Shown here in pieces: positions 1-58,164 of a DNA stretch of 58,164 nt. The translations under genes were made by a program, and so were the position numbers. The stretch is taken from positions 1 through 58,164 of the forward strand of contig JAUCBJ010005217.1 in the NCBI GenBank assembly GCA_032718475.1. Reading direction: 5' to 3'. Position 1 is the stretch's first letter; every line of letters starts with the position of its first letter. Under the pieces are notes generated by a model. That model had not been told where the DNA came from, ran no database searches, and saw nothing but the letters and a program-made list of their open reading frames with translations. This stretch comes from Nemertoderma westbladi (taxonomy: Eukaryota; Animalia; Xenacoelomorpha).

Positions 1-254
1 ATATATAAAATTACACTTACAGGTGGATAAAATACACATTTAAGTAGAAGGGCTAAGGCAACAACAGATAGACGGATAAACGCTTAAATACAAACAACAA
101 CAATAAAACTATAAGAATGACGAACGAAATAAAACCAAGTAAACAGAGATTATATCATCAAGTAAAAAAAAAATATATATTGTTTCGAAAGCCATTCATC
201 CCTATTTATAAAATGACAAAATACCAATTTAAGTATTAAAAACTATTTGTTAGA

Positions 255-1260
255 TTAAATATAAATAAAAACTACTGAACATTTTTGTCCAGCTATCTTG
301 ACCTGCCACTCATTAGCCCAAGTCTCTAGTGATTCTGCCAATGAATGGATGTCTGATGATTTGCTGTACAACTTGAGATCGTCAGCGAATAAATTACAAC
401 AGGTGCCGGTACCTATAATATCAGGTAAATCATTAACATAGAGTAAAAATAATAATGGCCCTAAAACGCTTCCTTGAATTGTACCCGATATAACTTTGCT
501 TACGACAGAAATATTATTACCAACCAAAACTTGTTGGATACGATTACATATAAAAGCACCAATCCACAATTACAAGTGACCCGAGATACAGTAGCTAGCA
601 AGTTTAGCCAAAAGTTTACAGTGAACGTCAGAATCAAACGCCTTGGCGAAATCTATGTATATAACGTGTATAGAGCTGTGACTGTCAAGCAGCTCAAACC
701 ATTTATTAGTATTGTCAAGCAATTGAGTACAAGTACTGCGACGTTTCATAAATCCATGTTGCGACTTGCTAATAATATTATGCAACCTTAAGTCCAATAA
801 TACATCATTTTTGATACATAACTCCATTACTTTACATGTTACACATGTAAGCGAAATGGGGCGGTAGTTATAGGAATTAGTGTGGCTGCCCTTCTTAAAG
901 AGGGGGATAATGTTAGCAGTGAGCCATATAGAGGGTAAAGCGTGAGATTCAAATGATACTTTAAATAAAATACACAAGGGAACAGATAAACATTTGTGTA
1001 GTTTCGCTAAAATTTAACTGGGAAATCCCTGGAGTTTTTCCACATTTAGCCTTAATATTCTTAAGTACAGAATAAACAGCACCAGGGGAAAATCTACAGT
1101 GGAAATGAGTACACCATTAGCTACTCTACAGCTAAAAATAGGCATTGATTCGTTATCCTTTGTAAAATTCTCAGAAAAAACTTCAGAAAATATATGTGCT
1201 TTAGTAGAGTCATCAATTATTACTTTGCCATTCATTTTAAACGCAGATATAAGAATTAAT
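255..1260 (-). mobile_element. Decayed CR1-group LINE ORF2 fragment (reverse transcriptase)
   Basis: Consecutive broken ORFs 1014-1235, 570-977, 255-569 give YRPISLTCVTCKVME, QHGFMKRRST, IYIDFAKAFD, QGSVLGPLLFLLYVNDL, FADDLKLY. Confidence 0.85.
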
Positions 1261-1819
1261 TTATTTTTCTCATCCCTTGATCTACCGTATTCTATCGGAA
1301 TTTAAGAGCAGTTATTTATGGCGTAATCTCAAACACAACTCTGTATTATCCTGTTATCACCTGTGTTAGGGTCGCACATAAGCTTACATACATACAGTTA
1401 GTTTTTCAAGCGGTATTTATTACGTTTTATAAAAATTAGCCTTCAAACTTCTTCTGATCGTCAAATAAATTTATCCCCAGAAGATTTGATGCATAAATTA
1501 CCTCCAAGTAAGGCTATCTAACAATGTGTGTTGTTTAATTATCCACGGGATAGGTTTATGGAGTGTGAGGGTTTTCCAAGGGGGTTAATTACCCAAGGGG
1601 GTGGTAGCGCAGGAAGAGACTTAGGTTCGTTCCCTTTGACGCAGATATCTTTGATCTGAAAATTTCGATTTCTCTCACCTAAATATGGAAAAAAACACTG
1701 AAATATAATGTAACTAATAATTTCGCAAAAAGAACGAAACATTATTTCTTATCTGATTATTTAAATCAGCATTTTCTAGGAATAGTAAAAATCGTATTTC
1801 TCTTCTGGCACTACAGTAC

Positions 1820-2181
1820 GATCGGCATGCTGCATTGCAGCTGCACTATATATATATTACATATATATTAAGAATGCTGTGCCGGCTTGTCGACAAAATT
1901 GCGACGCCACAACTCCCTATCACCCATGACATTTGCTAGATCATCCGCATCTTCAAGGCAGGTGTCCTTTAAGATGCGTCTCAAGAAAGTCCACCATGCT
2001 TATTCACTCCATGAGGCTGCCAAAGTACAAGATTATGCACTGGCTGGTCCTCACGGCGAAAGCAATATCCTGCAAAGCGGAGGCGGCTTCGTTCTAGTTT
2101 CAAGCTCGGGGGAACCAATGAGACATCTCCAATGATATATAGTGTCTGGTGTACTTGACACAGTGAATACGGCGTGAACAC
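1820..2181 (-). mobile_element. RTE-clade LINE (family B) 3' fragment
   Basis: Reverse complement of 11190-11550; encodes SRLRFAGYCFRREDQPVHNLVLWQPHG. Confidence 0.85.
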
Positions 2182-2280
2182 TGGTAAGCCGCACTACAGT
2201 ATGCCCGTCCGAACAAGAGTTTTATTTCTTTACCTGAAACACATATCTTCATATTCTACAATATAATTAATTGATTTCAG

Positions 2281-2472
2281 ATTACTCGGGATGACATAAA
2301 AAAATTTGATTCGTCGGGAAGTCGTCGGGTTGTAGCGGAAGAGCCAACGAAGAGATCACGATGGGGTTCGAAGTATTACTGGATCAACGACGAGGGGAGA
2401 AAACGGGAGAGTGCGGCGGACGAATCAGCGTCCACTGAACTACACCCGTTGTACGGGCGCTATTTCCGATAG
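2281..2472 (+). CDS. Probable terminal coding exon of a peptide-precursor gene (paralog of 6346-6486)
   Basis: Acceptor ttgatttcAG at 2280; open frame ITRDDIKKFDSSGSRRVVAEEPTKRSRWGSKYYWINDEGRKRESAADESASTELHPLYGRYFR*; shares ITRD-IK and SRWG-K--WIND with 6346-6486; upstream exons not found. Confidence 0.55.
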   Translation: MTRDDIKKFDSSGSRRVVAEEPTKRSRWGSKYYWINDEGRKRESAADESASTELHPLYGRYFR

Positions 2473-2787
2473 AGATGATTAATGCGGTTGAACAACTCTC
2501 TACCGGGAAATAATTAATAACTCTTCGAGAGTTTCATTAACAGCCTTGGACTGCCCGATATTATTACACTTTATATTATTGATGTAAGAATTGACCCCCA
2601 CATACTCTGTATAATAAGTAAATACACGAATACTAAACGGTACCATATTAGCATCACAACCCAGTGATTCATATGTTTTTTTTATGCGTATCAGACGCTG
2701 TGAAGTAAAGTGGATTTTCTTATGTTTGACTTTTTGACGCTGCTTTGCATCATTTCAATGCTAAATAAAGAATTTTATTTTCGTTTC

Positions 2788-2839
2788 AAAAGCAAACAGT
2801 CGGCTGAAAACTCCTCTTTCGATAGTTGCTACCCGAAGG
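2788..2839 (-). mobile_element. 3' fragment of the SINE at 5544-5730
   Basis: aaagcaaacagtcggc...ctcctctttcgatag(t/c)tgctacccga shared with 5548-5612. Confidence 0.7.
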
Positions 2840-3239
2840 TCTAGTGTTTTCTATCACGCTGCTCTCCATTACCCGCTCCCATTATATTTCATATAATTGT
2901 ATGTAATGTTTCTACTTAATTTGTAACAATGAACATTGAACGCTTTAACGGCTAGGTTGTCTGGGCAACAGCCAACAGCCTTGAACGGTCCCCCAAATTT
3001 GAAAATGACCAGTGAGCAATGCAATCCGTACAATACAAAATCCCGTCTAATATTGATTTGTTGTTTGTTCCCAATTCATTAACATATTAATGATAATTTT
3101 AGGCTGCCTAAAATTGGTCTACTTGGGGGACATTTTGTCAGTTTCTATGGTGTTTTTATTATTAGAATAAATGGCCTGCAAAGGAAGCAAATACATGCAA
3201 CATTCGAAAGCCCGCCCATATTACTCAGTCAGTTCCCAA

Positions 3240-3560
3240 CCGAATTCAATATTTTTGGTGGAATTTCTTAAACTCCATTGTGTTGAAAGGGCATCGAAAT
3301 AGAAATGATGTGCAAGTAATTGGAATAAAATCCATGCATACTCTCACTCTCAAGGGTTATTGCAACTCATGTGTATGCAAGGCGAGTTTCCAAAAACGGA
3401 ACTTGTAGTTAAGCGGCTCTCTAGTTACGTAATAAATATTCGAGAACACTAAATTATTTAACATTGAGTAAGGCGGCATCAGGAGTTGAATAGTTCAATA
3501 ATTGAATTGCAGTAAATCTATGGTAATTATAGTAATATAGTATAATACTGCAGTTCTAAT
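3240..3560. repeat. Inverted paralog of ~7590-7658 plus 8413-8650 (empty-site version)
   Basis: 3411-3490 is a near-perfect reverse complement of 8414-8497; homology continues on the other side of the 7659-8412 MITE. Confidence 0.8.
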
Positions 3561-3566
3561 TATCAA

Positions 3567-3988
3567 CTGTCTGCACCAGTGTCTGCACCACTGTCTGCAC
3601 CAGGTGTCTGCACTAGTGTCTGCACAAGCGTCTGCACCACTGTCTGCACCACTGTCTGCACCACTGTCTGCACTACTGTCTGTCTGCACCGCTGTCTGCA
3701 CCACTGTCTGCACCACTGTCTGCACCAGTGTCTGCACCACTGTCTGCACCACTGTCTGCACCAGTGTCTGCACCACTGTCTGCACCAGTGTCTGCACCAG
3801 GTGTTTGCACCACTGTCTGCACCACTGTCTGCACCAGGTGTTTGCAACACTGTCTGCACCACTGTCTGCACCAGTGTCTGCACCACTGTCTGCACCAGTG
3901 TCTGCACCAGGTGTTTGCACCACTGTATGCACCAGGTGTTTGCACCACTGTCTGCACCACTGTCTGCACCACTGTCTGCACCAGTGTC
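3567..3988. repeat. 12/13-bp minisatellite (TGTCTGCACCAC)
   Basis: Direct inspection; about 35 units. Confidence 0.95.
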
Positions 3989-4769
3989 TACTTAACGTTT
4001 ACACCCGCTTATTTAGCCGAATTTTGATTTCGCCCTTATTTTGGATAGAATATGGGGGAAACGCTACCAATACTGTACCTACTTTTTTGCTATGTAAAAT
4101 CCATGTTGCTAAAGAATAAATATGAAATTATTGAAAGCGCACCGCATAACTTATTTTTATAATTTTTGGTACTAGCAAGCATTACGTAGAATTATAAATT
4201 TTTGTTTCGGATTAATTGCGAATTAATTTTGGGTTACCTCGCCTGGATTGTCTGTAGAATTCGATATGTGTGGGAGATCTGTATTGATTTCCCGCGTAGA
4301 ATCTTTGATCCTATTAGATCTCCTCGACTTGGAATCTATTCAATAATCGTATATATTAAACATCGAGACAGACCTGCGTCAGTACTGTTACTCTAAAGGA
4401 ATAACAATTAAAACTCAACTAGAAGTCGCATATGGTATCGGATTGCTATTAAAATAATTTATGATTATTCAATTCCTATTATTCTTATGAAAGCAGAATA
4501 TATTTGTAGTTCACATTACAGAAACTACACTTTGCAGCTCAATTTATTCTCAGAAAAATTTAAAACCTTTTAAATCTAAATTCAATTAAATCAAATCAAT
4601 TTATGTCACCGTAATAATAATACATCAATTGCCCTGAATTGTGTCGAAAAGGGGTAATTTCGATAAAAATTCATCCCTCTCCAGGGTAAATTCGACGCAA
4701 GTAATAGCAGAATACTCTCAAAAATATAGTTGTAACCTGTTTTAATTATACACACTACACAGTCTACAC

Positions 4770-5073
4770 TTACCAAACTATCTACCCTCACCAAACGTTA
4801 TACCCTGACCAAACTATCTACCCTTACAATCGTTCTACCCTGACCAAATTATCTGCCTTACCAAACTATCTGCTTTACCAAACTATCTATCTACCTTACC
4901 AAACGGTCTAACCGTACAAAACGGTCTACCTTATCAAACTGTCTACCTTACCAATCGTTCTACCCTTACCAAACTGTCTACCTTACCAAGCGGTCTACCC
5001 TTACCGAACGGTCTACCCTTACCAAACGGTCAACCCTTACCAAACGGTTTACCCTTACCAAAAGGTTTACCCT
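4770..5073. repeat. 18-19-bp minisatellite (TTACCAAACGGTCTACCC-like)
   Basis: Degenerate tandem units visible directly. Confidence 0.9.
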
Positions 5074-5264
5074 TATATAATTATAGGAATGATCTGATCA
5101 TGGACCATGGAACGTTCAATAAATACAAAATCACGTCACAATTTATTTTAATGAAATTTCAAACATAATATCCTCGTGCTGTTCAATAATTACCATATAT
5201 GGTAACTTCTCCGTAAATATAACCTACTACTAATAACTTATCCTCACAATTATTGCAAAGTAAT

Positions 5265-5540
5265 CTTATTACGCGGGTTTTCGGGGTCTGTGATTCAGTT
5301 TAAAGGTTTGATGAAATCTGGTCTGTCTGTCTGTCTGTCTGACGGTCTGGTATGTCTGTCAGGCTCTCGGAGACTGACAAGACGGACTGGTAGATGGATA
5401 GACAGTGATAACTCGAGAATTAAAAAAGTATCGCTAAACGGTTTCAAGATTTAAATCTTCATTAAATTTATTATGCTTCATCTGAAGTAAAAAAAAAAGC
5501 AATATGTGAAATTGTCACCCAAGAAGTGGGCACGCCCTAA
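5265..5540 (+). mobile_element. Possible Helentron-associated (HINE/DINE-1-like) non-autonomous element fragment
   Basis: TTATTAC start, (TCTG)n microsatellite, then GATAACTCGAGA core-like segment; architecture resemblance only. Confidence 0.35.
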
Positions 5541-5543
5541 ATC

Positions 5544-5730
5544 AAGCAAAGCAAACAGTCGGCCGAGGCCGGAGGCGACCCGAAGGCTCCTCTTTCGATA
5601 GCTGCTACCCGAGGGCAGGGGTGGGCGCTACTCCTAGTGGATGAAAGGCTGAGTGGACCCTGGCGGGGCTGAACCTACAACCAATAGATTGTAGGCCTGG
5701 CGCTCAGCCAATTGAGCTACCACGCCGTCC
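5544..5730 (-). mobile_element. tRNA-derived SINE
   Basis: Minus strand: A-box TAGCTCAATTGG, B-box-like GGTTCAGCCCC, CCACTCAGCCTTTCATCC segment, GC-rich hairpin body, (TTTGC)n tail. Confidence 0.8.
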
Positions 5731-5775
5731 AAAATAACTTGCAAATAAATAATTGTTTTATTTATTCAAAAGAAA

Positions 5776-6486
5776 ATGACATTAGTAGGCCTAAATATAT
5801 TATTAGTTGTCGTGGTCATTGTAACATCTGTAATCTCAATTAGTAAGGAGGAAATTGTGATCAACAATAAAAAGATACGTCGGACACCATCAGTATATGA
5901 TCAATATGGTATTGAAGATTTGGTTAAAAAGGTAGATAATACAGTAAATTTTATCAAAATGATAATCATTAATGCTTGACATAGTTAAATCGACCAATTA
6001 CTACAGTATTATATTAATCGAGATGGCTATAGTGTATAGAGTATTAGAGACGTGTATAGTGTATAGTTAGAATGGATGCGAAGACTGCGGTCCAGAAGAC
6101 GCCGCCGCCGTGAGACTGCAGCCTTCCTAAAGTCAGTGGGTAATGGGTATGGCGACATGGTCGCCACGCCAACCTCGGCACCATGGATCCCAGCCTCCCG
6201 ATTCCCTTACCACCAATGTGTTCGACTAAACTTTGTAAATTTTTTTTCATATTTATTTAATTTTCTTACTTAGTAATTTTTTTCAACAAACAGTCATTAT
6301 GATGTAGATGCTGTAGGACATTAAAACTTAAATGACTCATTCCAGATAACTCGGGATGAAATAAAGGAAAACGAAGCGGCGAGGAGTGAAGAGGAGCCGT
6401 TAGAACGCGTTAGAAAATCGCGATGGGGACCAAAGCATCTCTGGATAAACGACGGCAATATCGACACGACGATACGATCTGTCTGA
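5776..6486 (+). CDS. Putative 3-exon secreted prohormone/neuropeptide-like precursor, ~154 aa (exons 5776-5931, 6067-6234, 6346-6486)
   Basis: ATG plus hydrophobic signal peptide (ILLVVVVIVTSVIS); GT-AG phase-0 introns join one open frame; basic sites KIRR, RRRRRR, RVRK; last exon paralogous to 2281-2472. Exon 2 splice sites are weak. Confidence 0.55.
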
Positions 6487-6802
6487 TTACACTTTCCATA
6501 TATAATACTCATATATCTAAGATACACCCCTCCCCCCCCCCCCCCCCCTCCCCCATCCCTAATTTTTCTACAAATCGTAATGAGATTGCATGAAATTTGA
6601 AACAGAGATAGTTTCACCTCCCGACCACGGACTGGGTGAGCCAGAATTTTTATTTTTGCTTTCAATCTTTAGCTACAAGCGTTTAAAAAAAGTGTCTCCA
6701 GCGATATTACACCAGTTACACCGCAGTTATTCTTCTACCTTATAGCTGTTTGTTGGTACCAATTGAAAGCTATGTAAAAACATTTCAAATTGGTTGGGAA
6801 AT

Positions 6803-6994
6803 TATGGTGGCCCTGAGCGGCCAGTTTTGTAAGTTTTGTAATATTTTTTTGTTCCCCCGACTTTACAAAACTCTTAATCTTGTAATCTTTTTATTTGTTT
6901 TCCCGAGTTTTGTAAAGTCGTTCGAACGAGTTTGCAAAAGACGGGGGAACAAAAAGAAGATTACAAAAATTGGCCGCTCAGGGCCACCACCATA
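6803..6994. mobile_element. Palindromic MITE-like element
   Basis: GGTGGCCCTGAGCGGCCA (6806) / TGGCCGCTCAGGGCCACC (6971-6988) with further inverted internal segments. Confidence 0.7.
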
Positions 6995-7012
6995 GGAAAT
7001 AGCGGAGTTATC

Positions 7013-7254
7013 ATTCGAAAGTTGCATGTATTTGCTTCCGCTGCACCCCATTTATTCTATTTAATAAATACCCATGTTCTAGAATATTTTGTTTATCGCA
7101 TAAGTAGCTGGGCAACTACCAATCACAATGTCTATATAATAATACTAGTACATGAATATTTATATATAAACAGATGCTGTAGAACTTGGTGTTTTTATTA
7201 AATACTGTAGAATAAATGGCCTGCAGCGGAAACAAATACATGCAACATTCGAAT
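7013..7254. mobile_element. MITE-like element with ~60-bp inverted arms
   Basis: 7013-7072 is the reverse complement of 7188-7254; a single arm recurs at 3149-3210. Confidence 0.7.
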
Positions 7255-7658
7255 ACCCTTAACTGTTTGCAGCTTAACAGCTGTTTGCAAATTTAAATGT
7301 TTTTACATATTTGGAATCCTTACCTTTTTTTAAACGTTTGCATTTATTAAATTATTCCGGAAAACAAAATTATAATTATATAAAATTAATGGAAGATAAA
7401 GTATAACTTTCTTCCACTATTCTCGAGGTATTTTATTTACAGCGAGGTTAATAAAGGATCTAGAGTATATTGAGAAAAATATTCTACGTTTTTTTCCCAT
7501 GTAATACGTAATTTTATTCTTAAATTGGTTCTTTTTTGTTGCTCAATTCTTGAATAAAAGATAGAGCGATATAGTGTTACTGTAGTATATATTGAACTAT
7601 AGTATTTTACTATATTGCTTCCATAGTTACTGCGATTCTAATTATTGTACTCTTCAAC

Positions 7659-8412
7659 CATGGCCTACTATATATACGGCCTAACATGTTGTCGATTTGG
7701 CCTTAAAAAAGAGGCCAGTTTAGTTTTTTTTACACTATTTTGATATGGGGAGAGTTCTATAAATTTTCATTTGCTGCAATTTGGTCAACGGACGTAATTG
7801 AAGACTCCTCGTTAAGCAAGATACTAAATTTTATGGGAGCTAGTGTTTTAGATAGGTTTAGCTAGTAATTTCGACACTGGTTCCGACATCCTACTTCCCT
7901 CTATAAATATATTGTAGTAGCTAGTTCTTGTTACTATTTGTATAGAAAATGTTCCAGAACATGTTAGCTATTCATTTTTAAAAAAGTTATGTTCTAGAAC
8001 AAATATTTTTTGTTCTAGAACATGTTTTAGAGAAAAATCTAGATTCTATTTGAACCACATGGAATCGTTCTAAAACGTGATTTTTCTTAAAATGAATAGC
8101 TAACATGTTTTGGAGCATTTTCTATACAAATAGAAATAAGAACTAGCTACTACAAAATATTTATAGAGGGAAGTAGAATGTCGGAACCCGTATCGAAATT
8201 ACTAGCTAAACCTATCTAAAACACTAGCTACCATAAAATTTTTATCTTACTTAACGAGGAGTCTTCAATTACGACCGTTGACCAAATTGCAGCAAATGAA
8301 AATTTAATGAACTCTACCCATATCAAAATATAAAAATAGTGTAAAAAAACTGGCCTCTTTTTTTAAGGCCAAATCGACAACATGTTAGGCCGTATATATA
8401 TAGTAGACCATG
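7659..8412. mobile_element. Foldback MITE, P-superfamily-like, 7-bp TSD CTTCAAC
   Basis: ~340-bp imperfect inverted arms starting CATGG(C/T)CTACTATATA; CTTCAAC at 7652-7658 and 8413-8419; empty site in the paralog near 3484-3490. Confidence 0.85.
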
Positions 8413-9162
8413 CTTCAACTCCTGATGCTGCCTTAATGACTCAATGTTAAATAATTTAGTGTTCTCGAATATTTATTACGTAACTAGAGAGCCGCTTCCA
8501 TTTTAGAGTACGCCTTGCAGACACTAAAGTTGCAATAACTTTTGAGTTTGTGAATGGATTTTGCTCAACTTACTTGCAAGCATTTTTTCTAATTCGATGC
8601 TCTTTCAACACATGAAATAAAAATCAAGAAATTCCATGTTATTGAAATTCCAATAAAATGTATTAACTTACTTTTTTCGCCGGGGAAAAAAGTAAAAGCA
8701 ATGCAATCCTATGGGTTACTTTTTTCCCTACGGTAAAAAAGCGAATTTGGGATATATTCGATCGAAAAGGTAACAATTTAAGAACAATACAATTTTCAGC
8801 AGAGCTTTGGGGCGCATTAACAATATACAACATTAATATGTCAAAATATTAATATTGTATTAATATTGTCAAACAATAATATAGAATCCAAAAATATGAT
8901 TTGAATTTCTTTTTGGTTTTAGCTAGATTGAATGAAATAAAACTAATTTCTTAATTCATGTATTGATTTGGTTTCAATATTATAGTTACCGATTAACGTA
9001 CGAATGTGCGACTTTACTAACCAATAACATTTATTACAGTCGCACAAATCCACAAAACAAATAGATTATTAACACATTTATACAAATTAAAACACCTGCC
9101 AAAGTTAAACTTCTGGATCGATCTACCGGGATTATCCTGATTAAAAGTGGCCGTGATAGATT

Positions 9163-9258
9163 CCGTGGCGTGGTGCCGTGGCGCGGTGCCGTGGTGCGGT
9201 GCCGTGGCGCGGTGCCGTGGCGCGGTGCCGTGGCGCGGTGCCGTGGCGTGGTGCCGTG
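9163..9258. repeat. 13-bp GC-rich minisatellite (CCGTGGCGCGGTG)
   Basis: About 7 units, direct inspection. Confidence 0.95.
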
Positions 9259-9714
9259 GGGCTGAGTTTTGGTTATTTTTTAATCCAAAATTATTTGCCT
9301 AATTGCATCCGCCGATTCTAAAATCTACTTTTAATTCAAACTGCGATAATCCTAGATTCGAGCAACTAAGGTCCGTCTCACACACTGCGCAACTTTATTT
9401 ATCTACAAAGTTATATTAGATCGTAGTAAGAACTACAGTATATTTGGGAGTCGGCCTATATGGACACACATTGCTTCGGAATACAACATCCGCAATTATA
9501 GTCTATTAAATCATTATTACCATCTATAATTTATCTACAGATCTTGTATTGGTAACAATATTTCACTTCTGAAAAAATTTACCAATTTTTCATTTACAGT
9601 TAAACTTATATTACATTACTACATGCACTACAACTGTAGAAACACAGTAAAACACTAGGAAAACATTAACATAGGGAAATTATATATAAAAAAAATAATT
9701 TATTAATAACTATT

Positions 9715-10355
9715 TACATCATTGTGTGCAAAGTAGCACTTTGCAGCGTTACGACCCGAGTTCATTTATGTACCGAGCGAGCGCAGCGAGGGAGGTTTAG
9801 ATAAATAAAAAAGGGTCTTTAACGCTGAAAAGTGACCTTTGCAAGCAATGATGTATCTAATTTTGTTACATTATGTCAACTTATCAGCGTTTGGTATGTG
9901 AAGAAAGGATTTTATGGATACTCATTTATACATTCGAATCATGTACTATTTCAAATATAAGTGAAAATTATTAACAGGTAAACAGTAGTAATTATACATT
10001 TAAATCAAATTAAAGTTTATTAGAAGTTATCTCCTGTATGAATCATGGATGAGATAAATCATTAATCCATCTTGACCTTGGTCGACTGAAGCAAACTGAG
10101 TCACCGTCTGTGTCCGTTCAGTTTTACTGAACACTGTCGCCATTTTCTATGGTAATTTTATTTAAAGTCTCTTCTATTGGCTGTTTTGCCATGCCATAAT
10201 GGACATTCTGGAATAAGGTAATTCAAGTTGTTTCCATGTCATTGATTACTTTGCAGCGTTCCGTCCTAAAGGCCGCAACGCTGCAAAGTAGTACTTTGCG
10301 GCGTTACTAGTAATTTACCAGAACGCTGTTAAGTTGAAATAATGTAACAAAATAT
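9715..10355. mobile_element. Probable non-autonomous DNA element with nested inverted repeats (Crypton/Helitron-like layout)
   Basis: Long hairpin 9715-9855 around GAGCGAGCGCAGCGAG; inverted ATTTTGTTACATTAT (9860) / ATAATGTAACAAAAT (10339); repeated ACTTTGCAGCGTT motif. Confidence 0.4.
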
Positions 10356-10574
10356 ATATAATATTAAAATTCGTTGTTTTCCATATGTTTTCGTAGTGAT
10401 TTAATTCTTTTAACTCATTCTTATGACAATTTTAATCTAGGTAACATGAAACCAGGAAATTAGATTACAGTAATAAAATGTTAAACCGGGAAATTTTGTA
10501 TTAAAATAATAAATTCAATGTTGTTATTGAATGAATTTTAAAGTTAACTTACATACAGATACAGGCGTACATAG

Positions 10575-10915
10575 ACGTGAAGGGCAGCCCTAAACATCAG
10601 TTGGAGACAACACATGACAAACTCCGAGCTCTATGGTACTATACCGACCTGTATCAACCACCCTCAGTGAACGCAGATTAAGATTCAGTGGGCACTGCTG
10701 GCGAAGTAAAGACGAGGTCATACCAGATCTACTTTTCTGGCAACCAACTCATGAAAGCGAAGTCGTGGACAACCTGCCATAACATATATAGATCAACTTG
10801 AAAATGATACTGAACTTGGGAGAAACGAAATTGCGACAACTATGGAGAGTCTGGAAGCCTGGAAGGTTCTCATTTCCACTGTCCGAGTTCGCTCGACCTA
10901 CTTTAGTAGTAGTAC
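10575..10915 (+). mobile_element. RTE-clade LINE (family A) 3' end
   Basis: Broken frames give ALNISWRQHMTNSELYG, ERRLRFSGHCWRSKDE, LLFWQP, RGQPAITYIDQL; ends in (TAG)n. Confidence 0.8.
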
Positions 10916-10919
10916 ATAC

Positions 10920-11560
10920 ACACAGGATGGTATGCTTGAGCATGTGGACGACTTCTGTTACCTGGGATCATGGATCCAGAAGTCAGGTGAGGACCTTCGA
11001 ATACGTAAGGGAAAATCGTGGGGAGCTTTGAATAGGCTTTCCAGGATGTGTAAGTCACAGAGAATTACACGGAAACTTAAGGTCCGATTATTTAGAGCAG
11101 CAGTAGTTCCAGTACTCCTCTATGGGAGTCCATGCTGAGCTCTAACTGCTGAGGATACCAAATCTCAGGATGGCACATTCACAAGATTGCTACGCCGGGT
11201 TCATTGTGTCAAGTACAATGCACACATCTCAAACCAGACACTATATAACATTGGAGGTGTCTCATTGGTTACCCCAAGCTTGACACTAGAACAAAGCCGC
11301 CTCCGCTTTGCAGGACATTGCTTTCGCCGTGAGGACCAGCCAGTGCATACTCTTGTACTTTGGCAGCTTCATGGAGTGAATAAGCATGGTGGACAGCCCA
11401 TGACATTCTTGAGACGCATCTTAAAGGATACTGGCCTTGAAGATGCCTATCAAATGTCATGGGTGATAGGGAGTTGTGGCGGCGCAATTTTGTCGACAAG
11501 CCGGCACAGCATTCTTAGAAATGCAGCTGCAATGCAGCATGCCGATCCTAGTAGTAGTAG
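10920..11560 (+). mobile_element. RTE-clade LINE (family B) 3' part
   Basis: VDDFCYLGSWI, KLKVRLFRAAVVPVLLYG, SRLRFAGHCFRREDQP; (TAG)n tail near 11550. Confidence 0.85.
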
Positions 11561-11609
11561 ACATACATACATCGTCCACAAGGTTGCATCGCCGACCGGC
11601 CTTGCAACG

Positions 11610-12024
11610 CAACACCTCCAGAGCTCGCGATTACCCACACAACTCCCCAACACCTCCGGAGTTCGCGATCACCCACACAACTCCCCAACACCTCCAGAGC
11701 TCGCGATTACTCACACAACTCCCCAACACCTCCAGAGCTCGCGATCACCCACACAACTCCCCAACACCTCCAGAGCTCGCGATCACCCACACAACTCCCC
11801 AACACCTCCACAGATCGCGATCATCCACACAACACCTCCAGAACTGGCGATCTCCCGACAACCCCCCAACACCTCCAGAGCTCGCGATCACCAACACAAC
11901 TCCCCAACACCTCCAGAGCTCGCGATCACCAACACAACTCCCCAACACCTCCAGAGCTCGCGATCACCCACACAACTCCCCAACACTTCCAGAACTCGCG
12001 ATCACCCACACAACTCCCCAACAC
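11610..12024. repeat. 38-bp satellite block (ACAACTCCCCAACACCTCCAGAGCTCGCGATCACCCAC)
   Basis: Tandem units; duplicated at 14494-14908. Confidence 0.95.
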
Positions 12025-13034
12025 GGGCGCGGTTAAATCCCGAAATATTGAGAAATTTCAGACCTGTATCTAATTTAATATATATTTCAAAACTTACGGA
12101 GAGGGCAATTGCAAACCAATTAATGAAACATATGGGGTTACATAAACTGCATAAACCAATGCAGAGTGCATACAGACCTGTGTACAGCACGGAAACAGCG
12201 CTCCTGCGAATTAGTAATGATATTCTCTGCGACATTGACAGTGGCTCTGCTGTTTACCTAATTATGTTGGATTTAAGTGCCGCGTTCGACACTGTGGAAC
12301 ATGTAAAATTACTGGATATACTGGAAAATGAAATTATGGTAAAAGGAATTGCATTGGAGTGGTTCAGATCATACTTGAAAGATCGTACACAACAGGTACG
12401 CATAGGAAATAATTATTCTAAACAAAAGACCCTAAAATATGGGCTACCGCAAGGTCCTGTGCTCGGTCCTATTTTATTCTCTATTTATACTCGATCACTC
12501 TCGAAAGTAATTGCTAAATACGGTATATCGTTCCATTTCTACGCTGATGACACACAAATTTATCTCACGTTCAAACCGGAAAACGGCACTGCAGCCAAAT
12601 AAAAAATGGAGCGTTGCTTGATCGATGTGCGTAAATGGATGACCGAACATTTGTTAAAGTTAAACAGCGATAAAACCGAAGGTCCTACTGTTACAATCGC
12701 GATTCGGAACCCAAATAGAGCATAACGAGATGAAAGTGTGTGATGACACGGTGGGATTCACTGACAAAGCTCGCAATATTGGATTTCTCATTGACTCCCA
12801 TTTAACATTCAGTAAACAGATAGCTAATACTGTACGTGGGGCTTTCTTTCATCTGCGTAAATTAGCAAAGATAAAGCGGTACCTGTCAAAAGATGATCTC
12901 GAAACGTTGGTTCACACATTTATTACAAGCAAATTAGATTATAATAATGCGCTCTATTATGGATTGCCTTCAGAATACATAACAAAATTACATTGCGTAC
13001 AGAATTCGGCGGCTCGACTAGTAGGGGGAGTAAA
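12025..13034 (+). mobile_element. L2-clade LINE RT fragment (copy 1; copy 2 at 14909-15918)
   Basis: NFRPVSNL, QSAYRPVYSTETALL, LDLSAAFDTV, FYADDTQIY, FITSKLDYNNAL, VQNSAARLV; stops and frameshifts. Confidence 0.9.
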
Positions 13035-13910
13035 GATCTTTCAGCTCCACACAGATCAAGGATCTAGAGATTGCGTACCGTATAGTTCTCCGTGGTTTAT
13101 TGTATGTCGGTCCGTACGTGTCTAACTCGATAGTTTACTCAATGTTGGGTTGTCAAGAACTTGCAACTGAGGCATATCGCGAGTGCATCAGGATACTTCA
13201 TCGGCTTCATCATTGCCCAAACATCTTGCTGAACAAATTATTGCGATGTCTACTTCGGGAAAATGTCTACTTGTCTGATCCAACTCTCTATGCTGGTCTG
13301 GGTTCCGTCTTCAGTAAATGCCTTGCAAACTTCCCGGTTCCATCCATAAATTATCTTCTATCCAATAGATACTCGGCCAGATCAATCCTTGCTCGTCTCA
13401 ATTCCGGGGAGCTCTCCATAGAGGAACGCATGAGCAGTGACCACATTGCTGCTTGTCATAGCCTTAGTGTACCATTCTCAGTTCGTCACAGCTTGGTCTC
13501 ACAATATTTTGGTCTATAATATAATATTTCGCTTCACTCTTATTATTATATCGTTTTAATTATTTTTTGCTGGTTCATGAGTTCTTTAAATAGCCGTACC
13601 TTGTTGACGTGATTGCTTGTAGACAGTGATTATTTTAATCTTTCTACCCAATTGTGTGACTATATATTTTAAATTTTGCTGTGAAATAACTTGGATTGAA
13701 CTACCGACATAAGCATACGGTACTGTTCACTCTATTACGATGTTAATATCCAATTACTTTGCATTTATCAAATCATTTTTATATTGTATCGACGTTGTGT
13801 TGATTTTTTATATATTATGGTTACACGTCTGTCCAGCAAGTTTTAATTATAATGTGCATTCTATATTTTATTGTCGGCCTGTCCGAATTAAACTAATAAT
13901 AATAATAAAA
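13035..13910 (+). mobile_element. 3' end of RTEX-like LINE (copy of 20600-21474; another at 15919-16793)
   Basis: Near-identical to 20600-21474 including (TAA)n tail and junction to satellite. Confidence 0.9.
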
Positions 13911-14084
13911 CTCTCCCCAACACCTCCAGAGCTCGCCATCACCCACACAACTCCCCAACACCTCCAGAGCTCGCCATCACCCACACAACTCCCCAACACC
14001 TCCAGAGCTCGCGATCACCCACACAACTCCCCAACACCTCCAGAGCTCGCAATCACCCACACAACTCCCCAACACCTCCAGAGC
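13911..14084. repeat. 38-bp satellite block
   Basis: Same unit as 11610-12024. Confidence 0.95.
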
Positions 14085-14105
14085 ATCATCTGAGACACAT
14101 TTGAG

Positions 14106-16793
14106 ACACATCTCAAACCAGACACTATATAACATTGGAGGTGTCTCATTGGTTACCCCAAGCTTGACACTAGAACAAAGCCGCCTCCGCTTTGCAGGAC
14201 ATTGCTTTCGCCGTGAGGACCAGCCAGTGCATACTCTTGTACTTTGGCAGCCTCATGGAGTGAATAAGCATGGTGGACAGCCCATGACATTCTTGAGACG
14301 CATCTTAAAGGATACTGGCCTTGAAGATGCCTATCAAATGTCATGGGTGATAGGGAGTTGTGGCGGCGCAATTTTGTCGACAAGCCGGCACAGCATTCTT
14401 AGAAATGCAGCTGCAATGCAGCATGCCGATCCTAGTAGTAGTAGACATACATACATCGTCCACAAGGTTGCATCGCCGACCGGCCTTGCAACGCAACACC
14501 TCCAGAGCTCGCGATTACCCACACAACTCCCCAACACCTCCGGAGTTCGCGATCACCCACACAACTCCCCAACACCTCCAGAGCTCGCGATTACTCACAC
14601 AACTCCCCAACACCTCCAGAGCTCGCGATCACCCACACAACTCCCCAACACCTCCAGAGCTCGCGATCACCCACACAACTCCCCAACACCTCCACAGATC
14701 GCGATCATCCACACAACACCTCCAGAACTGGCGATCTCCCGACAACCCCCCAACACCTCCAGAGCTCGCGATCACCAACACAACTCCCCAACACCTCCAG
14801 AGCTCGCGATCACCAACACAACTCCCCAACACCTCCAGAGCTCGCGATCACCCACACAACTCCCCAACACTTCCAGAACTCGCGATCACCCACACAACTC
14901 CCCAACACGGGCGCGGTTAAATCCCGAAATATTGAGAAATTTCAGACCTGTATCTAATTTAATATATATTTCAAAACTTACGGAGAGGGCAATTGCAAAC
15001 CAATTAATGAAACATATGGGGTTACATAAACTGCATAAACCAATGCAGAGTGCATACAGACCTGTGTACAGCACGGAAACAGCGCTCCTGCGAATTAGTA
15101 ATGATATTCTCTGCGACATTGACAGTGGCTCTGCTGTTTACCTAATTATGTTGGATTTAAGTGCCGCGTTCGACACTGTGGAACATGTAAAATTACTGGA
15201 TATACTGGAAAATGAAATTATGGTAAAAGGAATTGCATTGGAGTGGTTCAGATCATACTTGAAAGATCGTACACAACAGGTACGCATAGGAAATAATTAT
15301 TCTAAACAAAAGACCCTAAAATATGGGCTACCGCAAGGTTCTGTGCTCGGTCCTATTTTATTCTCTATTTATACTCGATCACTCTCGAAAGTAATTGCTA
15401 AATACGGTATATCGTTCCATTTCTACGCTGATGACACACAAATTTATCTCACGTTCAAACCGGAAAACGGCACTGCAGCCAAATAAAAAATGGAGCGTTG
15501 CTTGATCGATGTGCGTAAATGGATGACCGAACATTTGTTAAAGTTAAACAGCGATAAAACCGAAGGTCCTACTGTTACAATCGCGATTCGGAACCCAAAT
15601 AGAGCATAACGAGATGAAAGTGTGTGATGACACGGTGGGATTCACTGACAAAGCTCGCAATATTGGATTTCTCATTGACTCCCATTTAACATTCAGTAAA
15701 CAGATAGCTAATACTGTACGTGGGGCTTTCTTTCATCTGCGTAAATTAGCAAAGATAAAGCGGTACCTGTCAAAAGATGATCTCGAAACGTTGGTTCACA
15801 CATTTATTACAAGCAAATTAGATTATAATAATGCGCTCTATTATGGATTGCCTTCAGAATACATAACAAAATTACATTGCGTACAGAATTCGGCGGCTCG
15901 ACTAGTAGGGGGAGTAAAGATCTTTCAGCTCCACACAGATCAAGGATCTAGAGATTGCGTACCGTATAGTTCTCCGTGGTTTATTGTATGTCGGTCCGTA
16001 CGTGTCTAACTCGATAGTTTACTCAATGTTGGGTTGTCAAGAACTCGCTACTGAGGCGTATCGCGAGTGCATCAGGATACTTCATCGGCTTCATCATTGC
16101 CCAAACATCTTGCTGAACAAATTATTGCGATGTCTACTTCGGGAAAATGTCTACTTGTCTGATCCAACTCTCTATGCTGGTCTGGGTTCCGTCTTCAGTA
16201 AATGCCTTGCAAACTTCCCGGTTCCATCCATAAATTATCTTCTATCCAATAGATACTCGGCCAGATCAATCCTTGCTCGTCTCAATTCCGGGGAGCTCTC
16301 CATAGAGGAACGCATGAGCAGTGACCACATTGCTGCTTGTCATAGCCTTAGTGTACCATTCTCAGTTCGTCACAGCTTGGTCTCACAATATTTTGGTCTA
16401 TAATATAATATTTCGCTTCACTCTTATTATTATATCGTTTTAATTATTTTTTGCTGGTTCATGAGTTCTTTAAATAGCCGTACCTTGTTGACGTGATTGC
16501 TTGTAGACAGTGATTATTTTAATCTTTCTACCCAATTGTGTGACTATATATTTTAAATTTTGCTGTGAAATAACTTGGATTGAACTACCGACATAAGCAT
16601 ACGGTACTGTTCACTCTATTACGATGTTAATATCCAATTACTTTGCATTTATCAAATCATTTTTATATTGTATCGACGTTGTGTTGATTTTTTATATATT
16701 ATGGTTACACGTCTGTCCAGCAAGTTTTAATTATAATGTGCATTCTACATTTTATTGTCGGCCTGTCCGAATTAAACTAATAATAATAATAAA
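14106..16793 (+). repeat. Second copy of tandem segmental duplication (offset 2,884 bp from 11222)
   Basis: ORF pairs 11269/14153, 12730/15614, 13100/15984 all differ by 2884; about 7 differences seen. Confidence 0.95.
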
Positions 16794-17174
16794 CTCTCCC
16801 CAACACCTCCAGAGCTCGCCATCACCCACACAACTCCCCAACACCTCCAGAGCTCGCGATCACCCACACAACTCCCCAACACCTCCAGAGCTCGCCATCA
16901 CCCACACAACTCCCCAACACCTCCAGAGCTCGCGATCACCCACACAACTCCCCAACACCTCCAGAGCTCGCAATCACCCACACAACTCTCCCCAACACCT
17001 CCAGAGCTCGCCATCACCCACACAACTCCCCAACACCTTCAGAGTTCGCGATCACCCACACAACTCCCCAACACCTCCAGAGCTCGCGATCACCCACACA
17101 ACTCCCCAACACCTCCAGAGCTCGCAATCACCCACACAACTCTCCCCAACACCTCCAGAGCTCGCCATCACCCA
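16794..17174. repeat. 38-bp satellite block
   Basis: Same unit. Confidence 0.95.
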
Positions 17175-20100
17175 TTTACCAATTTCTGTCGATTTTCGTT
17201 TGCCTTCAGCTGCGGCTACCCCTACAATCAGTAACAGAAGATGTATTTCTAAGACTTTCCCAAAAATTAATTGGTCCAGAGCCACTAAAGATCAACTGTT
17301 TTCTTTCAGATCACAAGTAGAATGTAAAATATCTGAGCTTTATAACAATATCAATTCAGCTACAATAAACTGGATGGAGAGTGACCTCGATCATTTTTCT
17401 CAATCAGTTGAGTCAATTATACGCAGGTCTGCTTCTGACCATCTTCCATTTCAGAAGTTTAAGAGAAGATCCCTGAACTATCGTATAAGGTCCTCAACTT
17501 TGCTCGCACGATCTCGAACCACTCGCCAGCTTTATTCACTTTGGCAGGAAGAAGGTAAGCCACAGAACAGTGTCCATCACCGAGCTTATGTTGAGTCCAA
17601 ACGTTCTTTGCGACGATTAAAAAACTTTCTTACGCAGAAACATTGTGAATCACGCATTGCAGCTCAAGCCAAGGTGGCAAAGTCTAATCCTAAAAATTTT
17701 GGAACTATTTTAATTCAGGAAAAGGTTCAACTGATATTCCGTCAGTTACACAAGAAGCAATCTCTGTCAACCTACAGGATTCCCACAGTAGAGATCAGTT
17801 GTTTCAGGATTCTATTTCTATCTTAAAACCCTATTAAACCCGGGGGGGGGTCAATATGACCCCTTCCCCGTGGTTTTTTTATTATAATTCTGAAACAAAC
17901 GCAGTTGGAAATCTGAAATTTTATGACTTTTCCTAAAATTCTATGGTCTTCCTAGTAGTGAAAACCGTTTTCAAAAATATTGGGTACTTTTCGAGTTATA
18001 GCACCATTGTTTAACCCTACTTTTGGCACTTTTTTTTGAGACGTTTTTCGAAAATTACATTTCATTAAATATGAATTGTAACATCCCTATTTTTGATTTA
18101 CACCGGTTTTTTGGTGTTAGAAATTGGATGGAATTCATATAAATTGATTTAGAAATTTCAAACTTGTTTTTTTCGGTGGGTGCCAAATTTTGGTGCCAGC
18201 ACCAAATTTTGAAATAAGTCAATTTTGTAAATTGATTGTTTGAAACTTGTTTTTTACGCAATTGGGGTTTTTTGGGGTTCTGGATTCGATGAAATATATA
18301 CGAGTTGCACCAAGCGTATCAAACTTGTTTTTTTCGGTGCTATGTGCAAATTTTGGTGCTAGCACGAAATTTTGAAAATCCATTCAATAGATAAAATTGT
18401 TTGTGACAATTTATTTCTTGCGTTTTAGAGGTTTATGGCTGTTCTGAATTCAATGGAAAATATAATTATTGAACTAGACATCTCAAGCTTGTATTTTTCG
18501 GATGTGGGTGCAAAATGTGGTGCTAGCACCAAATTTTGAAAACCATCAAATATATCAATTGATTGTGTCACCTTGTTTCTTGCGTTATACGGGTTTGTGA
18601 TGGTTCTGAATTCAATGGAATCAGTAAAATTTCATAAGAGTTATCAAACTTGTATTTTTCGCCGGTGGGTGAAAATTGTTGTGCCAGCACCAAATTTTGG
18701 AAAATATGCAAATTGATCAGTAGATAGTATCACCTTGTTTCTTGCGTTATACGGGTTTATGAGGGTCCTGAATCCGATGGAATCAATAAAAACAGCACTG
18801 GACATCGCAAACTTGTACTTTTTGGTGATGGGTACGAAATTTGGTGCTAGCACCAAAATTTGCCAAATTACGCCGAAAAATAGAAGTAGCAATGATCTGG
18901 CATATTAGAAATGTATTCCATTAGAATCAGCGCCCTAGAAAACCTAAAAATAAGAATTTATAGCATCGTATAAGTGAATTAAAAATTTTGTGTTCTAACT
19001 GAAAAGTGCTGGTTACTTGTTTTTTCATTTTTTTCCTACGCATAGAGGACTAAACAGCCATTTATGGTAATCATATCATTTTTAAATATTTTCCAATGTA
19101 TTTTGCGCCCCAGAAAACCTGTATTGAAAAACAATTCGCCGAAAAATGTAACTATCAAATTTTGTGAAAATTGTGCACTACTTGTAATTTTGGTGCTGCA
19201 ATATTACCACTCCAATACATTTTTTTGAAAATTTTTTTTTTCGGTCGGATCCAGACTAGTGGTATCACTAGTCTGGATCCGACCGAAAAAAAAAATTCGT
19301 ACAAACAAAATATCAGACGTTTTCGTTAATATTTGTAGATTTTAGAGGGAGGGGTCAATATGACCCCCCCCCCCCCCCCCCCCGGTATTTGTACAGCATT
19401 TTATAGCCCGGTACTAATAGGGTTAAATGCCGAGTTAACTGCAGCTTGTGATTCGGCTACAGTGCCTCTCATCTCTGTTACTTCAATTAAGCGGTCTATT
19501 CTGGCTCTTTCCAGAGGGAAGTCTGCGGATTTCCATGGTCTCTGTATTGAACACATCTTAAATCTTAACTGTGACTTCATCTGTTCCATTATGGCTGATA
19601 TTGTAAACTCCTGTATCAGGCTTGGACATGCCCCTTGGTTTTTTGGAGACACAATCATCACGCATCTTTACAAAGGAAATAAGAGGGATATCAACTCACC
19701 CAGATCCTATAGACCTATAGCAACAGTGACAGTTTTTAGCAAAATATTGGAATCATTAATTCTTCAGGAATTCCTCTCGAAGTTAGATTTTATACCGGAA
19801 TCTCAGTTTGCTTATCAGACGGGCATCGGTTCAGATCTCATTATTTCAACGCTTCTTGAATCTCTGGATTACCAACGGCGAGCAGGTCGAACTGTCTTTG
19901 TCTGTAGCTTGGACATCTCTGGGGCATTCGATAACGTGGATTTCGTAGTCCTCTTTCGTGATCTTAAAGAGCACCTGAACCCTTATATTTGCAAAACTTT
20001 ACTCTCCCATTACCTGGCTACGGTTGTTTATTTAAGATTTGGGAACCTTATAGACTCCTTCGGCATCTCACTGGCCATGGGAGTTAAACAGGGCAGTCTC

Positions 20101-21474
20101 ACATCTCCAATTCTCTTTCTTTTCTACTCCCGCCATATTCTAGAACATTTGAAAGCAATAGATTTTGGAGCCGAATTAGCTCTTCTATGGTTTGGCTCCA
20201 TCGGGTACGCAGATGACGTTCTTCTGATGACCCATAGTCCGGATCAACTACATTCAGCAGTATCTATCGTACTTCAACAGCTAGGGCTGGCTAAGCTATC
20301 TGAGGAGGACAGTAAAACACGCTGGTCCTATTTGTTGGGCTCCAGTAGAAGTTTGGCCTCTATCCCTACTTTCCTGAAGTTTGGTAACAACTTAATACCT
20401 CAGAGACATTCATTTTTCTGGGTTTTCCAGTAATCATGCCATCCACAATTCGCTTTCAACAGTGTATACAGAAGCTCTATGGCGGACAGATTCCACAGAA
20501 ATGGTTGGACAGTTTGTCATTTAAGTGTACACACTGTGGGATACCTCTGGCGGACAATTGCCCTTCCTACTGTGATGTATACGTTACGATTTGGGTTGGG
20601 ATCTTTCAGCTCCACACAGATCAAGGATCTAGAGATTGCGTACCGCATAGTTCTCCGTGGTTTATTGTATGTCGGTCCGTACGTGTCTAACTCGATAGTT
20701 TACTCAATGTTGGGTTGTCAAGAACTTGCAACTGAGGCATATCGCGAGTGCATCAGGATACTTCATCGGCTTCATCATTGCCCAAACATCTTGCTGAACA
20801 AATTATTGCGATGTCTACTTCGGGAAAATGTCTACTTGTCTGATCCAACTCTCTATGCTGGTCTGGGTTCCGTCTTCAGTAAATGCCTTGCAAACTTCCC
20901 GGTTCCATCCATAAATTATCTTCTATCCAATAGATACTCGGCCAGATCAATCCTTGCTCGTCTCAATTCCGGGGAGCTCTCCATAGAGGAACGCATGAGC
21001 AGTGACCACATTGCTGCTTGTCATAGCCTTAGTGTACCATTCTCAGTTCGTCACAGCTTGGTCTCACAATATTTTGGTCTATAATATAATATTTCGCTTC
21101 ACTCTTATTATTATATCGTTTTAATTATTTTTTGCTGGTTCATGAGTTCTTTAAATAGCCGTACCTTGTTGACGTGATTGCTTGTAGACAGTGATTATTT
21201 TAATCTTTCTACCCAATTGTGTGACTATATATTTTAAATTTTGCTGTGAAATAACTTGGATTGAACTACCGACATAAGCATACGGTACTGTTCACTCTAT
21301 TACGATGTTAATATCCAATTACTTTGCATTTATCAAATCATTTTTATATTGTATCGACGTTGTGTTGATTTTTTATATATTATGGTTACACGTCTGTCCA
21401 GCAAGTTTTAATTATAATGTGCATTCTACATTTTATTGTCGGCCTGTCCGAATTAAACTAATAATAATAATAAA
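17172..21474 (+). mobile_element. 5'-truncated RTEX-like LINE (ORF2 from end of endonuclease to 3' tail), interrupted by a DNA element
   Basis: Begins HLPI (end of APE SDH motif); RT motifs GKSADFHGLCIEHI, YRPIATV, LDISGAFDNV, GVKQGSLTSP, GYADDVLL; frameshifts near 17700 and 20420-20480; (TAA)n tail. Clade call tentative. Confidence 0.8.
17827..19422. mobile_element. Non-autonomous piggyBac-like DNA transposon inserted at TTAA
   Basis: TTAA 17823-17826 and 19423-19426; termini CCCTATTA.../...TAATAGGG; subterminal GGGGTCAATATGACCCC at both ends; five ~160-bp internal subrepeats; removal restores the LINE frame (SISILNAELT). Left end has 2 extra A. Confidence 0.75.
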
Positions 21475-24400
21475 CTCTCCCCAACACCTCCAGAGCTCGC
21501 CATCACCCACACAACTCCCCAACACCTCCAGAGCTCGCGATCACCCACACAACTCCCCAACACCTCCAGAGCTCGCCATCACCCACACAACTCCCCAACA
21601 CCTCCAGAGCTCGCGATCACCCACACAACTCCCCAACACCTCCAGAGCTCGCCATCACCCACACAACTCCCCAACACCTCCAGAGCTCGCGATCACCCAC
21701 ACAACTCCCCAACACCTCCAGAGCTCGCAATCACCCACACAACTCCCCAACACCTCCAGAGCTCGCCATCACCCACACAACTCCCCAACACCTCCAGAGC
21801 TCGCCATCACCCACACAACTCCCCAACACCTTCAGAGTTCGCGATCACCCACACAACTCCCCAACACGTCCAGATCTCGCGATCACCCACACAACTCCCC
21901 AACACCTCCAGAGTTCGCCATCACCCACACAACTCCCCAACACCTCCAGAGCTCGCGATCACCCACACAACTCCCCAACACCTCCAGAGCTCGCAATCAC
22001 CCACACAACTCCCCAACACCTCCAGAGCTCGCCATCACCCACACAACTCCCCAACACCTCCAGAGCTCGCCATCACCCACACAACTCCCCAACACCTTCA
22101 GAGTTCGCGATCACCCACACAACTCCCCAACACCTCCAGAGCTCGCAATCACCCACACAACTCACCAACACCTCCAGAGCTCGCAATCACCCACACAACT
22201 CCCCAACACCTCCAGAGCTCGCAATCACCCACACAACTCCCCAACACCTCCAGAGCTCGCCATCACCCACACAACTCCCCAACACCTCCAGAGCTCGCGA
22301 TCACCCACACAACTCCCCAACACCTCCAGAGCTCGCAATCACCCACACAACTCCCCAACACCTCCAGAGCTCGCCATCACCCACACAACTCCCCAACACC
22401 TTCAGAGTTCGCGATCACCCACACAACTCCCCAACACCTCCAGAGCTCGCGATCACCCACACAACTCCCCAACACCTCCAGAGCTCGCAATCACCCACAC
22501 AACTCTCCCCAACACCTCCAGAGCTCGCCATCACCCACACAACTCCCCAACACCTCCAGAGCTCGCGATCACCCACACAACTCCCCAACACCTCCAGAGC
22601 TCGCAATCACCCACACAACTCTCCCCAACACCTCCAGAGCTCGCCATCACCCACACAACTCCCCAACACCTTCAGAGTTCGCGATCACCCACACAACTCC
22701 CCAACACCTCCAGATCTCGCGATTACCCACACAACTCCCCAACACCTCCAGAGCTCGCGATCACCCACACAACTCCCCAACACCTCCAGAGCTCGCAATC
22801 ACCCACACAACTCTCCCCAACACCTCCAGAGCTCGCCATCACCCACACAACTCCCCCACGCCTCCAGAGCTCGCGATCACCCACACAACTCCCCAACACC
22901 TCCAGAGCTCGCAATCACCCACACAACTCTCCCCAACACCTCCAGAGCTCGCCATCACCCACACAACTCCCCAACACCTTCAGAGTTCGCGATCACCCAC
23001 ACAACTCCCCAACACCTCCAGATCTCGCGATCACCCACACAACTCCCCAACACCTCCAGAGCTCGCCATCACCCACACAACTCCCCAACACCTTCAGAGT
23101 TCGCGATCACCCACACAACTCCCCAACACCTCCAGAGCTCGGGATCACCCACACAACTCCCCAACACCTCCAGAGCTCGCAATCACCCACACAACTCTCC
23201 CCAACACCTCCAGAGCTCGCCATCACCCACACAACTCCCCAACACCTCCAGAGCTCGCGATCACCCACACAACTCCCCAACACCTCCAGAGCTCGCAATC
23301 ACCCACACAACTCTCCCCAACACCTCCAGAGCTCGCCATCACCCACACAACTCCCCAACACCTTCAGAGTTCGCGATCACCCACACAATTCCCCAACACC
23401 TCCAGATCTCGCGATCACCCACACAACTCCCCAACACCTCCAGAGCTCGCGATCACCCACACAACTCCCCAACACCTCCAGAGCTCGCAATCACCCACAC
23501 AACACAACTCTCCCCAACACCTCCAGAGCTCGCCATCACCCACACAACTCCCCAACACCTTCAGAGTTCGCGATCACCCACACAACTCCCCCACACCTCC
23601 AGAGCTCGCCATCATCCACACTACTCCCCAACACTTCCAGATCTCGCGATCACCCACACAACTCCCCAACACCTCCAGATCTCGCGATCACCCACACAAC
23701 TCCCCAACACCTCCAGAGCTCGCCATCACCCACACAACTCTCCCCAACACCTCCAGAGCTCGCGATCACCCACACAACTCCCCAACACCTCCAGAGCTCG
23801 CAATCACCCACACAACTCTCCCCAACACCTCCAGAGCTCGCCATCACCCACACAACTCCCCAACACCTTCAGAGTTCGCGATCACCCACACAATTCCCCA
23901 ACACCTCCAGATCTCGCGATCACCCACACAACTCCCCAACACCTCCAGAGCTCGCGATCACCCACACAACTCCCCAACACCTCCAGAGCTCGCGATCACC
24001 CACACAACTCCCCAACACCTACAGAGCTCGCGATCACCCACACAACTCCCCAACACCTCCAGAGCTCGCAATCACCCACACAACTCTCCCCAACACCTCC
24101 AGAGCTCGCCATCACCCACACAACTCCCCAACACCTTCAGAGTTCGCGATCACCCACACAATTCCCCAACACCTCCAGATCTCGCGATCACCCACACAAC
24201 TCCCCAACACCTCCAGAGCTCGCGATCACCCACACAACTCCCCAACACCTCCAGAGCTCGCAATCACCCACACAACTCTCCCCAACACCTCCAGAGCTCG
24301 CCATCACCCACACAACTCCCCAACACCTTCAGAGTTCGCGATCACCCACACAACTCCCCCACACCTCCAGAGCTCGCCATCATCCACACTACTCCCCAAC

Positions 24401-25088
24401 ACTTCCAGATCTCGCGATCACCCACACAACTCCCCAACACCTCCAGATCTCGCGATCACCCACACAACTCCCCAACACCTCCAGAGCTCGCCATCACCCA
24501 CACAACTCTCCCCAACACCTTCAGAGTTCGCGATCACCCACACAACTCCCCCACACCTCCAGAGCTCGCCATCATCCACACTACTCCCCAACACTTCCAG
24601 ATCTCGCGATCACCCACACAACTCCCCAACACCTCCAGATCTCGCGATCACCCACACAACTCCCCAACACCTCCAGAGCTCGCCATCACCCACACAACTC
24701 TCCCCAACACCTCCAGAGTTCGCGATCACCCACACAACTCCCCAACACCTCCAGAGTTCGCGATCACTCATACAACTCCACAACACCTCCAGAGTTCGCT
24801 ATCACCCACACATCTCCCCAATACCTCCAGAGCTCGGGATCTCCCATTCAACTCCCCAACACCTCCAGAGCTCGCGATCACCCACACAACTCCCCGACAC
24901 CTCCAGAGCTCGCCATCACCCACATAACTCCCCAACACCTCCAGAGCTCGCGATCACCCACAGAACTCCCCGACACCTCCAGAGCTCGCGATCACCCACA
25001 GAACTCCCCGACACCTCCAGAGTTCGCGATCACCCACACAACTCCCCAACACCTCCAGAACTCGCGATCACCCACACAACCCCCCAAT
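21475..25088. repeat. Main 38-bp satellite array (~95 units)
   Basis: Tandem units with recurring variants (GCC/GCA/GCG, +CT), degenerating at the 3' edge. Confidence 0.97.
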
Positions 25089-26374
25089 TAATCTGCCATA
25101 CCCAGACTGCTTCGACACGCATGAAATCAGTCTGTATCTTCCAGTGGTAGAGACAACAGTTAGTTGTAACTTAACTCTACCGGTTGTCTTACTGACAAAA
25201 TTACTCCATTGAGATCCACACAAAATCCGTATATCTCAAAAACTGAGATGGTCCAATTCATATTTCATTGAGGACAATTCTCGAAGAAAAAGAAACATTT
25301 ATAAAAATGGTGCTGTACTGTACTGCATTTCGCAAAGCACGTTATATATTTAAAAACTGTAACAAAAGTTCAGAATTCCGCCTTTGATAATTATTTGATA
25401 TCAATAGCCTTTCTCGTAAAAGCATTGTTGCTATAGAAACCGTAAGGAACTAAACCCCAGAGGTGTTTTACGTCTGCTTCCTGACAGTAATTAATTATTA
25501 ATTGATGATGCAAAGAACTACAGTAGCTGATCTACGTAAAACAACCTGTTTAAATAAGGCAAACATCCGCAACACTTCCAGGGTGCAACGGTGTCACGGT
25601 GACGGTAATGAAATGGTGTTTACTGTATATATAATTTATACACCATGTCCTGGAATAACGACACAATATTCCAGGACTTTAAAGTGCTAATTATGAGCAT
25701 TGGCGAATCTAATTTTATTTTAATAAAATTCTATAAGTTATAAAATGTTATATTTTATGAATTATTTGTAATTATGCATACCCGTACTTAAATATTCTAT
25801 AATATATTTTCATTTTAACGATTAGAGCCTACTCAGTAAATTTCATGAAGATTAATTATAATTTTATTTGTAGCTAAACCACAACAGATAAATCTTGCAT
25901 TTTCCCAACTCAGGCAAATGGACAATTAGTCAAGCACACTCAGGTTTGTTAGAAAACCATGGCAACCAGCCTTAAACAGTGGTTCAAAACTATAATTTGA
26001 ATAATTGGAGAACAATTTCAATGTGAGTAATACTGCATAAACTATTATTCTGCATACGAATTACATTGTTCTATTATTTAGCTTCTAAAACCGCTACTGC
26101 TTACTGTACAACGTTATACAGTAACTCTACCCATCTTACAGTGTTGAACTTAATAGTATACTGTAAATCACTGTTTTTGCTGAAAAGTAGTGAGGCTACC
26201 ATGCCTTTTAACTATGCAGAGTAACGGATATTTTACCAGTTGGTGGTGAGTTATAGTATTATAATTAATTGAACTCGCAACATAATTTAGGTATTAAAAT
26301 ACATGATTGAAATTCCGGCCAGGCAACGGACTAAGGAGTCGACGAAGTGTGATTGCGTTGTCTGGTAAATTATT

Positions 26375-26571
26375 AATGACCGGTTTACACGTGGGAACTT
26401 TTTGAGCAACTTTCTCAGCGACTTGGTGAGCAACTCAGGTGTCCGATCAAACACATTTCGTATTCATGTAAACACAAAGTTGCTGTAAAAAAAAGTTACC
26501 GAAAAAGTAAAAATTAAGTTGTTAGTTGCTGAACAAGTAGCATAAAATGTTGCCTCATGTAAACAGGTATT
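26375..26571. mobile_element. Old MITE, PIF/Harbinger-like termini
   Basis: Imperfect ~48-bp inverted arms ACCGGTTTACACG... / ...CATGTAAACAGGT; internal GCAACT repeats. Confidence 0.5.
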
Positions 26572-29094
26572 CTAGTACAAGTTGCCCTATAGAATTTTAT
26601 TATTTTGTTATTTTTATAGTGCAGCTCCATATTAACAATTTGCAGCAATTTTGGTGTCATTGGATGGCTAGAAGGTGCTATTTTTGATTCCAAGTAAATT
26701 TAAATATATCTTTCCATTATTATAGCGTATGGAGAGATAGTACCTGTATGTTCCATCAAATAGGTTGTGATTTCGCATTTCGTTGCCTAATTTGGCAACC
26801 TAATTTGGCACTGGCACTTAAGGTAGTCGTAATTATGCCAGTAACTCTACCATTCTTTCCTTATTTGACACGAATGACTTAGATGTGGAAGCTTTCCGAT
26901 CAGCAGCGCGTCTACTAATTCGTGCTAATAAATGTCCTAATCAAACAATACAAAAAGTTCTCAAAAGCAATCTGCTGCTGAACGATGTAACCCGCAATTA
27001 AAAGGTTCTACTTTTTGGAAATGTCTCAGAGAATTCCCGTGCCCCACATTAAAATCCATGGTTTATTACGAATATTCGAAAAATAAAATTCTAGAAAGTA
27101 TAACTAATGGACCAGCATCGACAAATGATATGAATAACACGGATTTTATTAAAGCCACATTCGAACTGTCAGGATTATCATTTGGTCGGAAGCACGAGAA
27201 GATCATGGAATATTTTGGAATCGACTCAAGTGACGGAACGGTTTAACACGTTAAGCGCGGATATCTAACCTCTATTGGTTGAACCAGTTTTAGTTTTTAT
27301 TACCTAACTATAATTTAAGCAAAGATGAACTTTTATTAGCGCGCCGGCCGATTTGTAATCGTTACTTTAAACTTGTAAAGCTAATTTCTTAATATGTTCC
27401 TATGTTTACTGACACATTATCTTATATCAACTTGATTGATTAAATATATTGAAATTTAATTGAATTTCTAGAACATAGTTGGACCTTCACACAATATTAT
27501 GGTAGCTATCAAATATTTTTATGGTAGCTAGTATTTTATGAAAATATTGCAAATAATAATTGTAAAATCAAATATTTGGTATTTTTATTTTCTCTAAACT
27601 AACAAAAATATGAATGTTTATTATTTATATGTGTTTTCCGTTATTTCTAATTCACAAGGCATTAATTGTTCTAGAACACAATTTAGCTAACTTTTGTTTT
27701 TTAAAATGGCTGTTTCTAGAGACTACATACGTAGTTATCCTACCGAACTGAACATAGAGGCCTGCATCACCCTGCAGAGATGCTACCTGAAGCTTGCTTT
27801 ACATTGCTATTGTTAAGTATATTAGTTAAAATTGTTTGCGCATTATCTTTCTGAGTAATATATAGGCCAACACTGCGCAGTATGTAATATACCTGATTTT
27901 AAAAAACGGATTCAGTGATATTTAAAGATATATAATAAGTAATTCTGATGTTTGTGCATGCGATGTTGATAATGAAAATGGTAAAGTCAATTTTATCAAC
28001 AGTTCATAAATAATTCAATATAAATCTGACATAATATTGTCACAAGCGTATCTAATACTTACGGGATTGAATGCAAAATGCAAATGCAATATGCATAGTC
28101 AGTCACAACAAACCTCAAAGTCCTTATGTACAAGTTATACAAACAGGCCTTACAAAAATGGACAGTAGTATTTTTGCATGAATGATAATGAATAATTCTG
28201 ATGTTTGAGCTGTTTGAGCTGTTTGTTGTATATTGAATCTTGGAAGCCTCTATTTATGAATAATTCAATATGAATCTGACAAATACTCTCAAAGGCGCAA
28301 AGGCGTATCATTATCTTATACAGTAGGTTGGAATTTTAAAATAATATGTATACAGAAACAATGAGTATAGTCAGCCGAAAACAAATAGCATAATGCCAGT
28401 GAGATAGATATATTTTGATGTTTTGAAGATTACCGCTACTTCTGCCTACAATCGAGACGTTACAATAATGACTAACTTGCATTTTTCATAAAAGTTGATA
28501 AACAAATATTAGTATTGTTATTGTGGTGTGAGGAACATATAAAGCCATGATGATCTTCCCTTTGTTACTATTGTTCACACTTGTGCCTGCCTATATATTT
28601 TGTTGTTGGTAAATAAAACCACGATGTTTGGCCTTCGCGCAGCACAAGAGCCATGTAATAAAATGTACTAAGGCTATTTAAGTTAAGTATGATATTTTTA
28701 GTTTTACAATACTCGCCTCTTTCATTAGCCTCGTTGCGTTCTTCCTGTTTTGCTCAAATTTATTTTCTTAAACGCGGACTGACGACCTTTATAACTATGC
28801 AAAGTCTCGAAACTGTGTGAGTAATTAGTAATTTATGGCAGATGGATACTCGTATCTACTGCCAACTCGTTCCGTTCATCCTGTACAACCTGGTCACCAA
28901 ATTCATACCCTAGAACATTCCATATATGTCATTTTATCCACTACTAATAATTGGATAAAATGGCACATCGTCCAATATTCTAAAAGGAACTACTATAGAA
29001 TATATTGTTAACCATGTACAACACTTTTGGATTATTTTATTATATTATTATTATTATTTATATTTGCTGCTTATATATGTATATATATGCTTTA

Positions 29095-29258
29095 TACTAC
29101 TACTATACTACTACTGCTACCTACTACTACTAGGATCGGCATGCTGCATTGCAGCTGCATTTTTAAGAATGCTGTGCTGGCTTGTCGACTAAATTGCGCC
29201 GCCATAACTCCCTATCACCCATGACATTTGCTAGATCATCCGCATCTTCAAGGCCAAT
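29095..29258 (-). mobile_element. 3' end of RTE family B LINE, cut off by the LTR insertion
   Basis: (CTA)n tail then reverse complement of 11430-11550; continues at 39875. Confidence 0.9.
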
Positions 29259-30506
29259 TGTACGCGCTTTTGAAGACCTTTAGCAGTTTAACCTGCCAAA
29301 TTTTATATGTCTTTTGGTTTATAAATCGACTCTAGAAAATGACAATATTTAATACCAATAAACACAACATTAGCAGAAGCCAGCCTAGTGCGCGTCCATT
29401 CACCCGCTGGATAATCCCGGGAGACTGGATTCTGAGGGCTTAGATTATTATTGCAGTGAAGCTTACGGTATTGTATTATTCGATTGATCGTTAATAAATA
29501 ATTTCTGACTAATATTATTCACTTTCGGGAAATATTAACAGTTCCTTTAGGACGTGGCGCTCTATCTAAGTAAACAGAGATATGACTTATACTAATCACA
29601 ACGGTAAGTCGGTAAGGCTTATGATTCACGTATGAGGCGCATTCTTTAGGAAATGCTTAGTTATCAATCACAATCATGCACACTACCGGTAACACACAAT
29701 ACTGCCCACTAATTTGCCGACCGTCAATGATTTTTATCATATATAAAGAGAACAGCAACGGACCAATGTAGTGCTTATCAAATAGCATTAAATTCACTAC
29801 AAACCACAACAATATAAGTCGCAATCGCTATATATATAACCCGCCTCTCTAACCTGTAGTGTATCAAGAAAATTGGGAAATTTGGGTTCTTTATAAATGT
29901 TCTCCAAATAATATTCAATCCACTGATATAAGATATGACAACAGTAAAACATTAAGACGGTAGGTTAAGATATGATATGCACTGATATGGACCGATATGT
30001 GAGTTGTTATGAACCGATAACAGTCATACGTTCTATAATCTTAAGCCTACTAATGTTTCTTTCTAGAGCCGTTGTTTCTGGCTTAGACAGCAATAACAAC
30101 AAAGTATCAGTAAAAAACTGTAAGACTGAACAATCCCAGTATGATCGGCTCAAAGCTCCACATCGACAGAGAGAATCGCTCTGATTGGCTGAAGCCAAAC
30201 AAAGAACCATGCGTCCAATGGCTGTTTCCATTTAAGCAACCAGCTGCTAGATGTCGTAATCTGAATCATCACGGCTAAGCTGTGTAAAAGTATTTGCCGT
30301 ATTGCGGGTTTTTTGCCTTACCATGTCCGCTAAAACACGTATATAGCAGAATGACTTTTATGTCCGTTAAAACACCTGTAACGGTACCTTGCGGGCGAGG
30401 GGAATATATATACAGTTAGAGAACCTTTTTTAGAGTATTCCAGCGCCTGGGGGGAAACTGGATTGCGAAGCAAAGGGGCCAGTTATATCCCACAGAAGCT
30501 TTTACA
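29259..30506 (-). repeat. 3' LTR (1,248 bp)
   Basis: Direct repeat of 38626-39869; only a 4-bp indel and 2 substitutions noticed. Confidence 0.97.
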
Positions 30507-30584
30507 CCGCTCCCAGAAAATGGGATTTGAGTCTATAAAATATACAAAATCACAGTTTCTAATATACGTAAATACTCTAAGCAG

Positions 30585-31817
30585 TTAGTCTTTCTTGCGC
30601 GGACGGCGTTTACGCAGTTTTTTAAAGCTAGCCAGAGTCCTTTTCTCTTTGGGGCGAGCCACTTTACAAGGAGGGCTATAACTCCTGGGTGAAGGGTGCA
30701 ATATGATTGCATCAGAGGGTGTAGGATTATGGTCGGTGTATCCGTCAGTCGAAGTACCGGGTTGATTGACATCAACGTCAGGTGAGAGGGGTCTAACGGC
30801 TTTGAGAGCTCGTTTCAAGACAGCCGCTCTTACGGGTCCTTTACGAGTGGTCTGAACGAGGGCCGTGGGTGGACCATAGGCAGTTAGAAACTTCCGGGGT
30901 TTAATGGTCCTTTCCAACTCGCGTTCGCGGGCTCGGTATTCGTAAGGCCGTCGATATACTTCCTGTAACTCGGGGTGTGAGTCAACAAACAAGTCTCCAT
31001 AGTCTGGATCCTGACGGATATAATTGATTAAGTTATAGGAATGAAGGTCGCTAGGATTAACACTCCTGAGAAATTTGCGTACGAATTTGGTTGAAATACA
31101 TTCTCCGACGCGCTTCAGTAGCTCGTAACTTGATATGCGTGATTTCTGTTCAACCGAAGCGAATAGATAAGGATGGAACGCATAAACTCCTTCGTAAGCG
31201 CGTCCGGGATAATAGCGATGGCGCGAATCACAATGTAAATCAACGTTCGCTTCCCAAGCTCTGATGTAACGCAGTGTGGTCATTTCATCTACGCTTTCCA
31301 AATCGTGATTAAAAGGGCAGTCGAAACTAGCATGTCCCTTTAGTTGACAATGGTGACATTGAGTCATAAATTGAGGGCAAACCGCAAAGATATGCAGGTT
31401 ATTGAGTCTGCAATATGCGCAATAAATTTCCATAGTCGGTTGTTCTTTGAAATAGGAACAGCGGACGTTGGTGTCCATGGGCGTATCGTGGTCTCTCGAT
31501 GCGCATAACCGACAACGTTGCCTAGAAACATAGTTGGCATGTCGATAATCGTACGCAGTGAGACACTGTGGACCTTGATACCATTCTAGGATGTAATCGT
31601 TGTCGCTGTTCCGGGCGCGATAGGCTGAATCTCCTCAGATTCTAGGCATATTGGTTCGTCTTCCCAGTCTGTTACGAATAGAATTTTCGTGATCTATTCT
31701 CGGTTTATCGTTCCGACTCCGCTGGGTATGATATTTAAATAGAACCATTTCCCTTTCGGTGTCTACATCGTCCGTATCATGTAAATCGATAGGATGGCCG
31801 GTAGCTAGGAAGTCCAA
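30585..31817 (-). CDS. Extra ORF of the BEL element: three zinc-knuckle-like motifs and basic C-terminus; one internal TGA at 31635-31637
   Basis: ORFs 31635-31817 and 30585-31478 are in one frame joined by 52 stop-free codons; CRLCASRDH-x9-C, CAYCRLNNLHIFAVC, CHHCQLKGHASFDC; ends KKLRKRRPRKKD. Confidence 0.7.
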
Positions 31818-32495
31818 ATATTAAATTAATATTTAGGATGGGCACCGATTTATTCCAGAGCTAATCTGGGGACGTTAACCACTGATTCTAGAATTTTGTC
31901 TTTCAAGTATATCGGTGGGTGCCGCGATATCTTAATCGACTAGAATTACAGATGGTCAAAAGTTTAACAGATTTATTTGCGTTTTACGCTACTGTTATAT
32001 GGACATCACGCTACTATATGTATTATTTAATATAAGGTAGAAGAGCAATATCGCACGAAGCAATGTCAGTGTGAAGAGGCAAGTCGTTTCCAAGGTCTAC
32101 CCAGAGCTTGGTTTAGCCGAGACACGAGGATCTGAACTTTGCATTCCTAATACTCTGCCTACCAATAATACTTGAATATAGTAGGAGCTTTATTGTACTT
32201 TAATAAGTACGGACATTTCATCTTACTGTAGTCACGTATTTATAATATGATACGGACAGTAAGGAAAGAGAAAAATAATTATTTCTCGCCGTCGCACTAA
32301 ATATATATTATAAGTAATTACATACGTAATAAACACTAATATATTGCACTAATCTACTAAATAATCACTAAAATAACATTCTACTAAATAAAATTAAAGA
32401 AAACGATTATAATAAAATTACATAATAATACATACATAAATATAAAATAAAAACAAATATAAAATGATATAGTCACACGCCCACTCCACATGCTA

Positions 32496-35400
32496 TCACG
32501 TTATGGAGTCCCTAGATATTTGTCGGATTAGGGAGGTGGTCGTGGGAAGAGTATCTTGCCTTTCATAGTTTCCGGACAGTTTTCGGTCTCTTTCCAGTAA
32601 ACATAAACGACTAGCTGGGCGATTGAGTTGTTGTGTTAGTTTCTCCGCTCCCTTGGCCTGTCTACTCTCCGCCGTGGTAAGATGAGGAGGCCATTCTTCT
32701 TCTTCTTTACTTAAGAAGTCGGATCCACCTAACCAGCCTGGAGTATCTATCAGTTCTTGAGGAGTTGCTCCTCTGGAAGCGATGTCGGCTGGATTAATCG
32801 TCCCAAGACAATGTCTCCATTGATCTACATTGGAGTTAATATCGTCATTATCTGAGGAGTATGGTGTTCCCTCAGTTGGGTCGTCCACCTCACTGCTCTC
32901 CACTTCCCATTCCTTTACTTGGTATACCTGTTGTTGAGGTAATCTCTCTTTGAGAGTTCTACGGGAAGGGCCAGTGAAGTACCAACCTACTCTAGTTCTT
33001 ACCGCATAAGTTTGTAATGGCTGCGGTTGAGCAGGCCGTTTCTCCAATGTCTCGAGCGCCTCATGCGCGTTTTGGCCGATGAGGATTTGCACTCCAGGAT
33101 AATCGGTTTGGAATCGAGGTATCTCAAGATGTTGGATGCACTCGTCCTCGTCCCAGTTATAAGGTTCTGCTTGAGTAGTAGCAAAGTTCTTTATAGCCAC
33201 CATTTTTACTGACCTTATACCTTGTGTTCCTAACTTATCCTGGGGGGTAGACAACACACCTACATAGTAATCTGCCGTTAGGGTAGATTTCCAAACCTGC
33301 ATAATTCCTGACATATTCAATTTAGTCCGGAACTTGGGTTGTCCAGCAAAGATATCTTCGGCTAGTTCTTGATCGATGAATGTTCCTGTGCTGCCGGAGT
33401 CAAGGAGGGCGTTCACTATGTAGCTTTTGTTAAGACCGTGAACTCTTACTTGAACTACAGGAAATTCTCTGATTCCTACGTTGGAAGCTGGAGCTTTCCA
33501 AGATGGTTGTTTGGCGAAAGTAGTTGGGGGAAACTCATCGTTGATGTCCTTTTCGTAAGTAAGTGCTCGATACACTGCGGTATTGATTAGATAACAGGAT
33601 TCGTTGGCGTCGGAGAATTCGTCAGTATAGAATCCTTCCATCTCAGATTCTTGATCAGTGTCGTTTACATCACTGAATTGGACATGTAGTTCGGGCTCAC
33701 TTACCTGACTCTGGTTGTTTCGTTCGAACTCACTGTGTAACAAGATGTGATGTTTCGCGCCACACTTTGCACACTTTATATCGGAGTAACAGGTTCGCCG
33801 TTGGTGTCCTGATCTGAGGCAATTATAGCATAACCGCTTATTCCACAGGACTGTACGTCTGTCTACAAGGGATTTCTTTAGAAATTCAGCACACGCACTC
33901 AAACGGTGGGGCCCGTCGCACAGCGCACATTTTGGTTTGATGTTACTCACCTTAACTTGGTTAACGTTCTGCACTCTCGTTCTTTCTTCGGGCTTTCTTC
34001 CGTGAATTCTCTTAGGAGACGTAGGAGGAGTTGTTGTTACCTGTTCTCTCCTGTCACTGGTTCGAGACTTGTATTTACTTACGTCTTTATAGGTCTTGTT
34101 GTCATAGTAAGATTTTGCTGTGTCTTTCCCGCTGTCCTCTTCTTGAGAAGCTTGGCTTTCGCCGTCGTCAGTATAACACACTGGTATTATCCTTCTCCTA
34201 GAAACGGGTTTCTCACTTACCTTATTTTCCGATGTTTTCTCTCTGGACTGCCTTATGAGTTGTAATTTTACTTCACTATCTAAGAAGGACATGAGATCAG
34301 CCATGGTAGGACTTCGTCGTTGTTGTTCATTCATGTACAACACTTTCTTGTCCCAGCGCGTACATACTCCACCCTTTGGTAAAGTAGAGACTACGGCTCC
34401 AATGACCATGGAACTCTGATATTCATGCGACTTACCTAACCAGTCCAGTTGTCTACAGATCTCTTGAATTTCATCGGAAAACTCTATAATCCCGCTACTA
34501 AGGAAGTGTCGGGGGGCTACTAATTTTGCATACAAATACTTAGCTATGTTATCCTTGTTACCATACCTGATGTTTAATGTATCCCAAACTTGTCTTAATC
34601 CATCTGGATGTCCAATAAACTTTAACGCCATTAACTTGGGAGGTCCTTCCAAGCACTTGATGAGGAATCTAAGTTTCTCTCCGTTAGATAGTACAGAGTT
34701 CTGTATGCTATCTTTGTAATATTCGTTGAAAGGTAACCATTTCATCTCATCTCCATTGAATTTGACGATCTCTCCCACTTTGACCGCTTGGCGGGCTTCT
34801 GTTCTAGCCATCTGACGCGTAAAGTTTTCTTGGGCCATCGTGTTATTTAATATCGAATTATCGGTATATAAAGTTCTCGGATCATTATCAGGTCTATAGG
34901 GAATATCATTAATAACAGGTCTATAATCACCCTTAATAGGGTTTGCTATAGGAGTTTCAACTTCACTAGCAGTATAGATGCGTGTAGGCTCCACACCTTG
35001 CGCATGTAATACTTCAGACCTAACAGGTTGACACAATGTTACAGGGGGTATTGGTATGCTCTTTTGTATATTGACTAATTTGTCGCATTCTAGCGCGATA
35101 CTTTGCTGCACTTCTTGCAACTCTGCTCTACCTTCCCTCACTGTTCCCTTAAGTTGGTGGACAGTCTCCTGCATCTGTCCTAGCAGGAGATTCATCCCCC
35201 GCCGTCCCTCTTCCACCCACTCAACCGCCGAAGCGGGAGTCGCCAACATAGTAGCGGGCTGACGCGGGACGACGGGAGACAAATCTTTGATTTCTCTCTC
35301 TGCTATCCGGACAGGGATATTCTCTTGGACTGTTCTACCGGGTACAGGCAGTGTAGTACTATGTAAAGGGAATTTAGAGTTAAGCTCTGGAAGTACAGGG

Positions 35401-36659
35401 GTCTCTAACACAGAAGTGACTTTGGGAACGACAGGCCTAATTATCTCAGGCTCATCAACTATTGTAGAGAGTCTTTGGACCTTAATACTTTGGGCTGTAG
35501 GTTCTATACTACTCAAGTCTGTGCTAGCTAGCTGTCTTCTAACAGCTGGGGGCAAATCAGGCAATTTGCGACGGTAAGATGTTTTTCTACGCCTACTTAG
35601 ATGAGATCTATTTCCTCCGCCTTCAGGATCGGTAGTCTCGCCTTCCTCCGAGGATGTGTATCCCTGGCGCTTGGGAGTAGATTTTCTCATCATCTGCATT
35701 TGATTAGCAGTAAACTGTTTATTTATACTGTCTTGCGTCTCTTGCAGATTTTCCAACTCCAGTTGGATAGTCTCCTCAGAAGCTCTTCGTTCTGCTTCTG
35801 CCACTGCTGCTTTTCTTTCTGCTTCTGCTTCTGCCGCCTTTCTTTCGGCTTCTGCTTCTGCCGACTTTCTTTCGGCTTCTGCTTCTGCCGCCGCTGCTGC
35901 TGCCACCTTTCTTTTCTCTATCCGTTCTTTCTTTACTTGTTCTTCTCGGACTCTAATGAGGCAGAGTTTTTCATCACATTCAGCTTGGTTTGCAGCTAAC
36001 ATTTCGGCATCGATTGAGTCCAACACAAGCTTGGTTCCTTCACTATTAGGGGAAAGTCCAGACAGCCGTCTCCTCAACTCTTCGTCTCCTAGGAATCGCT
36101 GATAGTCGGACAAATAAATGTCGATAGCGTCTCTAGTTCGCGGCTTCTCTGCTGATGTTAATTCGCTTTCCACTTCGCTTTCCACCTCGCTTTCCACTTC
36201 GCTTTCCACCTCACTTTCCACTTCGCTTTCCACCTCACTTTCCACTTGAGAAGAAGTGGCGTCGGTTGATTCTTCATAGGTTGGCCGCTCATCATAAAAC
36301 GTATCCGCCATCTTCGCTCCGCGTTCGGGCGTCCGCTCAACAGTATCCGAACTACTGGAGCTATCGGGCCGCTGAGAACTAGGTTCTTGGCTAGGAGGTT
36401 GCTGCTGTTTTATAGCTTCTTCTTGATCCCGCTTGACTTGGGCCCGAGTGCCTATGGCAGACCAACGGCGCTTCACTAACTTCGCAAATTGCAAAATCTT
36501 TTCTACCAACCTAGGTTCTGACACAACCACTGCAGGGGTTGCCCTTCTTACAGTATGAGGGGTTTCAGACCTCGGTCTGGGATTCTCTACACTTTGATCT
36601 GAGAAACAGGCTGTTGTTTCTAGGAGACTATCTGACAGAGTTTGCCTTGTGTCAGCCAT
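32496..36659 (-). CDS. gag: BEL/Pao Gag-protease polyprotein with only remnants of RNase H and integrase
   Basis: DUF1759-like KFNGDEMKW...EKLRFLIKCLEG; CALCDGPHRLSAC, CYNCLRSGHQRRTC, CAKCGAKHHILLH; protease ALLDSGS, ILIGQN, RTRVGW; then WRHCLGTINPADIASRG and LNRPASRLCLLE. Confidence 0.92.
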   Translation of the reverse strand: MADTRQTLSDSLLETTACFSDQSVENPRPRSETPHTVRRATPAVVVSEPRLVEKILQFAKLVKRRWSAIGTRAQVKRDQEEAIKQQQPPSQEPSSQRPDSSSSSDTVERTPERGAKMADTFYDERPTYEESTDATSSQVESEVESEVESEVESEVESEVESEVESELTSAEKPRTRDAIDIYLSDYQRFLGDEELRRRLSGLSPNSEGTKLVLDSIDAEMLAANQAECDEKLCLIRVREEQVKKERIEKRKVAAAAAAEAEAERKSAEAEAERKAAEAEAERKAAVAEAERRASEETIQLELENLQETQDSINKQFTANQMQMMRKSTPKRQGYTSSEEGETTDPEGGGNRSHLSRRRKTSYRRKLPDLPPAVRRQLASTDLSSIEPTAQSIKVQRLSTIVDEPEIIRPVVPKVTSVLETPVLPELNSKFPLHSTTLPVPGRTVQENIPVRIAEREIKDLSPVVPRQPATMLATPASAVEWVEEGRRGMNLLLGQMQETVHQLKGTVREGRAELQEVQQSIALECDKLVNIQKSIPIPPVTLCQPVRSEVLHAQGVEPTRIYTASEVETPIANPIKGDYRPVINDIPYRPDNDPRTLYTDNSILNNTMAQENFTRQMARTEARQAVKVGEIVKFNGDEMKWLPFNEYYKDSIQNSVLSNGEKLRFLIKCLEGPPKLMALKFIGHPDGLRQVWDTLNIRYGNKDNIAKYLYAKLVAPRHFLSSGIIEFSDEIQEICRQLDWLGKSHEYQSSMVIGAVVSTLPKGGVCTRWDKKVLYMNEQQRRSPTMADLMSFLDSEVKLQLIRQSREKTSENKVSEKPVSRRRIIPVCYTDDGESQASQEEDSGKDTAKSYYDNKTYKDVSKYKSRTSDRREQVTTTPPTSPKRIHGRKPEERTRVQNVNQVKVSNIKPKCALCDGPHRLSACAEFLKKSLVDRRTVLWNKRLCYNCLRSGHQRRTCYSDIKCAKCGAKHHILLHSEFERNNQSQVSEPELHVQFSDVNDTDQESEMEGFYTDEFSDANESCYLINTAVYRALTYEKDINDEFPPTTFAKQPSWKAPASNVGIREFPVVQVRVHGLNKSYIVNALLDSGSTGTFIDQELAEDIFAGQPKFRTKLNMSGIMQVWKSTLTADYYVGVLSTPQDKLGTQGIRSVKMVAIKNFATTQAEPYNWDEDECIQHLEIPRFQTDYPGVQILIGQNAHEALETLEKRPAQPQPLQTYAVRTRVGWYFTGPSRRTLKERLPQQQVYQVKEWEVESSEVDDPTEGTPYSSDNDDINSNVDQWRHCLGTINPADIASRGATPQELIDTPGWLGGSDFLSKEEEEWPPHLTTAESRQAKGAEKLTQQLNRPASRLCLLERDRKLSGNYERQDTLPTTTSLIRQISRDSIT

Positions 36660-38433
36660 GTTTGATTGTACAGTCGAATGCCTACTGCTATATTACAGTT
36701 AAAGCAAGTCTAGTAATTCAGTATCACTGTTAGCCTAATAATTAATTACCGATACTGCTACTCAGTGTAGCGTGATATATATATAATATATTAGAATACC
36801 GGTATGCTTATAATATATATATAAGTATTATTACAGACTAGATTTGTCACAGAGTACCGGTATATAATTTTAGCACAAATATATATAAATATATAATAGG
36901 CCTATCGTGAATACCGGTATACAGCTGACACTTATAGTATATATAAGTATAATTATTACTAGAATTAATTACAGAATACCGGTATGATTTCAGCTCAAAT
37001 TTATAGAAATAAATATAATAAGCCTATGGTAAATACCGGTATGTCAATTATTTTAGAATAATTGAATTTCTGAATATTTTAGGGTTACTTGGTTACTTTA
37101 ACTTACTTTATTACCGTTATTTAAGCAGCAGTCCAACTGATATTGAGACCTAGTTGTTGTATGGCAGGCCTACTATTTATAAATCGTTTGAGTTGATTTA
37201 TAATATTTATATACCCGTTTAAAAGGGTTTTGTCAATATTTGAAATAAATGTTATTATTTCTGGGGGAGTCACTACACAGAAGCTGTGCGCTCTCAGTGA
37301 AGTGCTACCTATGGGACACTAAAACAGATAATTCTAATTTACCTAAGTTACTTAATACTACAAATTACTTACGATACGGGTGAGATTAAATCTCTAGTTA
37401 AACACAACAAAAATATTACGTACGAATTTTTAGGGTAATTTTACAGGAAGTCTACAAACCAGCCTAACAAAGGGTTAGAATTCTGGTTATTACAATGGAC
37501 AGGGTACTACGGTATTTGAAAATAATAAGTAGTAGTAAATACACTGCGTTGTCCAGATAGGAAAATACCACCGCCTGACGACCTATAACCGTATCGCTAT
37601 AGGTACTACGTTATGTATCACGGAGTGTTCCTACCCAGAAGTTAATAGAGCTAACGAATGTGCCTATCAACCACTTTACAACACAAATATACGGCCTACA
37701 CACTAATTACTTCGGAAAGCACTGTACACTAAACCCTAAATTAGGTACAAGTACCGGTATAACAAATAATCAGTAGTTAAATATACTTGAACAGTTAAAA
37801 GAACCACGGCATCTGCTGGAGTGACCAGGGCACAAAGTCACCAGTCTTGTCCTACGCCAAGCAGCCCGTGTAGTACCGGGGTTAATTTAACTATAACGGT
37901 ATGTGTAACAAACACAATTACTGTAGGAATAAACTTGGGGGCATGAATGTTGCGAATAATCGCATAAACTCTGAATAATAAATATTACGCTACCCGTACA
38001 GAATACTCAAACAAATACAAACCAAAACGCTGGCAGACTACCACCAAGCCTAAATAAACTACCGTACGTGTAGATTCTGAAATAGTTAGTTAGTATGCGT
38101 TCTAACACGGTAGTACGACTTATTCTTTAAGAGGGGATTGACCTTACTGCTATGGCTGCCCCAACTTACTAACGGAGCTTTATCAGACAAACTCTACACA
38201 CGCAGCAATCTCTTCAGACCTAATAATAGCTAGACAACAATCCAGCCTACAAAATATCTGAGTAATCTGAGCAGACTTACACGTCTTCAGCTCAATATTA
38301 ACTTACTAGGAAATAAAACTGACAGAAAGAAGTAAACTATACAAAGGAATGAGGGGTGATCAATCCCTATTCCCCTGGCAGCCTACAATATACTATAGAT
38401 CACAATCGAAATAATACTAATGTACTTATACTG

Positions 38434-38560
38434 GAAGTACCGGTTAGGACAGTTGGGCCTACAGACCTACAGAAGTACCGGTTCTGACAGTTGGGCCTAC
38501 TGACCTACAGAAGTACCGGTTCTGGCAGTTGGGCCTACTGACCTACAGAAGTACCGGTTC
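38434..38560. repeat. 38-bp tandem repeat (~3.3 units) in the LTR-element leader
   Basis: GAAGTACCGGTTCTGACAGTTGGGCCTACTGACCTACA repeated. Confidence 0.9.
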
Positions 38561-38614
38561 AGGTTTACCGGTTGACCGGTACTTTCAACTTTATTGCTTA
38601 CTGCAATAAAGTCA

Positions 38615-38625
38615 ATGACTGTTAT
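38615..38625 (-). promoter_or_regulatory. PBS-position 11-mer ATAACAGTCAT complementary to an LTR-internal site (candidate self-priming PBS)
   Basis: Abuts the 5' LTR end; no TGG; perfect complement of minus-strand ATGACTGTTAT at 39390-39380 (and 30027-30017). Confidence 0.65.
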
Positions 38626-39869
38626 TGTACGCGCTTTTGAAGACCTTTAGCAGTTTAACCTGCCAAATTTTATATGTCTTTTGGTTTATAAATCGACTCT
38701 AGAAAATGACAATATTTAATACCAATAAACACAACATTAGCAGAAGCCAGCCTAGTGCGCGTCCATTCACCCGCTGGATAATCCCGGGAGACTGGATTCT
38801 GAGGGCTTAGATTATTATTGCAGTGAAGCTTACGGTATTGTATTATTCGATTGATCGTTAATAAATAATTTCTGACTAATATTATTCACTTTCGGGAAAT
38901 ATTAACAGTTCCTTTAGGACGTGGCGCTCTATCTAAGTAAACAGAGATATGACTTATACTAATCACAACGGTAAGTCGGTAAGGCTTATGATTCACGTAT
39001 GAGGCGCATTCTTTAGGAAATGCTTAGTTATCAATCACAATCATGCACACTACCGGTAACACACAATACTGCCCACTAATTTGCCGACCGTCAATGATTT
39101 TTATCATATATAAAGAGAACAGCAACGGACCAATGTAGTGCTTATCAAATAGCATTAAATTCACTACAAACCACAACAATATAAGTCGCAATCGCTATAT
39201 ATATAACCCGCCTCTCTAACCTGTAGTGTATCAAGAAAATTGGGAAATTTGGGTTCTTTATAAATGTTCTCCAAATAATATTCAATCCACTGATATAAGA
39301 TATGACAACAGTAAAACATTAAGACGGTTAAGATATGATATGCACTGATATGGACCGATATGTGAGTTGTTATGAACCGATAACAGTCATACGCTCTATA
39401 ATCTTAAGCCTACTAATGTTTCTTTCTAGAGCCGTTGTTTCTGGCTTAGACAGCAATAACAACAAAGTATCAGTAAAAAACTGTAAGACTGAACAATCCC
39501 AGTATGATCGGCTCAAAGCTCCACATTGACAGAGAGAATCGCTCTGATTGGCTGAAGCCAAACAAAGAACCATGCGTCCAATGGCTGTTTCCATTTAAGC
39601 AACCAGCTGCTAGATGTCGTAATCTGAATCATCACGGCTAAGCTGTGTAAAAGTATTTGCCGTATTGCGGGTTTTTTGCCTTACCATGTCCGCTAAAACA
39701 CGTATATAGCAGAATGACTTTTATGTCCGTTAAAACACCTGTAACGGTACCTTGCGGGCGAGGGGAATATATATACAGTTAGAGAACCTTTTTTAGAGTA
39801 TTCCAGCGCCTGGGGGGAAACTGGATTGCGAAGCAAAGGGGCCAGTTATATCCCACAGAAGCTTTTACA
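38626..39869 (-). repeat. 5' LTR (1,244 bp)
   Basis: Direct repeat of 29259-30506; minus strand TGTAAAAGC...GCGCGTACA. Confidence 0.97.
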
Positions 39870-40461
39870 CCAATGCCCTTTAAGGTGCGTCTCAAGAAAG
39901 TCACGGGATGTTGTGCTGCATGCTTATTAACTCCATGAGGCTGCCAAAGTACAAGATTATGCACTGGCTGGTGCTCACGGCGAAAGCAATGTCCGTCAAA
40001 GCGGAGGCGGCTCCGTTAAAGTGTCAAACTGGGGGGGGGGGGGGGGGGGGGGCTGATATTGGAGATGTGTTCATTTCCATAACACAATGAACCCGGCGTA
40101 GCATTCTTGTGTACGTGTCTTCCAGAGATTCGGTGTCCTCAGCAGTTAGATGTGGGCATTGTACTTGACACAGTGAACCAGGCGTCGCATTCTTGTGAAT
40201 GTGCCATCCAAGATATTTATTATTGATAGTAACAATGTGTTGGCAAGCTGTGTTTTTCGAGGTGTTTGTTATTATACATTTATAGGAAGGGATCTAGGGG
40301 TCTTAACCTCGAATGATAAGTTTATTTTACCGAAAATAACTTATCTTTTATTGGCGCATTTGTAGGACTTATCCCATCACATGCGTACTTTTAAACCGGG
40401 TAGTGTATAACTTTAGGAATCGCGTAACATTTATTGAAATTATTATCTCATATCTCTCCAA

Positions 40462-40504
40462 ACCATGTACGCGTTTCGACCTTACTGGGTCTCATCAGCG
40501 TGGT
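40462..40504 (-). ncRNA. Minimal type I hammerhead ribozyme motif
   Basis: ACCACG-CTGATGA-GACC-CAGTAA-GGTC-GAAA-CGCG-TA-CATGGT: intact core, 4-bp stem II, palindromic ACGCGT helix III, GUA triplet, stem I 5 of 6 bp. Confidence 0.85.
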
Positions 40505-40567
40505 GTCGGATTCGAACCTGGGACCTCGAGGTGGAAGCCGAGACTACAACCACTAGGCCACAGGTTC
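40505..40567 (-). other. tRNA-derived Pol III promoter head (Gly-TCC-like loop)
   Basis: A-box TGGCCTAGTGG, anticodon-like arm CTCGG-CTTCCAC-CTCGAG, B-box GGTTCGAATCC; acceptor stem does not pair. Confidence 0.8.
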
Positions 40568-42863
40568 TTGAAATATGGAGTATTAATTTCAAAGCCAGTT
40601 GCCATTTTTATACGCATTTTTGTACGCATGTGATGGGATTTGTCTTACAATTGCGCCAATAAAAGATAAGTTATTTTCAGTAAAATAAACTTATCATTCG
40701 AGGTTAAGACACCTAGATCCCTTCCCACAAATCCAAAGATTTGGTGTCCTCAGCAGTTAGAGCCCAGCATGGACTCCCATAGAGGAGTTCTGGAACTACT
40801 GCTGCTCTAAGTAATCGGTCCTTAAGTTTCCGATTAATTCTCTGTGTCTTCCAAATCCTGGAAAGCCCATTCAAGGCTGCCCATGCCTTTCCCTTACGTA
40901 TTCGAAGGTTCTCACCTGACTTCCGGATCCATGATCCCAGGTATCAGAAGTCGTCCACATGCTCAAGCATACCATCTTTTGAGCTTATGCTCATCCGATC
41001 AGAGACTTGCTGAGGACTTTCAAAGTTAACTGTCAAAATTTTGGTATTTTGGAGTTAATAAAAAGACCAACACTAGAAGCAGCCTGTTCTAATGAGCTGG
41101 GGAGCCGTTGGGCTCCCTTTAGTGATTCTGAGAGTGCTCCTAAGTCATCAGACTTCCAGATTTCCTCGACTTCTGGAGCCAGTAGGTGGAGTTACCATCA
41201 CCCCATCATCATTATGCTGATCTAAGGACATGCGTAGAACATAGTCAACCACAATTATGAACAAGAAGAATGGTGCAAGTGTGTCTCCCTGAAGGACGCC
41301 CCATAATACTTCAAATGGTTCTGTGTCACCGTCAACAGTAGACACAAATGTTGTCGAAACATCGTATACTGATCTGATTGCTGCAATAATTTCATCAGGA
41401 ATCCCATATAATGAAAGTATGCTGAACATACTTGACCAAGAGACTGAATCAAAGGCCTTGAAGGAATCAATAAAGATAACAGCCAGATGCCTGTCTTTCT
41501 TTTTTGATAACTCTTCAATTATCCTTCTAAGGGCCAAAATGTGCTCCATGGTCCCACGACCTTTACGGAACCCATTCTGATTTCCACGGAGCAGTCTCTC
41601 AATGGGATCCCTGATGCGATTTAATATAATTATATTGTATAGCTTTGCAGCAATCGAGATCTATGAGATTCCCCGAAAAGAACCATAGAGTTTTAGGTTG
41701 CCCTTCTTGGGAACTGGCACCAACTTATTTGTTTTCATTTCTTGTGGGACTCATGTTGTTCGGTACATGTCTAATATGATGGGATAGATGAGCTTTAAAC
41801 ACTCAGGTATTTTAAAGACCTCAGGGGGACATCATCTACTCCACTGGCACGATTGGTCTTAATGCTCTTTGCAGCAGCCTTCACTTCTGCAAATGAGATA
41901 TCGCCAATGGGAATATCTGGGAGTACAGACTCAGACACTTTTACTTCTATAATGTTATCAGGCAATACCGTGTCCTTATTGAGGAGCATTTCAACGTGGG
42001 CCTTCCAACCATTGAGGTGATCGGCCGGTGATTCTGCCTTAACCTTGGTGGTTGGTTGGCTTTTCCACCCAGTAAGCAAGTTGATCGATTTCCATGCCTG
42101 GGATGATTGCCTGCTGTCGTCAGCATCATTATGCTTTATACTTTAATATACAGTAAATGTAATACATTATGATCTTCTTATCATATCATTCATTTTAAAT
42201 ATAGGCCTATTACAGTAGTTGTTGCGTACCGGCAGTTATTGTTCAATATCACGCTTGCTTGGTGGCATTCGGGGTTGTGCTGAAGGAAGCACCAATCATA
42301 AGACGTGCCGCGGAGTCACTTACCGACAGCAACTGTCGGTGGTAATCCGATAAGTTCACTTGTAATTTAATTAAAATAGCCCAGGAAGAAACCTTTCCCG
42401 TCCCTCCGGGGTATCAGTTTCAAATAGTCGCACTTATCTGTCAGTCGATTAAGGGAATAACTCGCTTTTAATGAGATGCAACTAGCCTAATGTTTTTGAT
42501 ACGCTGTAGAATTCACACAAAAGTCACGCTTCTAAACTCAATGCCAAATCTCCTACATCGCAGACAAGAGGACTTGGTTCTTCTGATTATTTAATGAAGA
42601 CTCTACGTGATTTACGTCATTATTAAGAAAATCATTTTTTTTACACAGGAAGGTGACAAAGTATGCTTGTGTCCTTTTCATTCATTGGCTGGCATCTGGC
42701 ATTTATTTGTGAACTTCAGAGGACCAAATCCCACAAAGTGATGGATAGTATAAATGATATTGATTTGCTGTGCCCTATATGTTAATACGATGCGATTGAT
42801 ACGATTCCATCTATCTCTATATTGTAGGCTCTATACAGTATCATCCAGTTGGCCTTTGTTTAC

Positions 42864-43006
42864 CGAGTTGCCGAAACGCATTTATCAGTTTGCTTAAGCG
42901 CATCCTGTTAACAGTTGCCGAAATGAAACAATGAGTTGCCGAAATGCGACCATGTTGTGTCTTGTGACCATGTTGCCGAAACGCGACTATGAGTTGCCGA
43001 AACGCG
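42864..43006. repeat. Five spaced copies of GTTGCCGAAAYG (likely MITE subterminal repeats)
   Basis: Copies near 42868, 42914, 42935, 42972, 42993 with irregular spacing. Confidence 0.6.
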
Positions 43007-43244
43007 GCTCTAACGATACTATAAGCTGCCGAGGGATGTAAGGCATCGACCCGTTCTGGCTAGTCCATTTAAACCATTCTTTGCTATATTATTACATTAT
43101 TTGCAGGCAGATAATCTAATATTTTATTTTTTTTGTAAATCCCCAAACTTGCAACAACTAACATACGTAAGAGAGTTTAATTGAAAAGGATTATAGAACG
43201 GTATGCTCATCTTTTTTGTGAAACTGCTGTAAGTTAGAAATGCT

Positions 43245-43745
43245 GTGTGTCAATTTGTAAGCAAAGCATTTATACAGAAACAGATATTAAAAATAACTGA
43301 TATCGGAATAGGAGCTCCTTGGGAGTTGAGCAAAAATATTATTGGAAAATCCATCTGGATTTACACTCAATCTTCCAAAAGAGACGTTGCAATAAATAAT
43401 TGTATAATTATATATCAACTATTATTAAAATATCCAGACTTATTAACAGATGACGTCACCACCAGATACCGCGAGCACCGACTCGAGCGTGACAAATACT
43501 TTATTACTTTCTGGACGGACCCGGATTTAAGAATTCCCTTTGGACCCGGTCAGCGTAATAGACACCGTATTACTCGCGATTCCGCCCATCATGGGTTCCA
43601 CCACCTCATCTGCCTCAACCAAACGCCGTTCCACCCGTTATCGCCCGACTGTATTTGTCGCCACTGTAACCTCTCCTGTAGAAAACGCTATCACGCACTG
43701 AACTGTAAAGATTGCCCTCCACTTTCCCATCTCGCATCTCAATAA
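43245..43745 (+). pseudogene. Possible C-terminal fragment of a LINE ORF2 with CCHC finger
   Basis: Open frame ending CICRHCNLSCRKRYHALNC, followed by an AT-rich UTR-like stretch; no ATG start. Confidence 0.4.
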
Positions 43746-46364
43746 TATTAATAATTTTATCTTTATATTTGTGTATATTATTATATCTGTAATTTTTAAT
43801 GATTGTCATTTAACCCCGCATGGGGGTGTATCATTATTACTGTATATCAACTATATGGAGAGGCTCCGAATATAAATGCCGAATCAATTACTTCGTCACA
43901 TAATAATGCTGTGCATCTAAAAATACATCCACTCACTCTAACGAGAATCGAAACATTTCCGATGCCTGTAACAGTTCACATCCAAAATGTCTCAGCATTA
44001 AAAACCTGCGTAGAGGCTTTAGTACATGGCGAGTGAAAATTGTTAATTCCGTAACTTTGTGTATTTATATAAGTCCGGCTCCCCTCCAATCCCTTACCCT
44101 ATGGGCCTATGGCATTGCGGTTAATCCGTATTGTGGCGTCTTTCTCTCGTTTTCTAAAGCACTGTATAATTGTAGCATCTGGAGAAAAATCAATAGCAGA
44201 TTTATTAATTTTTACGGAACACTACGGGTAAATGCAGGTACTGCGTTATTATCTCGCGTAAAAATGTTGCGGAAAATATTAGAAAATATATTTGTTCCCG
44301 AGAACGGATATATATATACCAGATTTATCTTTTTGATTCATGAGGCGCATATATATATATTTATATAATTCCTTAATAAAACATAAAAGCATATGTTTGC
44401 ATGCTAAAATGGATGTACAAACTAATAAAATAGTCACACAGTAAAAATGTTGTAAAAACATCATACTGTACAGTGTAGTGTACAAGCATCGATAACTGGA
44501 ATAATTAATGGATGGAGGCGTTAATTTCCAAAACAATTGGAGGATAAAATAAAGTATTAATTAATAAATTAGCAAACAGATATGTACCCGTATATATATA
44601 TAATATATGTATATAATTAATTATGTATAAGTTAAATTTGAGTTTATGTGAAGTTCATCCGGAGTACTTTAAATAAAATATATAGAAAGCATTCATAGCT
44701 TACAAATTAGAAATTAATTAAAATAAATTAAAATGCTGGCGCGAAATAGCGAAATAAGGCCCCGGGAACTTTGCCGGATTTAAAGCTGTCGTGGTGAAAT
44801 CTGTATAGGCCTCAATAAGACCACAAGAGACTTTCAAACAATTTTTTTGCGGAACAAAGACTTCTCTCACATAATCAAGTTGATATGACGATTGTAAGCG
44901 CTCTCTTGTGTAGAAAATCTGGCCTGCTTTGAGTAGATGACTGACGGGGAACTTTAAGAATAATATTTGTTATTTAGTTTGCCTGAAGAATGGGTTGCCA
45001 CTATTTTTAAAAATAAAATTCGATATTTTAAAAAAGGCACTCTAGATATTTTTAATCGCAAAACTGCAAAGTTAGAAAAAGACTGTCGTATTTTATTATT
45101 ACAGACACTACTAACTTTCTTTCTTTCCAAAAACGTACAAATTGTTGGAAAATAGCGGACAGTTACTCTTACTACAGGTTAATACTGTATGTAGGCCTCC
45201 AGCACAGTAAGAAAGTCCTTAAATATTTATCTTTGAAAGCACAAAACCGTGATAAAAGTTTTGTCTGGTCAGTTTTTCATTTACCATTTCAGCAATTTTC
45301 ATGTTTGACTAGGCCTACTCTGTCTGTCTGTCTGTTCAGTCTGTTTCTATTTTGGTTGGTCTGTCTGTCATATTATAAGATAAGCACGCACCAAACGTTT
45401 TGATATGGGAATTTTCCTGGTTACTAATATACAGTAATTTCCTATGTCAATTGTAAAGGTTGATGGCGATCAATCAGTCTGTTGTCTGTCCGTTTGTCGG
45501 CTACATTTTGAGGGAGAGACCGACAGATAAACACTAGCATAAAAATTATTACATGATTTTTCATCCACCTCTATATGAAACATCACTTGGATATGAAACA
45601 GTATACAATCCCGGATGGCTTCTATTGGAGTCAACCAATTACTGTAGTTAGTTTAGTTGTGTGAGTTTCTGACGGTGTTATTATTCAATATGCGGAAGTG
45701 TAATCGAGTATGATTACTTATATATCCTTAAACCTTAAAGAAAACAAAAAGTCCAACCATCATAGCGACAAGTTAATTATCTATAACCGTGTAGGATAAT
45801 ACAGTACAAGTAGAAGTAATCTGTCAAACGCAATAAGCAGATTGTAGAGTAGATGGTAAAATAGCAAGGTTATCTATCTACTGTATATTGTATTCCACAC
45901 GTGACCTTTTATAATATATAGTCGCAATAGTGTACAATATTCACTGTTTGGTGGTTCCGGTCGAGGGACAGTAGTAGCTGACACATCCATCCGTGTTTGC
46001 GAATGCCGATCTAGACAGATCTACAGTAGGGGTGTTTGGTTGAGAAACAGATGTGGTGGGTTACCGTAACGGTAGGCCTAGGCCTACTGGCAGTATAGGG
46101 ATATAATGTACTGTACGTGTAATTGTAATTTTAGTTGCTAGGTAATGATAGGCCAAAACAGGTGTTGCTGTGTTTATTATTGAATGTTTATGAGATTTGA
46201 ATTTGAAAGTTTGTGTAATTTTTATTCATATACTGTAGGCCTACTGTATGACACTTTGGAAGTTTTCAAAAATATACACTAGCTAACTGATGTATCACTT
46301 TACTTTCAACCAAAATCACGCCTACCCCTTCTATTACAATATCATAGAGTAAATTGTACTGTGG

Positions 46365-47400
46365 GGCGAGACACGTAGTCGGCGAGCCTTGGCATACGGT
46401 TCATATAGGGCAAATGGGGCATGTCCGTCTGTCCGTCTGTCTGTCTGTCCGTCTGTCTGGTAAATGTTTGAACGCGAATTTCTCGGCATCGCTCGTTCGG
46501 AATTGAACCAAACTTAGTAGGTAAGCAGTAGAGAGAAAGTTTAGAAAGTTTGTAAAGTTTGGTGAAAAATCATGCAGTCTGACGTCAGCTACGACAGATT
46601 ATGTGGTTTTTAGAAAATGTTAAATTTCTCGGGAACGCCTCATTTTCCTGAGCTGAAATTTTGGTTACTTGTAGATAATCATGAAGTCTATCTTTTACGA
46701 AATTGAAAAGTTAAGACATTTAATTGGGGATCCGCTAGAGACTCCGAAGTAATGACATAGGCCTACCGGTACGGTAGGCCTACTGCTGTACCTATCAGTA
46801 GTGATTACGAAATTGCAGTATAAAACTTTAATACCTTCAATGGCCAGCTCGTTACCTCGAGCGGTGTTGGCTGAGTGGATAAGGCGTTGGACTAGCCATC
46901 CAATGGGATCTTCTCGCGCTGGTTCGAATCATATCTCTGGCAAAACTTATTTTGCACGTTTTTTATATTAAATTCTTTAAAGCCAACAACAATTACTAGA
47001 ATTAAACCAACTTTTATTACATCATATATGCAGTCTATTAGAAATTTAGAAATAATCTGAGTTTTTATCAAAATAAGACTGTCGGACACTCGGTACCGGT
47101 AGTTTCAGACTTTTGATAAAAACTAAAATAAGTCGTTCAATCAAATGATGAATTAAACCAAACTTGTACGTATGCACTCCATTAAAAGTTTGGAAAGTAT
47201 CTGAAGTTTGGTCAAAAATAGGTCAGTCGGTACCGGTGGTTTCAGACTTTTTATAAAAACCGAAATAAGTCGGGCAATTGCAGTTCAGACTTTTATATAA
47301 ACCGAAATAAGTCGGGCAATTGCAGATTAAATTAAACCAAAATTTGTACGTATGCACTCTCGTGCTGCGCGAAGTCCCCACGAACGTGTACCTTTACCTA
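46365..47400 (+). mobile_element. Probable HINE/DINE-1-like (Helentron-associated) element with internal ~120-bp repeats
   Basis: 5' CGAGAC..GTCG hairpin, (GTCC/GTCT)n at 46423-46458, core AATTTCTC..GGAATTGAACCAAACTT repeated at 47150 and 47330. Confidence 0.5.
46861..46930 (+). pseudogene. tRNA-Ser-derived pseudogene or SINE head
   Basis: TGGCTGAGTGGATAAGGCG, arm TTGGA-CTAGCCA-TCCAA, long variable arm, GGTTCGAATC; 3' T-stem and acceptor strand lost. Confidence 0.7.
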
Positions 47401-49556
47401 CAGTAATTGAAAAGGGTAACTCAGATATACAGAGAATGTGGTTAACATGGTTGATCACACTGTAGGTTTACTGTAGGTCCATTATTTAACGACATGCAAT
47501 CCCATAGCTGCGCAGGCCCTGCAGACTGCAGGATTTAATTAATACACATGCTGACATGTATGGTGATATACAGTACCTTCAGGGATAATCCACCTGCCCA
47601 ATTACATTAATTAACATCCTGATAAATTTATTAAACTTAATTAAAATTTCACTATTCCAGTCACGAGGAGATAACTGTTCGCGTGTGGTGCATAGCGACA
47701 TGAAGACATCTGATATTCCCATTGAAAACACGAAATCTTTAAGTTGTGAATAGCCAGCCAATCGCGGAATGGAATTAAAAATCTTATCAGTGATTGGCTA
47801 TTCATTAGCCTTTACTTTATACTAAACGGTAAACATCTTTGGAGGGAAATTTAATTATAAGACATACTGGAATGTGGACTGTGGAAGATGCAGAATACAT
47901 TTCATCAACTATCAGACTATCAGCACACAGCCATAGTCAGGGAGTTCGATTATATTCGGTATTTACGTAGCAAAACACAAACATATAGGCCTACTTCTGT
48001 AAGAATACCGGTAGGCGTAGGCCATCTAACTATTAATTGGGTTGAGTTTTGAGTTGTCTGAATGGCATCAGGGCATGACATCCTGATTGCAGTGGACCTG
48101 ATGCTCGGCCAACGCTGTGGTCTTTAACGTCCAGTATTCAGAGTCACAGTTCACAGTCAATCTGTGGCAATCAGCTGATTCATTTGACAGGTTTGTCTGT
48201 TTGTGTTACAAATTAATTTTTATTATAGATTATGTGATTTCCCCATCGCGCCAGCGGTGCGGATCGAAGACTAAACAAAACTTTCTGACCTTTATGTATT
48301 TATTTTCGATTTCGTACTATCAAATTCAAATACCGGTACTACACCAACACCACCAGAGTGCTACTACTGTAATACTGTAGATTATAAGTAGGTAGGACTG
48401 CAGTAAGTACCGGTAGCCTAGCAGGATGCGAGGCCGAAGCACAAGCACCCAGACTTAGTCTAATCTAACCAATACAAATGCAACCAAACCTCGTGGAAGA
48501 AACGCCCTTCCTTAACCAAAACCTAAAATATGCCGGTAATCCGAACAAGTGGCGGGTGCAGGGTGGCGCGGCAGGACTACTGGACTAGTTTTTCCGCAGC
48601 TCTCCACTCTCAGATAAGAGCTTTTCTGACACTGGCGACACTTTTAGTACCGATACTGACATCGCTGACTCAACTAGTCTCGAAAGCATTCTACATCTAC
48701 ATCTTCAACAGGCCATAGAATGTGCGGTTGTTTAACAGTTTAATCATTAATGGGGAAAAATTCCCGTTAAATAAATGATTCCTAACCCTAAGTGACCAAA
48801 CGCCCAGTTTTGGTACGGTTTCGGTATTGCATTAAAAAAGTAAGTATTTCTTAGGCCTCAGCAATAATAAATTGTGAATGTTTCTGATATGTTAAAATTG
48901 CAATTTATCTGGTGTAAAGGGTAGGCCACCTAACCAAAATCAACGACATTTAATCTTGATATTTATCAGTTTCAGGGATATTGAATTATTTAATTATCAT
49001 CCAAACATTCGGATAAATAAGATGAAATATGCATGTAGAATATACTGTTGGTAGCGCACAAACTAGGTAGGTTGTTAAGAGGTGGTTTACTAAATTATTA
49101 AAATAAATAAATTTTTTAAAATTATTATTATTATTGCATATTATTATTAAAAGAATTAGAGTTCCAGGGTCTTTAAAAATATTGCTTTCCGCAACGATGT
49201 GGTGTTTGGTGGGATCCCCTCGCAGATTGTGTAATGTAAGTTCGTATCCGCAGCGCGGTGACACAGTTTGCATTTGCAGGTATCAGGTTTCAGGGATATG
49301 ATTACCGGTAATTAATTAGTTCTTAATTTAATGGTAAATATGTCTCCTTTTCTAATATCCTTACAACGCATAGTAATTTTTCAGGGACCTCGTGTTGTTT
49401 AGCCTACAGTATAGTAACTGGGTTATTTATTATCGACTACAGAGTTATGAATTGCGTTATATCCCAACTACCTATTACCGCGGTAAAACTATACAAGAGC
49501 GACTACGTTTTTATAGGTGAGTAACATACATGAGTAATTGCGTATCTGAGTATGGG

Positions 49557-52500
49557 AGATCGGTTATACTGGCCACTGCTACAGATCGGTTCTACTGGCC
49601 ACTGCTACAGATCGGTTCTACTGGCCACTACCACAGATCGGTTCTACTGGCCACTGCTACAGATCGGTTCTACTGGCCACTACCACAGATCGGTTCTACT
49701 GGCCACTGCCACAGATCGGTTCTACTGGCCACTGCCACAGATCGGTTCTACTGGCCACTGCTACAGATCGGTTATACTGGCCACTGCTACAGATCGGTTC
49801 TACTGGCCACTGCTACAGATCGGTTCTACTGGCCACTGCTACAGATCGGTTCTACTGGCCACTACTACAGATCGGTTCTACTGGCCACTGCTACAGATCG
49901 GTTCTACTGGCCACTACCACAGATCGGTTCTACTGGCCACTGCTACAGATCGGTTCTACTGGCCACTACCACAGATCGGTTCTACTGGCCACTGCCACAG
50001 ATCGGTTCTACTGGCCACTGCCACAGATCGGTTCTACTGGCCACTGCTACAGATCGGTTATACTGGCCACTGCTACAGATCGGTTCTACTGGCCACTGCT
50101 ACAGATCGGTTCTACTGGCCACTGCTACAGATCGGTTCTACTGGCCACTACCACAGATCGGTTCTACTGGCCACTGCTACAGATCGGTTCTACTGGCCAC
50201 TGCCACAGATCGCTTCTACTGGCCAGGCCACTGTCAAAGATCGGTTCTACTGGCCACTGCCACAGATCGGTTCTACTGGCCACTGCTACAGATCGGTTTT
50301 ACTGGCCACTACCACAGATCGGTTCTACTGGCCACTGCCCCAGATCGGTTCTACCGGCCACTACCACAGATCGGTTCTACTGGCCACTGCTACAGATCGG
50401 TTCTACTGGCCACTGCCACAGATCGGTTCTACTGGCCACTGCCACAGATCGGTTCTACTGGCCACTGCTACAGATCGGTTCTACTGGCCACTGCTACAGA
50501 TCGGTTCTACTGGCCACTGCTACAGATCGGTTCTACTGGCCACTGCCACAGATCGGTTCTACCGGCCACTACCACAGATCGGTTCTGCCGGCCACTACCA
50601 CAGATCGGTTCTACTGGCCACTGCTACAGATCGGTTCTACTGGCCACTGCCACAGATCTGTTCTACTGGCCACTACCACAGATCGGTTCTACTGGCCACT
50701 GCCACAGATCGGTTCTACTGGCCACTACCACAGATCGGTTCTACTTGCCACTGCTACAGATCGGTTCTACTGGCCACTACCACAGATCGGTTCTACTGGC
50801 CACTGCCACAGATCGGTTATACTGGCCACTGCTACAGATCGGTTCTACTTGCCACTGCCACAGATCGCTTCTACTGGCCAGGCCACTGTCAAAGATCGGT
50901 TCTACTGGCCACTGCCACAGATCGGTTCTACTGGCCACTGCTACAGATCGGTTCTACTGGCCACTACCACAGATCGGTTCTACTGGCCACTGCCACAGAT
51001 CGGTTCTACTGGCCACTGCCACAGATCGGTTCTACTGGCCACTGCTACAGATCGGTTATACTGGCCACTGCTACAGATCGGTTCTACAGGCCACTGCTAC
51101 AGATCGGTTCTACTGGCCACTACCACAGATCGGTTCTACTGGCCACTGCTACAGATCGGTTATACTGGCCACTACCACAGATCGGTTATACTGGCCACTG
51201 CTACAGATCGGTTCTACTGGCCACTGCCACAGATCGGTTCTACTGGCCACTGCTACTGATCGGTTATACTGGCCACTGCTACAGATCGGTTCTACTGGCC
51301 ACTGCTACAGATCGGTTCTACTGGCCACTACCACAGATCGGTTCTACTGGCCACTGCTACAGATCGGTTATACTGGCCACTACCACAGATCGGTTGTACT
51401 GGCCACTGCTACAGATCGGTTCTACTGGCCACTGCCACAGATCGCTTCTACTGGCCAGGCCACTGTCAAAGATCGGTTCTACTGGCCACTGCCACAGATC
51501 GGTTCTACTGGCCACTGCCACAGATCGGTTCTACCGGCCACTACCACAGATCGGTTCTACCGGCCATTACCACAGATTGGTTCTACTGGCCACTGCCACA
51601 GATCGGTTCTACCGGCCACTACCACAGATCGGTTCTACCGGCCATTACCACAGATTGGTTCTACTGGCCACTGCCACAGATCGGTTCTACTGGACTTTAC
51701 CACAGAACGGTTCTACTGGCCACTGCCACAGATCGCTTCCACTGGCTAGGCCACTGTCAAAGATCGGTTCTACTGGCCACTGCCACATATCGGTTATACT
51801 GGCCACTGCTACAGATCGGTTCTACTGGCCACTACCACAGATCGGTTCTACTGGCCACTGCTACAGATCGGTTATACTGGCCACTACCACAGATCGGTTA
51901 TACTGGCCACTACCACACGTCGGTTCCACTGGCCACTGCCACAGATCGGTACTACTGGCCACTACCACAGATCGGTTCTACTGGCCACTGCTACAGATCG
52001 GTTCTACTGGCCACTACCACAGTTCGGTTCTACTGGCCACTGCCACAGATCGGTTCTACTGGCCACTGCCACAGATCGGTTCTACTGGCCACTGCTACAG
52101 ATCGGTTATACTGGCCACTGCTACAGATCGGTTCTACTGGCCACTGCTACAGATCGGTTCTACTGGCCACTACCACAGATCGGTTCTAATGGCCACTGCT
52201 ACAGATCGGTTATACTGGCCACTACCACAGATCGGTTATACTGGCCACTGCTACAGATCGGTTCTACTGGCCGCTGCCACAGATCGCTTCTACTGGCCAG
52301 GCCACTGTCAAAGATCGGTTCTACTAGCCACTGCCACAGATCGGTTCTACTGGCCACTGCCACAGATCGGTTCTACCGGCCACTACCACAGATCGGTTCT
52401 ACTGGCCACTGCCACAGATCGGTTCTACTGGCCACTGCCACAGATCGGTTCTACTGGCCACTGCTACAGATCGGTTCTACTGGCCACTACCACAGATCGG

Positions 52501-55500
52501 TTCTACTGGCCACTGCTACAGATCGGTTCTACTGGCCACTACCACAGATCGGTTCTACTGGCCACTGCCACAGATCGGTTCTACTGGCCACTGCCACAGA
52601 TCGGTTCTACTGGCCACTGCTACAGATCGGTTATACTGGCCACTGCTACAGATCGGTTCTACTGGCCACTGCTACAGATCGGTTCTACTGGCCACTGCTA
52701 CAGATCGGTTCTACTGGCCACTACCACAGATCGGTTCTACTGGCCACTGCTACAGATCGGCTATACTGGCCACTACCACAGATCGGTTATACTGGGCACT
52801 GCTACAGATCGGTTCTACTGGCCACTGCCACAGATCGCTTCTACTGGCCAGGCCACTGTCAAAGATCGGTTCTACTGGCCACTGCCACAGATCGGTTCTA
52901 CTGGCCACTGCTACAGATCGGTTTTACTGGCCACTACCACAGATCGGTTCTACTGGCCACTGCCCCAGATCGGTTCTACCGGCCACTACCACAGATCGGT
53001 TCTACTGGCCACTGCTACAGATCGGTTCTACTGGCCACTGCCACAGATCGGTTCTACTGGCCACTGCCACAGATCGGTTCTACTGGCCACTGCTACAGAT
53101 CGGTTCTACTGGCCACTGCTACAGATCGGTTCTACTGGCCACTGCTACAGATCGGTTCTACTGGCCACTGCCACAGATCGGTTCTACCGGCCACTACCAC
53201 AGATCGGTTCTACCGGCCACTACCACAGATCGGTTCTACTGGCCACTGCTACAGATCGGTTCTACTGGCCACTGCCACAGATCTGTTCTACTGGCCACTA
53301 CCACAGATCGGTTCTACTGGCCACTGCTACAGATCGGTTCTACTGGCCACTACCACAGATCGGTTCTACTGGCCACTGCCACAGATCGGTTCTACTGGCC
53401 ACTGCCACAGATCGGTTCTACTGGCCACTGCTACAGATCGGTTATACTGGCCACTGCTACAGATCGGTTCTACTGGCCACTGCTACAGATCGGTTCTACT
53501 GGCCACTGCTACAGATCGGTTCTACTTGCCACTACCACAGATCGGTTCTACTGGCCACTGCCACAGATCGGTTATACTGGCCACTGCTACAGATCGGTTC
53601 TACTGGCCACTGCCACAGATCGCTTCTACTGGCCAGGCCACTGTCAAAGATCGGTTCTACTGGCCACTGCCACAGATCGGTTCTACTGGCCACTGCTACA
53701 GATCGGTTCTACTGGCCACTGCTACAGATCGGTTCTACTGGCCACTGCTACAGATCGGTTCTACTGGCCACTGCCACAGATCGGTTCTACTGGCCACTAC
53801 CACAGATCGGTTCTACTTGCCACTGCTACAGATCGGTTCTACTGGCCACTACCACAGATCGGTTCTACTGGCCACTGCCACAGATCGGTTATACTGGCCA
53901 CTGCTACAGATCGGTTCTACTGGCCACTGCCACAGATAGCTTCTACTGGCCAGGCCACTGTCAATGATCGGTTCTACTGGCCACTGCCACAGATCGGTTC
54001 TACTGGCCACTGCTACAGATCGGTTCTACTGGCCACTACCACAGATCGGTTCTACTGGCCACTGTCACAGATCGGTTCTACTGGCCACTGCCACAGATCG
54101 GTTCTACTGGCCACTGCTACAGATCGGTTATACTGGCCACTGCTACAGATCGGTTCTACTGGCCACTGCTACAGATCGGTTCTACTGGCCACTACCACAG
54201 ATCGGTTCTACTGGCCACTGCTACAGATCGGTTATACTGGCCACTACCACAGATCGGTTATACTGGCCACTGCTACAGATCGGTTCTACTGGCCACTGCC
54301 ACAGATCGGTTCTACTGGCCACTGCTACTGATCGGTTATACTGGCCACTGCTACAGATCGGTTCTACTGGCCACTGCTACAGATCGGTTCTACTGGCCAC
54401 TACCACAGATCGGTTCTACTGGCCACTGCTACAGATCGGTTATACTGGCCACTACCACAGATCGGTTGTACTGGCCACTGCTACAGATCGGTTCTACTGG
54501 CCACTGCCACAGATCGCTTCTACTGGCCAGGCCACTGTCAAAGATCGGTTCTACTGGCCACTGCCACAGATCGGTTCTACTGGCCACTGCCACAGATCGG
54601 TTCTACCGGCCACTACCACAGATCGGTTCTACCGGCCATTACCACAGATTGGTTCTACTGGCCACTGCCACAGATCGGTTCTACCGGCCACTACCACAGA
54701 TCGGTTCTACCGGCCATTACCACAGATTGGTTCTACTGGCCACTGCCACAGATCGGTTCTACTGGACTTTACCACAGAACGGTTCTACTGGCCACTGCCA
54801 CAGATCGCTTCCACTGGCTAGGCCACTGTCAAAGATCGGTTCTACTGGCCACTGCCACATATCGGTTATACTGGCCACTGCTACAGATCGGTTCTACTGG
54901 CCACTACCACAGATCGGTTCTACTGGCCACTGCTACAGATCGGTTATTCTGGCCACTACCACAGATCGGTTATACTGGCCACTGCTACAGATCGGTTTTA
55001 CTGGCCACTGCCACAGATCGGTTCTACTGGCCACTGCTACTGATCGGTTATACTGGCCACTGCTACAGATCGGTTCTACTGGCCACTGCTACAGATCGGT
55101 TCTACTGGCCACTACCACAGATCGGTTCTACTGGCCACTGCTACAGATCGGTTATACTGGCCACTACCACAGATCCGTTGTACTGGCCACTGCTACAGAT
55201 CGGTTCTACTGGCCACTGCCACAGATCGCTTCTACTGGCCAGGCCACTGTCAAAGATCGGTTCTACTGGCCACTGCCACAGATCGGTTCTACTGGCCACT
55301 GCCACAGATCGGTTCTACCGGCCACTACCACAGATCGGTTCTACCGGCCATTACCACAGATTGGTTCTACTGGCCACTGCCACAGATCGGTTCTACCGGC
55401 CACTACCACAGATCGGTTCTACCGGCCATTACCACAGATTGGTTCTACTGGCCACTGCCACAGATCGGTTCTACTGGACTTTACCACAGAACGGTTCTAC

Positions 55501-58164
55501 TGGCCACTGCCACAGATCGCTTCCACTGGCTAGGCCACTGTCAAAGATCGGTTCTACTGGCCACTGCCACATATCGGTTATACTGGCCACTGCTACAGAT
55601 CGGTTCTACTGGCCACTACCACAGATCGGTTCTACTGGCCACTGCTACAGATCGGTTATACTGGCCACTACCACAGATCGGTTATACTGGCCACTACCAC
55701 ACGTCGGTTCCACTGGCCACTGCCACAGATCGGTACTACTGGCCACTACCACAGATCGGTTCTACTGGCCACTGCTACAGATCGGTTCTACTGGCCACTA
55801 CCACAGTTCGGTTCTACTGGCCACTGCCACAGATCGGTTCTACTGGCCACTGCCACAGATCGGTTCTACTGGCCACTGCTACAGATCGGTTATACTGGCC
55901 ACTGCTACAGATCGGTTCTACTGGCCACTGCTACAGATCGGTTCTACTGGCCACTACCACAGATCGGTTCTAATGGCCACTGCTACAGATCGGTTATACT
56001 GGCCACTACCACAGATCGGTTATACTGGCCACTGCTACAGATCGGTTCTACTGGCCGCTGCCACAGATCGCTTCTACTGGCCAGGCCACTGTCAAAGATC
56101 GGTTCTACTAGCCACTGCCACAGATCGGTTCTACTGGCCACTGCCACAGATCGGTTCTACCGGCCACTACCACAGATCGGTTCTACTGGCCACTGCCACA
56201 GATCGGTTCTACTGGCCACTGCCACAGATCGGTTCTACTGGCCACTGCTACAGATCGGTTCTACTGGCCACTACCACAGATCGGTTCTACTGGCCACTGC
56301 TACAGATCGGTTCTACTGGCCACTACCACAGATCGGTTCTACTGGCCACTGCCACAGATCGGTTCTACTGGCCACTGCCACAGATCGGTTCTACTGGCCA
56401 CTGCTACAGATCGGTTATACTGGCCACTGCTACAGATCGGTTCTACTGGCCACTGCTACAGATCGGTTCTACTGGCCACTGCTACAGATCGGTTCTACTG
56501 GCCACTACCACAGATCGGTTCTACTGGCCACTGCTACAGATCGGCTATACTGGCCACTACCACAGATCGGTTATACTGGGCACTGCTACAGATCGGTTCT
56601 ACTGGCCACTGCCACAGATCGCTTCTACTGGCCAGGCCACTGTCAAAGATCGGTTCTACTGGCCACTGCCACAGATCGGTTCTACTGGCCACTGCTACAG
56701 ATCGGTTTTACTGGCCACTACCACAGATCGGTTCTACTGGCCACTGCCCCAGATCGGTTCTACCGGCCACTACCACAGATCGGTTCTACTGGCCACTGCT
56801 ACAGATCGGTTCTACTGGCCACTGCCACAGATCGGTTCTACTGGCCACTGCCACAGATCGGTTCTACTGGCCACTGCTACAGATCGGTTCTACTGGCCAC
56901 TGCTACAGATCGGTTCTACTGGCCACTGCTACAGATCGGTTCTACTGGCCACTGCCACAGATCGGTTCTACCGGCCACTACCACAGATCGGTTCTACCGG
57001 CCACTACCACAGATCGGTTCTACTGGCCACTGCTACAGATCGGTTCTACTGGCCACTGCCACAGATCTGTTCTACTGGCCACTACCACAGATCGGTTCTA
57101 CTGGCCACTGCTACAGATCGGTTCTACTGGCCACTACCACAGATCGGTTCTACTGGCCACTGCCACAGATCGGTTCTACTGGCCACTGCCACAGATCGGT
57201 TCTACTGGCCACTGCTACAGATCGGTTATACTGGCCACTGCTACAGATCGGTTCTACCGGCCACTACCACAGATCGGTTCTACTGGCCACTGCTACAGAT
57301 CGGTTCTACTGGCCACTGCCACAGATCGGTTCTACTGGCCACTGCCACAGATCGGTTCTACTGGCCACTGCTACAGATCGGTTCTACTGGCCACTGCTAC
57401 AGATCGGTTCTACTGGCCACTGCTACAGATCGGTTCTACTGGCCACTGCCACAGATCGGTTCTACCGGCCACTACCACAGATCGGTTCTACCGGCCACTA
57501 CCACAGATCGGTTCTACTGGCCACTGCTACAGATCGGTTCTACTGGCCACTGCCACAGATCTGTTCTACTGGCCACTACCACAGATCGGTTCTACTGGCC
57601 ACTGCTACAGATCGGTTCTACTGGCCACTACCACAGATCGGTTCTACTGGCCACTGCCACAGATCGGTTCTACTGGCCACTGCCCCAGATCGGTTCTACC
57701 GGCCACTACCACAGATCGGTTCTACTGGCCACTGCTACAGATCGGTTCTACTGGCCACTGCCACAGATCGGTTCTACTGGCCACTGCCACAGATCGGTTC
57801 TACTGGCCACTGCTACAGATCGGTTCTACTGGCCACTGCTACAGATCGGTTCTACTGGCCACTGCTACAGATCGGTTCTACTGGCCACTGCCACAGATCG
57901 GTTCTACCGGCCACTACCACAGATCGGTTCTACCGGCCACTACCACAGATCGGTTCTACTGGCCACTGCTACAGATCGGTTCTACTGGCCACTGCCACAG
58001 ATCTGTTCTACTGGCCACTACCACAGATCGGTTCTACTGGCCACTGCTACAGATCGGTTCTACTGGCCACTACCACAGATCGGTTCTACTGGCCACTGCC
58101 ACAGATCGGTTCTACTGGCCACTGCCACAGATCGGTTCTACTGGCCACTGCTACAGATCGGTTA
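49557..58164. repeat. 26-bp satellite array (ACAGATCGGTTCTACTGGCCACTGCT), over 8.6 kb, runs off the window
   Basis: Tandem units with GCT/GCC/ACC variants and recurrent marker units. Confidence 0.98.

Follow-up and report, generated by a model that had tools for sequence, protein, structure and literature searches.

How does a BEL/Pao retrotransposon without a tRNA-type primer-binding site (PBS) begin reverse transcription? The question is raised by an element on the minus strand of the window (the whole stretch of 58,164 nt analysed here), in which the first nucleotides after the 5' long terminal repeat (LTR) are complementary to a site within that LTR. According to the ICTV, members of the Belpaoviridae are primed by host tRNA-Arg or tRNA-Gly on an 18-nt PBS, in agreement with the first-pass annotation of this locus, which had called BEL/Pao elements generally tRNA-primed; the replication of the group is described as poorly understood (PMC8742986). 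Self-priming, by which a retrotransposon uses a piece of its own RNA, has been shown for Tf1 and is predicted for the Tf1/sushi elements, Tcn1 and the TAR lineage of copia (PMC6317226, PMC4600332, accessible portions). The primer of Tf1 consists of the first 11 nt of its RNA, and a 'pretzel' of three duplexes is required (PMC10085805, partial text). A term search of the main texts of three BEL/Pao surveys (PMC554778, PMC3118150 and PMC6238403) found no mention of a primer site, and no account of BEL/Pao self-priming was found in the titles and abstract openings of the literature searched, the scope of which excluded subscription journals, Repbase Reports and GyDB.

A shortened BEL/Pao element and its surroundings

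Self-comparison of the window delimited an element of 10.6 kb with LTRs that are 99.5% alike (Table 1). The insertion must be young, since the two LTRs differ by just two substitutions and one 4-nt indel; the TG...CA ends of the LTRs and the target-site duplication are those of BEL/Pao elements. The identity proposed in the first-pass annotation is backed by the DUF1759 Gag, the protease and the polyprotein relatives of ORF1. A BEL-type Gag and protease were recognised in ORF1 by a profile match and a pairwise match, the best full-length relatives of ORF1 are BEL/Pao polyproteins, and all five matches carry PF03564, PF05380 and PF18701. Aligned with the closest of these full-length polyproteins, ORF1 passes in a single frame from the protease to the last RNase H motif and on to the C-terminal tail; in this pairwise alignment RT, most of RNase H and the integrase are deleted with the frame kept. 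The remnants retain the order protease, RNase H end and C-terminal tail, and both RT and integrase are absent from the copy. Judged by these sequence features, it is a non-autonomous BEL/Pao element.

The two large deletions leave Gag, protease, the RNase H end motif and the C-terminal tail of ORF1 in one open frame, and their in-frame character suggests selection for continued production of Gag and protease. For ORF2, situated between the cut-down pol and the 3' LTR, searches returned neither a Pfam family nor a match among the loci fetched for comparison (see below), homologues of similar or greater length were likewise not found, and its predicted fold had a pLDDT of 37.

Table 1. Features of the element and of its insertion site, in window positions
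Feature	Position	Strand	Remarks
Target-site duplication, 5' side	39870..39874	-	ATTGG, matches 3' side
5' LTR	39869-38626	-	1244 nt, TGT...ACA
Putative intron	39425..39684	-	GTAAGG donor at 39684; AG at 39442-39441 or 39427-39426
Block common to diverged family copies	39379..39424	-	primer site with the 34 nt before it and one base beyond
Candidate self-primer	39380..39390	-	LTR nt 480-490; exact complement of 38625-38615
Alternative LTR partner for 38609-38600	38815..38824	-	10 nt; possible second duplex, not significant
ATTAAA	38715..38720	-	sole poly(A)-signal-like hexamer in the LTR, of two types searched
Predicted primer-binding position	38615..38625	-	11 nt, ATAACAGTCAT; adjoins the LTR end; no TGG
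Hairpin	38588..38612	-	10 bp (13 bp with G-U), directly after the predicted primer-binding position
38-nt tandem repeat	38434..38560	-	3.3 copies, leader
ORF1	32496..36692	-	1398 codons, stop to stop
ORF1, Gag DUF1759	34760-34374	-	PF03564, E 7.5e-12, above cut-off
ORF1, three Cys/His knuckles	33929-33729	-	
ORF1, aspartic protease	33458-32967	-	
ORF1, RNase H end motif	32837-32691	-	sole RNase H remnant
ORF1, C-terminal tail	32627-32556	-	
ORF2	30585..31634	-	349 codons; Cys/His-rich front half, basic tail
Purine-rich tract, likely PPT	30507..30514	-	short, just before the 3' LTR
3' LTR	30506-29259	-	1248 nt, TGT...ACA; second copy of the primer site at 30027-30017
Target-site duplication, 3' side	29254..29258	-	ATTGG, matches 5' side

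The element was inserted in a copy of a repeat (29121-29256 and 39870-40035) that is also found at 11272-11560, 14156-14444 and 1868-2112; the copy holding the element lies in an RT-coding region (RVT_1), which we take to be part of a CR1/L2-type non-LTR element. One 38-nt minisatellite, with up to 94 copies, occurs in five arrays (11610-12024, 13913-14084, 14494-14908, 16796-17174 and 21477-25087), all of them inside RT-coding non-LTR sequence whose long frames are kept open. The window further contains a 26-nt satellite of approximately 328 copies (49557-58163), which reaches the window end, and long inverted repeats at 7669-8400 and 40278-40732 (fold-back or MITE-like).

The 11-nt site and its complement in the LTR

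The first-pass annotation had described 11 nt without TGG directly after the 5' LTR, their exact complement 480 nt into the LTR, a match of exactly 11 nt that adjoins the LTR end, a chance expectation between 3e-4 and under 1e-3, and a 10-bp hairpin behind the site, and each of these observations was reproduced. The match cannot be extended on either side, one side being the LTR boundary itself. Dinucleotide shuffles of the LTR contained the 11-mer in 9 of 20,000 cases (4.5e-4), or in 31 of 20,000 (approx. 1.6e-3) when six start offsets were allowed, and among 8,039 other internal positions none reached 11 nt against the real LTR. The hairpin formed in every fold tried, with pair probabilities of 0.90-1.0. 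The element thus has no TGG in the first nucleotides after the LTR and no 18-nt PBS of the ICTV type for tRNA-Arg or tRNA-Gly; what adjoins its 5' LTR is an LTR-complementary PBS of about 11 nt, as in the Tf1/sushi type. No tRNA was detected in the window, with two doubtful calls among the fetched loci, and an Rfam search over 28500-40500 gave one match, taken as chance. A primer spliced together within this element was also considered and rejected, the best match being 7 nt.

Seven public runs hold the stretch or parts of it, and in one of them (X1) 12,196 contigs fall on 1.6 kb, which points to an abundant family, the depth being no measure of copy number. On the element strand, position 38617 has T instead of C in most of the contig depth (54.6k/74.8k in X1, 37.7k/37.7k in X3 and 9.3/12.9 in X5) and is the only variant within the site among the 40 of 122 variants listed. 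At the partner base, 39388, no substitution of at least 2% is listed in four runs (three samples, with X4 barely covering 39388). Run X5, only tentatively taken for RNA, has no coverage over 39268-39429 and so carries no information on the start site or on splicing. The pair 38617/39388 would be G-C in this copy and G-U in most copies, and one contig of X2 has A at 39388, which would give an A-U pair, a fully compensated state that rests on that single contig end. All family variants seen (G-C, G-U and A-U) keep the helix. No substitution of at least 2% is listed anywhere in 39371-39470, and the invariance of the primer site is accordingly nothing special among close copies. Diverged copies have one block in common: 7 of the 32 contig pieces listed extend from 39379 to 39424, flanked by unrelated letters, and the edge of this conserved block lies one base past the primer site at 39380. 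In many contigs of the family an additional pyrimidine-rich stretch, with AG at its end, directly precedes 39424. A pattern scan for the LTR end with the site gave no match in metagenome contigs, and the single match in viral contigs had nothing else in common with the window and was discarded as chance; among the fetched loci no DNA-level relative of the element was found.

It could be argued that this single defective copy, in which other large deletions did occur, once had an ordinary TGG site and lost it. We consider this scarcely credible, for contigs of three runs that differ by 6-10 other letters span the LTR end together with the 11-nt site, the family shows variants of the site and not its loss, and an insertion with near-identical LTRs and an intact target duplication would not have arisen from a copy lacking a primer site.

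BEL/Pao relatives with TGG and with self-matching sites

An alignment of 40 full-length relatives was used as the query for further loci, of which 118 were fetched: 80 from metagenome contigs (the 80 highest-ranking of 577 with a single protein as query, and hence biased towards that protein's branch), one from a viral contig (the viral-contig searches yielded 0 and 1 loci of BEL type) and 37 from genome bins, where they most likely represent host DNA. The genome-bin loci include BEL/Pao elements of the animal type in bacterial bins (L084, L085, L087, L094-L096 and L101-L118), many of them with an LTR pair and some on contigs of more than 1 Mb. Host DNA in the bins is the likely source; for L096, which lies in a record titled as a Wolbachia chromosome, misassembly or a genuine transfer is an alternative. 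In 23 of the 118 loci an LTR pair was recognised that ends within the contig; two of these loci were dropped with unreadable LTR ends, leaving 21 for comparison; four LTR boundaries among the relatives were moved by 1-3 nt by eye.

Twelve of these 21 loci have TGG at 0-7 nt from the LTR and a best own-LTR complement of 4-6 nt; they are not independent, as six come from one bin and two pairs are near-copies. A common site, TGGTCC...GAGCCGG, at 0-7 nt from the LTR end, was seen in the TGG-type loci L031, L060, L102-L104, L107, L109, L110, L115, L116 and L118, and presumably corresponds to tRNA-Tyr, not to the tRNA-Arg or tRNA-Gly of the ICTV description. The remaining nine loci lack TGG, so that the ICTV description of the tRNA site does not cover the whole group. 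In a test for own-LTR matches that allowed one GT-AG intron (with GTR as the only donor requirement), seven of the nine showed an own-LTR match of 11-15 nt (with an empirical p of 0.002-0.006 for each), compared with none of the 12 TGG loci, with or without an intron allowed. The match is unbroken in L047 and L004 and spans an intron in L013, L063, L085, L095 and L101, with GTAAGT (three times), GTAAGG and GTAGCG as donors. L097 and L017 scored 8 and 4, respectively, and reach 11 (L097, by eye) and 10 (L017) if the LTR end is shifted to a CA.

The letters of the self-matching sites differ from locus to locus and always follow the LTR of the same locus. A comparison of the PBS with its LTR site across family members and relatives, proposed in the first-pass annotation as a check, therefore turned out favourably, the two sites changing in step. 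This also bears on the suggestion that priming is by a host RNA annealed at 38625-38615, e.g. half of a tRNA cleaved in its anticodon arm. In support of it we count what we take to be a resemblance of the primer 11-mer to the tRNA-Asn anticodon loop, in 7-8 places. One tRNA, however, cannot follow sites that change letters with each LTR, and the exact complement inside the LTR would be left unexplained. Half-tRNA priming is known in plant copia lineages, though among the plant elements surveyed it is used in copia only (PMC6317226, accessible portion), and we regard a host-RNA primer as quite improbable here.

Among 42 loci without a readable LTR end, eight were labelled self-matching by eye (six spliced and two unbroken), five were of the TGG type and 29 were left unlabelled; the same scan also yields chance matches, including one at a TGG locus. 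With relaxed settings, 24 loci gave four more spliced matches, of 10 nt, which were not used as labels. Eleven loci (L013, L063, L085, L095, L101, L011, L038, L058, L062, L066 and L091) show pairing of 11-15 nt only with the exon-exon joint, and their introns are of the GT-AG type, 76-511 nt long and located inside the LTR (5' or 3' LTRs). At L101:7190-7894 both LTRs begin with TAT and end with TAAA rather than TG...CA, with a 5-bp duplication.

In a tree based on 1,000 Pol columns one branch separates 16 self-matching from 16 TGG loci (support 100, and 97 in a second tree), where shuffled labels on the same tree give a mean of approximately 11 changes; the 11 spliced loci sit on one BEL/Pao branch apart from the TGG-type loci. 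The element itself appears as sister to the self-matching branch, outside the starred set, at a support of 51 and with only 539-541 alignable columns and a branch of 1.7-1.9. The self-matching relatives may be a parallel case and not this element's own lineage.

This uncertain placement is one of several points in favour of another explanation, namely that the 11-nt site is a structural or dimer-forming signal and its match to the LTR incidental. With the common T at 38617 the 11-mer becomes near-palindromic, which makes a complement easier to find; the strong hairpin after the site is stable in all folds, the R-U5 is unusually long, and fungal GalEa copia elements offer a precedent of a conserved hairpin site replacing the PBS, albeit with no LTR complement found (PMC5445492, partial text). 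A match would nevertheless arise by chance at only 5e-4 to 1.6e-3, the block conserved in diverged copies stops one base past it, and the non-TGG relatives match their own LTRs with sites that are not palindromic. We therefore think a purely structural role unlikely, and favour pairing of the site with the element's own RNA.

Start of the RNA, the proposed priming and known systems

In an RNA starting at 39390 the 11-bp helix reached a probability of up to 0.88 and was present in both the MFE and the centroid folds, compared with 0.10 or less for six longer 5' ends; forcing the helix costs 0.4 kcal/mol from 39390 versus 9-14 kcal/mol from upstream starts, though little weight can be put on folds of 850 nt, and the model leaves out chaperoning by Gag. 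As noted in the first-pass annotation, no TATA is found about 30 nt before 39390 and TATA-like words lie downstream at 39262 and 39205-39201; further ones occur upstream at 39775, 39773 and 39708. TATAAA as such is present in the LTR only at 39262, 38690 and 38674, all downstream of the primer site.

The relatives point to a start further upstream. In the 11 spliced cases of at least 11 nt, no more than 3-9 nt of the primer come from the upstream exon. L063, L085 and L022 have a canonical TATA 47-52 nt ahead of the primer site, and L047 and L013 have one 122-133 nt ahead of it, as opposed to the roughly 30 nt that a primer at the start site would suggest; most other relatives examined have none. 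AATAAA or ATTAAA follows the site in seven of the nine LTRs listed (this element included, and in one case only 6 nt from the LTR end); this, with the upstream TATA of relatives, places the site in R. The distance from primer site to LTR end is 754 nt here versus 44-226 nt in 13 relatives, for which no reading considered here accounts. In our element TATATA at 39775, the donor at 39684 and an AG near 39441 or 39426 could make a short first exon, by which the primer would come to lie approximately 95-110 nt inside the RNA. On balance we lean slightly towards an RNA start upstream of 39390 rather than at 39390. The earlier proposal of a self-priming BEL lineage with its transcription start at 39390 is thus retained as to the LTR-complementary site in place of a tRNA PBS and not as to the start, for which folding speaks and against which the relatives speak.

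A further rival reading places the start downstream of 39390, at the TATA-like words 39262 or 39205, with a primer drawn from the 3' LTR copy at 30027-30017 (of the same or a partner RNA) or with the pairing used for 5'-3' circularisation. All TATAAA words of the LTR do lie on that side of the site, and a start near 39230-39175 would shorten R-U5 to a length nearer that of the relatives. We hold this to be very improbable: where the relatives have a TATA nearby it is upstream of the site, with AATAAA or ATTAAA downstream as given above; neither hexamer precedes the site in this LTR, and cutting the 3' copy would sever the template if no second RNA were involved.

Our preferred reading, which is drawn from sequence comparison, is that the element probably uses part of its own RNA as the primer for minus-strand DNA synthesis, with RT from an autonomous partner. 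The RNA would fold back so that 39390-39380 anneals to 38625-38615, and a cut just 3' of 39380 would free the 3' end of the primer, by analogy with the RNase H cut in Tf1 (PMC7175516, PMC5341516, partial texts). RT and RNase H would act in trans, supplied by the partner because this copy has lost both, and R-U5 would then be copied. With lesser weight, the unbroken 11-mer may correspond to the splice-built primer of the relatives with its intron lost. Should R start behind the primer, the 3' copy would serve to rebuild the upstream LTR; if that copy were spliced, its intron would disappear and the site would become continuous, which would account for the unbroken sites of this element, L047 and L004.

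More tentatively, and with slightly less than even confidence, we propose that a large branch of BEL/Pao self-primes with an internal piece of RNA, usually assembled by splicing across an LTR intron, this element being an intron-less form with the spliced primer fixed in its DNA; the branch would be distinct from Tf1 in that the primer is not needed at the capped end. If the whole branch self-primes, the description of the BEL/Pao family is wrong for that branch, and self-priming would have arisen in a third LTR superfamily. Such elements would, we infer, escape control by tRNA fragments, and a splice-built primer in the relatives would tie priming to host splicing. With this element, an abundant and young family without the intron becomes available for direct mapping of both the start site and the primer.

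Compared with the Belpaoviridae as described (PMC8742986), the element has the same LTR-gag-pro-pol layout, DUF1759 Gag, three Cys/His knuckles and a short PPT, its size and LTR length being at the upper end of the range given; it differs in having no 18-nt PBS for tRNA-Arg or tRNA-Gly and in the deletion of RT and integrase. Tf1 and Tf2 of Schizosaccharomyces pombe, Tj1 and the Tf1/sushi and Tcn1 chromoviruses belong to Ty3/gypsy, whereas Gag and protease are of the BEL/Pao type here; lacking a Ty3/gypsy chromovirus polyprotein, the element is not a member of Tf1/sushi, and our claim is solely that it works like one. Moreover, the Tf1 primer is located at the RNA 5' end, while relatives of this element often have an intron-split primer site. 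The flanking duplexes of the Tf1 pretzel are not supported in this element or in the relatives tested: for the leader duplex with 38824-38815, 0 of 28 versus 13 of 100 null stretches were as good, the LTR-end duplex was no better than its null (16/28), and only 1 of 15 relatives did better than its own null.

The fungal GalEa copia elements likewise have no tRNA PBS, and in them a hairpin comes after a short palindrome at the end of the LTR; a search for an LTR complement found none in them, whereas an exact one is present here (PMC5445492, partial text). The plant TAR lineage (Houba, Osr-1) is closest in the kind of evidence: self-priming was predicted there from an LTR complement of at least 10 nt at 0-5 nt after the LTR, the same test as was applied here, although those are copia elements and of plants. 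As far as the accessible portion of that study goes (PMC6317226), the TAR lineage indicates that self-priming arose more than once.
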